A DNA stretch of 64,000 nt, from NCBI GenBank assembly GCA_964608175.1, contig CAZSMO010000008.1, forward strand, positions 10,291 to 74,290. Direction: 5' to 3'. The notes beneath the pieces are model-generated. The model worked only from the letters and a program-made list of their open reading frames with translations, was not told the DNA's origin and made no database searches. Of the stretch, positions 1 through 64,000 are shown piece after piece. This DNA comes from an uncultured Muribaculaceae bacterium. Lineage in GTDB: Bacteria > Bacteroidota > Bacteroidia > Bacteroidales > UBA932. The number at the start of each line of letters is the position of its first letter. The stretch's first letter is position 1. Made by a program: the position numbers and the translations under genes.

Positions 1-1646
1 TAATCCTCGGAAAGTTCAGGTGCAGCCTTGGTGGGATCAGGGTTATTGTAGCCCTGGAGCACAGGATTTCCCTCCAGTTCGCTCTGAGGGATGCACCAGT
101 TCCACCATGGATAGATGCCACTCACATCGTAACGGTATCCGGCCTGTACATTGTTGCCACTCTGGTTGGTATGATAGCCTGCAGCAAGTCTCTTGAAGTC
201 GAACCAGATGATGCCCTCGCCCCAGAACTCAACTCTCTTCTGTCTGAATACTTCCTGCTGGAAAAGCGCCGCATCAGTAATGGAAGAGATATCGTAAGAC
301 GGATTTCGGGTGAGCATCAACTCGTTCAGGACGCTCATACCACCGGCCAAATCACCTGACATTGCCCTGGCCTCAGCTTCGATGAAATACATCTCCTCAA
401 CCCTCATTAGAGGCACATCGGACGCGCCGCCTACAGAATAAGTGTCGCAATCGCCCTGTGCCGGACGGAATTTGAGGGAAGTGTAGGCAGGGAGAGCTTG
501 GCGCCCAGTGAATACATTGCGGTTGAGCTTGTACGCATAGTAGTCATTCCCATTGGGATCAATCCATGAATGCTTTCTCCAGTCAGTGTCCGGGATGGAA
601 TTGTAGAGGGCTTTGTTGATCCCTCTTGCAACACTCCAGCCGTAGGCAGTCCATGTATTCTCGGCACTCATATGTGCATTGAAGTTGCAGAGGTTGCCCA
701 TGGTCTCGGCACTGTACTGCAGATTCCACATCCAAGAGTTGGAGTTGGCACTTGCATTGTTGAAGCCGGTCGTGGGATTTTCCCATTGATCCTGAGTAAG
801 AGGCGAGCCTCCGAAAGTATCGCGAGCCTTCTTGGCATATTCTGCGGCACTTGCGAAAGCCCCGGTGACTCCGGCAGACCCTCTCTGCAGATAAGCCCTT
901 GCTTTAAGTCCATACACTACAGCGAGGCCGGGAAGCAGAGTGGATGTGGACGTGTAATCCGCAAGATAGGTCTCGGCGGCATCAAGGTCGGCGAAAATCT
1001 TCTCATAGAGCTCGTCCACAGGCAACCTCGGGTTGGCTTTGCCCTCATCTTGAGTGGTAGCTTCGCTCACATAAGGGACAGTCAGTCCGGTGATGTCGTT
1101 TTCGGGAACATAGCTGGCGGATATGCTTGGATCGGTAGGCTGCTTGTATTCATAGATGCAGGCCATGTCAAGGTAGCAGAAAGCCCTGATTGCGAGAGCC
1201 TGGCCAAGGTACGCAAGCTGTGTGGCGTTCGCCGTCTCGGGATTGACTGCAGAGATGACATCATTGGCACTCTTGACGAACATATAGAATGTCCTCCAAG
1301 GAACATAGGCACGGGAAGAAGTCGGGCCGCAGGTATACTCATTGCTGGACCAGTATGAGTACCAGTCGTAACCGCTCTCTCCATTGTCCACAATCTCTCC
1401 GACATTGCTGTCGAGCATTATCATAATGCCCGGATATGCCATGTCGTATTCATAGGTCTGGGTGCCATAGATGAGATAGCCCTGAACCATCTGGGCTGGA
1501 ATAGCACTCACCATCGCTTCGAGAGCGGATGACGATTTGCCGATTTGCTCCGTAGTCGCCTCATTTGTAGGGAAAGTCTCTTTGATGCATCCCGTCAGAG
1601 CGACAAGAAGGGCAAGAGCTGCGGATATTGATTTGTATGTTTTCAT
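1..1646 (-). CDS. RagB/SusD family outer-membrane lipoprotein (~548 aa; the stop codon probably straddles the window edge)
   Basis: Not in the ORF track. My manual reading: ATG at 1646 (MKTYKSISAALALLVALTGC, a lipobox), directly downstream of SusC, ending ...WCIPQSELEGNPVLQGYNNPDPTKAAPELSED, a typical SusD C-terminus, with TA at positions 2-1. Only the ends of the frame were read in full. Confidence 0.9.
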   Translation of the reverse strand, partial: MKTYKSISAALALLVALTGCIKETFPTNEATTEQIGKSSSALEAMVSAIPAQMVQGYLIYGTQTYEYDMAYPGIMIMLDSNVGEIVDNGESGYDWYSYWSSNEYTCGPTSSRAYVPWRTFYMFVKSANDVISAVNPETANATQLAYLGQALAIRAFCYLDMACIYEYKQPTDPSISASYVPENDITGLTVPYVSEATTQDEGKANPRLPVDELYEKIFADLDAAETYLADYTSTSTLLPGLAVVYGLKARAYLQRGSAGVTGAFASAAEYAKKARDTFGGSPLTQDQWENPTTGFNNASANSNSWMWNLQYSAETMGNLCNFNAHMSAENTWTAYGWSVARGINKALYNSIPDTDWRKHSWIDPNGNDYYAYKLNRNVFTGRQALPAYTSLKFRPAQGDCDTYSVGGASDVPLMRVEEMYFIEAEARAMSGDLAGGMSVLNELMLTRNPSYDISSITDAALFQQEVFRQKRVEFWGEGIIWFDFKRLAAGYHTNQSGNNVQAGYRYDVSGIYPWWNWCIPQSELEGNPVLQGYNNPDPTKAAPELSED

Positions 1647-1662
1647 ATTTCTGTCCTCCTGT

Positions 1663-4600
1663 TTAGAATTTGAATGTGACACCACCGGAGACAGTTCTCA
1701 CCGGCACATAAGTCGAGTAGTTCGTGCTGCCGGTGAACGAGTACCTGGGATCGAATCCCTTACGGGCAGAAATATAACCCAAGTTCTCGGCTGCAATGTA
1801 GAGCCTTAAGGAGCTCACGCCAAGCGGCTTTGTCAATTTCTCGGGGAAGGTGTATCCAAGGTTGACATTTTCGATGTTGAGATAGCTCGCATCAGTGAGA
1901 AATCTGTCGGAAGATGCGGCTGAATAAAGATCACCATATCTGAAAGCAGGAATATTGGAAGATTTGTTCTCCGGAGTCCACGCATTCAGCAGGTCCTTGT
2001 GGAAGTTGGTTCCGGTGTCACCGGCACTTGGCGAAGACATGAAAGCGGCGTAGCCGGAATCATATGCCTTACCGCCGAGCTGATAGGAGCAGTTGATACT
2101 GAAGTCGAAACCGTGGAAGTAGAGACTCGTACCGATTCCGCCATAGAGTTCGGGGATAGGGCCGTCAGCGAGATAGTAGTCGGCCTCGGAATAGGTCGAG
2201 GTAGTCTCCTTGCCGGTAATATTGCCGTCCTCGTCTTTGATGTTCTTATACCAGAGTGAGACACCGGTCTCGGGGTCAACCCCGGCATACGACTTGAGGT
2301 AACGGGTGTACAGAGGCAGATTCTCACCAATGAAATAGCTGCCATCGGTATATCCGGCATGGTCTTCCATAGTGAGAGTCTTCACATCATCTGCAAGATA
2401 GGTTATTTCGTTGCGAAGTCTCGTGGCATTGAAATTGACGCTCCATTGGAAGTTTTTCTTTCTCACGAGATTGAGATTAACGGAAAGCTCACCGCCATAG
2501 TTGACCATATCACCGATATTGTCATAATAGGATGAATATCCAAGCGAAGGGGACACGCTGAATGCGAAGAGCATGTCAGTGGTCTTGCGATAGAACCCTT
2601 CAAGGGATCCGTCAATCAAACCGTTAAACAAAGTGAATTCCACTCCGGCATTGGTATTGGTATTGGTTTCCCAAGTGATATCCTTCTTTCCTTTACTGTT
2701 GAAGACAACGGAAACCTGACCGCCTGAAGGCGAAATCGAGTAGGTGTCTGTGTAGAGATAAGATCCGATGTTGTCATTACCCTGCGAACCGGTGGAGGCC
2801 TTAATCTTCAACAGGTCTACCCAAGCCACATCAAACCAGTCTTCCTTGCTGATAAGATATGCGGCACCGGCAGACCAGAAGTTACCCCAACGGTATTCGG
2901 GAGCGAATCTAGAAGAAGCATCGCGGCGGAACGAACCCGAGACGAAAATCTTGCTGTCGTAATCGTATTGAGCACGGGCGAAGTAACCTTCGTTGTTGTA
3001 CTCGCTTGTGTAAGAGTATGCGCTCTGCCCATCTATCACGGCACCGGCGAGTTCCTTGTTGTCCTGTGAGAACATGTTCTGCTTCGATGCATAGAGGTAT
3101 TTGTACTCATCGAGATAGTACTCGTGACCGAGCATGAGACTCACATTGTGCAGGCCAAAGGAACGGTTGAAGTTGAGGAGCTGCTGGAAGTTGAAGGCTT
3201 CGCTGCGGGAGTTGGACTTGCTGACAGTACCGCCCGAACCGGCAAACTGTCCGTAATAGGGATTCAGCACGGTCGTTCCTCTCGTCTCGTCAATGGTCTT
3301 GCTGGCATTGAGGGTAAACTTCAGGCCAGGAAGAATGGTAAAGTCGGCAATCCCGTTGGCGCTGAAGGCATTACCTTCGGAATTGCGGGTATTGAGGATA
3401 TTGTTGGACAAGGCGTTGGAGTTGGGCATGAAAGGACGGGTCAGTCCTGCGTTCATACCATCACCATAGTCGTACATCGTCAGGCCGTTTTCATCCTTGA
3501 GGATGTTCCCCTGTGCATCACGTACATACAGAGGGTAGATGGGGGCCATCTGCGAAGCGAATGCCCAGATGTTACCGGTTGAATTGGATGTCCCGTTATC
3601 CGACAGAGAGTTGTAGTTAAACTTGGTGTAGGACATGTTGCCGGTCACCTTGAGCCACTTCTTGGCTTGGTAATCCGCTTTCAGACGGGAAGTGAACCTC
3701 TGCATGTCGGAATTGTAGGTGATACCTTCGTTGTCGAGGTAACCGACTGATCCGTAGTAGTGCCCCTTGTCGTTTCCACCCGCAACGCTTACATTGTATT
3801 CCTGACGGATGGCGTTACGGTAAGACTCCTTCATCCAGTCATCAGGCGTGATCAGATAGTCTTCACCTTTGTAAGTCACCACATTGCCAAGTGTGGCATT
3901 GGGATTGATCTTACCATTGCGCCCGATGAAGAGCTCCCCATCCGGCACGGTATAAATCTGATATCCAAGACCGCCGGCATTGGCAGGACCGGTAATCACA
4001 GAGTTGGCCTGAACATTTGCAGCACCTGCACTGGCTCCGTTGAAAGTGTAACTGTTGACAAGCGCAGCATAGTGAGTCTCGTAGTACATTGCAGGGTCGG
4101 TAATGACATCGTAGCTCTGAAGGCCCTTGGAATTGACACCCACTTTGGCATCAACGGTCACGACCGCTTCCTGCTTCTTGGCACCTTTGGTGGTGATAAT
4201 GATTACACCATTAGCTCCACGAGCCCCATAAAGGGCATTGGAAGCCGCATCCTTAAGAACAGTGATGTTCTCCACATCGGAGGGGTTCAGATTGTTAATG
4301 TCTCCATCGTAAGGAGCGCCATCTACAATGAAGAGCGGCTCCTTGCCTGCGGAAATGGAACTGAATCCGCGGATACGAATACTCGGAGTCGAACCCGGAG
4401 CTCCGGAGGATTGGGTGAGCTGTACACCTGCCACCTGTCCGGCAAGAGCCGATGTGACTGCGCTCACCTGTGATTTTGCCAATTCGGTCTCCCCAACGAC
4501 TTTCGCCGATCCCGTGAAGGACTCCTTGGTGGAGGTTCCGAATGCCACAACGATGGTCTCATCGAGGACTTCCGAGTCAGGAGTAAGGGTAATGTTAACC

Positions 4601-4878
4601 ACCTTCCTCCCTGCTACGGGAATGGTGAGATCCTCATATCCCTGGCATGTGACGAGCAGTTCCGCGTCACCGGGTACGCTGATTGAGTATTTACCCTCTG
4701 CATCGGTAAAAGCGTACACCGTCAGGCTTCCTACCTGCTGGATGGCAACGCCCGGGACCGTGTCCCCAGTCACCGAATCGGTAACCGTGCCGCTGACCGT
4801 GGAGGCATTTTGCGCAAACGCAACTGCCCCTACCAGTAGGGCCAAAAAGGTTGTGATGATGATTTTAGCTTTTTTCAT
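1663..4878 (-). CDS. SusC/RagA family TonB-dependent receptor (left locus)
   Basis: ORF 1663..4890, likely start MKKAK at 4878. It has a carboxypeptidase-regulatory-like N-domain, the plug motif VLKDAASNALYGARGANGVIIITTK and a C-terminal ...GGVTFKF. Confidence 0.96.
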   Translation of the reverse strand: MKKAKIIITTFLALLVGAVAFAQNASTVSGTVTDSVTGDTVPGVAIQQVGSLTVYAFTDAEGKYSISVPGDAELLVTCQGYEDLTIPVAGRKVVNITLTPDSEVLDETIVVAFGTSTKESFTGSAKVVGETELAKSQVSAVTSALAGQVAGVQLTQSSGAPGSTPSIRIRGFSSISAGKEPLFIVDGAPYDGDINNLNPSDVENITVLKDAASNALYGARGANGVIIITTKGAKKQEAVVTVDAKVGVNSKGLQSYDVITDPAMYYETHYAALVNSYTFNGASAGAANVQANSVITGPANAGGLGYQIYTVPDGELFIGRNGKINPNATLGNVVTYKGEDYLITPDDWMKESYRNAIRQEYNVSVAGGNDKGHYYGSVGYLDNEGITYNSDMQRFTSRLKADYQAKKWLKVTGNMSYTKFNYNSLSDNGTSNSTGNIWAFASQMAPIYPLYVRDAQGNILKDENGLTMYDYGDGMNAGLTRPFMPNSNALSNNILNTRNSEGNAFSANGIADFTILPGLKFTLNASKTIDETRGTTVLNPYYGQFAGSGGTVSKSNSRSEAFNFQQLLNFNRSFGLHNVSLMLGHEYYLDEYKYLYASKQNMFSQDNKELAGAVIDGQSAYSYTSEYNNEGYFARAQYDYDSKIFVSGSFRRDASSRFAPEYRWGNFWSAGAAYLISKEDWFDVAWVDLLKIKASTGSQGNDNIGSYLYTDTYSISPSGGQVSVVFNSKGKKDITWETNTNTNAGVEFTLFNGLIDGSLEGFYRKTTDMLFAFSVSPSLGYSSYYDNIGDMVNYGGELSVNLNLVRKKNFQWSVNFNATRLRNEITYLADDVKTLTMEDHAGYTDGSYFIGENLPLYTRYLKSYAGVDPETGVSLWYKNIKDEDGNITGKETTSTYSEADYYLADGPIPELYGGIGTSLYFHGFDFSINCSYQLGGKAYDSGYAAFMSSPSAGDTGTNFHKDLLNAWTPENKSSNIPAFRYGDLYSAASSDRFLTDASYLNIENVNLGYTFPEKLTKPLGVSSLRLYIAAENLGYISARKGFDPRYSFTGSTNYSTYVPVRTVSGGVTFKF

Positions 4879-5091
4879 AAGCTGATACATTAATAAAACA
4901 AACTATACTAACTAAACTTTAGTTACTCACCTTTGTCTGACACCGCAGACTTCGCTCCTGCAATTACAGTTTTCCGTCACCGCCGCGTTGCCCGCTTTCT
5001 TTCTCTGCACCCTTCAGCCACTTCGAACCTCGTAATCTGAAACGTTTGGCTCGTTTCTTGCTGATATCAATTCTGTCTTTACGCACCATTT

Positions 5092-5112
5092 AACGAGGGT
5101 TTTTTGGTGCGA
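5092..5112. repeat. Left arm of a 21-bp perfect inverted repeat AACGAGGGTTTTTTGGTGCGA (candidate invertase crossover site)
   Basis: Exact reverse complement of 6098-6118. It is embedded in a 30-bp dyad, CGCACCA-N16-TGGTGCG (5082-5111). Confidence 0.85.
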
Positions 5113-5191
5113 ATGCCAAGGGGGGGGGAGGGAAGATTGAGGTGGAGCAATTGTAATTAATTTACAATTAGCGTATTATGTTCGATATACT

Positions 5192-5797
5192 ATGGTTTAC
5201 GCTTATGTGAGGGTCAGTACGGACCAGCAATCCTGCTCGAGTCAGGAATTCGAAATCAGGAATTGGGCTACAGCCCATAATATAGTCATAGACAGGTGGA
5301 TAAGGGAGTCTATTCACGGCACGGTCCCAGTTGCCCGGCGTAAGCTTGGGAAGTCCATAGGCAAAATGAGACCCGGGGATATGCTCGTCTGCACCGAGAT
5401 ATCCCGTCTTGGGCGAAATGTCCTTATGATTATGGGGGTACTGAATTACTGTTGCGAGAGGGAGATTGGGATACGGACGATTAAAGACAATTTTGATCTC
5501 AGCGAGAACCTGAATTCCAAGATAATCGCTTTCGCCTTTGGCTTATCGGCTGAGATTGAACGGAATCTGATTTCGCAACGCACGCGGGAAGCCCTTGCCG
5601 ACAAGAAGGCTTCAGGAGTGAAGCTGGGACGCCCTCGGGGAAGCCGGAAAAAATACGCCCAAATCAGTGCTGACGCTGAGAAGATTATAAGGGAACACGA
5701 CAGCGGAGTCAGTTACACCAGTATCGCTCACCGTTACAGTATCCACCCGAATACCCTCCGACGCTACCTGCGTCAGATTCAGGCTGACAGTATTTGA
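5192..5797 (+). CDS. mpi: Serine recombinase / DNA invertase, Mpi (multiple promoter invertase) family
   Basis: YVRVST catalytic Ser motif, SRLGRN, the Mpi-like stretch AFAFGLSAEIERNLISQRTREAL, LGRPRG and a C-terminal HTH; 201 aa. Confidence 0.88.
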   Translation: MVYAYVRVSTDQQSCSSQEFEIRNWATAHNIVIDRWIRESIHGTVPVARRKLGKSIGKMRPGDMLVCTEISRLGRNVLMIMGVLNYCCEREIGIRTIKDNFDLSENLNSKIIAFAFGLSAEIERNLISQRTREALADKKASGVKLGRPRGSRKKYAQISADAEKIIREHDSGVSYTSIAHRYSIHPNTLRRYLRQIQADSI

Positions 5798-6097
5798 GCC
5801 AAACCGCACTTGAAATGGCGCTGTGACTCAGTTTAAGTGAGAATAGGGCCAAAGCGGCAGGAACTCATGCGAGCCCCGCTGTTAACCTATAAGAGAAATT
5901 TTTTAAGAAATTTCGTAAAAATTTTTAATAACAAATTAAAACTTCACGCCTCTGATTTGTGTTAAATTCTAACTAAATCCCCGTAATACCCTATTAAACG
6001 CAGGGCAAATTAGGCCGAAATACAAGTTTTTAGGCAGAAAAGAAAGTTTTGGAGATATTTGGAAAGTTAAAATTTAATTGCGATATTGCACTCGAAA

Positions 6098-6118
6098 TCG
6101 CACCAAAAAACCCTCGTT
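6098..6118. repeat. Right arm of the 21-bp perfect inverted repeat, TCGCACCAAAAAACCCTCGTT
   Basis: Exact reverse complement of 5092-5112; the pair brackets a 1027-bp segment. Confidence 0.85.
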
Positions 6119-6344
6119 TTTCATACGACAAACGGGGAGAAGTAAAGAAGCCCTTACTGAATAAGAAGCGCTACAATCACTTTTTCGATAATAGAGTCTT
6201 TTCAATAAGCGTGCCTAATGAAACAAAGTAAGTAACAATTGTATTATATAATAGTTTTAGTGTATTCAAAAGTTCGCGGGAAAATCAGTTTCCGCTGATA
6301 ATAATCCGCATGCACAGAATGTATTCTTTAATTTATTAATGCTT

Positions 6345-9320
6345 ATGAAAAAAGCCAAATTTCTCATTGTGGCCATTGCAGCTATGCTGACAGGCAGCAG
6401 TGCTTTCGCGCAGAATAGTGTGGAAGTGAGTGGAACTGTCACGGATGCTGCAAGTGGCGAGCCGATTGCCGGAGCCGGAGTGGTAGTGAAAGGAACTTCG
6501 TCTGGAGTCGCAACAAATCCAGACGGCACCTACACCCTGACCGCATCATCCGGAGCAACCCTCGTATTTTCCGCAATCGGGTTTGTCTCTCAAGAAGTTA
6601 CGCTTGATGGCGATATGGTGGTTGATATCGCCCTCCAAACCGATGCAGAGCTCCTTGAAGGAACCGTAATCGTGGGCTATGGCTCTGCCCGTAAGGTTGG
6701 AAACATTGTAGGATCGGTAAGCACCGTATCCGCTGAAGAGATTTCCGAAAAGCCATCTGCCAATGTAGCAGACGCTCTCCAGGGCAAGGTCGCCGGTCTG
6801 CAGGTGTTTAACACTTCGGGAGAGCCTTCTTCCTCTGTCTCATTGAGGCTGCGGGGAGAATCCTCCATTAATCTCAGCACTGCACCTCTTTACATTTTGG
6901 ACGGAATCCCTGTCAGCAGTCTGGTCTTTTCGACGATAAACCCTTCGGACATTGAGAATATCTCCGTCCTCAAAGATGCCTCTTCTACAGCCATTTATGG
7001 CTCACGGGCCGCGAATGGAGTAATCTTCATTACCACGAAGAAAGGGCATGCAAGTGAGAAACCCTCCGTGTCTGTCAGGGCTCAGTATGGAGTATCCATG
7101 CTCACTACTTACAACTATGACATGATGTCGGCATCGGAACTGCTTGAATACGAGGAATTAATCAATCCATCGCTCAAAAATGACATCACACGTCAGGTTT
7201 TTAAGGACTACGTCAACGGCAACGGAATTAATTTCAATTGGACTGATTACCTCTTTGATAAGAGTGCTCCACTATATCAGGTAGATGCTACTGTCCGTGG
7301 AGCAACAGACAAGACCAGCTACTACCTTTCGGCAGGTTTCTACTCGGAAGAAGGCACTTCGAAAATCAACTCCAACAACAAACGCTTCAACATCCGCAGC
7401 AATGTGAGCACCAGGATTACCCCCTGGCTTGAGGTTGGAGAGAACATCGGGCTTTCGTTCAGCAAGTATAAGACAATCGTGACAGGTTGGTATAGTCAGT
7501 CGCCTATGCTCGTGGCAGTTACAGAAATTCCCTACTACACTCCCTACGAGCAGATTCTCAATGCAGATGGTACGGTAAGTTATGGCGAAAGGTATCTCCA
7601 GTATCCTTGGGACAGTCAAATGGATCTCATCGAGTACTATAAGTACAACACGAACGACAAACAGAATGCCCAAATTACGGGACAGGTCTATGTACAGCTG
7701 TCTCCTATCAATGGGCTGAAGATCCGTTCGGTAGCTGCCGCAGATGCTTACGACTATACCAACGAGTCCATCGCCAAACCATCATTTACTCCTTATTCCT
7801 ACAGGGGAAGCAATTCGCAGTATTTTGAGCGTTATTATCAGATATCAACCACCAACACTGCGGAATATGCAACCAATTTTGGCCTGCACAACCTGATTTT
7901 CCTGCTTGGACAGGAATCGATACTGAAACACCAGAAAATCCTCTCTGCCTATGGAACCGGTCTCACCGATGATCGCCTGACTGCCTTTTCAACTGCCACG
8001 AAAATCGAAGAGTGGTCCGGATACAATGAAGAAGCTGCGTTTAACTCCTTCTTTGCCAACACCAACTACAACTACGATGAGCGCTACTTTGCGGATGCTT
8101 CCGTGCGTATTGACGGCTCGTCAATCTTCGGAGCCAATAACAGGTACGCCACTTTCTGGTCCGCGGGTCTCATGTGGAAAGCAAAGCACGAGAATTTCCT
8201 TCGCGATGTATCTTGGCTCAACTGTCTCGATGTCAATCTGACATATGGAACTACAGGCAACTCGGGGATGATCTCCTGGTATCCATCTCTCGGGCTTGTC
8301 GGAGCAGGAGCCAAGTATAACAATGTCAGTGGCTGGGCTCTTTCTCAGGTTCCCAATGCCGATCTGTCATGGGAAACAGTATCTACCGCAAATGCGAGAA
8401 TCTCTGCACGAGTGCTTGGAAGATTCTCGGTGGACTTCCAGTTATACAACAAGTACTCAAGCGACCTGCTTATGGAGCTTCCATATTCGGCAACAACAGG
8501 GCATACCTCCGGATGGGGCAATGTCGCCGAACTCTCCAACAAAGGCATGGATTTGGAACTCTCGCTTGATCTCATACACAGCAAAGACTTTTATTGGAAT
8601 GTCAGCGCGAATGTCAATTACAACCGCAACCGCATAGAAAAACTCTATCAGGGATTGGATGAAATTACTTTTGAGGATTACGGCCTCAAGTATGAAGTCG
8701 GTCATGACCTCAACGAAGTTTATGTCCCGATTCGTGCAGGAGTCGATCCTGAAGACGGGTCTCCAATGTGGTATACCCGTGAGGGAGAGACCACCAAAGT
8801 GTACACCGATGATTTGTACCAGTTCTGGGAAGGAAAGAGTACGAATGCCCCCTGGTCGGGAGGGTTCTCGACAGCAGTCTCATGGAAGAATTTTGGGCTG
8901 AATGCTGATTTTTCTTGGATTGGAGACAGGTACATCTTCGTCAACGAGCGATACTACACAAGGAATACATACAATCTCCTCGGACAGAGCAATTTTGAAA
9001 AATGCATGTTTGACATCTGGACCGAGCCGGGACAAGTCACCGACATCCCAAAATACGGGACTCCGTTTTACTTTGACACTTCGTGGTATTCCAATGCCGC
9101 CTTCCTTCGCCTGAAAAATATCACCCTCTCCTATACTGTTCCGGCATCAGCACTCGGATGGAAGACAGTTTCCGGCGCAAAAGTTTATGTAACCGGAAGA
9201 AATCTGCTCACATTCACGAATTTCGAAGGCTACGACCCCGAGGTTGGCTATTCAAACGGTACTGTAGGACTATATCCCAATTCAAGACAAGTCGTCATCG
9301 GGGCAGAAATTACTTTCTAA
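6345..9320 (+). CDS. SusC/RagA family TonB-dependent receptor (right locus)
   Basis: ORF 6339..9320, likely start MKKAK at 6345. Plug motif VLKDASSTAIYGSRAANGVIFITTKKG and C-terminal ...GAEITF. Confidence 0.96.
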   Translation: MKKAKFLIVAIAAMLTGSSAFAQNSVEVSGTVTDAASGEPIAGAGVVVKGTSSGVATNPDGTYTLTASSGATLVFSAIGFVSQEVTLDGDMVVDIALQTDAELLEGTVIVGYGSARKVGNIVGSVSTVSAEEISEKPSANVADALQGKVAGLQVFNTSGEPSSSVSLRLRGESSINLSTAPLYILDGIPVSSLVFSTINPSDIENISVLKDASSTAIYGSRAANGVIFITTKKGHASEKPSVSVRAQYGVSMLTTYNYDMMSASELLEYEELINPSLKNDITRQVFKDYVNGNGINFNWTDYLFDKSAPLYQVDATVRGATDKTSYYLSAGFYSEEGTSKINSNNKRFNIRSNVSTRITPWLEVGENIGLSFSKYKTIVTGWYSQSPMLVAVTEIPYYTPYEQILNADGTVSYGERYLQYPWDSQMDLIEYYKYNTNDKQNAQITGQVYVQLSPINGLKIRSVAAADAYDYTNESIAKPSFTPYSYRGSNSQYFERYYQISTTNTAEYATNFGLHNLIFLLGQESILKHQKILSAYGTGLTDDRLTAFSTATKIEEWSGYNEEAAFNSFFANTNYNYDERYFADASVRIDGSSIFGANNRYATFWSAGLMWKAKHENFLRDVSWLNCLDVNLTYGTTGNSGMISWYPSLGLVGAGAKYNNVSGWALSQVPNADLSWETVSTANARISARVLGRFSVDFQLYNKYSSDLLMELPYSATTGHTSGWGNVAELSNKGMDLELSLDLIHSKDFYWNVSANVNYNRNRIEKLYQGLDEITFEDYGLKYEVGHDLNEVYVPIRAGVDPEDGSPMWYTREGETTKVYTDDLYQFWEGKSTNAPWSGGFSTAVSWKNFGLNADFSWIGDRYIFVNERYYTRNTYNLLGQSNFEKCMFDIWTEPGQVTDIPKYGTPFYFDTSWYSNAAFLRLKNITLSYTVPASALGWKTVSGAKVYVTGRNLLTFTNFEGYDPEVGYSNGTVGLYPNSRQVVIGAEITF

Positions 9321-9332
9321 TTAGACAGCCAT

Positions 9333-10859
9333 ATGAAGAAAATCTTAACTATATTATCCCTTGTGTCGGGAATTGTCTTAAGCACATCCTGCAATCTTGA
9401 CAAGTATCCCGAGACCGCAATCAATACGGATGAGGCGATGGAAAGTGCAGCCGACTGCTATAACTTCCTCACCGGGCTGCGAGCCAGCACCAAATCCCTG
9501 TATAGCGGATTCTACTGCTATGCAACGGACTTTATGACCGACAGTTACCATGCAATCAAGAATTACGGCAACTGGGACGGAGACTATCTCACATACAATA
9601 TTCAGGCATCCGACAGTAACATCGAGACGGTGTGGAACAATTTCTACGCCTATATCGGAAATGCCAATTTCCTGATAGCCGGAACCGGCAAACTCCTCGA
9701 AAGCGAAACTCTATCCGCTGACGATGAATCCTTAGTCAAGAGCTATTATGGGGAAGCCTGCTTCTTAAGGGCTCTGATGTACTTCAAACTCACGGAATAC
9801 TTCTGTGTGGCCTATGACAAGGAGACAGCCGCATCCGTCTTCGGGGTTCCCGTTGTCACAGTCTATGCTCCTACCGGGGATTCGGGCAAATACCCGCACA
9901 GAGGGACGCTCCAGGCCACCTACGACCAGATTGCCCTTGATATTGCTGAGGCAGAGGCAAATGTTGCCGCTGCCGGCTCGCAGAACAGTGGCTATGTCAC
10001 GGCCGATGTGGTCAAAGCCTTCAAAGCCAGGTTCTCACTCAGTGCACAGGACTACACCACGGCATTTTCGTGCGCAAAAGATATCATCGACAGCGAGACG
10101 TACACTTTCGCCGCATCGGCTTCAGAGTTTAAGTCCGGTTGGATAAATGACAATCTCAGCGAGACCATCTGGCAGCCCATTATCCTCGATGCCAGCGATG
10201 GTGGAAGTGCCAACTCCTATTTTATCTACAACACAAGTGGAGAAGACGGAGACGATGATCCTCAATATCTTCCTGAGGACTGGGTACTTATGCTTTACGA
10301 CCAAACCAACGACATGCGCTGGTCGGCTTACTTCGAGCAGAGGCATATTGACAAGAGAGGCAACAATGGAGACCTTACTCTCCTTATCAAATTCCCAGGG
10401 AATCCTGCCCTCAATTCAAGTTCGGCATCCCACTATATCAATCGCCCTAAGATATTCAGACTCGGCGAAATATACCTGATTGCGGCAGAAGCGGCATACG
10501 AATCGGGGGATGAGACTGCTGCGTCAAACTATCTCAACGAGCTTAAGAAGTATCGTATCGCCCATTGGTCAAGTGTCTCTTACAGTGGGGAGAGCCTCAA
10601 GCAGGAGATCCGCAATGAACGCGTAAGAGAGCTCTTCGGTGAGGGATTCCGCCTCAGTGACATCAAACGCTGGCATATCGGTTTCAGCCGCTCCGAAGGG
10701 CAGAACCCGGCTCTGCTCCAAACCGGTCCAAATTACACGGAGCTTTCAATGCCCGCTGACAGTCCCAGGTTCGTGTGGCCTATCCCTACCAGCGAAATGA
10801 GCGCAAATCCCCAGATGAAGGGAGAGCAAAATGAGGGTTATACACAAGATACGATATGA
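9333..10859 (+). CDS. RagB/SusD family outer-membrane lipoprotein
   Basis: Lipobox LSTSC, IFRLGEIYLIAAEA and ERVRELFGEGFRLSDIKRW; it follows SusC. Confidence 0.95.
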   Translation: MKKILTILSLVSGIVLSTSCNLDKYPETAINTDEAMESAADCYNFLTGLRASTKSLYSGFYCYATDFMTDSYHAIKNYGNWDGDYLTYNIQASDSNIETVWNNFYAYIGNANFLIAGTGKLLESETLSADDESLVKSYYGEACFLRALMYFKLTEYFCVAYDKETAASVFGVPVVTVYAPTGDSGKYPHRGTLQATYDQIALDIAEAEANVAAAGSQNSGYVTADVVKAFKARFSLSAQDYTTAFSCAKDIIDSETYTFAASASEFKSGWINDNLSETIWQPIILDASDGGSANSYFIYNTSGEDGDDDPQYLPEDWVLMLYDQTNDMRWSAYFEQRHIDKRGNNGDLTLLIKFPGNPALNSSSASHYINRPKIFRLGEIYLIAAEAAYESGDETAASNYLNELKKYRIAHWSSVSYSGESLKQEIRNERVRELFGEGFRLSDIKRWHIGFSRSEGQNPALLQTGPNYTELSMPADSPRFVWPIPTSEMSANPQMKGEQNEGYTQDTI

Positions 10860-11776
10860 AAAAGACAGTTTTACTTTTAATTGCGGTGGCCGGAGGGATC
10901 TTCGCCTCCTGCACAGATAATTCAGAACTTTCGCAGGCAAACAAGGGGAAGGAGAAACCTTCGGTCAGCGTAAGTTGTGTCGATTCCACCTTAACCGAGT
11001 TCTACCTCAACTTTCAGGCTTCTGAAGGAAGCAAATATGTAGCCTACGCTGTCTATGCAGGGGATGCTTATACCGAGCCGTCTGCATACGAGGTTCTTAC
11101 AAAAGATGTTAGCGGGACTATAGCCTCCAATGTCTACGAATGTGGCAGTGAGGCTTTTACGGATACCGTGCTCTGCATTCTCAAAGACGATTACCATGTC
11201 TATGCTGCTGCCATGACTGGAGATGGCCTGATTGGGGAGGTGACAAAGTATGATGTCACGATCGAAGGGGCTCATCCGGCAGTGACATTAAAACTGGGCA
11301 CTTACACCATTACACCCTCTGCCGAAGCAGTCGCACAGTTCGACCCGACCTATGAAAAATACACGGCGGAGCCTATGAGCATCACTCTCTCTCAGTTTTC
11401 TGACACCGAGTTCCTCGCATCGGGGTATTGGTTCAATCTGTTGAGTTTCGATTTTGTGGGGACATATGATTATTCAAAGAACCAGCTTGTATTCGATGGA
11501 ACGGTTTATTGGGGAGAAGAATACGGCACGGAGAATGACTTCGGCGGAGCTTTTTGGCTATCCAAGAGTGACGGCATTATATATGCTCTATGGGGAGCAG
11601 GCAGCGAAGGATATGACCCGATGATCTTCCAGTGTAAAGTTGCAGGCGAGGATGCAATTCCCACAAGCGTTGTCCAGGGCATCGACTTTGAAGCATACTA
11701 TTATCCAAGTTATGAGTGGATAAGCTCTTTAGCTTACTTTGAAGGAGGAGAGACAATTACGGCTGACGCTGAATAG
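10856..11776 (+). CDS. Uncharacterised surface lipoprotein co-transcribed with SusC/D
   Basis: Lipobox IFASC, ATGA overlap with the SusD stop, 306 aa, no recognisable catalytic motif. Confidence 0.75.
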   Translation: MKKTVLLLIAVAGGIFASCTDNSELSQANKGKEKPSVSVSCVDSTLTEFYLNFQASEGSKYVAYAVYAGDAYTEPSAYEVLTKDVSGTIASNVYECGSEAFTDTVLCILKDDYHVYAAAMTGDGLIGEVTKYDVTIEGAHPAVTLKLGTYTITPSAEAVAQFDPTYEKYTAEPMSITLSQFSDTEFLASGYWFNLLSFDFVGTYDYSKNQLVFDGTVYWGEEYGTENDFGGAFWLSKSDGIIYALWGAGSEGYDPMIFQCKVAGEDAIPTSVVQGIDFEAYYYPSYEWISSLAYFEGGETITADAE

Positions 11777-11795
11777 CCCTTTTCCCGTTATTGAT

Positions 11796-11855
11796 TAACC
11801 GGCCGGAAGCCAAGATTTGTGAACACAAAGTTTTGGTACTGTCCTCGGCCGGTTA
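11796..11855. repeat. 60-bp imperfect hairpin (TAACCGGCCG...CGGCCGGTTA with inner TTTGTG-AA-CACAAA)
   Basis: Read directly; it lies just after the lipoprotein stop and may be a terminator or REP-like element. Confidence 0.5.
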
Positions 11856-11942
11856 TATTGTATATTTCTGTCTTTTGCCAAGGAGGCCGCCCTCCTGTTT
11901 CCTATGCTCGCTACAGTGTCAGTGCAAAAACGGGCAGCCGCA

Positions 11943-12049
11943 TTTCCCAATAAACCACTAATATATAGATACTTACGCTTTTGCACCCTACCGCGCAGCG
12001 AGGGGGCGCGAAAATGTAATACCCTATATAACAATTGATTACAGGGAAA
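11943..12049. repeat. 107-bp palindromic REP/MITE-like element, solo copy
   Basis: CA-TTTCCC...GGGAAA-CG ends and GCGAGGGGGC at offset 55; same length and layout as 37751-37857 and 38844-38950. Confidence 0.75.
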
Positions 12050-12084
12050 CGCCCGAAGGCACCGAGATGCGCTACCCATTAAAA

Positions 12085-12114
12085 ATGCCGGACGAAGAGC
12101 TCTTCGTCCGGCAT
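12085..12114. terminator. 30-bp perfect palindrome ATGCCGGACGAAGAGCTCTTCGTCCGGCAT; likely intrinsic terminator of the minus-strand operon
   Basis: Perfect self-complementarity, a T-run on the minus strand (A-run at 12081-12085), and position between convergent operons. Confidence 0.7.
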
Positions 12115-12133
12115 AATTACAAAAAACACCATT

Positions 12134-12922
12134 TTACTGGATTTTCTCCCAGGTAAAGACTGTCTCAGTGTCTACATCCATGCCGGAGACATCGGTACCA
12201 TTCCAGACACCATAGTATTTGACTTCCTTGGTCACAACGCCATTGGCATCTTTCTCATACTCGTATACGGCAGTTTTGGCAGCATACTCATCCCCGTAGT
12301 TATGCCAGATGCAGCTTTCCATAAGATTCACTGAAGTATTGCCAAACAGACGAGCCTCCCATGCCCACCTTGAGAATCCGAGATCCTCGGAATAGTGAGT
12401 CTGGATGCAACCGAGGTTCTTGTCGGTAAGGTAAGTAGCCTCTTTCATTCTCCAGAAATCATGCTCCTTGTCGTAGCGGGTCCAATAGAGGACATTGCCA
12501 TCCTCGATGGATTGAGAAGTGCACTGCTCACCATCTTTCACGCCCTTGATGAGATACCCATTGGCATCATAAGTGATTTCCCATGTGTGATCGGCACTGA
12601 CAACCTTGGTAGCAAAACCGTCAGAGTTGAGGGTTATGGTGTACTCCAAGCTGCCGTTATCGGTAATAGTCAAGGTGTTGCCATCGTAGCTAAACACCCT
12701 GTTATCGGATGCGCTCACAACGGAAGCCACTCTGCCCTTGCTGTCATAGGAGAAGGTGTACGGCTCACTCCAGCTATCGCCCAGTGTCTTGATACGCCAT
12801 TCGCGGGTGATTTGGGTATCATCGTCCTTCGAATTGTCGTTACCGCCGTTGTCTTTTTTGCAACCCACCATGAGAGCTGCAAACGCAGTCAAAGCTGCGA
12901 GAAAGTAAATTCTTGTCTTCAT
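12134..12922 (-). CDS. Beta-rich surface lipoprotein (DUF4595-like)
   Basis: Lipobox LMVGC and YD-like repeats (FSYDSKGRV, ITYDANGYL, YEYEKDANG). Confidence 0.6.
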   Translation of the reverse strand: MKTRIYFLAALTAFAALMVGCKKDNGGNDNSKDDDTQITREWRIKTLGDSWSEPYTFSYDSKGRVASVVSASDNRVFSYDGNTLTITDNGSLEYTITLNSDGFATKVVSADHTWEITYDANGYLIKGVKDGEQCTSQSIEDGNVLYWTRYDKEHDFWRMKEATYLTDKNLGCIQTHYSEDLGFSRWAWEARLFGNTSVNLMESCIWHNYGDEYAAKTAVYEYEKDANGVVTKEVKYYGVWNGTDVSGMDVDTETVFTWEKIQ

Positions 12923-12938
12923 TTTGTTTGAATGTTGG

Positions 12939-14429
12939 TTAGTTATATGTCATATAAGAGTTTAGTAAACTTAACTGCCGAAGTCGGTCCTCCCGCGCAT
13001 TCCCACTATCCTGAATGACACGATATTCGAAATTAGCCCCACTTCGTTTGCAGGCAAGATAAAGTTCATCTGCAGCCAGATAGCCTGAACCGTCATCGGT
13101 GGTAGAGAAGAATATATTGTCTCCACTCTCCACCACAGGGTCGGAAAGCAACGGATTCGCCATGACAATGGATTTGAAGTCCTCCTTTCTTTGAAGCACA
13201 TCTTGCGCCGCATCTCCAAAAGCCACTGCATTCCAGCTGTCTATACTATATCTCTCCTCCCAATGCTTCTCCCAGTCTTCAATACCCTTTTCGTTAAGAT
13301 TGCAAGGCAAAAAGGCAAAGCGATACTTTGTATTGGACGACCACATCACGCCCATTGCCTCTTTGAGCTCTTCTTCGGAAAGCCCGCGATGACAGAATAG
13401 AACCCCTCTGTTTGAATCATTCATATCAAATGCAGAAGAAAGTACCACCCCGTCTTCTTTGAAATCAAGGCTGTTTATCGTATAAGATTTCAGTGCACAT
13501 TCAGGCCATTGAATGGTGCCATTCATATAATGGTCGAAGTAAGGGAGCACCTCGAAGAGTGCCTCCATCCAATAGGATGAAGTATGACCTCCGTTCCCAA
13601 CCCTATACTCGTGGGCATAGCCCCTGTCACGAAGCAACACATGCAGGGAATCTCCGGCTATAAGCAGGTTCTGCTCATCGTCACCGCAGGTAAAAAACCA
13701 ATTAACAGTGCCAAGTACAGCTTTATTCGCTTCATTAAACTGATAATACGGGCAATGCTCCTTATAATAATCCGTAAGGCGTTCTTCTCCTGACTTCCCT
13801 ATTCCCCCAAATATCTTACCCCACTGGTCGTCCCATCCGCTTTGAGATTCGGCCATATACTGGGCATCCGTGCGGAAAGACATGCTGAGAGGAGCACTGC
13901 AACTGAAGATTTCAGGGTGTTTTTCGGCAAGAACCATAGCCCCAAATCCTCCCATGGAATAGCCTGTAAGCGCTCTGTGCTCTCTGTCGGGGATAGTCCT
14001 GAAGGTCTTGTCGATGTAAGGGACCAGTTCATTGACAAACATGTCCATGTAGTTGTATTTCCCGGACCAGTAATTACAATAGTAGGTATTAAACCCATTT
14101 GGGAACACATAAATCATTTCCGAGAGGCCCTGCCCTTCGAGGGTCTGTATCCGCGTGTTGGCATGGAGGTAGCGTCCGTTCCAGGAGCGGTAGTTATCTC
14201 CGTAGCCGTGAAGCATATACACGACCGGATAGGTCTTATCCCCATCTGTTTCGTAAGATGAGGGAAGAAGTACCGCGAAGTTGATATCAGTGCCAAGTAT
14301 TTCGCTATGCATCACCAGACTGTCATTGTAACGCACAAACTCCGCTTGCTCCATGGAAGAGGATGAGCATTGGCAGGCCGAAATCAATGACAGCAGAATG
14401 GTGAAAAACACTGATAGAGGCTTCCTCAT
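12939..14429 (-). CDS. Secreted esterase (alpha/beta hydrolase, putative esterase family)
   Basis: YPVVYMLHG, nucleophile elbow GYSMGG, GGHTSSYW His motif and a signal peptide. Confidence 0.82.
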   Translation of the reverse strand: MRKPLSVFFTILLSLISACQCSSSSMEQAEFVRYNDSLVMHSEILGTDINFAVLLPSSYETDGDKTYPVVYMLHGYGDNYRSWNGRYLHANTRIQTLEGQGLSEMIYVFPNGFNTYYCNYWSGKYNYMDMFVNELVPYIDKTFRTIPDREHRALTGYSMGGFGAMVLAEKHPEIFSCSAPLSMSFRTDAQYMAESQSGWDDQWGKIFGGIGKSGEERLTDYYKEHCPYYQFNEANKAVLGTVNWFFTCGDDEQNLLIAGDSLHVLLRDRGYAHEYRVGNGGHTSSYWMEALFEVLPYFDHYMNGTIQWPECALKSYTINSLDFKEDGVVLSSAFDMNDSNRGVLFCHRGLSEEELKEAMGVMWSSNTKYRFAFLPCNLNEKGIEDWEKHWEERYSIDSWNAVAFGDAAQDVLQRKEDFKSIVMANPLLSDPVVESGDNIFFSTTDDGSGYLAADELYLACKRSGANFEYRVIQDSGNAREDRLRQLSLLNSYMTYN

Positions 14430-15946
14430 AATTTGTCGTATATAACCATTTCCTGCGCGTTCACGACAAAGTCGGGATCCGGATTAAGGAGACGTAGAGT
14501 GAGTGTATGCGAACCGCTTTCGAAACAATATTTCGAAAAGATTTCGTATTTGCGGGTAATATAGTCGTAGGGCATCTTAAATACCTCCACTTCCTCTCCA
14601 TCTAGCAGGGCCTGGATTGTAGCCACATAAGCCTTGTCACTGTGCCCTGTCCTGACTACGCTTCCCTCTACCACGATGGAGTTCCCAGTAAACTGAAGCA
14701 CAAGGTCATCCGTAGAGAACTGCTTCTTTAGCACTACTTTGTTCGTCGGGGTGATGCCCTCAAAGGACTGTTCATACGGAGCTTGAACCGGCCTGTTTAC
14801 AGACACGGAAAGCCCATTTTCAGACCATTGTGAAAGGTCGGTTGCAGCCTTTATCAGCTCAAGTGTCTTCACACAGGCTGTGTTAAGCGATATGGAGGTG
14901 TAAGGGAAGGGCAGGTCGGCGATGGCTTCCGCCCCTTTCCTGTAAGTATCGGGAATTGCTGAATAACCGATTATTACTCCTAAAACACCCGCAGCCGTGG
15001 CAGGATTACAATCTGAATCCTGACCACAGCGGGTCGCAATTTCCATTGTCTTTTCGAAGTCTCCTTCCCCATACAGGAGAGCGATAACCACATAAGCCGC
15101 ATTGATTTTTGCGTCTATATTGAAGCCGTTCCAAACCCCTTCCGGGCAACCTTTCTCGTAACTGTATTTCTGCTCGATTCCCATCCAGCAGCGTTTCCAA
15201 TCATTCGGATACTTGGCATTCAAGGCTATGACATCATCGATGCAGGCACGAAACCCCGTGCCACTGGGAATCACATTACTGGCAGCCTCCACGATGGAAG
15301 GTATGTCGTCACAGACATATGCGAAGGCATAGAGGGCACTGGTAAACACTCCCCCATACCAGCCATCCCCATAGTTCATAATGTGGCCGATGCGGTCGCA
15401 AAGATTCAGTGCCAATTCTACATTTCCGGGGCAAAGCATTCCAATGAAATCAGACTCGATTTGGAAATCTATGTCGTCAGCATGCGGGTTGTGTTTCCAA
15501 TCCCCGGACATAGGGGCAGGGATGCCGTTCAGGATATTGTAACGCGCAGCCTGGTTGGCATGCCACAGCTTGTAAGAAGCCTTTGCAAAGCGGTCTGCAT
15601 AAAGCTGCGTGGGGGCATCAAGGCCATTCTCTGACATTACTTCAAGGAAAGTGAGATCCATATACACATCGTCATAGAGTCCGGGATCCTCAACGAATGT
15701 CTCGGCTATATAGCCGTCATACCAGATAATTGGCTGGCAATCCGGAATAAGTCCCCCCTTATACTTAAATTCAGTGGGACCTCCATAGGTGCATCCGATA
15801 GTCTGTGCAAACCACCCACCCCGCACCTTATCCTCCAGCACGTCTTCTGCAATGGTAATGGTCTTGCCGTAAGGTACGCTTGAAGTCTTGGTGCAGGAAA
15901 CTGCAGCCAAGCCAAAGATAAGAAGTGTTGAGACGGAGGCTTTCAT
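14426..15946 (-). CDS. ADP-ribosylglycohydrolase-family lipoprotein
   Basis: Lipobox AAVSC, the family opening KVRGGWFAQTIGCTYG, and acidic motifs YDDVYMD and CGQDSDCN. Confidence 0.85.
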   Translation of the reverse strand: MKASVSTLLIFGLAAVSCTKTSSVPYGKTITIAEDVLEDKVRGGWFAQTIGCTYGGPTEFKYKGGLIPDCQPIIWYDGYIAETFVEDPGLYDDVYMDLTFLEVMSENGLDAPTQLYADRFAKASYKLWHANQAARYNILNGIPAPMSGDWKHNPHADDIDFQIESDFIGMLCPGNVELALNLCDRIGHIMNYGDGWYGGVFTSALYAFAYVCDDIPSIVEAASNVIPSGTGFRACIDDVIALNAKYPNDWKRCWMGIEQKYSYEKGCPEGVWNGFNIDAKINAAYVVIALLYGEGDFEKTMEIATRCGQDSDCNPATAAGVLGVIIGYSAIPDTYRKGAEAIADLPFPYTSISLNTACVKTLELIKAATDLSQWSENGLSVSVNRPVQAPYEQSFEGITPTNKVVLKKQFSTDDLVLQFTGNSIVVEGSVVRTGHSDKAYVATIQALLDGEEVEVFKMPYDYITRKYEIFSKYCFESGSHTLTLRLLNPDPDFVVNAQEMVIYDKL

Positions 15947-15948
15947 CG

Positions 15949-18900
15949 TTAATTGTGATAATAGGGGTCAGATTTCGCTTTCTGCGAATAATACTGTATA
16001 GCGTTGATCCTAAGCAGGTACTGTGAAGGATCCGGATTCTTCCATACCAGTTTTACAGTATGCTTTCCTTCGGGGAGCAGGTATTTCCATGCCGGCTCGA
16101 GTCTGCGGGATGTCCCCTCCATTGGCAATTTGACCGCCTGATCCAAAGCACCATCTATCCAGACCTCAATCTCAGCCACATACCTGTCTTTGGGCTCTGC
16201 CAGCGCAAAAACTTCAGACCCTACGTGCTTTTTGGACACACGGTCAGCGTAATCTGCAGTTATACCTCTCAGACACACAAGGTTACCCCAAATGCAAAAG
16301 CCATTTCCATCGAAATCAAAAGCGTACTCTTTAGACATCCAAGCGTCTTTCTGATCCCGATAAACTGGCACCATGCCGGTGAAATTCTGCTCCAAGGGCA
16401 GGGGCCTTATCTCGTGAAGGGGAATATCCAAATCCGTTTCCCCAACCCTGCCTCCTTCATCGGCGATGATTCGAAGGGCTTGGTCGTAGGAATATTCAGC
16501 TCCTTTGGCAAGGGAAACATCGGTACCTTCGAAATCGAGGTTCCAAATCTCTTCCAATGGCTCTTCCCAAAAAGCTGGGATACCGCTCTTGCCAAGCATC
16601 ACCCCGAGCACACCGCCTACAGTGGCGGGATTGCAGTCGGAGTCCTGTCCGCAGCGGGTGGCAATTTCGATTGACCTGGCGAAATCGCCTCCTCCATAAA
16701 GCAGTCCCATGGCTACGTATGCCGAATTAATCTTTGCGTCTATGTCAAAACTCAAAAACACTCCTTTGGGACAGCCAACATCCTCTCCCCAGCGCTTGAG
16801 AATCTCGAACCAGCAACTCTTCCAGTCATCGGGGTATTTGGCGTGCAACACACGCACATCATTGACACAACGCCAGAAAGAGCTTTGCTCCGGGATTCCC
16901 TCAAGGGCTATATCCACGATTTTGGAAGGGTCATTCTCATAGAAGGCTGCGGCGTAAAGTCCGGACACAAAGGCTCCTCCATAGAATCCATCCCCACTGT
17001 TCATGATATGCCCCACCGTATCGGCAATCTCGAGTGCCCTTGAGACCATTCCCGGGGCCATCAATCCTATAAAGTCGGCCTCTATCTGAAAATCCAAGTC
17101 ATCTGCATGGGGGTTATTGAGCCAATTCCCTGATTCCGGAGGGAGAATACCTTGACGTATATTGTAGCGCGCTGCCTGATTGGCATGGGCAAGGTGGTAG
17201 GGCGCATAGGCAAAGCGCATTGCGAGTTGCTCTGAAGTACAGTCCAGGCCGAGTTGCTGGAAAGCCTCCGCGAAAGTGAGATCATTGTAGACATCATCGA
17301 AGAGTCCGGGCTTCTTGTCCCACCAGTATTTCACATATCCTTTCCCCCAAGAAATAGGCTGATAATCAGGGATAATGGATCCCTGATACTTAAATTCAAC
17401 AGGAGCTCCGTATACCACGCCAATGGTCTGCCCTGCCCAACCGCCTTCAATCTTGTCCTTCAAATCAGCTCGTGATATGCTGAAAGTCTCCACTTGCGCT
17501 TCATACACCTGAATCTCGGTCAGATTGATGAAAGCAGATACGTTCTTGGTGTATTTGTGCCAATGGGACTCTACATGGTCATCTCCAATTACACGAATTC
17601 CCTTGGCAGTCACAGGCTTGAATCTAAAGAGATATTCTGCGAAGTGCGGCTGAATAAACACCGCATCACTTTCAGGGAGAGCAGGCGAAACTCTTGTCCT
17701 TATGCTACGCCAATTTCCGTTCTCATCCAGCACCTCGATATGCATATTGCTATACCAGCCTCCAAACTCTTCGAGACAACCATAGTGGAAGGAAAGGGCA
17801 TCAATGGTCTTGGGCTCGTCCCAAACATAGCCAAACCAGTCACTGCGAGGGGTGTTGGACTTTGAGGCTAAGGAGCAGAACACCGAACCGGGACCATCCA
17901 ACACGCCGTCATTGAGCACCGATATATCATCAGCGTAATAAGCCATAGAGTTGGTCATCCAGCAGGAGTCGAGGACATCGAAGTTGGTGTGCGCAGATGA
18001 GGCGATAATCTGAGCCTCGGGAGCTATGTTTCTCCCCCTGACGATGAGTGTGAAGTCCTTGGCGACAGTCTGCTTCCCATCGCTGAGGGACAGTGCAATA
18101 GTGTAGTCGCCTGCTTTCTTTGGAGTTCCGGTGAGCCGGCTTCCTTTGAGGCGTAGGCCTTCAGGGAGGCTTCCTCCTGCGAGGGTCCACTTGCAGGAAC
18201 GATTGGCAGCACAGGCAAAATCATAATCAACCCTCTCCCCGACCACCAGTCTCGCTTGGGGTCCTATGCAGAACTCAATGGGTGGGGTAAAAGTGGCTGA
18301 AGTATTGACTACCAGGTATTTCTTACCGTTCCGTTCAACAGTTCGACCCCCGTTGTCCTCCGCTATCCGTATGGCAAGGGCGGTCGTACGGTCTATGATA
18401 TCTTCGATGGAAGCATCCGGCAAATCATATCTTGTAACATTTATATATCTGTCATTGAAAGGTTTACTCCACGACGGGAATGGCATGGACCAAGTTGTGG
18501 GGACCTTTTCCCCTCCATTAATGACCCCCAACAGACCGCAGGCAGTTGCAGTCTGATTGTCACAGTCAAACCCAAGGGCACAGCCGATATTGAGTGTCTT
18601 CTCGATGTCACCCTCGCCATACAGGAGAGCCAGCATTCCAAGGGCTCCGTTGAGATTGGCGTTCCAGATGGTCTTTGTCATCGGGTCTTCAGCATCGTAG
18701 TACTTCTCCCTGATGAAACGTCTGGCCTCATGCCAATCTTCGGGGTTCTCATCGTGGAGTTTGATACACTCTCTAACGGTCTGGGCAAATCTGTCGTCTT
18801 TGGGCAGGCACTTGAGCGCATTTTCCATGAGTTTGCGGATGTCAGACTCAAAGAAGGCCCCTGCATACATGGCACCATAGACTACGGTGGGGGAAGTGGC

Positions 18901-19467
18901 CCATGAGTCACTGGTTATATGGGCAGCCCATTCCGATTTGGCAGCGGCGTAGGAGACCATTCCAGGGGCGGTGTACCCCCAAATCTCGTTTATAAGTTGA
19001 GGGTCTATCTGGAACCAGTGCGGATTATTTTGGCTGGCTCCGGTAAAAGGAGGAGTAAGTCCATAGTGCATCGCGCCTAATGCAGCCCTGTTTGCAAGCC
19101 ACACACGATCCCTTATGTGGTACATCCAGCCTTCGCGCATCTGAGCGTAGGTCGGGTGTATGCCGTACTTCTCCATCATGATGAGGTACATGTACTCCAC
19201 ATCCGTGTCATCATCGGAAAAAGCTCCATCCACTGCTGTCATTTTACGCATGGCCTTGTTCCACACGAACGGTCCCTCCCCAGGATCTTCGATGAATTTA
19301 TTTTCGTATTCAAGCCCGTAGATGTTGCCTACCATCTGTCCAAGCCAGGCACCGGCTATCTTGCTTCTCAAATCCTCGTAGGAAATCTCTTTCTCGGACT
19401 TGGAAGTCGAACAAGACAGGACGAACAGCCCCATAAGGGCAGACAGGAGTATATTTCTTACTTTCAT
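15949..19467 (-). CDS. Tandem double ADP-ribosylglycohydrolase lipoprotein with Ig-like and discoidin-like inserts (1172 aa)
   Basis: Likely start MKVRNILLS at 19467 (ATGA overlap with the SusD stop). ARH1 has SDDDTD and GFDCDNQ; an Ig-like GGSLPEGL...LTGTP segment follows; ARH2 has FDDVYND and CGQDSDCN. Confidence 0.85.
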   Translation of the reverse strand: MKVRNILLSALMGLFVLSCSTSKSEKEISYEDLRSKIAGAWLGQMVGNIYGLEYENKFIEDPGEGPFVWNKAMRKMTAVDGAFSDDDTDVEYMYLIMMEKYGIHPTYAQMREGWMYHIRDRVWLANRAALGAMHYGLTPPFTGASQNNPHWFQIDPQLINEIWGYTAPGMVSYAAAKSEWAAHITSDSWATSPTVVYGAMYAGAFFESDIRKLMENALKCLPKDDRFAQTVRECIKLHDENPEDWHEARRFIREKYYDAEDPMTKTIWNANLNGALGMLALLYGEGDIEKTLNIGCALGFDCDNQTATACGLLGVINGGEKVPTTWSMPFPSWSKPFNDRYINVTRYDLPDASIEDIIDRTTALAIRIAEDNGGRTVERNGKKYLVVNTSATFTPPIEFCIGPQARLVVGERVDYDFACAANRSCKWTLAGGSLPEGLRLKGSRLTGTPKKAGDYTIALSLSDGKQTVAKDFTLIVRGRNIAPEAQIIASSAHTNFDVLDSCWMTNSMAYYADDISVLNDGVLDGPGSVFCSLASKSNTPRSDWFGYVWDEPKTIDALSFHYGCLEEFGGWYSNMHIEVLDENGNWRSIRTRVSPALPESDAVFIQPHFAEYLFRFKPVTAKGIRVIGDDHVESHWHKYTKNVSAFINLTEIQVYEAQVETFSISRADLKDKIEGGWAGQTIGVVYGAPVEFKYQGSIIPDYQPISWGKGYVKYWWDKKPGLFDDVYNDLTFAEAFQQLGLDCTSEQLAMRFAYAPYHLAHANQAARYNIRQGILPPESGNWLNNPHADDLDFQIEADFIGLMAPGMVSRALEIADTVGHIMNSGDGFYGGAFVSGLYAAAFYENDPSKIVDIALEGIPEQSSFWRCVNDVRVLHAKYPDDWKSCWFEILKRWGEDVGCPKGVFLSFDIDAKINSAYVAMGLLYGGGDFARSIEIATRCGQDSDCNPATVGGVLGVMLGKSGIPAFWEEPLEEIWNLDFEGTDVSLAKGAEYSYDQALRIIADEGGRVGETDLDIPLHEIRPLPLEQNFTGMVPVYRDQKDAWMSKEYAFDFDGNGFCIWGNLVCLRGITADYADRVSKKHVGSEVFALAEPKDRYVAEIEVWIDGALDQAVKLPMEGTSRRLEPAWKYLLPEGKHTVKLVWKNPDPSQYLLRINAIQYYSQKAKSDPYYHN

Positions 19468-21023
19468 CAGTTGTACCCTTCGTTTTGTTTGAGTTTGGGA
19501 TTGTCTCCCATCCTTTCTGAAGGAATGGGAAGGAGTCTCATGTATGGCTGTCCGGCATCCTTTGCCCACCATGCATCGGTATATTTTCCGAAGCGGATGA
19601 GATCCTGCCTCGACCAGCCTTCCATTGCAAGCTCGTGTTGGCGTTCAAGAAGCAAGGCATCGAGGGTCAAGTCGGACTCGGCTATGGGGGCGAGCCCTGC
19701 ACGAGAGCGGATTTGGACAAATTCAGGTACGGCAGCGGCCTCGGAAGTGCGTCCTTGCCGCAAAAGGGCTTCCACATACATCAGCACCACATCGGAGTAG
19801 CGCATCAGGTAGAAGTCGTTCTCCATAGAAATCTTGTAACTTGTGAGAGTCCCATCCGTCTGGTAGGGCCATTTGATGATGCGTGCTCCTTCAAAACGCC
19901 CAATGCCTGAAGTATACTTACCCGCATCTATGGGAGAAGCCGTAAGGGTGTAATCTTTGGCAACTTTGCTGCCATCGCTTTGGAGTTCATCATACTGGAA
20001 TCTCGCTCCAGTGTAGTCGTATACGGGACCATAGAGCCAGGTATCATCCTTGCGAGTATCGCCATCTTCGTAAGAATCAAAGAAGTCCGGCTGCGCCATC
20101 ATGCTTCCGTTCCATGTCTCACCGATATTGAATGCCCGCTGCAAATCCTCGTTGAATGTCATCACATAGATATAGAAGGCATTATTGGTATATACAGAAC
20201 TGTGCGGGATGGCAAAAATGGCTTCACTCCCATTTTCGTTGTTGATTGCAAAGTTGGCTGAATAGGTGGATGAGAGACTGTAGTTGCCGCTATCCATTAT
20301 CTCCTTGCAGATGCTTTCTGCCTCATCGTAGCGGGGAGTACCTATCCACTCCTGCGAATTGAGATATATCTTTGCGAGAATAAACTGAGCCATTCCTTTG
20401 GTGACACGACCATAAGTGGAGGTGGACACGGTAGAGTCCAGCCTGTCTATATTCTCCTTGATTTCATTCTCTATAAAATCCAACATGAAAGCCCTGTCTT
20501 TTTGCTCTGGATAGTCGGTTTGAGCTTTGTCCACTGAATATGGGACATTCCCCCAACAGTCCACTGCCAGAAGGTAGTAGTAGGCTCGCAGAATTTTGAT
20601 TTCCGAAATACTCTTGAGTATCGTTTCAGTCTTGTTTTCGACATTCTGCAACTCGTAGATGGCATCGTTGCAGGCGGAGATGCCATCGAAGCAGAAGTCC
20701 CAGGCACATCTGACGAGTTTGTTGCTGGCGGGAATCACATGCGACTGAATTTCCCCATAGCGGGCTTCGCCCCAAGAGCCGTTGTAAGCCTTCGGGATTG
20801 CAACTTCATTGCTGAGCTGCATTATCAGGGTCAGCATACTCTGCTCCGAGCCCCAAGTCTGCAAGGATGTGTAGGGCCTTGAGGTATATAGAGGGATGTT
20901 GGCGTCATCGCTTAAAAACACATCCTTGGGGATCTGCGAGTAGATGTGTTCATCGAGATTGGTACAGGACGCGAGGGATAGAATTGAAAGCGTCCAAATC
21001 AATATGCTACTTGTCTTTTTCAT
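19467..21023 (-). CDS. RagB/SusD family lipoprotein
   Basis: Lipobox LASC, MRYSDVVLMYVEAL and ERQHELAMEGWSRQDLIRFG; start could be 21023 or 21029. Confidence 0.95.
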   Translation of the reverse strand: MKKTSSILIWTLSILSLASCTNLDEHIYSQIPKDVFLSDDANIPLYTSRPYTSLQTWGSEQSMLTLIMQLSNEVAIPKAYNGSWGEARYGEIQSHVIPASNKLVRCAWDFCFDGISACNDAIYELQNVENKTETILKSISEIKILRAYYYLLAVDCWGNVPYSVDKAQTDYPEQKDRAFMLDFIENEIKENIDRLDSTVSTSTYGRVTKGMAQFILAKIYLNSQEWIGTPRYDEAESICKEIMDSGNYSLSSTYSANFAINNENGSEAIFAIPHSSVYTNNAFYIYVMTFNEDLQRAFNIGETWNGSMMAQPDFFDSYEDGDTRKDDTWLYGPVYDYTGARFQYDELQSDGSKVAKDYTLTASPIDAGKYTSGIGRFEGARIIKWPYQTDGTLTSYKISMENDFYLMRYSDVVLMYVEALLRQGRTSEAAAVPEFVQIRSRAGLAPIAESDLTLDALLLERQHELAMEGWSRQDLIRFGKYTDAWWAKDAGQPYMRLLPIPSERMGDNPKLKQNEGYN

Positions 21024-21036
21024 CGCCATGAACAAT

Positions 21037-23949
21037 TTAGAATCTGATACTGGCTCCCAGCGTAAAGACCCTCGTCCTAGGGTAGTAGCTCAAGGACTCT
21101 ATGCCAGGAGTCAGACCTGTGAGACTCACTTCCGGGTCTACTCCCGTGTACCTTGTCAGGACAAAAAGGTTCTGCCCTGTGAGATAGAAGTTCAGTGACT
21201 TGACTGCTCCATCGCCTTTAATAGGGACATTGTAGTTTACCGTCAGGTTGTCAAGCTTCAGATACGAGGCATCTTCCAAATATTTGGAGCAGTACACAAC
21301 CTTGCCGGTGTATTCGGGCTCATCGAGCCAGGATGCAAGCACATTCTTAAGACCAAGCTCATTGATGCTGCCATAAACAGCTCTCATCTGATTGAAGACC
21401 TTGCCCCCGAGTGAAGCCCGAAGTGCAGCACTCACCGTGAAGTTCTTCCAAGTCAGCGCATTGCTCCAGCCTAATTCGCAGACCGGATAGGCGTTGCCAA
21501 GCTTGACCCAGTCTTCTTCTTTTGACTGTTTTACACGTATGGATCCGCTGCTGCGGATACCATCGTATTCAGGACCATAGAAAGTACCAATACTTTCTCC
21601 CTCTATCAACCTTTGGCTGTACACGCCAAGAGGGGTATTGAGCCAGCCTATGCGGTATTCCTGTCCGGAAAATTCGTCATTGGTAAAGGAAATCAGCTTG
21701 TTTTTGTTGTGCGAGGCGGTCAGGGTGGTCAGCCATGTGAGATTGTGAGTCTGCACGGGGATGGCGTTCAAAGTGAGTTCAAGGCCGGTGTTGCTGATTT
21801 TTCCTACATTCGTAAATAAGGTAGAATAATCATAGGGAGGCACTGGTACCGTGTAGTTGTAGAGCAGATTTGTGGTCTTCCTGTAATAGTAGTCCAACGT
21901 TCCTGAAATACGGCCCTTCAGTACAGAGAAGTCTGCGCCAACGTTAAATTCGGCTTTCTTCTCCCACTGCAAGTCGGGGTTTGCATTACTGGCTGGAGCA
22001 TAGGCCGTAGACCATGTCCCGTCATAGTAGAAGTTGCCACTGGTCTTGACGAGAAAGAGGGACTTGTAGTTGTCAAAGTCCTGGTTTCCGGTCATCCCAT
22101 AACCGGCTCTGAACTTGAGGTCGTCAAGCCAGCTTATGCCATCCATGAAATCTTCTTCCGATATCCTCCAGCCTGTACTTATGGCAGGGAACCAACCCCA
22201 TTTGTTGTTGGCTCCAAAACGGCTGGATCCGTCTCTACGCAAGGAAGCCGAGACAATGTAACGCTCGTTGCAGTTGTATATGATACGCCCGAAGAAAGCA
22301 ATGTATTTGCTGGATTCCCGATAGGAGTCCATTGTCGCTGTCCCAGACAGAAGAGCCTTACCGGCTCCGATATTATCCACAGTAAAATAGTCTGTGTCGA
22401 AGTTGTAATTGTAAAGATCTGAACTGTTGGAGTTCATCTCTTCGTAGGTGTAGCCGAGCAAACCTTGGATGGAGTGTTTCCCGAAGTGACGATTGTACTG
22501 AAGTGTGCTCTCATACTGCAAGTCGGTTTCTCTGCTGTTGCTTATCTCTGCAGAGCCGTTCAAGCCCCATTCCCCAGGGTAGTACTTCGTCTTGTAGTCG
22601 GTGAAGCGGGAGTCTTCACTCGAATAGGAGATGAAGTTGTCCCATTTCAGCCCCTGAATCGGAAGGATATTGAGGGTGCCGCGGGCATTAACTCCCACCT
22701 CGTTAACATCATAGACGCTCGATCGCTCATTGAGCATCGCGACCGGGTTGTAGTAGTCCATCGAAGTGATGGTGTAGTAGCCCCCGTGGGTTTCATCCGA
22801 GCTGTCATATACAGGTTCAGTGGGGTTGTGCAGGAAAGCCTGACGGAAGATTCCGCTGCGCGTGCCCTGGTATTTGCGCTTGGAATACAGCATGTTGTAA
22901 TCGAAGGTGAGCCAGCCCTTTATGGCCTCCTGATGAATATTGGTCTTGAAGAGGTATTTGTCGCGGTCGTTATTCTTGAGCATGCCCTCGTTCTGCTCCA
23001 CGTTGAGGGTCGTGCGATGCGAAAACTTCTCACTTCCTCCGGCAACGGCAACCGTATGCTTGTGCGAGACAGGCGTGCGGGTTACTTCCTTAAACCAATC
23101 CGTATCAGCGCCATATAGCGATGATGCTGCATCTGTCTTGTAATTCTCTATTGCGTAGGTAAATTCACTCGCACTCATTGGCTGTGCGCGGGAGAGGACC
23201 GTCTGCACGGAGACTTGCCCGTCGTATTGCACGGTTGTCACTCCGCTCTTGGCCCGTTTGGTGGTGATGATGATTACCCCGTTACTTCCCCGTGTGCCAT
23301 AAATGGCAGCGGCTGAACCATCCTTGAGCACATCCACGCTCTCTACATCCTGAAAATTGATATTCTGCAAGTCCGCTCCACTCACGCCATCTACGATAAT
23401 GAGAGGACCTTGGCCTGCAGAAAGGGTATTCGCCCCTCTTAACAGGATACTCATCGAACCGTTGGGATCGCCTCCATTGGCATTGGTGATGGACAGACCG
23501 GCCACCTTGCCCTGCAACATGGCAGTCGCATCCACATAGGCTCCTTTGTCGAAACTGTCAGATTTGAGCGAGGCCACAGACCCGGTTATCTCTTTCTTGG
23601 TCGTAGTACCATAACCGATGACCACGGTTTCGTCCAGCATGGTGGCCGCCGAAACCTGCATCTTAATTCGGTAAGTCGTGGCCTCTCCCACTTCGAGGAT
23701 ATAGTCATCATATCCGAAATAGGCCACAGTAACCCTTTCCCCCGAACTTGCCTTAAGAGTAAATGCCCCATCAACACCGGTGATGGCGTAGCTGCCCGAC
23801 CCTTCAACGAGCAAGGTCGCACCTGGAAGCGGAGAGTCGTTCTCGTCCACCACCAAACCGTTTATTTTGCCATTTTGCGCAGATGCTACCTGCTGCAGAG
23901 CTGCTATAAGAAGAATGGCTGATGCAAAACTTTTTAGAATGTACTTCAT
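21037..23949 (-). CDS. SusC/RagA family TonB-dependent receptor
   Basis: Likely start MKYILK at 23949; plug motif VLKDGSAAAIYGTRGSNGVIIITTK and C-terminal ...LGASIRF. Confidence 0.96.
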   Translation of the reverse strand: MKYILKSFASAILLIAALQQVASAQNGKINGLVVDENDSPLPGATLLVEGSGSYAITGVDGAFTLKASSGERVTVAYFGYDDYILEVGEATTYRIKMQVSAATMLDETVVIGYGTTTKKEITGSVASLKSDSFDKGAYVDATAMLQGKVAGLSITNANGGDPNGSMSILLRGANTLSAGQGPLIIVDGVSGADLQNINFQDVESVDVLKDGSAAAIYGTRGSNGVIIITTKRAKSGVTTVQYDGQVSVQTVLSRAQPMSASEFTYAIENYKTDAASSLYGADTDWFKEVTRTPVSHKHTVAVAGGSEKFSHRTTLNVEQNEGMLKNNDRDKYLFKTNIHQEAIKGWLTFDYNMLYSKRKYQGTRSGIFRQAFLHNPTEPVYDSSDETHGGYYTITSMDYYNPVAMLNERSSVYDVNEVGVNARGTLNILPIQGLKWDNFISYSSEDSRFTDYKTKYYPGEWGLNGSAEISNSRETDLQYESTLQYNRHFGKHSIQGLLGYTYEEMNSNSSDLYNYNFDTDYFTVDNIGAGKALLSGTATMDSYRESSKYIAFFGRIIYNCNERYIVSASLRRDGSSRFGANNKWGWFPAISTGWRISEEDFMDGISWLDDLKFRAGYGMTGNQDFDNYKSLFLVKTSGNFYYDGTWSTAYAPASNANPDLQWEKKAEFNVGADFSVLKGRISGTLDYYYRKTTNLLYNYTVPVPPYDYSTLFTNVGKISNTGLELTLNAIPVQTHNLTWLTTLTASHNKNKLISFTNDEFSGQEYRIGWLNTPLGVYSQRLIEGESIGTFYGPEYDGIRSSGSIRVKQSKEEDWVKLGNAYPVCELGWSNALTWKNFTVSAALRASLGGKVFNQMRAVYGSINELGLKNVLASWLDEPEYTGKVVYCSKYLEDASYLKLDNLTVNYNVPIKGDGAVKSLNFYLTGQNLFVLTRYTGVDPEVSLTGLTPGIESLSYYPRTRVFTLGASIRF

Positions 23950-23983
23950 TTTCCTTTTAAGGTTTAATGGGAGTTGGGAAGCA

Positions 23984-25006
23984 TCAGTTGCTGGCAGCAA
24001 TTATGAATGCAAGCCCTGCGATGAAGAGCAGGAACATGAGGGCAAGCAGTCCGTAGACTTTCTTCGATGCCCCTTTGAATTCCTTCCAGACGAATACACC
24101 CCAGATGGCGGCGATAAGCGGTGCCCCCTGCCCGAGTGCATACGAGACCGCTGCGCCTGCCTTGCCGGAAGCGATGTAGCTGAATGCCGTACCAAGGCAC
24201 CAGATGCAGCCTCCAAGCATGCCCACGAGGTGGGTTTTGGCGTTGCCTACAAAGTATTCCCTGTAGCTGACCGGTGCCCCGACAAAGGGCTTGCGCATCA
24301 CAAGGGTGTTGAAAAGGAAGTTACTCGCAAGTACTCCAAGGGAGAAGATTACGATGGCGGTGTAAGGAGTGGCCTTGCCGGGAGCAGGAACTGCGAAGTT
24401 TTCCAGATCCATCGCCCTTGCCACGAAGCTGTAGAAGAAGGACATCAGCACTCCTGCCGCTATGGCGAGCAGAATTCCTTTGCGCTGGTTGCGGGCGGAG
24501 ACTTCGTCTTTCTGGACCTTGCCGGAAGCGGCTCCGTTGCAGATAATGGCGAGGACAATAAGTCCGACTCCAATAAAGAGCAGCACGGGATTGGTCTTCG
24601 ACACTCCCTGGCCGAGCTCTACTATGTAGGTATTGACGGTCCCGAGCACGAGCGAAATGCCGACCCCGAGAGGAAATGCCACCGACATGCCGGCAATGGA
24701 GGTAGAGGCTGAGAGGAGGATGTTGGAGGCATTGAAAATGATGCCGCCCAGCAGAATCCAGCCCCAGTTGGCAGCACTGACCTGAGCTATGTTGCGAAGG
24801 AAAGGCACTCCCTCCCTGCCGATGCTTCCCATGGTGAAAGCAATCAGCAGAGCGAAAAGAAACATTCCTATGACATAGTCCCAATAGAAGAGCTCATACC
24901 GCCAGGTTTTGGCTGCGAGTTTCTGAGTGTTGCCCCACGAGCCCCAGCAGAGCATCGTGATGAAGCAGAATATTACTGCAAGAAGTTGGCTGTTTACTAT
25001 AAACAT
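23984..25006 (-). CDS. DMT-superfamily (GRP/RbsU-like) sugar permease, probably for ribose
   Basis: About 10 hydrophobic segments, MLCWGSWGNTQK, and position between ribokinase and SusC. Confidence 0.75.
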   Translation of the reverse strand: MFIVNSQLLAVIFCFITMLCWGSWGNTQKLAAKTWRYELFYWDYVIGMFLFALLIAFTMGSIGREGVPFLRNIAQVSAANWGWILLGGIIFNASNILLSASTSIAGMSVAFPLGVGISLVLGTVNTYIVELGQGVSKTNPVLLFIGVGLIVLAIICNGAASGKVQKDEVSARNQRKGILLAIAAGVLMSFFYSFVARAMDLENFAVPAPGKATPYTAIVIFSLGVLASNFLFNTLVMRKPFVGAPVSYREYFVGNAKTHLVGMLGGCIWCLGTAFSYIASGKAGAAVSYALGQGAPLIAAIWGVFVWKEFKGASKKVYGLLALMFLLFIAGLAFIIAASN

Positions 25007-25008
25007 GG

Positions 25009-25911
25009 TTATCGTAAATCGTTAATATGTGGAATGGAGTTTTGGGCTCCGACTTTACGAATGGTAAAAGATGATGCCAGGGTGGCGAAACCGACAGCTT
25101 CGAGAAGGCTTTTGCCTTCGGACAGGGCTACACAGAGAGCCCCGCAAAAGGTGTCTCCTGCTGCAGTAGTATCCACAGCTTCAACCTTTCGGGCCGGCAC
25201 TAATGTGAATCTACCCCCTTCACAGACCAGTGCCCCCTTGGAGCCCAAGGTTATGACTGTGTCTGCAATGCCCATCTTGCGGAAAGAGACGGCAGCCTTC
25301 CGTGCGGAAGCCTCATCTTCAATATGCACTCCCGTAAGGGTCTCGCTTTCGGTCTTATTCGGGACAATGAGCGAAACGCTCCGAAGCAGTTCGGCGGGCA
25401 GTTTTGCAGCCGGAGCAGGATTGAGGATGACGTAAATCCCGGCTTCATGGGCTATCTGAGCGGCTCTTACTACACTTGGCACCGGAATTTCGAGCTGAAG
25501 AATCAGGTAGTCTGCACTGCGAATCACAGGAGCAAGACCCTCAATGTCTTCCACCGTGAAATCCCCATTGGCTCCTGCGGCCACCGAGATTACATTCTCT
25601 CCCTTTGCGTCTACCATGATAAGGGCTACCCCAGAGGCCTCGTCCGAGCGCAAAACGTGGCTGATATCGATGCCCTCCCTGGCGTATCCCTTGAGGGATT
25701 CTTCTCCAAAGACATCTTTTCCTACCTTGCACACGAATTCCACATCCCCGCCAAGCCGTTTGGCAGCAACGGCCTGATTGGCTCCTTTGCCACCCTGACC
25801 CATACAGAATGTGCCGCCGAGAACCGTCTCCCCAGGCGAGGGAATTTTGGAGCCCTTGACTGTCATGTCGGTATTGCTACTGCCTATTACCAGAATTTTC
25901 TTTTTACTCAT
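25009..25911 (-). CDS. rbsK: Ribokinase (PfkB family)
   Basis: GSSNTDM, GGKGANQAVAA and DTTAAGDTFCGAL signatures. Confidence 0.93.
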   Translation of the reverse strand: MSKKKILVIGSSNTDMTVKGSKIPSPGETVLGGTFCMGQGGKGANQAVAAKRLGGDVEFVCKVGKDVFGEESLKGYAREGIDISHVLRSDEASGVALIMVDAKGENVISVAAGANGDFTVEDIEGLAPVIRSADYLILQLEIPVPSVVRAAQIAHEAGIYVILNPAPAAKLPAELLRSVSLIVPNKTESETLTGVHIEDEASARKAAVSFRKMGIADTVITLGSKGALVCEGGRFTLVPARKVEAVDTTAAGDTFCGALCVALSEGKSLLEAVGFATLASSFTIRKVGAQNSIPHINDLR

Positions 25912-26075
25912 TTTGGGTTATCAGTTTTTAGTTTCAGCCTTTTCGGTCATCCTGGATACCTTAAACAGGCTTCCGAATCCAAATTTAGGAGATATGAAGA
26001 CAGAGTAATGCATCCCACTGCGCAAAAATTGCTAAAAAGAAGGTAATTTTTTGCGAAAATTTGCACAATTTTGCA

Positions 26076-26083
26076 TAAATTTG
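26076..26083 (+). promoter_or_regulatory. Bacteroidetes -7 promoter element TAAATTTG upstream of lacI
   Basis: Exact TAnnTTTG match about 60 bp upstream of the ATG. Confidence 0.55.
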
Positions 26084-26144
26084 CGCGACAAAGAGCTGCC
26101 AATAGCGAGACATATATCTGTTGGCCAATAATTTACACACCAAT

Positions 26145-27164
26145 ATGAAGAAAAGACTCTCCGATTTGGCCGAAAAAACAGGCTATTCGATGGCTACGGT
26201 TTCCCGCGTACTCAACGGGAAAGCCTCAGAGACCAGAATTCCGGTCGAGACCGCAAACAGCATCATTAAGGCTGCCAGGGAAGGCGGCTACCTCCCCGAT
26301 ATCGTAGAGCAGAATCTGCGCATGCGGAAGGTGGACTCTATCGGCTTACTGGTTCCCTCAATCTCCAATCCCTTCTTCGCCGACATCGCGGCTTCCATCG
26401 TGGCATCTGCCCGCAAGAACCACTATACCACCATAGTAGTGGATTCGAATGAGAGTGAGGAGGAAGAAAAATACGCCCTATCTTCACTCATTTCGCGCAA
26501 TGTGAAAGGCATAATCGCCGTTCCTTCCGGCAAGGATTCTTCACTCTTCGAAGAAATCAGCCGCAAGTATATCCCCGTTGTACTCGTAGACAGATATTTC
26601 GTGGGCCCGGTCCTGCCCTATGTCACTACCAACAACTACACAGGAGCCGTTAATGCCACCAATCTCCTGATTTCCAACGGACATAAGAGGATAGTCTGCA
26701 TCCAGGGGGCACAGTCTTCGGCCCCCAATGTCCGCAGGGTCAAGGGCTATCTCGATGCGCTTGAAAAGGCCGGTTTGCAAGACAGGGCCTTGGTGGTGGG
26801 AGATGCCTTCTCTGTGCAGAATGGTTTTGTGGAGACCCAACTGCTGCTCAATATGCAACCCCGCCCTACCGCAATTTTCGCACTCAGCAACACTATTATG
26901 CTGGGAGCACTCAAGGCAATAGGAGAGTCGGGGCTTACCATTCCGGATGACCTTTCAATGGTGTGCTTCGATGACAATACCTATATGGATTATCTGACAC
27001 CGCCCATTACCCGCGTGGGGCAAAAGACCGAAGAAATGGGCAAACTTGCAGCCAAAATCCTCTTTGAAAGCCTTGAAACGGGGGTTCGCAGCCACACCCA
27101 GATAGAACTTGCATCATCCATACTTAACGGCAAGTCTGTCCGGCATATCTCTCAGGAAGACTAG
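26145..27164 (+). CDS. LacI-family transcriptional regulator (RbsR-like)
   Basis: HTH LAEKTGYSMATVSRVLNG plus a periplasmic-binding-protein-like domain; divergent from rbsK; likely start MKKRLS at 26145. Confidence 0.92.
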   Translation: MKKRLSDLAEKTGYSMATVSRVLNGKASETRIPVETANSIIKAAREGGYLPDIVEQNLRMRKVDSIGLLVPSISNPFFADIAASIVASARKNHYTTIVVDSNESEEEEKYALSSLISRNVKGIIAVPSGKDSSLFEEISRKYIPVVLVDRYFVGPVLPYVTTNNYTGAVNATNLLISNGHKRIVCIQGAQSSAPNVRRVKGYLDALEKAGLQDRALVVGDAFSVQNGFVETQLLLNMQPRPTAIFALSNTIMLGALKAIGESGLTIPDDLSMVCFDDNTYMDYLTPPITRVGQKTEEMGKLAAKILFESLETGVRSHTQIELASSILNGKSVRHISQED

Positions 27165-27667
27165 CCTTTTCCATTGAGGATGGGGTCAAGCCCCCTGTGC
27201 TGAAGACGGAAAGTGATGTCGGTCTTCTCTATCTGACCGGCTCCCTTGTGAGCGAGATGGTAGAGCCGCTGGTTGGTGCCAGGCTTGTTGAGAGGGCCTT
27301 TCCCGGCGATATACGGGCCGACCTTGACATAGTCAAAGGCAGCCCAAACTTCAGGCTCGACATCTTCGCGCCCCGAATAGAGGGCTACCTCGAGATTGTG
27401 AGCCGTTCGCACATAGTCCGCAAGGCGCAGCAGTGCCGCAGGGTCATCCCCCTCTCCGAGGAAGAGCACACAGTTAATCCCAAAATTCTCTTCCAGCAGT
27501 TTATCAATGACTTCCTCCGTCAGATTCTCCCCTATGTCTTCGCGAAGGAAAGGGGAATGACACCCCTCACACCTGCCCTTGCAACGGCTGATTTCGAGGG
27601 CGAGGGTGAGTCTGTCGGGGATTTCTTCTATGACCACAGAGGTCAGTTCGGGGATATACTTAATCAT
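27161..27667 (-). CDS. nrdG: Anaerobic ribonucleotide reductase activating radical-SAM protein
   Basis: CxxxCxxC (CKGRCEGC), NQRLY at the C-terminus, and overlap with the nrdD stop. Confidence 0.88.
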   Translation of the reverse strand: MIKYIPELTSVVIEEIPDRLTLALEISRCKGRCEGCHSPFLREDIGENLTEEVIDKLLEENFGINCVLFLGEGDDPAALLRLADYVRTAHNLEVALYSGREDVEPEVWAAFDYVKVGPYIAGKGPLNKPGTNQRLYHLAHKGAGQIEKTDITFRLQHRGLDPILNGKG

Positions 27668-29865
27668 GCGCGCTGTTCGATATTGTCATGGGCATAGTAA
27701 CGATGCTCTGCCTCAACCTGGCGCATTTCGCTGAACGAAGACACCCTCTTGAGGTAACCTATGACCCTTGTGAGATAATCCAGATTACGGCTTCCGCACT
27801 TCGGGCACACCGTCAGGGTATCCTTGCTGATATAGCCGCAGTCGTTGCAGACAGTGTTCCGACAGTTGAAAGTGAAGTAGTTGGTCCCATAGTGAGCTGC
27901 CACATTGAGAAGCTGCCTGTACTGCTCCTTGCTGAGATGCTCCTGGATATTCATATGAAGGGCTGACCCCCCGTCGAGGTACTTCACATACTCTTCACCA
28001 TGGAGCTTGAACTTGTCGAGTATCGAGAGGGAATCATCCTCAGGGTTATAGAAATAGGAACTGTACATATTGTGCTTGGGGGAGACAAAGAAGCCATCCC
28101 GCTTGTCCCATTTGTAGTTCTTGCCGGAGAGGTTCTCCCCAGGGACGAACTCCGTGTTGAACATGGTCTCGGGAGTACGGTCCTTGCGGTTGGAGATATT
28201 GATGGTCTCGAGCAGGCCGTTGACAAAGTGCTTGTAGTCCTCATTGGGAGAAATCTTAAGTCCCAGGAATTCGGCAGCATCGGTCATGCCGTTGACTCCT
28301 ACGGTAAGGTACTGGCGATTCATGGTGATATATCCGGCCTTGTACACATCGAGCATGTCGGCCTTGAGGAAGTCCTTGATAATCTCGTTGAAAGAAGTCT
28401 GGTACTTGTGTACCCGCTCGGTCATCTCCCGCACGTCAGCGTAGATGTACGAATAGAGGTCATCGCGGTCGTATTTGAGGCTCTGGTCAAGAGGCTCTGA
28501 AGGATTAATCTCAATTCCGAATTTATCCTTAAAGTAGCGCCTGGTTGCAAGCTGGATAACGCGGTTGAGGTTTATCGTCATAACCGACTTGGAGCCCGTT
28601 GAGACTGAAGCAGTTCCCATCGAGTACTGGTGCGTGGTGTGGTTGTGCTCCGTGTCCCCGAGGTCTCTGAGCGAGTTGCGAAGGCGGCAGCAGGAAGCCA
28701 GACTGTCCGGACTGTTGGAGATATAGCAGAAGAAGCTGTGCCCCTTGGACCACATCTCGGCGGTAAAGTCGGCGTATTCCTTGTCCATGTAGTTGTCTCC
28801 TCCATCGGTGAGAAGCGCCATGGTCTCCACGGGGAAGGTAAGCAGGTAGTGATTGCGCTCCTCGTTGAACCAGTTCATGAAATGCTTCTGCAGCCAGGAG
28901 AGGGTTTCCCACTTGGGTGCAGTCCCGTCGGGGAAGCGGAAGTCCCCGAAAACGCCTTTGAAATAGGGCTCGTCGAAGTAGCTGATATTCCAGAACACGG
29001 TCTGATAGCCGCGGTTGCCTGCAGGCATGTTCATCGAGTGGACTACCTGCTGGAAATAGTTATCGATGACCTTGACGAGGGTCCGCTGCTTGACATTGTT
29101 CTCCACCACGGTGTCGAGCCTGGTGAGGTAGTTGTCTCCGTAGTCCTTGCGGATGAAGTAGTCGAAGTACATCAGAAACTCCGGGGTAGCGACTGCTCCC
29201 ATGAACTGTGAGGAGATGGAATAGACCAGGTTGATAAACTCTCCGCAGAAAGACTTGAGGTCAGTGGGAGCAATGGAAACCCCGCCAAGAGCAGTCAGTC
29301 CGTTTTCGAGGAAGGGGTACATGGTGATGGCCACGCAGTAGGGATAGCCGGGGGTTCCGCTCTCATCGTGTTTGTACAGGACATGCGATTCGAGATCCCT
29401 GATGTACTGGTCGGCAAGTTCGTGCCCGTACATATGCTTGATCTTGTCCTGCATGATGTAGCGGTTTTGCTTGATGTTGTTCTCCTTGTAGAGCTCCTGG
29501 CCGAGGGTCACTATGTTCTTGCGGGTGACATTGGCGTTGGCATCGAACTTGGAACCGGTCGCCGCATTGGAGGCCTTGATGTAATCCCTGATAAAGTCGC
29601 GTTTCTTGCGAAGATCCATGCCGGCATCAAATTTCTCGATGTATTCGCGTGCCGCCTTCTTGTTGATGGACATGAGGGAGTCCACAACCTGACGGCGGAT
29701 TTCCTGACTGGAAATCTTGTCATAGATGTAAAGATTGTCAGTGATGGACACGACTACCTCTTCGGGGCATTTCTGTCCTGTCGCCTTGTATGCTTCCCTA
29801 ATACCGCGTTTGAGTTTCTCTACATCATAGTCCTCGAAGGACCCGTTGGTTTTCCTTACTTCCAT
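27664..29865 (-). CDS. nrdD: Class III anaerobic ribonucleoside-triphosphate reductase
   Basis: N-terminal ATP cone (VRKTNGSFEDYD), SCCRL, Zn site CNDC...CPKC and glycyl-radical motif TRVIGY. Confidence 0.93.
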   Translation of the reverse strand: MEVRKTNGSFEDYDVEKLKRGIREAYKATGQKCPEEVVVSITDNLYIYDKISSQEIRRQVVDSLMSINKKAAREYIEKFDAGMDLRKKRDFIRDYIKASNAATGSKFDANANVTRKNIVTLGQELYKENNIKQNRYIMQDKIKHMYGHELADQYIRDLESHVLYKHDESGTPGYPYCVAITMYPFLENGLTALGGVSIAPTDLKSFCGEFINLVYSISSQFMGAVATPEFLMYFDYFIRKDYGDNYLTRLDTVVENNVKQRTLVKVIDNYFQQVVHSMNMPAGNRGYQTVFWNISYFDEPYFKGVFGDFRFPDGTAPKWETLSWLQKHFMNWFNEERNHYLLTFPVETMALLTDGGDNYMDKEYADFTAEMWSKGHSFFCYISNSPDSLASCCRLRNSLRDLGDTEHNHTTHQYSMGTASVSTGSKSVMTINLNRVIQLATRRYFKDKFGIEINPSEPLDQSLKYDRDDLYSYIYADVREMTERVHKYQTSFNEIIKDFLKADMLDVYKAGYITMNRQYLTVGVNGMTDAAEFLGLKISPNEDYKHFVNGLLETINISNRKDRTPETMFNTEFVPGENLSGKNYKWDKRDGFFVSPKHNMYSSYFYNPEDDSLSILDKFKLHGEEYVKYLDGGSALHMNIQEHLSKEQYRQLLNVAAHYGTNYFTFNCRNTVCNDCGYISKDTLTVCPKCGSRNLDYLTRVIGYLKRVSSFSEMRQVEAEHRYYAHDNIEQRA

Positions 29866-30040
29866 AAGAATTCAGATTTTAGTGATCCTGTATATTTCCG
29901 TTGCCGAAAGTCCGGCATTTACTTCGCATAATACTTTCCTTTCAAGGCCTTGAATTACTGACAATTCCAGAAGCCAAGGCAGAGCGCATGAAAGAGAGTG
30001 TCAAAAATACTCGAGGCATTTCTACCCCGAGAGTCCATGA

Positions 30041-30108
30041 CAAAGTTATTCACTCTCCCAGGCAAAGAAAATACACCGGCCAAAAAGTTATCCACTTAAT
30101 TTTCCACA
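30041..30108 (-). promoter_or_regulatory. Putative nrdD promoter (-7 box TAACTTTG at 30041-30048) with three DnaA-box-like 9-mers
   Basis: TTATTCACT 30046-30054, TTATCCACT 30088-30096 and TTTTCCACA 30100-30108, compared with the consensus TTATCCACA. Confidence 0.45.
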
Positions 30109-30187
30109 AGCAACAGAAAGCCGTAGAAGGCAGGGGTCCCCGCACAAAAACATTCAGACGAGGATTCCCCGGCAAGGCAGTTTTTAT

Positions 30188-30811
30188 CTAGAAAAGTGTC
30201 GGTTCGAGCTCTTTAGGGTGAAAACTGCGCCGATGATAAGGGGTAAGGCCATACTCTTTGATAGCCTGGATATGCTCGGCGGTAGGATACCCCATGTTCC
30301 TGTCCCAACCATACTCGGGATAGAGGGTGGCGAGGCGGCGCATATACTCGTCCCTGTGGGTCTTGGCAAGTACGGAAGCCGCCGCGATGCTCGCATAGCC
30401 TGCATCTCCATGAATGATGGTGCGATAGCGGTCAGCGTCATATCTGCCGAAGGGAGTGAAACGATTGCCGTCAATGAGGAGAAAGTCGGGAGCGGGGGAG
30501 AGCCTTAACACGGCCCGTTGCATGCCCGCAATCGATGCACGGAGGATATTGATACGGTCTATCTCTTCGGCTGTCACTTCTTCAACGGCCCAGGCCACGG
30601 CCTCCTTCTCAATGATGGGCCGCAGGGTGTCCCTCGCCTTCCCGCTCATCTGCTTGGAGTCATTGAGAAGAGGATGAAAGAAATCTGCGGGCAAAATCAC
30701 CGCAGCGGCAAACACGCTTCCGGCAAGAGGGCCGCGTCCGGCTTCATCGCACCCCGCCTCAAGTCGTCCCCGCTCGAGATAAGGAAGAAGATGGATGTCT
30801 TTGTACAGCAT
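30188..30811 (-). CDS. rnhB: Ribonuclease HII
   Basis: GCDEAGRGPLAG, LNDSKQ, LLIDGN and SIAAASVLAKTHRD; likely start 30811 (alternatively 30826), not the TTG at 30982, which overlaps the tRNA. Confidence 0.93.
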   Translation of the reverse strand: MLYKDIHLLPYLERGRLEAGCDEAGRGPLAGSVFAAAVILPADFFHPLLNDSKQMSGKARDTLRPIIEKEAVAWAVEEVTAEEIDRINILRASIAGMQRAVLRLSPAPDFLLIDGNRFTPFGRYDADRYRTIIHGDAGYASIAAASVLAKTHRDEYMRRLATLYPEYGWDRNMGYPTAEHIQAIKEYGLTPYHRRSFHPKELEPTLF

Positions 30812-30885
30812 ATTTTCGTCACGCATATGAGAGACCGGACTCTCAAAAATAATCCCCCGCAGTGTGCTCTGCAGGGGAAAATGAG

Positions 30886-30970
30886 TGCCCAAAGCCGGGC
30901 TCGAACCGGCACGTCTTTTAAGGACACAGGATTTTGAGTCCAGCGCGTCTACCAATTCCGCCATTCGGGC
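30886..30970 (-). tRNA. tRNA-Leu(CAA)
   Basis: Minus strand reads GCCCGAATGGCGGAATTGGTAGACGCGCTGGACTCAAAATCC...GGTTCGAGCCCGGCTTTGGGCA: long variable arm, CAA anticodon, one T-T mismatch in the anticodon stem, no encoded CCA. A TAAATTTG box lies at 30980-30987. Confidence 0.93.
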
Positions 30971-31185
30971 TACGGGGAGCAAATTTAAGGCAAAATTTGC
31001 AAATAGTCAAGAGAAAGGGGTGAAACATAAGTGCCTTATTTTCAATAATTGCCTATTTTTTCCTTGTCCCCTGGACGGGACAAGGAAAAAGGGTATATAA
31101 TTGAAAGCCAAACATTTGATAAAACAGAGAAAAACATAGAGAAGGTTTGGCGAAAAAAAGGATTATGCGTAATTTCGCAAGTCAA

Positions 31186-32211
31186 ATGAAGCGCGTATAC
31201 ATCATCTATGACTCCAATGTGGATAAATTCGCCCGCAGGATAGAAGATATCTGGGAGAAGGAAGGGAAAACCAATGTCTGCGGACGGCTTTCAATTATTG
31301 CTGACGAAGAGCACAAAACGCTCTCATCCGTAGAAAGGATTTGCTCCTTTTTGCTTGCAAACGGGGCAGACAGGGATGACAGCATAGTTGCAATCGGAGG
31401 CGGTGTTACAAGCGATATATGCGGACTTGCGGCAGGCATATACAAGCGGGGCATAAGCGTTATCAATGTCCCCACCACCTTTCTCGCCCAGGTAGATGCC
31501 GCATTTGGAGGCAAAAACGGCGTCAATCTGGATTCTGTCAAGAATGCCTTGGGACTTATCAGGCTCCCGGATGCCGTCTGCTCCTATCCGGAACCGCTTC
31601 GCACTCTCTCACCTGCGCAATTCAGAAGCGGTCTGGCTGAAATGCTCAAGACTTTCATAATCTTCGACAGGACAGCTTACGGGAAGGCGATAGAGGTTTT
31701 TACGAAACTTCAGGAGGCGGGCTATAGAGGGGATATCCTCGAAACCGAACTTACAGAAATATTCGAATTGGGCAAGGAAGCGGCTGCATACAAGGAAGCC
31801 ATAGTCAGAGAAGACCTCAATGACCATGGCAGAAGGCATCTGCTCAACCTCGGGCACACTTTCGCTCACGCAATTGAATGGTATCAGAGCAGAAACTGTA
31901 TCCGGCACTTCTCCCATGGCGAAGCAGTGGCAATCGGGATGGTGGCCGCAGCAAAGATTGCTGTTTACCTGGGACTTTCGCAGGAAGGGTTCCCTCTCCG
32001 TCTGGAGGATGATTTCAGGCACTGCGGTCTGCCCGTAGAATTGCCATGCGATGTCAGAAACCTCCTACCGGCCATCACCAAGGATAAAAAAATCGAAGGG
32101 GGAGAAATTGATTTCGTACTGCCGGAAGACATCGGCAAGGTGGAACTTCGACGTTTCCCCATGGATGAGTTCTCAACAGTTTCAACTGCTGCACTAGGTA
32201 TTGGAAAATGA
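31186..32211 (+). CDS. aroB: 3-dehydroquinate synthase
   Basis: AIGGGVTSDICG, VPTTFLAQVDAAFGGKNGVN and LLNLGHTFAHAIE; likely ATG at 31186. Confidence 0.93.
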   Translation: MKRVYIIYDSNVDKFARRIEDIWEKEGKTNVCGRLSIIADEEHKTLSSVERICSFLLANGADRDDSIVAIGGGVTSDICGLAAGIYKRGISVINVPTTFLAQVDAAFGGKNGVNLDSVKNALGLIRLPDAVCSYPEPLRTLSPAQFRSGLAEMLKTFIIFDRTAYGKAIEVFTKLQEAGYRGDILETELTEIFELGKEAAAYKEAIVREDLNDHGRRHLLNLGHTFAHAIEWYQSRNCIRHFSHGEAVAIGMVAAAKIAVYLGLSQEGFPLRLEDDFRHCGLPVELPCDVRNLLPAITKDKKIEGGEIDFVLPEDIGKVELRRFPMDEFSTVSTAALGIGK

Positions 32212-34190
32212 TTTGCACAAGTATTCAGCACAAAAGCATAGAAGAAATTTGGGCCGCTCTCGATGACCCATATGTGGAATTGGCCGAAATCCGCCTCGAC
32301 CTTTGTCCCCTATCCGACAAGGAGATAGAGGAACTTTTTTCAGAATGCGAGAAGCCTCTGATTGCCACCTGCAGGGTTTCATGTACAGGCCCTGAATGTT
32401 GTGTCGGCAAGGCCTGGGACGAGGCGTATCACAAATTGGAACTCGCATCTTCCTCCGGTTCGCGCTACATCGATCTCGACCTTGGAGCTCCAGTCGAAAT
32501 CAGCCAGAAGGTGCGGAAACTCTGCCGCAGGACGGGTTCCGAACTGATTCGTTCCTGGCATGACTGCAAGGGCACTCCAGACAGGGATTACCTGCTGCAG
32601 ATTCTTGCAAGGTGCTATCGCTACGGAGCCGACATCGCCAAAATTGTTACTTTCGCCGCCTCAGCCGCTGACTGCAGGAGGGTACTCTCCCTCTACGGTG
32701 AGGAAGGCATTACCGCAAGTACTCTCGTTGCATTTGCAATGGGAGAAAAGGGTTCGCAAAGCCGCGTGGACTGCCTCTCCAAGGGGGCTCCTTTCTCGTA
32801 TTGTGCCTATGATGAGCCTACTGCTTCGGGGCAGCTGGGCCTTGACGAAATGCACCGCGAGGTGTACGGAGATTTCCTTGGAATTTTCCGTACGGATTTC
32901 AATGTCCCCTCGTCCAAAAGTTTTGCCCAGAGGGCGATTCTCGCCGCTGCAATTGCCGAAGGCACTTCACACCTGAGGGGCTATACCCCTTGCGATGACA
33001 GTGAAGCGGCCATTGCCATAGCCAAAAGCATGGGAGCAAAAGTATACCGCAGGGACAGTACCCTCACAATCAAGGGAGTCGGAGGCAAGCCGAATCCACA
33101 GCCTCTTGTTGATGTGGGAGAATCGGGTCTCCTTGCCAGGCTGTCTGCCCCACTGTTTGCCGCCCTTGAATCCAAACCGTTTACCATCGCGGGGCGTGGA
33201 ACCCTGCCTTCCAGACCTCTCAAAGATGCGGCAGGGATTATGGCAGCATTTGGGGTTATGCTCCAGAATACCGTTCTTCAGGCAGATAAGTCAGTCCATG
33301 TCCCTTTCTCGGTTTCGGGACGGTTGATGCCTGGCAGGGCCTCCGTCTCAGGGAATGGCGGATCGCAGCTCATCTCCGGCCTTCTGATGGCACTGCCGCT
33401 TACTTCTGGGGACTCCCAGCTCGAAGTCACGGAGCCCAAAAGTATCCCGTATATGTTTATAACCCTTGATGTACTTCGCCGCTTCGGGATAGAAATTGAT
33501 GCCCGCATGGAGGGAGATTCCGAAATGCTTGAAGCCCAGGACTGGAGCGCATGCAGTGGGATTCAGTTTGTCATCAGGGGAGAGCAGCGCTACTCCGCCT
33601 GCGACATATATCTCGAAGCTGACTGGAGTGCAGCGGCGAATTTCCTCGTAGCAGGAGCTCTGTATGGAGGAGTCGAAATCGACGGGCTCGATACCTCCTC
33701 GCTTCAGGCGGATATCTCGATAATGGATGTGCTCGTGGAGGCCGGGGCGGCTGTTGCAAGTGGAGAAGATACGGTGAGTGTGCGCAAAGCCCCGCTTGAG
33801 GCCTTTGACTTCGACCTTTCCCAAGCTCCTGACATCATCCCGATTGTGAGTCTGCTTGCAGCCTTCTGTGCCGGCAAGAGCACTATTGCCGGTATTTCAA
33901 GGCTTCGCGGCAAGGAATCGGACAGGGCATCTGCAATCGTCAGAACCCTCACTCAGATGGGAGTAAGTGCCTCTATTGAGGGAGATATCCTCGAGATTGA
34001 GGGAGAGTCCCTTTGCTCCCGCCTCCTTAACGGACGCCTGCTCCATGGCGGTGAATATACTTGCTTCCACGATCACAGGATGGCGATGATGCTTAGGGTT
34101 GCATCCATTGGTGCCGATTCTCCCATCGTAATAGACAATCCAAGCTGCGTAAGCAAGTCCTTCCCCGAATTCTTCGAGGAATTTAAGTAA
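32208..34190 (+). CDS. aroA: Fused type I 3-dehydroquinate dehydratase (AroD) and EPSP synthase (AroA)
   Basis: N-terminal ~215 aa: AEIRLD, IRSWHD, ADIAKIV, AFAMGEKG. Remainder: PSSKSFAQR, SQLISGLL, LRGKESDR, DHRMAM, VSKSFPEF. Confidence 0.88.
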   Translation: MICTSIQHKSIEEIWAALDDPYVELAEIRLDLCPLSDKEIEELFSECEKPLIATCRVSCTGPECCVGKAWDEAYHKLELASSSGSRYIDLDLGAPVEISQKVRKLCRRTGSELIRSWHDCKGTPDRDYLLQILARCYRYGADIAKIVTFAASAADCRRVLSLYGEEGITASTLVAFAMGEKGSQSRVDCLSKGAPFSYCAYDEPTASGQLGLDEMHREVYGDFLGIFRTDFNVPSSKSFAQRAILAAAIAEGTSHLRGYTPCDDSEAAIAIAKSMGAKVYRRDSTLTIKGVGGKPNPQPLVDVGESGLLARLSAPLFAALESKPFTIAGRGTLPSRPLKDAAGIMAAFGVMLQNTVLQADKSVHVPFSVSGRLMPGRASVSGNGGSQLISGLLMALPLTSGDSQLEVTEPKSIPYMFITLDVLRRFGIEIDARMEGDSEMLEAQDWSACSGIQFVIRGEQRYSACDIYLEADWSAAANFLVAGALYGGVEIDGLDTSSLQADISIMDVLVEAGAAVASGEDTVSVRKAPLEAFDFDLSQAPDIIPIVSLLAAFCAGKSTIAGISRLRGKESDRASAIVRTLTQMGVSASIEGDILEIEGESLCSRLLNGRLLHGGEYTCFHDHRMAMMLRVASIGADSPIVIDNPSCVSKSFPEFFEEFK

Positions 34191-34446
34191 GCTATCAAGT
34201 TCAATGCGCTCCACCCAAGGATGACGAAATTCGTTTAGAGCACCTATCCGATTTCTACATGTGCGTAAGCCATAATGGTGCTCTAAATCAAACCAAATTG
34301 CCGTGATTTAGTACAGCCGACTGCCCTCTGTAGTGCTGTAAGGCCATCCCCTGCACTAAACGTATTTCACGAGTCTTGATGAGCGGAACAGGCAATCACA
34401 AGAGACACTGCAACAAGGTTGCAGACTCGTCAATAGGCTTCCGTCA

Positions 34447-37344
34447 TCAATACCCGAAGATGTCTTCGAGAGTGAGGACTTTGACAGGCCCAAGGGTCTT
34501 GAGATAGCTCAAATCAAGGTCTGTGGGGTCGCCCAGAATGCCATAGCTGTAGGTCCGCCCGCTGATCCACTTGTCGTGAAAAGAATGGAGATCGGCAAGT
34601 GTCAGCCCCTCAAGGCTTTCAAACACGGTTTTGTCAAGCGGCTCATTGAGACCAAGTTCGCGGCAGCTTAAATACGAGTTCAGTACAGCCATCCCATTGG
34701 TCCGCGAGGTCCGAAGATCGGTATCCAGATTTGCCTTAGCAATATCGAAAGCTTTGTCGGACTCGGGCATATTCCCGATAATCTCGGCAAAGGCTTCAAC
34801 GGCTTTGGACAGTTTGTCGTTCTGCGAGCCGATATACGCCGCGAAAGAATAGCTGTCCGAGGCAAACGAAGGAGAGCTCAAATATGCCCCTGCACTGTAG
34901 GCAAGAGCACGGGATTCGCGCATCTCCTGGAAAACAACCGTATTCATGCCTCCTCCGAAATAGCTGTTGAAGAGCCGGACGGATGCCGCTGCATCTTTAT
35001 TGAAAGCTTCTCCCCTATTGGAATACTGCACATAATTGAACTGCCTTGCGGCATAAGGAGCCAGGAACACCTTGGAAGAAGTCACAACCTGTTTGGCGGG
35101 GTATTTCTTTTCCAAAGGGACAGGCTCCTCCGGTACAGAATGGTGACTCGAAAGCATTGCTTCGACCTCCTGCTGCGAAGCCGGCCCGTAATAGAGAATA
35201 CTGTGAGAGTATCCCTTCAGGGCCTTGACCTTATTTATAAGGGAAGTGGCCTCAAGCGAACTCAATGCGGCATTGGAGAGAGTGGTTCGCCTGATGTAAT
35301 CAGGTCCGTAGACCACATAGTCGCGAAGGGCACTGTTGCAGGCGCGCTGACTGAGCTTGGTATCGCTGCGGGATTGGAACTCATCGGCTTTGAGATTTTC
35401 GAGCACGGCCTCGTCAGCTGTAGCATTTGAGAGTAAATCCTCCACAATGTCCAGGGCAGCGGGGATATTCTCCGAAAGGCCGCTGACGCGAATGGTAAGG
35501 GTATTGTCATCTGCCACTGCCCCGAAACTGCAGGCGAGTTCGTACAGTTCCAGAGCCCTCTTTCCGGCAGAAGCTGCGGGCGTGCCAAGATAGTCGAGGT
35601 ATTCGAGTGCAGTTGAAAGCGAAGCATCGTCAAGCAGGCCGAGGTCGTAGCGAAATTGGAGATTGGCTATGTCATTGAGTGTATTCCTCTTGTAGAGCAA
35701 TTCCTGCCCTTTGATTTCCCCCTTGGACATATCCTTCGAAAAATCCACAAAGACCGGTTCAATGGGCTTAACTTTACTTTCTTGAATTTCAGTAAGAAAC
35801 GCACTTTGCTTGTCGCGGTTGGTCAGGATTGGGGTGATTGCGGGAGCATCTATCTTCCGAATAGACTTATCCTCCCCATGGTGCTTATACACAGCCGCAT
35901 AATTCTCATCCCCGAGGTATTTGTCCGCCCACGTCACGATGTCTTCTTTAGTCAGTTTCTCAATCCGGGAAGGTATTGCTACCTGATTTTTCCACGAAAT
36001 CCCATTCACGAAGGCCTCCACGAAACTCATCGCCCTCATCTCGTTCCTCTCAAGGGAACGCATCTGACTGAGTTTATAATTGTTGACGGCTCCCCTCAGA
36101 AGCGAATCGCTGAACTCGCCATGGCGAAGGCGGGCAATCTCTGCAAGGAGGACATCCCTTACTTCATCAAGACTCTGACCATATTTGGGGAAAGCCCCAA
36201 GTATGAATTCCCCGTAATCGGTTCTGTCATAGTTCTCGGCAAAGGCAGCGATGGCCGACTGGGTCTGATTGACATCGAGATCAATAAGTCCGGCAAGTCC
36301 GTTACTGAGAATGGAGGAGACGATGCCGGCAATTTGAGCATCCTCATTCGCAGCCCCCGGGTAACGCCATGCAAGGAAGGCGAATTCCCCTTCGGTACCG
36401 TATACATCCTTTATCTTGGGAGTTGTTATCGGGGTTTCCGAAACCGTCTTAAACTCCGGCAGAGAATCGTTTGCTTTCCAATCCCCGAAGTATTTCTCAA
36501 TAATCCCGACAAACTCGTCGGGGTCAAAGTCTCCGGAGACGCAGATTGCACAATTGTTGGGCACGTAATAGACCTCTTTCTGGTGCTTGATTGCGGTGAT
36601 TGAAGGGTTCTTGAGGTGCTCCTGGGTACCGATAACGGTCTGTGTTCCATAGGGATGATGAGGGAAGAGCATCGAGTCAAGGGCTTCCACGGCCTTGTTG
36701 CTGTCGTTGTTGAGCCCACGGTTCTTCTCCTCATACACTGCCTCAAGTTCGGTATGGAAGCCCCTCACTACCATATTCTTGAAGCGGTCCGACTGGACCT
36801 TCGCCCATTCTTCGATACGGTTCGAGGGGATATTTTCCTGATAGCAAGTCACATCATTCGAGGTGAAAGCGTTAGACCCCTGAGCTCCAATGAGGGACAT
36901 AGCCTTGTCGTATTCATTGGGAATGGCATATTTGGAAGCTTCATAACTCAGGGAGTCGATGATATGATATTGCGCTGCCCTTTGCTTAGGGTCAGTAAGT
37001 GTGCGATATACATTGTACTCCTGCTCAATCCTGTCAAGGAGGGGCTTTTCAGCCTCGTAGTCCGCTGTCCCGATCAGCTCCGTTCCCTTGAACATAATGT
37101 GCTCAAGATAGTGTGCAAGGCCGGTGTTATCGGAAGGATCATTCTTTCCGCCAACCCGTACGGCAATGTAGGTCTGAATCCGCGGCTCTTCCTTATTGAC
37201 AGACATATACACTTTAAGCCCGTTGTCCAAGGTATAGATCTTGGCATCCAGCGGATCGCCTTTCACGCTCTCATACTTTGAGCAGGACACAAGCGCGGCG
37301 CCCATTACAAGGACGGCTGCCGCATATAATAGGAACTTTCTCAT
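34447..37344 (-). CDS. M16 family zinc peptidase (insulinase/PqqL-like) lipoprotein
   Basis: Inverted zinc motif HYLEH (GLAHYLEHIMFKGT), NAFTS and VFQEMRESRALAYS. A TATCTTTG promoter box lies at 37366-37373. Confidence 0.92.
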   Translation of the reverse strand: MRKFLLYAAAVLVMGAALVSCSKYESVKGDPLDAKIYTLDNGLKVYMSVNKEEPRIQTYIAVRVGGKNDPSDNTGLAHYLEHIMFKGTELIGTADYEAEKPLLDRIEQEYNVYRTLTDPKQRAAQYHIIDSLSYEASKYAIPNEYDKAMSLIGAQGSNAFTSNDVTCYQENIPSNRIEEWAKVQSDRFKNMVVRGFHTELEAVYEEKNRGLNNDSNKAVEALDSMLFPHHPYGTQTVIGTQEHLKNPSITAIKHQKEVYYVPNNCAICVSGDFDPDEFVGIIEKYFGDWKANDSLPEFKTVSETPITTPKIKDVYGTEGEFAFLAWRYPGAANEDAQIAGIVSSILSNGLAGLIDLDVNQTQSAIAAFAENYDRTDYGEFILGAFPKYGQSLDEVRDVLLAEIARLRHGEFSDSLLRGAVNNYKLSQMRSLERNEMRAMSFVEAFVNGISWKNQVAIPSRIEKLTKEDIVTWADKYLGDENYAAVYKHHGEDKSIRKIDAPAITPILTNRDKQSAFLTEIQESKVKPIEPVFVDFSKDMSKGEIKGQELLYKRNTLNDIANLQFRYDLGLLDDASLSTALEYLDYLGTPAASAGKRALELYELACSFGAVADDNTLTIRVSGLSENIPAALDIVEDLLSNATADEAVLENLKADEFQSRSDTKLSQRACNSALRDYVVYGPDYIRRTTLSNAALSSLEATSLINKVKALKGYSHSILYYGPASQQEVEAMLSSHHSVPEEPVPLEKKYPAKQVVTSSKVFLAPYAARQFNYVQYSNRGEAFNKDAAASVRLFNSYFGGGMNTVVFQEMRESRALAYSAGAYLSSPSFASDSYSFAAYIGSQNDKLSKAVEAFAEIIGNMPESDKAFDIAKANLDTDLRTSRTNGMAVLNSYLSCRELGLNEPLDKTVFESLEGLTLADLHSFHDKWISGRTYSYGILGDPTDLDLSYLKTLGPVKVLTLEDIFGY

Positions 37345-37403
37345 GTTAACACTGATTTAACTACGCAAAGATAGCATTTTTACTCTGCTATACCTTACTC
37401 AAG

Positions 37404-37456
37404 TTTCGCATGTGATAAGGTCATTGCTATTCAAAGTTTTACGCGCACATGCGAAA
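37404..37456. repeat. 53-bp REP-like hairpin (TTTCGCATGTG...TATTCAAA...CACATGCGAAA), copy A
   Basis: 11-bp terminal inverted repeat; related copies at 39906-39958, 40060-40112 and ~44976-45026. Confidence 0.65.
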
Positions 37457-37498
37457 ACCTTATTGAATTCATCAGCAGAACCTTATTTCTTGAGATTA

Positions 37499-37772
37499 TT
37501 TCCCAATAACACCCTTTCCCTGCTTCCTGAACCGTTTCCCAATAATATACTCTCCCTGCTTCCTGAACCATTTCCCAATAACATACTCTCCCTGCTTCCT
37601 GAACCGTTTCCCAATAACATACTCTCCCTGCTTCTTGAACCATTTCCCAATAACATACTCTCCCTGCTTCCTGAACCGTTTCCCAATAACATACTCTCCC
37701 TGCTTCCTGAACCGTTTCCCAATAACACGCTTTCCCTGCTTCCTGAACCATTTCCCAATAACATACTCTCCC
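37499..37772 (+). repeat. 36-bp tandem array (~7.6 units, TTTCCCAATAACATACTCTCCCTGCTTCCTGAACC[A/G])
   Basis: TTTCCCAATAA recurs at 37499, 37535, 37571, 37607, 37643, 37679, 37715 and 37751 with no spacers. Confidence 0.95.
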
Positions 37773-37857
37773 ACAGATACTTAACACTTTCAGCCCCCTA
37801 TTGCCGCGAGGGGGCTGAAAAGCTTAATATGCTATGTATCAATACCATGCAGGGAAA
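37751..37857. repeat. 107-bp palindromic element, copy at the 3' end of the HUH transposase
   Basis: TTTCCC...GGGAAA ends and inner stem TTTCAGCCCCCT / AGGGGGCTGAAA. Confidence 0.75.
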
Positions 37858-38786
37858 CGAATTATCTCTTTCACTTTGTCATATGGTACATGGAGGAATC
37901 TGGAGATGTATGTGTAGCCAGCTCGAACTCGGGAATTGATTTTAAGTATCCACCTTCGTACCTGTTTATCTGAAAGCCTATACGGATTCCACTCTGAAAG
38001 AGGCATTTCCTCTTTTACCAATTCAAGCATTTGATAATACGGGGAGTATGAATCCCTGTCATCCGGAAGTTCGAATTCACCTCCCATATTGCTGTCCGGA
38101 GCTGTAAGCATGTTGTCAAGACCACCGAAATAGTTTGCAGATGCTCCATAATCAATAACATTGTATATACCTATGATATAATCGACCAATCTCTTCCAGT
38201 GCTCCGCTGTCAAGTTGGATTTGAATAGGTAGAGTCGTGAAATTGACAAATGTTTCCCCTTTTCATAGGTTCTGCGAATCAATCTCATATATATTGGCAA
38301 GCGGTCATTGTGATGATGTTCAAGCCTTTTGGGAGAAAACGGCCGGTCCGAGATGGAATAGGCAAGGAGATTCCATTGGTATTGTACCGCTCTTTCGACT
38401 ATCTTCTTCTCCGGAGCATTGTTGGCTATGTAGTTGTGACAAGAGCGAAAAGCCTTGGGAGAATTTTTGGGGACATATTCTTCTGAAGGGGCAAAGACCG
38501 CTCCTTCTCTTTGGAACCATGCGTTATATTCATGAGCGAAAGCGGAACTCGTATTGCCAAGAAAAATACGAAGAGACTCAATCGATTGAGATTCACATAA
38601 TTTGTGCAAATGAGTCAGCATATAGCATAGCGCATAGACGCGAATCGAATACCTGAGTGCGTTGGTACACAATATTGTGAAATGACTGAGGATGATGACA
38701 TCATCGTAGAACAGGGGTGCCTTGTCGATGGTGATTTGGCAAGTGTGGAGCGGGGTGTCCGCTACAAATAAATGGAGGTTTTTCAT
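37839..38786 (-). mobile_element. HUH/Y1 tyrosine transposase (RAYT / IS200-TnpA-like) with C-terminal extension
   Basis: YALCYMLTHLHKL (HUH), REGAVF, CHNYIANN (catalytic Tyr) and YQWN; flanked by two 107-bp hairpins. Confidence 0.72.
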
Positions 38787-38843
38787 ATTTGTAAGTTTTG
38801 TTAAACGCCTGCAATGTACGGAATAAATCTGGATTATGAAGCA

Positions 38844-38950
38844 TTTCCCTGTAAATAATTAACACACAATACATTAGCATTTCTCGCCCTACTCTGCTGC
38901 GAGGGGGCTTGAAATGCTAATTAATTATATATCATTGGATTACCGGGAAA
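38844..38950. repeat. 107-bp palindromic element, copy upstream of the HUH transposase
   Basis: CA-TTTCCC...GGGAAA-CG ends, TTAGCATTTC / GAAATGCTAA stem and GCGAGGGGGC at offset 55. Confidence 0.75.
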
Positions 38951-39021
38951 CGCGCAGGATGCAGCCGTCGTCACCAGACTGAAACTATGGAGAAACTCAC
39001 AGGAGTTCCTTTACGGAAGCT

Positions 39022-39873
39022 TTAAATCTGGAGAGTGTGATATTTGATGAGGCTGTCCATGGGGGCCTTGATGATTGTCCCCACCCTCATACCAAAGGCT
39101 GACGCGGCCTGTGAAAGCAGGTCCTGATAGTAGTAGGCAACACTGCCAACGCAGTTGAATTCATACTTCCGGTAGTCAGGATAATGGCTCACTATATTTT
39201 GGAAGAAATCCCTGAATGAACCCAACATCAAACCATGATAGTACGGATTACTGTGACGGTGATCCCCAACCCACTTACAGAATTGGGCACAATAGCGGTT
39301 TGGCTTGGGCTTGCAGTAAATCTGATCAAGAAGTTCTTCGCCCTCCTTCCCGATGAGTCCTTTCACCTCAGCAAAGACATCCGCAGGCATATCTCCACGC
39401 ATATAATCCACGATGAGCTTCTTCCCGATGTATGCACCGCTCCCCTCATCGCCGAGGATAAAGCCGAGCGAGTCAATATTAAGTGTAATTTCCTCACCAT
39501 CAAATAGGCAGGAATTGGTCCCAGTCCCGAGTATCGCGGCGAAACCGGCCTTGTGACCGAGCAGAGCCCTTGCCGAAGCCAGCAAATCCATGGCCACAAA
39601 CACTGTCCCAACGGAAGGGAATACCGCTCTGAATATCTCCTCCATCATGGGATAATGCATCGGGGTCACGCCCGCACCATAGAAATACACCTCCTCCACC
39701 TCACCCAGGGGAAAGCCCGAGGGAAGACTCTTCGTGATATCATCCCTAATCTCCTCTTTAGACATGTAGTTGGGATTGTAGCCCAGACTTTGGAATCTCA
39801 CTACTTTCTCACTTTTTCTGGAGCATGCGCCCCAATCGGTCTTGGTGGCACCGGAATCAGCTATCAGTATCAT
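39022..39873 (-). CDS. N-acetylhexosamine kinase-like (BadF/BadG/BcrA/BcrD ATPase family)
   Basis: LIADSGATKTDW, ILGTGTNS, GFILGDEGSGA and CVGSVA. Confidence 0.85.
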   Translation of the reverse strand: MILIADSGATKTDWGACSRKSEKVVRFQSLGYNPNYMSKEEIRDDITKSLPSGFPLGEVEEVYFYGAGVTPMHYPMMEEIFRAVFPSVGTVFVAMDLLASARALLGHKAGFAAILGTGTNSCLFDGEEITLNIDSLGFILGDEGSGAYIGKKLIVDYMRGDMPADVFAEVKGLIGKEGEELLDQIYCKPKPNRYCAQFCKWVGDHRHSNPYYHGLMLGSFRDFFQNIVSHYPDYRKYEFNCVGSVAYYYQDLLSQAASAFGMRVGTIIKAPMDSLIKYHTLQI

Positions 39874-39905
39874 TGTATCTATGTTTTTAAAACGCTATTC
39901 TCATG

Positions 39906-39958
39906 TTTCGCATGTTATAAAGTTATTGTTATTCAAAGATTCGTGCGCACATGCGAAA
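39906..39958. repeat. 53-bp REP-like hairpin, copy B (degenerate copy C at 40060-40112)
   Basis: TTTCGCATGT...TATTCAAAG...ACATGCGAAA; same length as copy A. Confidence 0.65.
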
Positions 39959-40121
39959 CTCTCCCACGCACAATCTTTTTGTTCCCTTCCTCCGTTGCCC
40001 CTCACCTAAATCCTCTCCCTCTGGGAGAGGCCTTACCATCGGCCTTACGGCCTCCAAGGCTTCGCATGTAATAAGGTTATGATTATTCAAAGATGCACGC
40101 ATACGTACAAAAATTGCATGA

Positions 40122-41489
40122 CTAATACGACAAATTCCATGCGGGAATGGGCTTGGGACGCATACTTAAGCACCTCTGCTGCTCGGGGCTCAGGTATTTG
40201 CGGGGTACAGCCATGCGCAGCATGTACCTTTCGAACCAGTGGGCTGACATCACGCAGTAGCCCCCGAAGCCCCTTTCGTAGCCGAAACTATTCTCAACCA
40301 CCCAGCTAATAGGCTTGCCTGATGAGGAAAGCCGTACGCCAGTCATAGCGAGGGCATGGGCGGAGGTAATTTCCCCGCTTAATATGAGCTCATCCTTTGA
40401 CATTGCAGAACGAATGCCAAGAAGTGAATCCACCGGATAAAGTCCCGTATCGTAGATCCCCTGATCCTGCAACGCATCCTTGTAGGTGTCGCAGGTAAAA
40501 TAAAACATATCTCCTCCACGCAGCGATGCCACTCCAAGTGCCTCAATCTCCTCAACAGGCAGATTAAGGAAGGTCCAGTCGGGGTATTCATAGCTATTGC
40601 GGGATTCCCGTACAGTATACATCCTGTGATAGGGGCGAGAGGAATCATTCATAATAACGGCATAATCCGCAAGGAGATTGGTCTTAACGAAAGTATCTCT
40701 AAACGAGAGAGGAGTGTATGTGCCAGTGGAAACGCTGTCCCCTTTGCGGTCACAGAGGCTGTACTGAAACTGCGATGGCGGAGTCCCAAGATTGAGACAA
40801 AGCAGTTTCCACACATCCTCCAAAATCTGCCTTTTGATCGAATCAGTCTCGGCAGGGCGACATTCCCGCAAATGGAGCCCGCCTCGACGAAGAAGAGTGC
40901 GGAGTTCACTCATAAGATGGAGATTATTTGCGGCCGCGTAGGTATCCGGCATCACTTCGTATGGGACAAGCCCATATTTGTCTGTAAGATAAGCGGCATT
41001 GAGGAAATGCCCACCATCTCCAACCGGCTTGCGAAAAAGCCATTCGTTGGTCTGGGAGGAGAGCTTTTCATCTCTTGCTGCAATAACCTCTTCGAGAAAA
41101 TGATTGGATTTTTCGAGCAAATCCCAAAACTGAGCGTAACATTCGGAAAACTCAAACCCATCAAGGTCATAATCGCTTATCATCCGCTGCCGTAGAATAT
41201 TCATCACCGAGAAATACCAGCAGCGTCCGGAATTGCCCTGATTTGTAATCCCACGGGAATGCACAAAATAAGTGCATGCAGTATCCAAGGCATCAGCGCA
41301 GGAGCTGTCAAGGGCAGCCATCAGAAAATCCTCCCCCGAAAGTCTTTTCTGAAGGGCCGTATCCACAGGGATGGAGCGAAACGAGGCTATCTCTTGCCCA
41401 GTCAAAGCCCCAGCCCTACGCTGCGAGCAGGAGCAAAAACAGATGACAAGGGCAGTCAGGCTGAATGCTGTGGACAATAATCTATTCAT
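40122..41489 (-). CDS. pepC: Aminopeptidase C / bleomycin hydrolase (peptidase C1B) lipoprotein
   Basis: TNQGNSGRCW (catalytic Cys), SAHALAMTG (His) and WVVENSFG (Asn); likely start MNRLLS at 41489. Confidence 0.88.
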   Translation of the reverse strand: MNRLLSTAFSLTALVICFCSCSQRRAGALTGQEIASFRSIPVDTALQKRLSGEDFLMAALDSSCADALDTACTYFVHSRGITNQGNSGRCWYFSVMNILRQRMISDYDLDGFEFSECYAQFWDLLEKSNHFLEEVIAARDEKLSSQTNEWLFRKPVGDGGHFLNAAYLTDKYGLVPYEVMPDTYAAANNLHLMSELRTLLRRGGLHLRECRPAETDSIKRQILEDVWKLLCLNLGTPPSQFQYSLCDRKGDSVSTGTYTPLSFRDTFVKTNLLADYAVIMNDSSRPYHRMYTVRESRNSYEYPDWTFLNLPVEEIEALGVASLRGGDMFYFTCDTYKDALQDQGIYDTGLYPVDSLLGIRSAMSKDELILSGEITSAHALAMTGVRLSSSGKPISWVVENSFGYERGFGGYCVMSAHWFERYMLRMAVPRKYLSPEQQRCLSMRPKPIPAWNLSY

Positions 41490-41499
41490 ATCTCTCCGC

Positions 41500-42669
41500 T
41501 TAAAGCAGCTTCCGCATCTGCAAGTCAAACCGGTGAAATCTCTCAAACGACTCCGCATTGTACTTCCTGACAGAGTCGATATCAATGCCATAGGAACGGA
41601 ATATCTTATCAAGGCTACATCCGTGGCGGAACTCCTCCATCTCATAGCGTCTGACTGCGGGAAGGATTTCCTTACGAAGAAGACGCATGTCCAAATACAT
41701 TTCCCCACCATTAAACTTGTCCCAATAGGGATGAACTATATGCAGCAAACTATCCGCAAGGGCATTCGCACCGGCAATACCGTTTCCCGATGCGGTGAGT
41801 TGCGAGGGAATTTCATCGCCCGCTGCAAGCCATACCGGTACGGCATAGCAGCAGGGAGTATAGCCGATTGCAGTCCAAATGACGGACGAATTTGCTCTGT
41901 CTCCATCCCCTACTCCCTCTATTACAAGGGAAGAGATGGTGGTGGTACGCGGAATATAATCGAGGTCATATACCATATCCCCAGAGGCTTCCTTACCTGT
42001 CAAGGCATTGTAGAACGACCTTCCTGCCTTATCCAAAAGCCAGGCGGGGGAGAATCCGCTTTCCGCCTGCCTTGTCATCAAGGCACCTATGGTGGCGTAG
42101 CGTGCATAGCCCTGCCCCTTGCCATCCTGGCCGGAAAGAGAAAAATTAGTCCTGTACAGATACCCTCCTTCAGGCACATCATAGCGGGTATATCCCCCGT
42201 CCCAGGCCTCAAAATAGGCTGCTCCGCCATGTGCATCCATTACGGCGAAGTTTGCAGCAATCTCCCATTCCCCTTCCGAAAGCATCCTCTCAAAATCATC
42301 AACACTTTTGCATGAGGCTAGGGCAAGAGACATTACCCTGCCGGCACAGGTGTGCAGGCCGAGCGAATCGGGGCGGATATTGTAAGAGAGATTGTTGGCA
42401 ATCGCAAAGCCTGCATCATTGACTCCGGCATATGCGCTGAGGCGCAGGGTGTCATCTGAATTAAACACTGCTGTGTAGGAGTGGAATTCACTGCTGACAT
42501 GAGCAAGCACATTGTAAGTATCTGCCGCATCCCGCTGCTTCCAGAGCAGAGGTCTCCCCGTCCTGCTTGCTCCCGCTGAAACAATGGCCGTCGTACAGGC
42601 ATATGCCCTGACACAGACAACTGCGACAAAGCAGGTGCATACAGTTCTAATCAGTCCGGATATTCTCAT
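41500..42669 (-). CDS. Secreted Ntn-hydrolase (C45 / acyl-amidase-like)
   Basis: Signal peptide followed by the N-terminal nucleophile CTTAIV, GRPLLWKQRD and RTNFS; likely start 42669. Confidence 0.75.
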   Translation of the reverse strand: MRISGLIRTVCTCFVAVVCVRAYACTTAIVSAGASRTGRPLLWKQRDAADTYNVLAHVSSEFHSYTAVFNSDDTLRLSAYAGVNDAGFAIANNLSYNIRPDSLGLHTCAGRVMSLALASCKSVDDFERMLSEGEWEIAANFAVMDAHGGAAYFEAWDGGYTRYDVPEGGYLYRTNFSLSGQDGKGQGYARYATIGALMTRQAESGFSPAWLLDKAGRSFYNALTGKEASGDMVYDLDYIPRTTTISSLVIEGVGDGDRANSSVIWTAIGYTPCCYAVPVWLAAGDEIPSQLTASGNGIAGANALADSLLHIVHPYWDKFNGGEMYLDMRLLRKEILPAVRRYEMEEFRHGCSLDKIFRSYGIDIDSVRKYNAESFERFHRFDLQMRKLL

Positions 42670-42688
42670 TGACAACCTCAAATGACTA

Positions 42689-43882
42689 TCACTTGCGTAT
42701 CCTGTATCCCTTATAGGCATAATAGAAGATGAACAGATAGCAAGGCAGGCAAATCCAGTATGCAGCCTGATTGCCTATCACGTCTTTAAGGAAGCCGAAT
42801 ATCAGCGGGATAAGGGCTCCACCGCCAATGGAAGCTACCAAAAGCGAAGATCCCACCTTGGTAAAGCGTCCCAGATCCACAATCGCAAGGGGCCAGATTG
42901 CCGGATTCATAAGAGAGCAGGACAGACCAAGGAAAGCCACACACCACACGGAAAGCTTCGGCGGAGTAAGCACAATGAGCAGTGACCCCACGAGAGCAAC
43001 CCAGCAACAGATTCGAAGGGCTCTGACCTGGGACAAACACTTGGGAATGAGGATAATCCCAGCCACATAGCCGATTGCCATGCCCACCGAAGGCCAGATG
43101 GCGTAGGTCTGCGGATTTCGAAGTCCGAGCCAGGCCGCATAATCTACAACGGAAGAGAGAGCAAGAGTCTCAACCCCTGTGTAGAAAAAGAGGGCAAGTG
43201 CCCCAAGCACGAGATGAGGGAACTGCCATATTGATTTTTTTCCTGCCGCATAGGGGCAATCTTCCGGATCTGCCTCACCTGCGGCCTTAACCTCTTCCAA
43301 TGGGGCAAACAGAACAAGGATGCCGAGGGCAATGAAGATACAGATTATAATGATAAAAGGCTTCTGCGTATCGGCAAGAGTAGCATCTCCCAATTGTTTC
43401 CCTATCACTGCTGCAAGAAAGATGGGAGCCACAGCCCAAGCAAGAGAGTTGCAGATTCCCATTATACTCATCCTTCTGGCGGCACTGTCGATGGGTCCGA
43501 GAATGGTGACATAGGGATTTATAGCTGCCTGAAGGACCGTGTTTGCTACTCCGCTGAGAAAGGAAGCAAGGATAAAAAGAACGAGACTGCCGAGCTTTGC
43601 TGAAGGGATAAAAAGAAGGAACGCTATGGCGAACATGAAGAAAGACAAGGACATAGTTCGCTTATAACCAATCCGCCCGATTATTTTGGCAGCAGGGTAA
43701 CTGCATAGCAGGAACGCGCAGAAAGTAGAAGCCACAAGCAGATACGATTCCCCCGAAGAAATCGCAAGGGTAGACTGGAGCAAGGGAATCAGATAGGAAT
43801 TGATCCCCATTGCAAAGCCAACAGTGAAAAACATTACCCCGATACAAGCCAGGGGCAAGGCATACGATCTTCGTATCGTCAT
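42689..43882 (-). CDS. MFS sugar transporter (GluP/FucP/NagP-like)
   Basis: About 12 TM segments, LQAAINPYVTILGP and FFYTGVE; likely start MTIRRS at 43882. Confidence 0.87.
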   Translation of the reverse strand: MTIRRSYALPLACIGVMFFTVGFAMGINSYLIPLLQSTLAISSGESYLLVASTFCAFLLCSYPAAKIIGRIGYKRTMSLSFFMFAIAFLLFIPSAKLGSLVLFILASFLSGVANTVLQAAINPYVTILGPIDSAARRMSIMGICNSLAWAVAPIFLAAVIGKQLGDATLADTQKPFIIIICIFIALGILVLFAPLEEVKAAGEADPEDCPYAAGKKSIWQFPHLVLGALALFFYTGVETLALSSVVDYAAWLGLRNPQTYAIWPSVGMAIGYVAGIILIPKCLSQVRALRICCWVALVGSLLIVLTPPKLSVWCVAFLGLSCSLMNPAIWPLAIVDLGRFTKVGSSLLVASIGGGALIPLIFGFLKDVIGNQAAYWICLPCYLFIFYYAYKGYRIRK

Positions 43883-43908
43883 CTTATGCAGAATAACATC
43901 AGTCTTAC

Positions 43909-44967
43909 TCAAAAAGGAAGGGATGAATAGAGGCCGTTGAAAGTCTGCATACCCTTCCAAGTAGGAGTGCCGAAGGTGGCACTGTTGTTGGAGGCATCAC
44001 AAATCACCCACTGCCCATCAACATAAATCTCCGAGATGACATGGCCGATGACCCTTCCGCCGGAGAAATAGCACTGTCCGTGAATATACCTGGCAGGGAT
44101 TCCAGCTGCTCTTGACATCGCTACAATCGCATGCGAAAGGTCACAACAGTTGCCGCCAAGAGCCTCAATCGTACCTACAGCTCCTTTACGGGTATTGCTG
44201 TAGTCCTCCCACTCCCATTTGTCGCGGGCATATTCGAAAATGGCTACAGCCTTGTCGTGATTTGTGGTCAACCCCTCGGTTGCAGTCTGCATCGTGGACA
44301 CCACAAGCGGGTCGTCAATCGGGCAGTTGGAAGAGCTGCGCAGAAAATCCGACCACCAGGCGGAAACCTTGTCGGGGAGGACAAGGTTGTTCCTGTAGTA
44401 ATTCATGATTCTCGCCATGATCACAACGGCGGCTGGGAAAATCAGCTTTCCAACGTATTCTTCGCTGTAATTGTACTCCACAGTAGATTCACCGCTGAAG
44501 TCGCTTTTCCATGTCCTCGTGCCGAAATTGCAGTAATTGGGATAGGCATTGTGCTCTGCGGCATAGTCTTTCACCTTCCCTATCATCCACTTGACGGCAT
44601 CGAGAGAGATGGAATCCTGCTCAAAGGTATTGTTCTGCATCACGGAACCGCCGGCGTACTTGGGAATCTCGACCTCGCTCTGTTCCTGCCAGGTATCAGG
44701 GTAGGCTTCAATGAGTTCAAGCAATCCGACCGCAGCAGAGAAGCAGTCGGAACGGGTGTAGTTAATCCCTTCCACATTAACCATGGACGGCATCTCATCG
44801 GTCTTCACGAATTCATCGTAGGCATCGGAGATTGCCTGGAGAAATTCCCCGTTCCATGAAGTGGCGGTGAAGACTTCAGGCTCCTGCGGAGTTGGATTCT
44901 CGGAGCGGCAGGAGCAGCACAACAGCATAGAGCCAGCTGCAAGAGCAATAACAAGATTTTTATTCAT
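43909..44967 (-). CDS. Lipoprotein with pseudomurein-binding-repeat-like region and transglutaminase-like (Cys-His-Asp) peptidase domain
   Basis: GGNCCDLSH, AAGIPARYIHG, GHV and WVICDAS triad; N-terminal KVKDYAAEHNAYPNY and ARIMNYYRNNLVLPDKV resemble PMBR units; C-terminal YSSLPF. Confidence 0.8.
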   Translation of the reverse strand: MNKNLVIALAAGSMLLCCSCRSENPTPQEPEVFTATSWNGEFLQAISDAYDEFVKTDEMPSMVNVEGINYTRSDCFSAAVGLLELIEAYPDTWQEQSEVEIPKYAGGSVMQNNTFEQDSISLDAVKWMIGKVKDYAAEHNAYPNYCNFGTRTWKSDFSGESTVEYNYSEEYVGKLIFPAAVVIMARIMNYYRNNLVLPDKVSAWWSDFLRSSSNCPIDDPLVVSTMQTATEGLTTNHDKAVAIFEYARDKWEWEDYSNTRKGAVGTIEALGGNCCDLSHAIVAMSRAAGIPARYIHGQCYFSGGRVIGHVISEIYVDGQWVICDASNNSATFGTPTWKGMQTFNGLYSSLPF

Positions 44968-45071
44968 AACTCAGGTTCACATGCATTCAGGTTATTGTAT
45001 TCAAATACCTGCGCGCACAGGCGAAATAGGAGACGGGGGAGCGGTCAGGCTCCACCCATCCAAAATAATAT

Positions 45072-47957
45072 TTACAGAAGAGTAGCATCAATCTTGACAT
45101 CCGCAAGAGCGGTAGGAATATCGGAAGTAATGTTGTTATCAAGCATATACTTGAATGTCCTCGCAAGAATGAGATTGAAGCGCTCGGCGCAGCAGTAGCC
45201 GGAGTAGCCCTTCATGTTGTCAGTGAGGTTGTAGAAGTTGGCAACTCTTTTGCTATCGCCTGAATGTGAGGCAATCCTGTCAACCCACGTCTTGGAAAGG
45301 GTGTTAATCAGATTGTAGTCGGCCTGATTGGCTTCATAACCGTCAAGCTTGCAGGTATAAGGGTCGTTGCTCGGCTGACCTTCAACCCAGCCATTGGGTG
45401 CCCAGACATCAGTCCTGGCCTCGGGAGCGACATCACTTGTCTTGCCACCGGCTACAAGAGCCTGGAAGGCCTGCATGGCGATATCGTTCATGGCAGCCTT
45501 GCTGAGGGTAGTCCCATTGAAGGTGATTGTGAAATCATTGGGCACAATTCTGCCTTCCTGGGTGTAATCGGCTCCTGTAGGTTTGACGGAACCCTTGTTG
45601 CTCTCCCATTTGTCGAGATAAGTTACAAACTGCTTTGCAAAATCGGCAATGGTATTCTCACTCTTGGCAACATCCACACCGAAGAGGTCGGAGTTAAAGG
45701 TCTGATCTTCGGAAACCTCTGCGAGATTGTCGAGACTGTTGTCAAGAACATACTTAAAGACTCTTGCATAGGTGATGAGCCCGCGCTTTGCGGAGAACAT
45801 CCCATAGTAGTTGGTGATAGGACCGCGAGGATAACCCGACCCGTTACTGATTTGATCGTCTTTGTTGTTGGCCCAGTTCATGTTACGCTCCATCCAGTTG
45901 TCAAGGATGTCGAGTTTCACGGTATTGGCGAGGGCATGATCAGGATCTGCAGGATCTCCCAACATCAGAGGTCCGCCATTGCCGACTGTGGTGCTGTCTG
46001 TCCTGGTGTAACCGCCCTCGTTGTAAGGGAGCGAACCCCACGATGAGCCGTGAGTTGCAGGCAGAGCACTTGCAAGCGTGCCGGGGGCATCGAGCTTGGG
46101 AGTTGAACCTACTCCATATTTCTCGGTGTAGTTGCCATCGTAGCCGCGAAGGATTGCATAGCAGCGAAGAGCAAGCTCAAGCATGTCAGCGGTCGTATAC
46201 TCCTGCTCAAGAATGGTGCTCTTGGTGTCATCCGGCACATAGTGGGCATTCTCAACATTGTTGGCGGCATCGTAGTCGCTTCCACTGAAATTCAGTCCGG
46301 TAACCTTATTAATCGTGGTGGTATTAGCGGACCATATATCAATCAGCTTGACATACTGCTCAGCAAAATCGCGAATTGTAGCGACAGCCGCAGCCGACTG
46401 GGTCACCACGATGGTGACAGTGGTAGAACCGGCAGTCAGACCAACGTTCGCAATGCGCTCTGCACCGGTATTGACCTCGGCAGTAACGGTAATGACAGAA
46501 CCGCTTGCTGCTACGCCGGAAGCGGGAGAAACGGTAAGCCAAGCCTGATCGGAGCTTGCAGTCCAATCCTTGCCTGCATTGAAACGAATCTCCTGTGAGC
46601 CGCCATCTGCTATGATTGTGTACTCGGTCTTGCTGACTTCAAGGTCAGGAGCCTCAACTCCATAGAGGTCACAGGTAAAGCTGACATCCTTCACAGCCTC
46701 ATACACATTCTCGCTAATGTTGTTGTCGAGGATGTACTTGTAGAAGTTGGCAAGGGTGAGGAACATACGCATTGCAGACACATAACCGCGATAATTTCCT
46801 TCGGCAAGCTGATTGTCGGGATCGGTAGGATTGAAACCGAGGAAGTTTCCAATGTGTCCAAGTTGCTCGGCCCTCACGAGGAACCAGGCGGCATTGCGGA
46901 CGATGAACGAAGCATTGCATGGATTCTCAGCAGAAATGTTGATAGCTCCGAGTTCATCGGACTTCTCATACCAGGGATAGCTTCCCCAGGTAGCCCAGGC
47001 ATCAGCAGTAGGGATAGACTCCGAGAGAGCCTTTCCGCCACCGAGCGTGTGGTTGGGGGTATTGCGCTGCTCCTGTTTCACCGCAGAACCTTCCTTGGTG
47101 AGGATATCCAGCGCACCCTTTGCCGCCACAACGAAGCACTGTGCAGCATCGTAGGTCTGACCGGCCACGGTAATAGTGTGATAAGGCTGATACTGAGGGT
47201 CGTACTGATCCTTACCATCGGCATAGACACCGCCGCTCCAAGGGATAGGGACGAAGTGCACATTCTCCCAAGCTGTCCCGTTGTCCGTGCAGTGTGAGCC
47301 GTCTGCACTCACTGTACCAACGGTATTCTGCCAGATATCGAGATAGCCGACGAACTGGCGGGCAAAGCCCTTCAAAGTCGCCTCGGCAGACAGATAAGAA
47401 GTGGACACGGTGGCAGGGAGCTTCCCGTCGCTCTTGTACGCGGCAAGGGTTCTCAACATAGTGACAGTGGCCCTGTTGGTGGAGAAGGCGATGGCACCGC
47501 TGGTGCGCTGGAACACGGTCTGATTGGGAACCTGTCCGCGCTCGGCCATCTTGTCTATCAAAGAGTTTGCAATTCCGACAACACTCTCATCTCCTCCGCT
47601 GACAGCAATTTCTTCGGCATCATAACTATCCCTGTCCGGGTGATCGGCAGCCTTGTAATTGAGCACATCGACATCGCCGCCAGTCGTTCCCGCGCCGAGG
47701 TTGGAGACCACTTTGCAAAGAGCATATTGATACTGAGGAAGCGTAAGGGTAGTACTTCCAACAGTAACGGACTCCGGAATGGTGGTGGTGTTTTCCCATT
47801 CCGCATAAGCAGACGCAAATGCGTCAACAAGATCTGACTGGGAAAGAGTCGCGATGCTGTTGACATCGTCATTCTTGTCCTCTTTCTCCTTGGTGCAGGA
47901 GGACATAATCCCCACAAGAGCCAAGGCAGTCAGCAAAATTGACCAAAATTTTTTCAT
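45072..47957 (-). CDS. 961-aa surface lipoprotein: PMBR-like N-terminus, three internal repeats and a BACON domain
   Basis: Lipobox MSSC. Repeats start T(L/I)xxFAxQ(F/Y)V and end KYxLDN. BACON-like WTASSDQAWLTVSPASG. Confidence 0.7.
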   Translation of the reverse strand: MKKFWSILLTALALVGIMSSCTKEKEDKNDDVNSIATLSQSDLVDAFASAYAEWENTTTIPESVTVGSTTLTLPQYQYALCKVVSNLGAGTTGGDVDVLNYKAADHPDRDSYDAEEIAVSGGDESVVGIANSLIDKMAERGQVPNQTVFQRTSGAIAFSTNRATVTMLRTLAAYKSDGKLPATVSTSYLSAEATLKGFARQFVGYLDIWQNTVGTVSADGSHCTDNGTAWENVHFVPIPWSGGVYADGKDQYDPQYQPYHTITVAGQTYDAAQCFVVAAKGALDILTKEGSAVKQEQRNTPNHTLGGGKALSESIPTADAWATWGSYPWYEKSDELGAINISAENPCNASFIVRNAAWFLVRAEQLGHIGNFLGFNPTDPDNQLAEGNYRGYVSAMRMFLTLANFYKYILDNNISENVYEAVKDVSFTCDLYGVEAPDLEVSKTEYTIIADGGSQEIRFNAGKDWTASSDQAWLTVSPASGVAASGSVITVTAEVNTGAERIANVGLTAGSTTVTIVVTQSAAAVATIRDFAEQYVKLIDIWSANTTTINKVTGLNFSGSDYDAANNVENAHYVPDDTKSTILEQEYTTADMLELALRCYAILRGYDGNYTEKYGVGSTPKLDAPGTLASALPATHGSSWGSLPYNEGGYTRTDSTTVGNGGPLMLGDPADPDHALANTVKLDILDNWMERNMNWANNKDDQISNGSGYPRGPITNYYGMFSAKRGLITYARVFKYVLDNSLDNLAEVSEDQTFNSDLFGVDVAKSENTIADFAKQFVTYLDKWESNKGSVKPTGADYTQEGRIVPNDFTITFNGTTLSKAAMNDIAMQAFQALVAGGKTSDVAPEARTDVWAPNGWVEGQPSNDPYTCKLDGYEANQADYNLINTLSKTWVDRIASHSGDSKRVANFYNLTDNMKGYSGYCCAERFNLILARTFKYMLDNNITSDIPTALADVKIDATLL

Positions 47958-47986
47958 AAAAATAGTGTTATTGGTGTTATTAAGTT

Positions 47987-49351
47987 TTATTTACTGTTCC
48001 ACAAATCGCTCACATCGGGAAAATCTCCGAGCGGATAACGGAAAAGAACCACTCCAGAAGCATTGGAAGACGCAATGAGCTGACAGTCAGAAAGAAGTTC
48101 TTCCGTTGAGAGAGGAGTCACATTGTCGTCCCCCTGATAGGTCTGAATGCCGCTCCAGCATGGTTTTTTGTGGGTATTGGCGGCAAAATAATTGGACATC
48201 GACACCATCCAGCTGTTTCCTGCATTGTAGTTTCCTTTGTAAACCATTGGAATGAGAATGTCGAGATATTCGCTCATCATATCCTTGTCCTGCCCGTAGG
48301 CATAGGTCGTATTACGCTCCGGCATCATGGCAGCCGAGAGCACAATCCCCTCGTCATAGGCATCCACGGCCTCCCTAATCTGACGGCAGAACTCCGTCAC
48401 CGCCGTATAGTTATATATCCCCGCCTCGGGGTAGGCGTGCTTGGACGCAGTTCCAGGAAAACGGATGTAATCAAGATGCAGTCCCTTAACCCCGTAGTCT
48501 TCGAGGTAAGACTTTGCCCTCGCGATGATTCTGTCGAAAAGATCCTGTTTGAGAGTTTTGGAATCATCATCCACGGGGCAGACCCAGCCACCCTCATAGA
48601 AACACTGTACCCAGGCGTGGACCGTGATGTCATTCGCCTGCGCAGCCTCGATAAACTCCAGCGTTGTCTTACGGGCACTTTCATTAAAGGCAGCAGAATT
48701 GAGAAATACATGGTCGTAGCCCTTTGACTTCATCTCCTTCATCACAGCGCAGTCATTTTCAAGCCATTGCGCCCGGTGACTGCTCCAAAGCCAGATGCCG
48801 TTGGGTCTGGTCCCTTCGATAGTCATTACCTCGTTTTCCTTCCCCTTGCTGGAATAGGTCAGAGATTGCCACTGCCCTTCCCCATCGGGAATCCTCTGGT
48901 AAGAGCCTCTTGCAGAAAGAGCCACGGGGTCTGCAAAAGCAGTGCTTCTGGTAACTTCATCTATAGGCGCGCCGTCAGAGCTGAGAGCGAGCTTCAAGCT
49001 AAATTCACTGTCCGAAGCTATGCCGGTCGAAAGGCTCTCATCAGAAGTGGAAATGACAATGCGTTCGCCCTCACTTAAAGAAGTGCCCTCAGGAGCCGTC
49101 CACACATTTCTGCGATTGAAATACTGATCGGAAAGATACAGTCCAACTCCCGAAAGGTCCACAGAGGAAGATGACGTATTGAGCAATTCTACCCATGAAT
49201 CAGCATCCACAGTCTCATCGTGAGCCGAAATCTCATTGATAACAATCCCCTTGTACTTAGCGGCGGATTCCCCTTCGGCTGCATTTTTTCCGCAGGAGGC
49301 AAACGCAGCCAAAGCGAGCAGGGCAAGTATGGTATGATATGTCGTGTTCAT
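47987..49351 (-). CDS. Lipoprotein: lamin-tail-like domain plus TIM-barrel putative glycoside hydrolase
   Basis: IVINEI...DSWVELLN (LTD); GH-like VHAWVQCFY, GLHLDYIRFPG, YGQD, LDILIPMVYKGNY and GVVLFRY. Confidence 0.8.
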   Translation of the reverse strand: MNTTYHTILALLALAAFASCGKNAAEGESAAKYKGIVINEISAHDETVDADSWVELLNTSSSSVDLSGVGLYLSDQYFNRRNVWTAPEGTSLSEGERIVISTSDESLSTGIASDSEFSLKLALSSDGAPIDEVTRSTAFADPVALSARGSYQRIPDGEGQWQSLTYSSKGKENEVMTIEGTRPNGIWLWSSHRAQWLENDCAVMKEMKSKGYDHVFLNSAAFNESARKTTLEFIEAAQANDITVHAWVQCFYEGGWVCPVDDDSKTLKQDLFDRIIARAKSYLEDYGVKGLHLDYIRFPGTASKHAYPEAGIYNYTAVTEFCRQIREAVDAYDEGIVLSAAMMPERNTTYAYGQDKDMMSEYLDILIPMVYKGNYNAGNSWMVSMSNYFAANTHKKPCWSGIQTYQGDDNVTPLSTEELLSDCQLIASSNASGVVLFRYPLGDFPDVSDLWNSK

Positions 49352-49355
49352 GAGC

Positions 49356-50204
49356 CTAATTTATCTCGTGGGGTTGTTCTTTAAGCACTCCGGTCGAGAG
49401 AAGGTAATCTTCAGCCTCTGTAAGTCCGCCGCATTTCTTGATGGCAGTCTCGCAGGTAGCATAATCCAGGGTTGGATTGCGCTCCACCATGGTACGGGTC
49501 AGACGGTCAACCACCTTGTTGTTAATAAGGTGGGCGTGTACCATACGGTTACCCTGAACCCTGCCGAGACGGCACATGACGGTAGTGCTAATCATATCAC
49601 AGATGAGTTTCTGCGAAGTGCCGGACTTCATGCGGGTGGAGCCGGTGATAAACTCCGGTCCGGTAATGACCTCAACGGGGTAATCGGAATACCGGGAAAT
49701 TGGGGAATTGGGGTTATTGACAAATGAGCCGGTAGGGATTCCATGCTCTTTGCATGCTTTTAGCGCAGCCAGCACATAGGGAGTATTTCCGCTCGCAGAG
49801 ATTCCTACCACGATATCCTTTGGTGAAATGTGCTTTTCCTGCAAAGTCCTCCAACCTTCTTCGGTATCATCCTCAGCCTCTTCGAGATCCTGTACGAGAT
49901 TCTCTACCCCTCCTGCCAGCACGCACTGAAACATGTCGGGATCCACCCCGTAGGTATTAGGAATTTCGAGGATGTCGAGCACCGCCAGTTTGCCACCGGT
50001 CCCGCAACCGAGATAAAACATTCGTCCCCCGCCCCTTATCTGATGATCAATCGCGCAGACGAGCTTCTCAAGGTCAGGAAGGACCTTCTCGATAGCCAGA
50101 GGGACCTTCTTGTCCTCCTCATTGATTTCACGCAGCAGTTCCGCCACACTCTTCTTCTCCAAATTGTCGTGCAGAGAAGGCTGTTCAGTCATTCTTAATG
50201 CCAT
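49356..50204 (-). CDS. murQ: MurQ-like sugar-phosphate etherase (SIS domain), divergent
   Basis: EAEDD, GISASGNTPYV, TGPEFITGSTRMKSGTSQK; the canonical [15 protein letters not shown] is replaced by GCGTGGKLAVLDILE. Confidence 0.8.
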   Translation of the reverse strand: MALRMTEQPSLHDNLEKKSVAELLREINEEDKKVPLAIEKVLPDLEKLVCAIDHQIRGGGRMFYLGCGTGGKLAVLDILEIPNTYGVDPDMFQCVLAGGVENLVQDLEEAEDDTEEGWRTLQEKHISPKDIVVGISASGNTPYVLAALKACKEHGIPTGSFVNNPNSPISRYSDYPVEVITGPEFITGSTRMKSGTSQKLICDMISTTVMCRLGRVQGNRMVHAHLINNKVVDRLTRTMVERNPTLDYATCETAIKKCGGLTEAEDYLLSTGVLKEQPHEIN

Positions 50205-50216
50205 AGTATAAATTAT

Positions 50217-52064
50217 TTAATCAATCCATTTTTTTGTCTTCACATCCCCTATTCTCTTCCCGTCCCGAAAAGCCGCCGCGCTGACGACTTGCGAGCGGTT
50301 TATGGTGAAGGGAAGCTCATACACAGGAGACTGAGCCGTGGGTTCCGATCCATCGAGAGTATAATGTATCTGCGAATCAGGAGCGTCCACACTCATAGTT
50401 ACCACCTTGTCGTATTTCGTGTCGGGATTAAACTTAATGTAGGGAGCGAAGAAATTGCGGCAGTAAGCCACATGCAGGGCATCAAGCCGTTTAAGATGCC
50501 TCTCCAACCTTCTCGTGAAGCCGTCCCAGTCCTTGGGTGAAGTACTCCAGCCGGATTCCGCGATGGCGCACATCCTCGGCCAGGCCATATATTCGACCCT
50601 TGCAGGGGTTGGCATATATTCGGTCCAGACGCAGCCCTCAACGCCGATGATATAGCGTCTTTCTTCAGAAGTAAGCACAGCGGGCACAGGGTCGTAGTCA
50701 TAAACGGTCTTTAGCAGAGTGGGGCCATCCATGGCAAGGGGTTCACTGTCAGGGTCGCCCTGCCAGTAATCCAAATAATATTTGGGATAAGGAGCCATCA
50801 CGGCCTCATGGTGCATCTGCGCTGCCTTTATCCCGCCTTCCTCTCCAAGCCAGGACATCACCTTGGCATTGGGAGCGAGACCTCCCTGGAGGATTTCGTC
50901 CCAACCGATAATCTCATGCCCCTTGGAATTGATATACCGCTCCATCCTAGTGATGAACCAGCTCTGAAGCTCGTATTCATCCTTTAGGCCTAGCTTTCGG
51001 ATAAGGGCCTGACAATGCGGGCATTGTCTCCATGCCGCCTTGGGACACTCGTCCCCGCCAATGTGCACGAGTTTAGAGGGGAAGAGTTCAAAGACCTCAT
51101 CCATCACATTCTCAAGGAAGTGGAAAGTAGTGTCCTTAGGGCAGAAAACCTGCTTGAACACTCCCCATTTCGTGGCAGTCTCGTACACACTGTCAAGTCC
51201 ACAGCTCAGCTCGGGGTAGCAGGCAATTGCTGCAAGGGCGTGTCCGGGCATTTCGATTTCGGGAATTATGGTCACATATCTCTGTGCGGCATACTCCACA
51301 AGTTCCCTGACCTGCTCCTGGGTGTAATACCCGCCATAAGGCTCGCCGTCATAGATTCCGGATTTCAAGGACCCTATCACGGTCTCCTTACGCCACTGCC
51401 CCTTCTCCGTAAGAAGAGGGTAGCGTTTGATCTCGAGCCTCCAGCCCTGATCCTCCGTGAGATGCCAGTGAAAACGGTTCACCTTATGCAGAGCCATGAG
51501 GTCGATATATCTCTTGAGAAAGCCGATATCGTAGTAGTGCAGGCAGCAGTCGAGATGCATCCCCCTGTACTTAAAGCGGGGCGCATCATCAATGGAGCAG
51601 CACGGCACTTCCCAGCGCACTCCCCTCTGACGGCTGTCAGCGAAAATCTCAACGGGAAGCAGCTGCAGTAGGGTCTGGAGGGCGTAGAAAGCTCCAGCAG
51701 GGTCACCATAGTCTATCACTATCCGGTGTGGCTGGACATTAATTCCATAAGCCTCGGAAGGAAGGCCCGCATTCATGAAGAAAATCCCTTCATCTGCAGA
51801 GAGGTCATCCGTGAGAACAAGCGTAAATCCAGCCGCCTTTTCCAAATGGTCGTTGAGAAACTCTGCCGTACGGATAATGGTGGAATCCCACTCGTGCAAG
51901 ACGATGGGGACTTTCCGAGTGATGGCAAAGCTGCCCTCATCCAAGCGCACATGTGCAGGCTGCGGGATGACGCTCACTTCAAGCGGGGTCTTCGGGCTCG
52001 AAGCGCACCCTGCCGCAAGCACGGCGATGAAGGATATGAATATGTATCTTAAGCCTTTCACCAT
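50217..52064 (-). CDS. GH20 beta-N-acetylhexosaminidase with C-terminal chitobiase/FN3-like domain
   Basis: HWHLTEDQGWR, PEIEMPGH, HIGGDE, GWDE and IHYTLDGSEP. Confidence 0.94.
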   Translation of the reverse strand: MVKGLRYIFISFIAVLAAGCASSPKTPLEVSVIPQPAHVRLDEGSFAITRKVPIVLHEWDSTIIRTAEFLNDHLEKAAGFTLVLTDDLSADEGIFFMNAGLPSEAYGINVQPHRIVIDYGDPAGAFYALQTLLQLLPVEIFADSRQRGVRWEVPCCSIDDAPRFKYRGMHLDCCLHYYDIGFLKRYIDLMALHKVNRFHWHLTEDQGWRLEIKRYPLLTEKGQWRKETVIGSLKSGIYDGEPYGGYYTQEQVRELVEYAAQRYVTIIPEIEMPGHALAAIACYPELSCGLDSVYETATKWGVFKQVFCPKDTTFHFLENVMDEVFELFPSKLVHIGGDECPKAAWRQCPHCQALIRKLGLKDEYELQSWFITRMERYINSKGHEIIGWDEILQGGLAPNAKVMSWLGEEGGIKAAQMHHEAVMAPYPKYYLDYWQGDPDSEPLAMDGPTLLKTVYDYDPVPAVLTSEERRYIIGVEGCVWTEYMPTPARVEYMAWPRMCAIAESGWSTSPKDWDGFTRRLERHLKRLDALHVAYCRNFFAPYIKFNPDTKYDKVVTMSVDAPDSQIHYTLDGSEPTAQSPVYELPFTINRSQVVSAAAFRDGKRIGDVKTKKWID

Positions 52065-53887
52065 CAGAACTGTTTTTGTACCGCCTTCCCAACCGGCTTC
52101 CCACTGGGAGTGAATCCCTGGGCCCGGACAAGGGTCCCTGGAAGGGGAGTGAATACTTCAGTAAATACCGGGGACAAAGCTGTAGGAGCACTCCCATCGA
52201 GGGTATAATGGATTACAGCATCAGGATACGAGAGACGGAGATCGGCCTCATCCGGACGCTTCCTGGTAATGCTGTCGTAATTGAATATCACATTCCAGTA
52301 GGCACTGCTGTACCCCACTCCAAGGGCATCGAGTCTTTGGAAGGACTTTTCAAGACGGGAGCGGAAAGAATCCCAGTCCTTACTCTCGCGAGCCGTCCAG
52401 CCATCTTCGGCAAGGGCTATGGCGCGGGGAAATGCGAGATATTCCGCTCTATCGGAATTCTCACAATACTCACCCCAGATGCAGCCCTCAACCCCGATTA
52501 TATACTTTTCTGAAAGTTCCTGCAGAGAGTCCACACATGGGTAGTAGGAATATACCTTTTCGAGAGGGAGGAAGAGCGACTGGCTCTTGTGCTCGGTTTC
52601 GGGGTCTTCCTGATAGTAATCCAGGTAGCACCAACGGTTCGGAGCGAGGACTACCCTATTGCCGCGCCTGATACCCCGAGCTGCCGGGGCGTGTCCGCGA
52701 TAAGATTCGGCTATCATCCCAGGGACAGCTCCTCCATCGAGAATCTCATCCCACCCCATGACTGTCTTTCCATTGGCACTAAGGAAATTACCTATACGGT
52801 TCACAAAGAAAGTCTGCAAATCGTCATAACTGTCTATTCCGAGCACCGTCATCAGATTGCGGCAGTAGCTGCTGTTTTTCCATGCTGTCTTGGGACATTC
52901 GTCTCCTCCAATGTGGTAAACCGGTGAAGGGAAGAGTTCAAAAAGCTCCCTGAATACATCCTCCAGGAAAGTGAAAGTCGCGGCACTGGGGCAATACACA
53001 TCTTCCTTGACTCCCCAGCTCGTGGCTACGCTATAGGTCTTCGCAGTATCGCAGGAGAGTTCCGGGTAGGCGGCCAAAGCCGCAGTGGAATGTCCCGGGA
53101 GCTCAATCTCGGGGATAACAGTCACCATCCGGCGACGGGCATACTCCACGACCTCCCTCACATCATCTTGGGTATAATAGCCCTCAACTGGTTTTCCATC
53201 GGGATTTTCCCCGTGATAATCAGCGGTAAACGGCCTCTTGGAACCCACCTCGGTAAGACGGGGATATTTCTTAATCTCAATCCTCCAGCCCGAATCCTCG
53301 GTAAGATGCCAGTGAAAGATATTCTGCTTGTACCCTGACATCACATCGATGAACTTCAGAATGGTCTCCTTGGGGATAAAATATCTCCCGCAATCCAGCA
53401 TCAGCCCCCTATACTCAAATTGCGGAGCATCTTCGATATAGCAGCAGGCAGCCTTCCACTTCACTCCCCTGACCTTGGTCGGGGAGCAGATGGAGGCGGG
53501 GAAAAGTTGAAGCAGCGACTGCGCTCCATAAAATGCCCCGGCAGGAGCAGATGCCTCAATCAGGACCGCATCCCGACTGACTGTAAGGCGGTATTCTTCA
53601 TCCCCAAGTCCATCAACTCGCACAAAGGAGATACCTGCGCTCCCAGCGGTGTTCACCTTGATACGATAGCCGGTGGAGGCACTTACCCTTACAGCGAAAT
53701 CTTCCGCCACTTCGGCAAACAGCGGGTCTACAGAAATACCCGTCCTAGCTGTAAGGGTGAATTCCCCTTGCCTCTGCTCCAAAGACTTCGGGGCGGGGAT
53801 GATGTCATAGCGTCCCGGGGCAGCATGCAGAGCCGTCGCGAAGACAAGCGGCAGTATCACCGCGAAAAGTGTCCTAATCCGATTCAT
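52064..53887 (-). CDS. GH20 beta-N-acetylhexosaminidase (second paralog)
   Basis: HWHLTEDSGWR, PEIELPGH, HIGGDE and GWDE. Confidence 0.94.
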   Translation of the reverse strand: MNRIRTLFAVILPLVFATALHAAPGRYDIIPAPKSLEQRQGEFTLTARTGISVDPLFAEVAEDFAVRVSASTGYRIKVNTAGSAGISFVRVDGLGDEEYRLTVSRDAVLIEASAPAGAFYGAQSLLQLFPASICSPTKVRGVKWKAACCYIEDAPQFEYRGLMLDCGRYFIPKETILKFIDVMSGYKQNIFHWHLTEDSGWRIEIKKYPRLTEVGSKRPFTADYHGENPDGKPVEGYYTQDDVREVVEYARRRMVTVIPEIELPGHSTAALAAYPELSCDTAKTYSVATSWGVKEDVYCPSAATFTFLEDVFRELFELFPSPVYHIGGDECPKTAWKNSSYCRNLMTVLGIDSYDDLQTFFVNRIGNFLSANGKTVMGWDEILDGGAVPGMIAESYRGHAPAARGIRRGNRVVLAPNRWCYLDYYQEDPETEHKSQSLFLPLEKVYSYYPCVDSLQELSEKYIIGVEGCIWGEYCENSDRAEYLAFPRAIALAEDGWTARESKDWDSFRSRLEKSFQRLDALGVGYSSAYWNVIFNYDSITRKRPDEADLRLSYPDAVIHYTLDGSAPTALSPVFTEVFTPLPGTLVRAQGFTPSGKPVGKAVQKQF

Positions 53888-55269
53888 AACGAAGGTTCCT
53901 GCTGAATTGCATCGGCTATAGTTTTCTCCACACCATGCAGATAACTGTCCGGCATCGTTGAGGAAAGAGGATACGGGGCCTTGATATAGATATGCATCTG
54001 TTCAGTCTCATACTCATAGCCTTTATGTACCTGATAGGCCCGTTTCGAGGGGAGATAGGAATTTTGTCCGTTGGTGTAGCCGGCAAAGAAAATTGTCCTG
54101 TCAGGGAAGGCGGCACGGGTTTCCATCTGATACTCACAGAAAGGCTCTCCATCGGAGAAGAAGAAAAGCACCCCGTTGACATCAAGGGCATGGAGGTGAT
54201 AACGGAGTTTGGATGGGACTTCTCCATGTGTGAACCTGTCCAAAATCTCCTTCTCCCATCTTCTCACATCATCTCCAAACGAAGCCGACACCTTGGAGGC
54301 CGTAGCCGCAAGCGAATCAGCGTGGTGCATTACCGCCTCAGGGGTTATGGAGTCAATCTGATACGGCAAATCAACCGTCTCATTCACAAGGTTCAGATAG
54401 CCTGCGTCCGGGATTTTTCTAAAAGACATTCCGACAAGGGAATCCGCGAGAGACTTACCGCATTGCCCTGCATAAGTGCTGTCGCGAGGTCCGAGAACAG
54501 GATCCATATTGCCGGCAGCTCCAGTGAGTTGGAACACCTCCCCTCCCCAAGCCTTCGAAAGGTATCTTGCCGCAACTCCGGGATAGTCAGAGGACAGGGC
54601 GAGGCTCTTCGGTCCCATGCAGACAGGGTGACAGGCGAGGTTGACGATAGAGACTCTGACCCTTCCTTTTTGGAGAAATCTTGCCACATATACATCGTGG
54701 TCCACGGGGCCGCCCTTCTCGCAACGATTGGCATTGATGGAGGTATGCGCTTTACCAACTTCCATGGTAAAGGGAGCAAAGGCGCGCTCATCAGTAATGG
54801 CCTGCACAGCATTTGACACAACGGTCTCCACCATCCTAATCTTCCATGCACGGTTCGTTCCACCTTCCTGTATGGAAGGCCCGCCAGAGCGCGGTGCCGA
54901 ATGGGTGTGGATGCAATGCATCAGGATTCTGTCTTTGGGAAAGCCAGCCCTCTCGGAAATCATTGTCCTTATCGTGTCCGAAATTGCGGGAGAAAGTTCC
55001 ATGAGGTCATTTGAGATAAGGCATACCTGCTCTCCACCGGGCTCTTTCAGCACGAGACAGTGGGTATAGATTTTCTGATGTATTCCATCCGACAGCTTGT
55101 TTCGCGCCGCAAAACCAGCGAGGATAGTGTGCTCCTCGGGAGTTGTGGAAATGTCAGCCGAGCGGTAACTCATCTCAAGCGAGGGCTTCCCGCTGCAACT
55201 GAAAAGCCCGGTCAGCAGGGCGATACAGAGACAATATCCGATAAGTCTTTTCATCACTGAATGTTGCAA
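53884..55269 (-). CDS. Neutral/alkaline ceramidase-like amidohydrolase lipoprotein
   Basis: LAGFAAR, HCIHTHSAP, ACHPV, SSDYPG, GEPF and AGYTNG...YLP; lipobox LFSC. Confidence 0.72.
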   Translation of the reverse strand: MQHSVMKRLIGYCLCIALLTGLFSCSGKPSLEMSYRSADISTTPEEHTILAGFAARNKLSDGIHQKIYTHCLVLKEPGGEQVCLISNDLMELSPAISDTIRTMISERAGFPKDRILMHCIHTHSAPRSGGPSIQEGGTNRAWKIRMVETVVSNAVQAITDERAFAPFTMEVGKAHTSINANRCEKGGPVDHDVYVARFLQKGRVRVSIVNLACHPVCMGPKSLALSSDYPGVAARYLSKAWGGEVFQLTGAAGNMDPVLGPRDSTYAGQCGKSLADSLVGMSFRKIPDAGYLNLVNETVDLPYQIDSITPEAVMHHADSLAATASKVSASFGDDVRRWEKEILDRFTHGEVPSKLRYHLHALDVNGVLFFFSDGEPFCEYQMETRAAFPDRTIFFAGYTNGQNSYLPSKRAYQVHKGYEYETEQMHIYIKAPYPLSSTMPDSYLHGVEKTIADAIQQEPSL

Positions 55270-55285
55270 ACAGAAAGAATAGAAC

Positions 55286-57292
55286 CTAGTATCCCGGATT
55301 CTGGACTATTGTGCCGCCTGCCTTTGAAATCTCATTTGCGGGAATCGGCATCAGGTAATTGGGCCATTCTCCGTCCACCTTGTAGAAATGCTTCTGCGTA
55401 GGAGGGACCGTCAGGCAGCAGTCACCATAGTCAACCCAATAGTCCTTGCCGAGCCAGTGGTACTTGATGCACGAGCCGTCAATTTCGACTGCCCCATCCG
55501 AATCATCATGTGCAGCTTGGAAAATGTCCTTGCCGTTAGCCTCTATATAGGTGGTTCGTTGTGAGCTATTTGGCCAATAGTAGCAGCTGTGAGTGAGTGC
55601 CTCATCATATGGGTGCGCGACCCTGTAGACGGTGTCGACCCCTACTCCGTTGGAATCCTGGAACACCATCGTTCTCATACCGGCAACGGGGATATTCTCA
55701 TAGAATGGAGCAGTTTTCCACCTGCGCACATCAAAATACCTGAAATACTCGAAAGCGAACTCAACCCTGCGCTCGTTCACCAACCTGTCCCAAAGGGATT
55801 CTCCGGATTCAGTAACTGCAGGCATCTGCACATCCTCACGGGCGCGTACCTTATTGATATATTCGCGGCAAAGGGCCTCATTGCCAGTCATATATGCGCA
55901 CTCGGCATAGTTGAGGTAAATCTCCGCAAGACGGAACCAAGGATATAGCACGCTCCCGGTCTGTGCCTCGGTAATGGGCTCGGTGGGGATATACCACTTC
56001 ATTAGATTGAGTCCGAGGTGATTGGTCGCATTCCACATGTGCTTGGACTTTGAGGAGAAGTCCGGCTCGGTCTTGCCTTCGGCAAAGTCATCCCTTGTCA
56101 CACCCTGATAATAGAGGGAGAGGTCCAGGACATTGTCGTGATAGCCGCTGTTGTCGGTATTGGGGTAGTTGCACCAGGGAGAGGCAATCGTCTTGTAGAA
56201 TCGGGGATCCCTGCCTTCGTAGGGTTTGGTTGGATCATATCCCGAACCTTCTTCGAATATCTTCTTCCCGTTTGCCATCTCATAGTCGATGACCATTGAC
56301 TGTGAGGGGAAAATTGCATCCCAGCCGTTGAAATATGTCACGCTGTAGAGAAGTTGGGCCTTCTTCGTGGAATTGTCATTGGCATCCGAATTGAGAATGA
56401 AATACTTGGCCCATATAATCTCTGGAGAGTCTTCGTCCTTCCAGAAACCATCATAAGTATCGTCTAACTGATATGCTCCATCTACATCTGCCCTGTCAAC
56501 CATCCGTTTGGACGCATTAAGGGCACGAGTCCATTTGTCCGCACTATACTGCCCGCGAAAGATATTCCCTTCGGGACGTGTCGGATCGTTGAATAGCGGG
56601 GATGCTGCTACAAGGGTAATACGGCTTCTGAGAGCCAGGGCGACATCCTTGTTGGCACGCCCTTGCACGGCATTCGCCTTGTCCGGAAGCAAACTCTCGG
56701 CCTGATCAAGGTCGGATAGAATGAAGTCTATACAGTCATCAAAAGTATCGCGGGTGGCATTGAAAGTATCCGAAAGCTTGTAAGCTTTGGAGACAATAGG
56801 AACTCCCCCATAGCGCTGTACGAGATTTGAGTATGCCCAAGCCCTCAGGAAATAAACTTCGCCCTTGAGCCGGCTGATGTCCTCGGTGGAAATCGAAGTA
56901 CCGTTCTCATCCACATACTCAAGAAAGTAATTCATCTTGTAGATGAACTCGTAAGTCCTGTTCCAGATATTCAGAATGGTTGTACGGGTGCTGTGGGCAG
57001 GGCCTCCTTCACTTTGGTACATAACATTGTCGGGGGTCATCGTTCCCGAAGCAATGTAACGCGTAGAAGTGCCTCCATAGCGGAAATACCCTTCATCAGT
57101 GATGCATGACAGATTTCCCTCCTGGAAGGGATCGGGAAGCACAGAGTACAAAGCATTGATATAGCTCTCCGCCAATGCCTCACTGTTGAACACATCCTTT
57201 TCGGAAAGTCTGTCAAGTGGCTGCTTGTCAAGCACATCGGTACAGGAGGCAAGGAGCACAAGAGTCGAAAGTATAGCTAATATCTTTTTCAT
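55286..57292 (-). CDS. RagB/SusD family lipoprotein
   Basis: Lipobox LASC, FRLAEIYLNYAE and NERRVEFAFEYFRYFDVRRW; likely start 57292. Confidence 0.95.
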   Translation of the reverse strand: MKKILAILSTLVLLASCTDVLDKQPLDRLSEKDVFNSEALAESYINALYSVLPDPFQEGNLSCITDEGYFRYGGTSTRYIASGTMTPDNVMYQSEGGPAHSTRTTILNIWNRTYEFIYKMNYFLEYVDENGTSISTEDISRLKGEVYFLRAWAYSNLVQRYGGVPIVSKAYKLSDTFNATRDTFDDCIDFILSDLDQAESLLPDKANAVQGRANKDVALALRSRITLVAASPLFNDPTRPEGNIFRGQYSADKWTRALNASKRMVDRADVDGAYQLDDTYDGFWKDEDSPEIIWAKYFILNSDANDNSTKKAQLLYSVTYFNGWDAIFPSQSMVIDYEMANGKKIFEEGSGYDPTKPYEGRDPRFYKTIASPWCNYPNTDNSGYHDNVLDLSLYYQGVTRDDFAEGKTEPDFSSKSKHMWNATNHLGLNLMKWYIPTEPITEAQTGSVLYPWFRLAEIYLNYAECAYMTGNEALCREYINKVRAREDVQMPAVTESGESLWDRLVNERRVEFAFEYFRYFDVRRWKTAPFYENIPVAGMRTMVFQDSNGVGVDTVYRVAHPYDEALTHSCYYWPNSSQRTTYIEANGKDIFQAAHDDSDGAVEIDGSCIKYHWLGKDYWVDYGDCCLTVPPTQKHFYKVDGEWPNYLMPIPANEISKAGGTIVQNPGY

Positions 57293-57299
57293 GGTGATT

Positions 57300-60200
57300 C
57301 TAGAATGAAAGTTTGACACCTGCGTTAAAAATCTTCATCTGGGGGTAAGTCTGGTACGACTCGTCAGAAGTCTCAGGGTCGACATTCTTAAGACCGGAGA
57401 AGGTCAAAAGGTTGTATCCTGCGATGTAGACTCTCAAAGATGATACTTTTAGTCTCTCAAAGACTGGATTGCGGGGGACGGTATAGCCGAGTTCGACATT
57501 TTTGAGACGAAGGAAGGAGGCATCCCTGTAGTAGAACGATGAGCGGTTCACGCCTCCGTTGGAAACATTCGAGCCAAGTCGAGGATAATTGGAAGCCGTG
57601 TTGTCTAGAGTCCAAGCCTTTTCCGCGGCTTCTCTCTCTACATTTCCAGAAACCGGATCCATCAGGGGCGCGTAGTAGAATCTGGCTCTCCCCTGCCCTT
57701 GAAGCAGCATCGTGAAGTCAAAATTCTTCCACTGCGCTTCCATATTGAGTCCGAACACAATCTCGGGCACTGCCGTCAGGTCACATCTCTTGCGGTCGTA
57801 AGAGGTAATCTTCCCATCTCCATCCAAGTCCTTGAAGATGAAGTCTCCGAGGGTCGCACCGGACATCTGGGGATAGTTGTCGAGGTCCTCCTGGGTCTTG
57901 TTGATGCCAATTACTTGATAGTAAAGGCCGGCTCCCATCGGATGGCCTGTCCTGTTCATATACTCATGGCCCTCACCCCAGGGAGTCTCGTCCATGTAGT
58001 CAATAGTGTTCTTAACATACATGAAGTTACCGGTGACGTGATACCTCAACTGATTCCCTACTACACTGAGATTGTTCTCGTGATTGAGCTGAAGTTCGAT
58101 ACCTCTGTTGCTGACCTTACCGATATTCTCATCTGGCAGATTGTTGGTAAGGCCTGTATAATAAGGGATAGAGGCGTTCAGTGTCATAAGGATATTGGAC
58201 CGTTTCGTGCTGAATGCTTCGAGTTCCCAGCCGAACAAGCCGTTGTTGATGCTGCCGTCAAGTCCAATATTGACCGTTTTGGCGACTTCCCAGGTGACAT
58301 TCTCGTTGGGGACGGTTCCCGGAATTATGAAGCTGACGTCTTTGCCTCCAAAACGCATCCTGTAAGAAGACCTGCCGGTGTACAGATAGGTTGTCATGTA
58401 CTGGAAAGCATCGATGGAATCATTTCCTTGCTCGCCATACGAAGCCCTGAGTTTCAGGTTGGTAAGCCAGGGAAGAGCATCCTTCACGAAGGGTTCTTCC
58501 GAGATTCTCCAGCCTGCGGAGACTCCGGGGAAGAATCCCCATTTGTGCCCTGGGGCGAATTTCTCGGAGCCATCGAACCTGCCGATAAACTGCACCATAT
58601 ACTTGCTATTGTAGTCGTAGCCGAATCTGCCGAACCAGCTCTCACGCCCCGTTTCAGCCGCTTGCCCCGTTATTGAGTAATAATCCTTGTCTGCACTTCC
58701 GGCATAGAATTCATCCCTCAAATCCGAATCGTATTGATTGATTCCTGCGGTGAAATAGTCTCTGCGGTCACTCGCCCTTTCATAACCAACGAGGCCTGTC
58801 AGATGATGGCCGTTAAAAGTCCTGTCATAATTGACGGTGGCGTTGACTGTGGTGTTGTGGTAATTGGTCTGGTACTCGTGGAGCACGGGAGTAGGCCAAT
58901 ACGACATGGTTCTTTCTTCATAGAGTTCGGTAACCTCATCGTAGGACCAATAGTGCCAGTTCTTCTGCCAATTCTTGCGGAAAGTTCCAACGACATCGTA
59001 AGCGAGCGTCCCGTTAACCGAGAGTCCCTTGGTGATGGAACTGAGATCCCAGTCGGCGGTAAAGGTAGTATTGACAGTGTTGTATGTAGTGCGGTCGTAA
59101 CCGGTCAGATCCTGTACGAGGACGACGGGGTTGGTGCCGCCTCTGATGTAGCCGTTGGGATAGTAAGGAGCTCCGGTAGGCTTCAGTCTCGTGGCGATAT
59201 AGAAAATCCCATAGCTGTCGGAAGGAAAGGCGGAGTAGTTCTTGTGCTGCTGGCGTGCATTGAGTCCAATCCCAAGCTTTAGGGTCTTGGTGACATTGAT
59301 GTCTATGTTGGAGCGGATGTTGTACTGATTGTAATTGGTGGCACTCTTGTGATAGATACCATCCTGATACTGACCGTTCAACTCCACGAAGTAAGCCACC
59401 CTGTCACTTCCTCCCGAGATGGTCACCCCGTAGCGATGCTGGGAGGAAACCTTCTTAATGGTCTCTTCAAACCAGTCTGTATTGGGATAGTTGATAAGGT
59501 CGTCCCCATCCTCATAATGCTTCAGCTGTGTCTCATTGTACATGGGAGAGGCTCCCGTGATGGCCAATTCGGCATTGTAGGCATGGGTATAAAGCACGGC
59601 ATCAGCCATATCCACAAGGCGAGTGGGGGTCTGAAGTCCAAGGTCGTAACTGAAAGTCACTTTGGGAGCCTCTCCGAGCTTCCCTCTCTTGGTGGTCACA
59701 AGGATAACACCATTTGCCGAGCGGGAGCCGTAGATGGCACCGGATGCATCTTTCAGGACATTGACACTCTCAATCTCATCTGCTGAAAGCCGGCTGAACT
59801 CATCGGAGCGTCCGGGAATCCCATCAATGATGATTAGAGGAGTATTGTCCCCAGTGGTGCTGCGACCTCTGATAAACATCACGGCATCATCCTTTCCCGG
59901 CTCTCCAGAGCGGTTATTAATGATAACCCCTGAAAGACGGCCTGCAAGTCCCTGGGACAGGTTGACGGAAGAGTTTTTGGTAAGTTCCCGTCCGGAAGTC
60001 TGTGCTACGGAACCGGTGATAGTCAGTTTGCTCTGTGTACCATAGCCCATAACCACAACCTCATCGAGCACCCTGTTGTCGGGCTCGAGTATAAAATCTA
60101 TTTTGCCTCGCCCGTTTACGCCAGTCTCCTGTTCCTTGAAGCCGAGGAGACTTACGACCAGGACTGCATTGGAAGGGACCTTGATTGAATAGATGCCATA

Positions 60201-60392
60201 AGCATCGGACATGGCGGTTGCAGAGGAGCTTGTAGTCCCCTTTACATAAACCACTGCCCCGACCTGCGGCTCTCCGTCTTCAGCAGATGTGACCGTGCCT
60301 GTGACGGTGATAGTCTTGCCGCCCTGAGCTGACGCGACCGTAGAGCCCAGGATGAGCGCAAAGACAGTAAGGAACTTCCCGATAGTTTTCAT
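57300..60392 (-). CDS. SusC/RagA family TonB-dependent receptor
   Basis: [26 protein letters not shown] and C-terminal ...GVKLSF. A TATGTTTG promoter box lies at 60446-60453. Confidence 0.96.
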   Translation of the reverse strand: [1030 protein letters not shown]

Positions 60393-60445
60393 ATAAAATC
60401 AGTATTAGTTGATGTTCGATTTGCGGTTGTCATCACATTATGCTG

Positions 60446-60599
60446 CAAACATAAGAAAAAATTTCGTTAGTGAAAGCTTTTTAGGCAAAAATTTTTTCGT
60501 TTTCCCGATTTTTTTGTTTCGTTCACAACCTAAAACGAAACATTTTCGAAATATGCAGGGGTTAAACGAAACTTTTCGTATCTTGCAGAAAATTTCGTT
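60446..60599. promoter_or_regulatory. Divergent promoter region with repeated TTTCGTT/AACGAAA operator-like heptamers
   Basis: TTTCGTT at 60462, 60495, 60517 and 60593; AACGAAA at 60534 and 60565; near matches at 60544 and 60574. Confidence 0.6.
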
Positions 60600-60637
60600 T
60601 GCTACCTGCCATGGCAGGTGGAGGTCTAAAATATATT

Positions 60638-61402
60638 ATGGGAGCAATTTTAGAGAGGAGAAAATACATCCTCGATGCAATCGTAGATCAGGGCTTTGTT
60701 AAAGTCTCATCCCTCGCCACCAAGTTCGGCGTCACTCAAACCACAATCCGTAAGGACCTTAATTATCTTGAGAGTCAAGGACTTCTATACAGGGCATACG
60801 GCAGTGCCCTCCCGACCGCAGCTCCCATAAAAGATATCAGTCTGGAGACCAAGAAAAGGATCAATTATGAAAAGAAGCAGAAAATCGCCGAGGCCGCCTG
60901 CTCCCTGATTGAGCCAAACGACTCAATCATCATTGCTTCAGGGTCCACAATGGCTGTCTTTGCCGATCATATCAAGCCCAAGGACAGGCTCAATGTGGTG
61001 ACCTCCGCAGTGAACATCTCGGCCAGCCTTGGGGAGACTGACAATGTCACAGTCATGCAGGTAGGCGGCATACTCTATTCCAACACACTCTCTGTCTCTG
61101 GAAACGATGCAATAGAGTTTATCCGTAACATCTTCTGCAACAAACTCTTCTTTGGCGGGGACGGGCTGGACCCGCAGTACGGCGTGACCTGCGCGGTGAG
61201 GGAGGAGGCGGAACTCACCAAACAGATGATGCAGTCCTCCAAGACTCACATCCTTCTGTGCGATTCCACCAAACTAGGCAGGAAAGGCTTTGCCCGCATC
61301 TGCCCAATTGAGGATATCGACATCCTAATCACCGATGATGAACTCCCGGCCGAGGGTAAAGAGCATATTGAAGCGGCTGGCGTTAAGGTAATTATAGCAT
61401 AG
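60638..61402 (+). CDS. DeoR/GlpR (AgaR-like) transcriptional regulator
   Basis: HTH VTQTTIRKDLNYLE...RAYG, IIIASGST and LLCDSTKLG; divergent from SusC; likely start 60638. Confidence 0.92.
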   Translation: MGAILERRKYILDAIVDQGFVKVSSLATKFGVTQTTIRKDLNYLESQGLLYRAYGSALPTAAPIKDISLETKKRINYEKKQKIAEAACSLIEPNDSIIIASGSTMAVFADHIKPKDRLNVVTSAVNISASLGETDNVTVMQVGGILYSNTLSVSGNDAIEFIRNIFCNKLFFGGDGLDPQYGVTCAVREEAELTKQMMQSSKTHILLCDSTKLGRKGFARICPIEDIDILITDDELPAEGKEHIEAAGVKVIIA

Positions 61403-61560
61403 CTGGCACAAGCGGTGCACTTGCCAGCAGAGCTTTGAATGCAGACACTAGGCTGTTCTTTAGCTGATTATAGCATAGCTGGCACTAGCCCCGCACTTGC
61501 TTGCAGAGCATTAAGCGATGGCACTTAACTAACATTTAGTTGATTACTGCATAGCTCGCT
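61391..61560 (+). repeat. Degenerate 76-bp-period repeat (~2.2 units) carrying a hairpin
   Basis: ATTA(TA/CT)GCATAGCT at 61391, 61467 and 61543; unit 1 has a GCTGGCA...TGCCAGC stem. Confidence 0.6.
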
Positions 61561-61609
61561 CAAATATTGCTCTCGTTTACAGAACATTCAGTGTCGGCAC
61601 TCCGAATGG

Positions 61610-63301
61610 CTACAGATTTTCGTCCGTAAACTCCACCGCAAGATGGGCGGGCAGGGCACGATTTTCGGGGAACACATGGGAAATCCCGTCAAGGCCGAAA
61701 TACCTGATGTTTTTCAGGTACCTGCAATACAGAAGTGCGTCTTTTTGAAGGGCTTTGGAATCTTTAAGCCCCTGAATGACAATCACCGGTCCCTTATAGC
61801 GCGAGGTCCTGCCGTACACATCCAACTCTCTGGCTCCGTCCGCATACGCCTTGCCAAGCATTTTTCCCTCCCAGAACTTTATGGAATCCGGCATGTCAGG
61901 GCCAATGTCGTAACCGAACAATTTTCCTTTGAGGGCCATGGAGTGAATACAGGCAGCTGGAGCCAGCAGGATTAGGCATTTGATTTTGCGCGCACCCTTA
62001 TCTCCGGCATATACCCCTGCAACGAGTCCGCCCTGGGAGTGTCCGGCAAGGCCTATTCTGTCCTTTTCCACCCAATCGAGTCCCCGAACATAGCTATAAA
62101 CTCTGTCAAGGTCCTCAATTTCGTTTTGGACCGTCATCTTGGAAAAAGCTCCATCGCTGTTTCCATGCCCGTTGAAGTCGAAGCGCACGGTGGCAACCCC
62201 GTGAGAAAGAAGCGAATCCTTTAGAGCCAAGAGCTGGGGCTCATTCTGATGGCCGGTCAGACCATGGCAGATTATGACAAGAGGAGAGGGGCCTTTGTCG
62301 GGGCGTTCTATCGTGCAGGCGAGCCTGCCCTGGGAGCCTTCTATATACAGTGAGTCCACACTCGCAAATTCGGCTTCCATGTTTTCGCGGGGAGTCTTGC
62401 CAAAAGATACAACGCACCCGATGCCACATAACAGGGCGAGAGCGAAGGTAGCCTTGACAAGCAGGGGCAGAAAGGGGTCGAGCCTTCCGCCGCTATGTGT
62501 CCACACTCCGCGAAGATGTTTAATATAAAGGGGCAAAGTGAGCAGGCAAAGCAGGGCAAAATACTTTTTCGAAATCACAATGAAGCAAAGCAGCAGGGCC
62601 CAGGCTGTGCAGATAAGTATAGTCTGGTAAATCTTTGCTCTCTTTTCTCCAAGCCTGAGTGCCACTGTCACCCTCGTCCCAGCATCGCTTGACATATCGC
62701 GGATATTGTTGATATTCAACACTCCAACGCTAAAAAAACCTATTGCACAGGCGGGGAGGATATTGAGTGGGGCGAGAGTGTGAGTCAGTACAAAGGCAGC
62801 ACCCAGTACCGATACAAGACCGAAGAATATAAACACGAAAATATCTCCAAGCCCCCTATAGCCATAAGGTTTGTGCCCGAGAGTATAGCGCACGGCTGCA
62901 ACTGTCGCTGCTGCTCCGAGCAGGATTAGTGCTAATTGTACCCATCCAAGCAGGGTTCCAAAGGAAAACCGGATCATCAGCAGGCCGAAAACACAGCAGA
63001 GAATCGCCATCAGGGCGATGAATTTCTTAATCTGTGATATGCTGATTTCTCCGTCTTGAAGGGAGTACCGGATGCCTTCCCGCCCGTCAGAATCAGTGCC
63101 GTGAAGGGTATCCCCGAGTTCGTTGGAGAGATTCGAGAGGACCTGAAGACTAATGGTGGTAAGTAACAGGAATAAAATGCATAAGCAGAGGTTCCACCCC
63201 ATCGGGACTGCATTCTGAATACCGAGGAAAGTACCGAGAACAACTCCCGAAAGTGAGAGAGGGATGGTTCGCAGGCGCATTGATCTGATATACGGATTCA
63301 T
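61610..63301 (-). CDS. menA: 1,4-dihydroxy-2-naphthoate prenyltransferase (MenA) in frame with a C-terminal alpha/beta hydrolase
   Basis: RLRTIPLS, NLSNELGD and NINNIRD (UbiA family); then ICHG, RFDFNGHGNSDG and GHSQGG. Confidence 0.82.
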   Translation of the reverse strand: MNPYIRSMRLRTIPLSLSGVVLGTFLGIQNAVPMGWNLCLCILFLLLTTISLQVLSNLSNELGDTLHGTDSDGREGIRYSLQDGEISISQIKKFIALMAILCCVFGLLMIRFSFGTLLGWVQLALILLGAAATVAAVRYTLGHKPYGYRGLGDIFVFIFFGLVSVLGAAFVLTHTLAPLNILPACAIGFFSVGVLNINNIRDMSSDAGTRVTVALRLGEKRAKIYQTILICTAWALLLCFIVISKKYFALLCLLTLPLYIKHLRGVWTHSGGRLDPFLPLLVKATFALALLCGIGCVVSFGKTPRENMEAEFASVDSLYIEGSQGRLACTIERPDKGPSPLVIICHGLTGHQNEPQLLALKDSLLSHGVATVRFDFNGHGNSDGAFSKMTVQNEIEDLDRVYSYVRGLDWVEKDRIGLAGHSQGGLVAGVYAGDKGARKIKCLILLAPAACIHSMALKGKLFGYDIGPDMPDSIKFWEGKMLGKAYADGARELDVYGRTSRYKGPVIVIQGLKDSKALQKDALLYCRYLKNIRYFGLDGISHVFPENRALPAHLAVEFTDENL

Positions 63302-63306
63302 GATTA

Positions 63307-64000
63307 TTAAGTTTCGCGAGTAACTGAATTATTGTTATTGAATGATTTGAGAGCTTTTTCGCCGGGGAGAGACTTATACCCTACATACAACCTGCAGAGT
63401 CCGCAGGTATATGCTTTGTGAAGCACTCCCTTATACCCGCATTCCTCCATAATGGATATCCATTGCTTGCGTGGAGGAAAAGCCAGGACAGAAGCAGGCA
63501 AATATTTGTATGCCGCCTTGTCTCCTGAAATCGCGCCCCCAATCTTGGGCACAATACCTTTGAAGTATATTTTATACAGGGAGAGGAGAAATCGGTTTTC
63601 GGGGACGGAAAGTTCGAGAATTACAAGGGCTCCGCCGGGTTTGAGTACGCGAAGTATTTCCCTTAATGCAGCCTTTCGGTCAGAGAAATTACGGATTCCA
63701 AAGGCTATTGTGACCCTGTCGAAGGTATCATCATCAAAAGGGAGACTTTCGGCATCGCATTGCAGAAGCTTTATTTCAACTGCGGCATTATTTTTAGCCT
63801 CCTCCAGCGGGGAGTCGGCAAGTCTATACTTTTTGGGGTCTGCCCTGGCTATTTTAGCCTTCATTACGGCAAGCATTCCTTCCGAAAGGTCGATGCCGGT
63901 GAGACTTCCGCCTGAAGCCATTCTGCGGGCGATTGCGATGCTATAATCTCCGGTACCGCAGGCCACATCGAGAATTTTCTGCGGCACTGAACTGTCAATC
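63307..64000 (-). CDS. menG: Demethylmenaquinone methyltransferase (MenG/UbiE), 5'-truncated by the window
   Basis: ILDVACGTGD, DRVTIAFGIRNF, LRVLKPGG-like and YKYLPASV; the frame continues past 64000. Confidence 0.9.
   Translation of the reverse strand, partial: IDSSVPQKILDVACGTGDYSIAIARRMASGGSLTGIDLSEGMLAVMKAKIARADPKKYRLADSPLEEAKNNAAVEIKLLQCDAESLPFDDDTFDRVTIAFGIRNFSDRKAALREILRVLKPGGALVILELSVPENRFLLSLYKIYFKGIVPKIGGAISGDKAAYKYLPASVLAFPPRKQWISIMEECGYKGVLHKAYTCGLCRLYVGYKSLPGEKALKSFNNNNSVTRET

Follow-up and report, generated by a model that had tools for sequence, protein, structure and literature searches.

Gene content of the locus

The window (i.e., the whole stretch of DNA that was analyzed, 64 kb in length) contains an ATG-to-stop open reading frame at positions 47987-49351 of the minus strand which translates into a protein of 454 amino acids, hereafter the target. 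It belongs to the core of a PUL that is conserved in some 70 Bacteroidales genomes from rumen, gut, and digesters. The PUL is made up of SusC/D, a ceramidase-like protein, two GH20s, MurQ, the target, a BACON lipoprotein, a transglutaminase-like protein, a MurK-type kinase, and an MFS transporter, and its gene order was the same in loci L001 and L002 and in most of the 76 related loci. The genes around the target, with the evidence for each, are as follows.

39022-39873, minus strand: MurK-family sugar kinase (MurNAc/GlcNAc); Pfam, PDB, and conserved synteny
40122-41711, minus strand: C1-like aminopeptidase; Pfam
41500-42720, minus strand: AAT/C45-like hydrolase; Pfam
42689-43960, minus strand: MFS transporter; Pfam
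43909-44967, minus strand: transglutaminase-core lipoprotein, candidate Pei-like isopeptidase; PF01841 4.6e-19
45072-47957, minus strand: internally repetitive BACON lipoprotein of 961 aa, in which residues 43-84 form a PMBR-like motif; BACON 1.4e-10
49356-50204, minus strand: MurQ-type N-acetylmuramic acid 6-phosphate etherase (SIS domain); NCBIfam PRK05441 and PDB
50217-52064 and 52064-53887, minus strand: two GH20 beta-N-acetylhexosaminidases; PF00728 3.5e-118 and 1.4e-108
53884-55269, minus strand: lipoprotein with a neutral-ceramidase-like N-terminal domain, candidate amidase; PF04734 1.3e-10
55286-57319, minus strand: SusD-like protein; Pfam SusD_RagB 5.6e-46
57300-60392, minus strand: SusC-like TonB-dependent transporter; TIGR04056 871 bits
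60599-61402, plus strand: DeoR-family regulator, divergently transcribed; PF00455 7.9e-46 and PF08220

The hosts of the PUL are Bacteroidales from rumen, caecal, faecal, and digester samples, habitats that are rich in Methanobacteriales. The contig scan for related loci covered the best 80 of 410 loci, all of them of Bacteroidales type, and for archaea the distribution was read from protein names. Some of these loci stood in bins that had evidently been mislabeled, e.g., as 'Coprococcus eutactus' or 'Lachnospiraceae'. A 315-aa open reading frame at 37839-38786 bears no relation to the locus.

The MurQ neighbor scored 298 bits against NCBIfam PRK05441 (cutoff 168), matched PDB entries 4s12, 4lzj, and 1nri (E ~1e-55 to 1e-57, about 50% identity), and keeps both catalytic glutamates. 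Likewise, the kinase matched PDB entries 1zxo, 1zbs, 8ow9 (a 'putative novel MurNAc kinase'), 8oqk, and 8ow7 with E values between 1e-54 and 1e-68, those for the Tannerella forsythia MurK/K1058 family being 1e-54 to 1e-57. MurQ was present in 57 of the 76 loci and the MurK-family kinase in 49, and a single metagenomic chain (P0011; 736 aa, i.e., 282+454) joins MurQ to the orthologue of the target. Among the other neighbors, a GH20 match to PDB 6q63 was obtained (E 5e-157), and the ceramidase-like lipoprotein, which had no relative among PDB sequences, is fused to a GH20 in locus L001 (987 aa). Judging by its position, the DeoR-family protein likely regulates the locus.

A lamin-tail lipoprotein with a putative glycanase barrel

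The target is a genuine conserved gene and not a chance open reading frame, because 219 homologues were retrieved at E<=1e-3 and 68 columns are invariant in an alignment of 22 orthologues (A1). Among the matches listed (120, the window protein aside), identity to the target was 44-63% with at least 92% of the query covered. All motifs quoted in the initial annotation occur in the translation (GIWLW, HVFLN, VHAWVQCFYEGGWVCPV, GLHLDYIRFPGTA, SAAMMPE, YGQD, YLDILIPMVYKGNYNAGNSW, WSGIQTY, and GVVLFRY), and the architecture it had proposed, a lamin-tail domain with a TIM-barrel putative glycoside hydrolase, was borne out by Pfam, AlphaFold2, and Foldseek. The features of the gene are listed below.

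47987-49351, minus strand: target gene, encoding a lipoprotein of 454 aa that combines a lamin-tail domain with a (beta/alpha)8 barrel of DUF4015 type; open reading frame, motifs, Pfam, 219 homologues, and AlphaFold2 model
49292-49351, minus strand: signal peptide with lipobox, residues 1-20 (...AAFAS-C20); alignment, model helix, and sequence
48857-49261, minus strand: lamin-tail domain (LTD), a beta-sandwich, residues ~31-165; PF00932 and model strands
48026-48811, minus strand: (beta/alpha)8 barrel, putative glycanase domain common to Methanobacteriales PMBR proteins, residues ~181-442; model, PF13200, Foldseek, and identity
48470-48472, minus strand: Asp294 in HLDYIRF at the C-terminal end of strand beta4, candidate catalytic carboxylate; conservation, model, and translated codon
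48317-48319, minus strand: Glu345 in MPE just past strand beta5, candidate second catalytic carboxylate; conservation, model, and translated codon

The AlphaFold2 model, for which the 22 orthologues served as input, had a mean pLDDT of 91.4 and a pTM of 0.86. It places an N-terminal signal helix at residues 3-21, and the lipobox Cys20 is invariant across the 22 orthologues and followed by acidic residues (GKNAAEGE). The target is probably anchored in the outer membrane as a lipoprotein and exposed at the surface. PF00932 matched residues 31-134 (6.2e-10, 39.9 bits against a cutoff of 34.3) over profile positions 3-106 of 109, and beta-sandwich strands were modeled at residues 36-164, which assigns this part of the protein to the lamin-tail domains. 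The Pfam scan gave no PMBR (PF09373) match in the target, the LTD standing in its place. No second DUF4015 copy was found in the 64-kb window; in 38 of the 76 related loci, a second barrel copy is present that is about 300 aa long and has no LTD.

Eight alternating strand/helix pairs at residues 184-439, modeled with pLDDT >90, form a full (beta/alpha)8 barrel. PF13200 (DUF4015, 'putative glycosyl hydrolase domain') matched residues 284-379 at 37.6 bits (cutoff 27), a match that spans only the middle of the profile, from position 134 to 234 of 313. Asp294, on a strand modeled at residues 290-294, is invariant in alignments A1 and A3 and at least 90% conserved in A2. Glu345, which follows a strand at residues 337-342, is conserved to 90% or more in both A2 and A3, and the position is Glu or Asp in A1. 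Translation confirmed the codons of both residues. Polar and aromatic residues are likewise conserved at the C-terminal strand ends of the barrel, and about 30 barrel positions show little or no variation across Bacteroidales and archaea. The fold and the conserved putative carboxylates at beta4 and beta5 place the domain in the TIM-barrel glycoside hydrolase superfamily, and Foldseek related it with probability 1.0 to many glycoside hydrolase TIM barrels, at no more than 14% identity to any characterized one.

The best barrel-only structural neighbors were the C-terminal domain of PgaB (GH153), Cwp19 of Clostridioides difficile, and GH18 chitinases, all of which act on HexNAc polymers (PNAG for PgaB), and GH164 was also matched. 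The PgaB/BpsB domain, a dPNAG hydrolase (PDB 6AU1 and 4P7L), gave the top match (TM 0.52-0.57 on the target, E ~1e-9); unlike the target, it has another genomic context and a beta-1,6-linked exopolysaccharide as substrate, and identity was 8-12%. Cwp19 (GHL10/PF02638; PDB 5OQ2 and 5OQ3) matched with E ~2e-9 and TM ~0.53 on the target, at 14% identity and from another Pfam family, a likeness that concerns the fold. Since we take Cwp19 to be a cell-wall-anchored peptidoglycan lytic transglycosylase, it would be a precedent for a glycoside hydrolase-like barrel that cuts wall glycan. When the two-domain model was used as query, GH2 glucuronidases came out on top; with a TM of 0.37 on the query and an rmsd of about 15 Å, these matches were read as an artefact that the combination of sandwich and barrel produces, and the barrel-only matches were used instead.

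Pfam, NCBIfam, and PDB sequences yielded no characterized relative of the target. NCBIfam had no family for it, the comparisons with PDB sequences, NCBIfam, and Foldseek assigned it to no characterized CAZy GH family, and Pfam, NCBIfam, and PDB sequences gave no match to lysozyme, glucosaminidase, or lytic transglycosylase families. The sole phmmer match among all PDB sequences was 4s1a ('uncharacterized', E 0.004); the two proteins align over the DYIRFP...PMVY core. For the family of the target, the literature search returned one mention of DUF4015, in a fusion to a YkyA domain (PMC12700454), and nothing relevant was found on PF13200, on peptidoglycan or pseudomurein PULs, or on bacterial attack on methanogens.

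Relatives in methanogens and their viruses

The likeness to Methanobrevibacter PMBR proteins that the initial annotation had proposed proved to be real. The barrel is 35-44% identical over ~250-270 aa (E 1e-40 to 1e-53) to domains of Methanobrevibacter, Methanosphaera, and Methanobacterium surface proteins with PMBR, transglutaminase, and Pei domains, and belongs to the same subfamily. Examples of these PMBR and DUF4015 proteins are WP_409199467.1 (Methanobrevibacter sp. DSM 116169), proteins of M. filiformis and M. curvatus, and a provirus copy (P0350). Their motif string is nearly that of the target (HLDYLRYPGTAYK, SAAxMPE, YYGQD, YLDVIVPMVYKGNYNAGTSW, WxGLQSY, and LFRYG), and one M. smithii adhesin-like protein has been catalogued with a 'putative glycosyl hydrolase domain' (PMC11532034). 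In the archaeal proteins, one chain combines the barrel with Ig-like domains and pseudomurein-binding repeats, and in many cases with a transglutaminase/Pei domain as well. The target differs in having a lipoprotein signal of bacterial type and a lamin-tail domain, and the partner functions are encoded by separate genes of the PUL.

An exhaustive HMMER search with the barrel alone as query returned 513 cluster representatives, the best 150 of which were Bacteroidales lipoproteins mixed with long Asn/Thr-rich proteins. The named members of this second group all came from the Methanobacteriales genera Methanobrevibacter, Methanosphaera, or Methanobacterium, so that the archaeal enrichment on which the initial annotation had staked its reading is present among the homologues. 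At E<=1e-30 there were 189 cluster representatives, and every named non-bacterial one was from Methanobacteriales. Judged from protein names, where present, the subfamily comprises Bacteroidales and Methanobacteriales only, with no member from other bacterial phyla. In a scan of 42 archaeal-type members, DUF4015 was detected in 38, PMBR in 24 (best 7.7e-65), Transglut_core in 16, and the Peptidase_C71/Pei endoisopeptidase domain in 7.

The barrel was also found in viral contexts. In a methanogen provirus (31% GC), a PMBR-DUF4015 gene adjoins a transglutaminase-core gene and sits between genes for a 1876-aa tail protein and for the baseplate wedge (phrog_6, 2.6e-38), and in an IMG/VR contig a barrel copy adjoins a phage integrase. 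The tail genes of provirus L078 occurred in none of 11 IMG/VR contigs, and the viral association therefore consists of two contexts. A virus of a pseudomurein-walled host would have a use for a pseudomurein-cleaving enzyme and none for a murein-cleaving one, which argues for pseudomurein as substrate. The barrel shares this setting with PeiW, PeiP, and PeiR (Peptidase_C71 with PMBR), which have the same accessory repeats and co-occur with it in archaeal proteins and proviruses; unlike these enzymes, which cut the peptide cross-link, the barrel of the target would cut the glycan. The Pei endoisopeptidases, viral and autolytic, are the sole enzymes described as lysing pseudomurein in the literature searched (PMC12596118).

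Other parts of the PUL also trace to the methanogen wall toolkit, namely the transglutaminase-like protein and the PMBR-like motifs. Over a stretch of 189 aa, the former has 38% identity to the C-terminal PMBR and transglutaminase module of a Methanobrevibacter protein (P0136; BLASTP E 1e-35), and it also gave a sub-threshold PMBR match (E 0.018). An archaeal PMBR HMM run on 15 window proteins matched only this protein and the BACON lipoprotein (20 bits), a candidate surface glycan-binding protein. By hhalign the BACON lipoprotein aligned to all 42 PMBR columns with a probability of 94%, and PMBR-like segments of the transglutaminase-like protein gave 86%, 59%, and 48%. The BACON lipoprotein also had a weak BLAST match to the PMBR region of P0136. 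These PMBR-like matches are weak ones, with 11-20 bits and hhalign values for a motif of 42 columns. A tblastn comparison of all PUL proteins with the loci from archaea and viruses brought out two common elements, the barrel and the transglutaminase module, and no others; specifically, the ceramidase-like, C45-like, and C1-like proteins added no link. The barrel, the Pei-like transglutaminase module, and the PMBR-like motifs would be modules of common ancestry with the wall-lytic proteins of methanogens and their viruses. A neighbor-joining tree placed the Bacteroidales block between two archaeal groups, and we claim no direction of transfer because this tree was midpoint-rooted, without outgroup or support values.

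Proposed role and substrate

The target lies in a SusC/SusD locus of conserved synteny and carries a lipoprotein signal, as expected of the endo-glycanase of a PUL. In its role it would resemble SusG-type surface endo-glycanases, in that a lipoprotein gene stands beside SusC/D with a surface binding protein, periplasmic exo-glycosidases, and a regulator of its own; unlike those enzymes, it falls in no assignable CAZy family and its substrate would be a cross-linked wall glycopeptide, which would account for the peptidases in the locus. The initial annotation had seen here a putative endo-glycanase of a SusC/D and GH20 locus, with which the lipoprotein signal and the fixed position in about 70 genomes agree. 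It had also supposed that the enzyme feeds pseudomurein oligomers into this system; that role within the locus is consistent with the data, and pseudomurein is a candidate substrate only, the conserved MurQ and MurK-family neighbors, which the annotation had left out of account, favoring murein.

We infer that the target is a catalytically active, endo-acting surface enzyme on cell-wall glycan strands, with pseudomurein as its most likely substrate, and regard this reading as having an even chance of being correct. Pseudomurein is the GlcNAc/N-acetyl-L-talosaminuronic acid wall polymer of Methanobacteriales. The barrel would cleave the glycan strands of an N-acetylhexosamine-rich wall polymer and make the first, endo-acting cut of the PUL. 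Specifically, the BACON/PMBR-like lipoprotein would capture wall fragments, the transglutaminase-core (Pei-like) lipoprotein would cleave peptide cross-links, and the LTD-barrel enzyme would sever the glycan strand with Asp294 and Glu345 as catalytic carboxylates. The glycopeptides would then be imported by SusC/D and trimmed by the two GH20s, the ceramidase-like amidase, and the peptidases, and the MFS transporter, the MurK-type kinase, and the MurQ-type enzyme would complete sugar catabolism in the cytoplasm.

The alternative that survives best is that the target hydrolyzes strands of bacterial peptidoglycan (murein), as a muramidase, glucosaminidase, or lytic transglycosylase, in a PUL that scavenges the murein of dead bacteria. 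The GH20s would take GlcNAc, amidases and peptidases would strip the stem peptide, MFS would import MurNAc, the MurK-type kinase would phosphorylate it, and MurQ would yield GlcNAc-6-P and D-lactate; the methanogen relatives would be a sister group of different or broader specificity. MurK and MurQ are the canonical route for MurNAc from bacterial murein, and MurNAc is present in murein and absent from pseudomurein, so the conserved pair, with its strong matches and the MurQ fusion, speaks against pseudomurein. Like the MurNAc salvage system of T. forsythia (MurK, MurQ, and an AmpG-like MFS), the locus has close MurK and MurQ relatives and an MFS transporter; unlike there, these genes sit in a SusC/D PUL with methanogen-related wall-lytic modules, and the likeness concerns the neighbors and not the target. 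Murein also allows a role to be assigned to every gene of the locus without special pleading. The structural neighbor Cwp19 would likewise fit a murein substrate. In addition, the YkyA domain to which DUF4015 has been found fused partners cortex peptidoglycan deacetylases in Firmicutes (PMC12700454).

On the other hand, a Pfam scan of the PUL revealed none of the many native murein hydrolase families of bacteria, neither lysozymes nor Amidase_2/3, NlpC/P60, or LD-carboxypeptidase, and the remote fold likeness to Cwp19 is the only tie of the target itself to murein hydrolases. No dedicated peptidase for the D-amino acids of the stem peptide was evident in the PUL. Moreover, three PUL proteins are related to methanogen modules tied to PMBR, Pei, or viruses, and the named relatives in the barrel subfamily included none from other bacterial phyla. 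We consider murein the main rival substrate, and pseudomurein, at about even probability, the likelier of the two. The PMBR fusion marks the anchoring site of the archaeal proteins and not necessarily the substrate of the barrel, and with 35-44% sequence identity the archaeal and bacterial clades may differ in the substrates they accept. As MurNAc is absent from pseudomurein, a pseudomurein substrate would require MurK and MurQ to act on another 3-O-substituted GlcNAc, which is speculative. Talosaminuronyl-(1->3)-GlcNAc is, like MurNAc, a 3-O-substituted GlcNAc, and, more speculatively still, the pair in the locus could accept it as a substrate, with phosphorylation followed by cleavage through beta-elimination.

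It is improbable that the barrel acts on some other GlcNAc or GalNAc polymer (chitin or chito-oligosaccharides, a PNAG-type biofilm polysaccharide, or host or fungal glycans), its likeness to the methanogen domains being due to common fold and ancestry only. The structural neighbors PgaB/GH153, GH18 chitinases, and GH164, the weak Glyco_hydro_18 Pfam matches of some family members, and the two generic GH20 hexosaminidases would be consistent with such a substrate. However, it would leave unexplained MurQ, the MurK-type kinase, the transglutaminase-like, C1, and C45 peptidases, and the PMBR-like motifs, and it has against it the low identity to characterized glycoside hydrolases and the fusion of archaeal and viral relatives to pseudomurein-binding repeats. 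Slightly less probable again is a periplasmic exo-glycosidase (e.g., one that takes off a uronic or muramic sugar resistant to the GH20s) or an inactive binding protein, since, although surface exposure is a prediction, the copy without LTD could split endo and exo roles with the LTD form, and Asp replaces Glu345 in some orthologues, the (near-)invariant candidate catalytic residues and barrel positions in Bacteroidales and archaea argue for an active enzyme, and the acidic stretch past the lipobox and the adjacent BACON lipoprotein would fit the usual surface set of a PUL.

Implications for methanogens and the Bacteroidales that live beside them

Taken one step beyond the pseudomurein glycanase, the PUL would be a dedicated pseudomurein utilization locus with which Bacteroidales of gut and rumen feed on or attack the walls of Methanobacteriales, and the barrel would be the first pseudomurein glycan hydrolase known, the missing autolysin of methanogens, and a virion or lysis enzyme of their viruses. 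We put this wider proposal somewhat short of an even chance. If murein turned out to be the substrate, the target would provide the first function for DUF4015 together with a complete and conserved peptidoglycan-foraging PUL.

Pseudomurein resists lysozyme, and we know of no described enzyme that cuts its glycan backbone. If the barrel family does so, then the missing autolysin of pseudomurein-walled methanogens and a wall-breaching enzyme of their viruses would have been found. It would likewise reveal how Bacteroidales that abound in rumen and gut recycle methanogen biomass or attack it, which would be a new trophic link between bacteria and archaea. Enzymes to lyse the methanogens of the rumen would then have a new source, with potential use in methane mitigation and DNA extraction.

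Gene content and conservation of the locus

The lipoprotein with a lamin-tail domain (LTD) and a DUF4015-type barrel lies within a SusC/D locus (PUL). All PUL genes lie on the minus strand; a divergent DeoR regulator lies upstream of them. Counts give the related loci, out of 76, in which tblastn with the window protein found a match; many gaps coincide with contig ends.

Genes of the PUL and their recurrence in related loci
60599-61402, DeoR regulator, divergent from the PUL genes
57300-60392, minus, SusC-like transporter
55286-57319, minus, SusD-like protein; 48/76
53884-55269, minus, lipoprotein with a neutral-ceramidase-like N-terminal domain; 45/76
52064-53887 and 50217-52064, minus, two GH20 hexosaminidases; 53/76 each
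49356-50204, minus, MurQ-type etherase; 57/76
47987-49351, minus, LTD-barrel lipoprotein (454 aa); 76/76
45072-47957, minus, BACON lipoprotein (961 aa); 68/76
43909-44967, minus, transglutaminase-core lipoprotein; 53/76
42689-43960, minus, MFS transporter; 47/76
41500-42720, minus, AAT/C45-like hydrolase
40122-41711, minus, C1-like aminopeptidase
39022-39873, minus, MurK-family kinase; 49/76

The longest-ORF calls overlap by 212 nt (40122-41711 and 41500-42720) and by 52 nt (42689-43960 and 43909-44967). Since the C1-peptidase Pfam match starts only at residue 110 of the ORF at 40122-41711, the genes probably begin further downstream, and the overlaps would then be products of the longest-ORF rule. 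The kinase was barely detected by Pfam (BcrAD_BadFG, E 2e-4), and the BACON lipoprotein contains 3-4 internal repeat modules, each closing with a motif like F-K-Y-(I/V/M)-L-D-N-(N/S). Elsewhere in the window, large ORFs at 1663-24000 (1075, 993, 508, 1207, 987, and 522 aa) resemble further SusC/SusD-type loci, and 23984-27164 encodes a LacI regulator, a PfkB kinase, and a sugar transporter.

A scan of genome contigs retrieved 410 relatives, the best 80 of which (74 loci) were in Bacteroidales bins sampled from goat, yak, buffalo, deer, and reindeer rumen, chicken caecum, human gut, and digesters. Bins labelled Coprococcus, Firmicutes, Faecalibacillus, Bulleidia, Anaerovoracaceae, Flexilinea, or Lachnospiraceae (loci L003, L004, L006, L021, L024, L031, L034, and L049) carry a typical Bacteroidales SusC/D locus and are probably mislabelled or contaminated. 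The PUL gene order recurs in two metagenomic contigs, together with a second, LTD-less DUF4015 copy and a glutamate symporter. This second barrel gene (~300 aa, 43% identical to the barrel of the lipoprotein; e.g., L001 14463-15386 and L002 16442-17314) was found in 38 of the 76 related loci and is absent from the window; where both copies occur, endo and exo action may be split between them. Moreover, MurQ is fused to an LTD-barrel orthologue in a metagenomic protein of 736 aa (P0011, 282+454), and the ceramidase-like domain to GH20 in contig locus L001 (4352-7315, 987 aa). These fusions argue for tight functional coupling, although faulty assembly or gene calling could have produced either one.

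Domains and predicted structure of the barrel lipoprotein

The gene at 47987-49351 is real and conserved. Its translation contains every motif quoted in the initial annotation, and the lamin-tail plus putative glycosyl hydrolase architecture proposed there was recovered by Pfam with both domains above cutoff: LTD at residues 31-134 (39.9 bits versus 34.3) and DUF4015, "putative glycosyl hydrolase domain", at 284-379 (37.6 versus 27), the latter match covering only the middle third of the profile. No NCBIfam family matched the protein, and the sole solved structure similar in sequence was an uncharacterised protein (4s1a, E 0.004, along the DYIRFP...PMVY core). Homologues numbered 219; the 120 listed, excluding the window's own protein, were mostly ~450 aa (a few longer) and 44-63% identical, and all named ones belonged to Bacteroidales. 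An alignment of 22 orthologues had 68 invariant columns, including the lipobox Cys20, H214, N218, H245, W247, Q249, H292, D294, Y295, R297, Y352, Q354, Y371, W399, Y405, and R438.

The AlphaFold2 model built from this alignment (mean pLDDT 91.4, pTM 0.86) comprises an N-terminal signal helix, a beta-sandwich (36-164), and a C-terminal domain predicted to be a complete (beta/alpha)8 barrel, with strands at 184-188, 214-217, 243-249, 290-294, 337-342, 365-370, 398-403, and 433-439 and helices between them. Asp294 is placed at the end of strand beta4 and Glu345 after beta5 (both codons confirmed); these strand ends are the usual positions of catalytic carboxylates in this fold. Foldseek against the PDB matched many glycoside-hydrolase barrels at probability 1.0, with identity <=14% throughout, and no function is transferable by homology. 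The best barrel-only neighbours were the PgaB/BpsB C-terminal domain (GH153, which cleaves PNAG), Clostridioides difficile Cwp19, GH164, and GH18 chitinases; thus, the closest folds mostly act on N-acetylhexosamine polymers.

Relatives in methanogens and their viruses

The resemblance to methanogen proteins proposed in the initial annotation was recovered when the barrel alone (residues 175-454) was searched exhaustively with HMMER against 1.84 billion cluster representatives. It yielded 513 representatives at E<=1e-3 and 189 at E<=1e-30. The best 150 of the 513 were of two types, Bacteroidales-type lipoproteins and long Asn/Thr-rich multidomain proteins, and all named members of the second type were from Methanobacteriales. 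These include a 1506-aa "transglutaminase domain-containing protein" of Methanobrevibacter sp. DSM 116169 (P0136, WP_409199467.1), which combines barrel and transglutaminase module, further carriers from a Methanobacteriaceae archaeon and Methanobrevibacter sp., "putative glycoside hydrolase" proteins of M. curvatus, M. filiformis, and other Methanobrevibacter, and proteins of Methanosphaera stadtmanae, Methanobacterium sp. MB1, and M. oryzae. Among the M. smithii adhesin-like proteins surveyed in a 2024 study, one is listed with a "putative glycosyl hydrolase domain", without further discussion (PMC11532034).

Pfam domains in 42 archaeal-type barrel proteins (proteins, best E)
DUF4015: 38, 6.8e-23
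Big_1 Ig-like: 25, 1.7e-38
Pseudomurein-binding repeat (PMBR): 24, 7.7e-65
Transglut_core: 16, 4.5e-26
Peptidase_C71 (pseudomurein endoisopeptidase, Pei): 7, 1.5e-05

The archaeal barrels carry a motif string nearly identical to that first read in the window protein: HLDYLRYPGTAYK, SAAVMPE, YYGQD, YLDVIVPMVYKGNYNAGTSW, VWxGLQSY, and LFRYG. The archaeal-type MVYKGNYNAGNSW is also retained in the window protein; in most Bacteroidales orthologues this segment reads MIYRYSYGYSD. When 197 barrel domains were placed in a neighbour-joining tree, midpoint-rooted without outgroup or support values, Bacteroidales formed one block between a Methanosphaera/Methanobacterium group and a Methanobrevibacter group, an arrangement suggestive of a bacterial clade nested within archaeal diversity. 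A 1537-aa protein (P0121, L091 221-4834) has three tandem barrel copies; its gene adjoins GH3 and GT4 genes on an 8.9-kb contig and does not translate to the protein query, which may mean that the genetic code differs or that gene calling went wrong.

Some relatives have a viral setting. P0350 (397 aa, PMBR plus DUF4015) directly follows a 444-aa transglutaminase-core protein, and the pair is flanked by a 1876-aa tail protein (phrog_788) and baseplate-wedge genes (phrog_6, 2.6e-38; phrog_120); its contig has 31% GC and is present in many samples. The gene order is as follows:

L077 and L078, 376-13900, methanogen provirus-like, 31% GC: 1876-aa tail, 186-aa protein, 444-aa Transglut_core, 397-aa PMBR-DUF4015, small proteins, baseplate-wedge

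By its gene context, this pair looks like a tail-associated wall-degrading enzyme pair of an archaeal virus; no description of it was found in the virus papers checked. In IMG/VR, 11 viral contigs encode the barrel domain, six of them at 28-31% GC, and in one a DUF4015-PMBR gene adjoins a phage integrase. Tailed viruses of pseudomurein-walled hosts must breach pseudomurein, and the viral setting is the strongest indirect evidence that the archaeal barrel branch acts on it. Pei peptidases were the sole enzymes described as lysing pseudomurein in the literature searched (PMC12596118; PMC9800368).

Substrate of the locus

The barrel lipoprotein is likely a glycan-strand-cleaving enzyme of a cell-wall-directed PUL, and we regard pseudomurein as its substrate as about an even call. 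Over 189 aa, the window transglutaminase-like protein shares 38% identity (E 1e-35) with the C-terminal PMBR plus transglutaminase module of P0136; it is a candidate for a bacterial, Pei-like pseudomurein isopeptidase. Its own PMBR match is sub-threshold (E 0.018). Among 15 window proteins, the 42-column PMBR profile, built from archaeal proteins, matched only the BACON (20 bits) and transglutaminase-like (11 bits) lipoproteins. In profile-profile comparisons, residues 43-84 of the BACON orthologue profile covered all 42 columns (hhalign, 94% probability), and the transglutaminase-like profile gave three partial matches (86%, 59%, and 48%). Among the locus proteins, Pfam detected no member of the usual murein amidase, NlpC/P60 peptidase, or lysozyme families.

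Murein is a possible but rather doubtful substrate. Against NCBIfam PRK05441 the etherase reaches 298 bits; it shows ~50% identity to solved MurQs, with both catalytic glutamates retained. The kinase matches solved members of the Tannerella forsythia MurK/K1058 family and their Bacteroides thetaiotaomicron and Porphyromonas gingivalis homologues (E 1e-54 to 1e-68). Both are conserved within the PUL, and together they form the established MurNAc route. However, bacteria own many native murein enzymes, and borrowed or shared methanogen-type modules are therefore hard to account for if murein is the target. Conversely, MurNAc is absent from pseudomurein (PMC11915815), and a pseudomurein target leaves the MurK/MurQ pair hard to explain, unless the pair accepts some other 3-O-substituted GlcNAc. 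Action on talosaminuronyl-(1->3)-GlcNAc, which we purely infer, would be chemically reasonable since this compound is 3-O-substituted. Other readings of the substrate are improbable.

PULs and "GH-like" TIM barrels are already known kinds. Literature searches covering DUF4015, PULs for peptidoglycan, attack of bacteria on methanogens, and pseudomurein (papers from 2022 onwards) found no description of this PUL or of a function for the DUF4015/PF13200 family. What would be new, if true, is a PUL built around methanogen-type wall-lytic modules together with a candidate pseudomurein glycanase.
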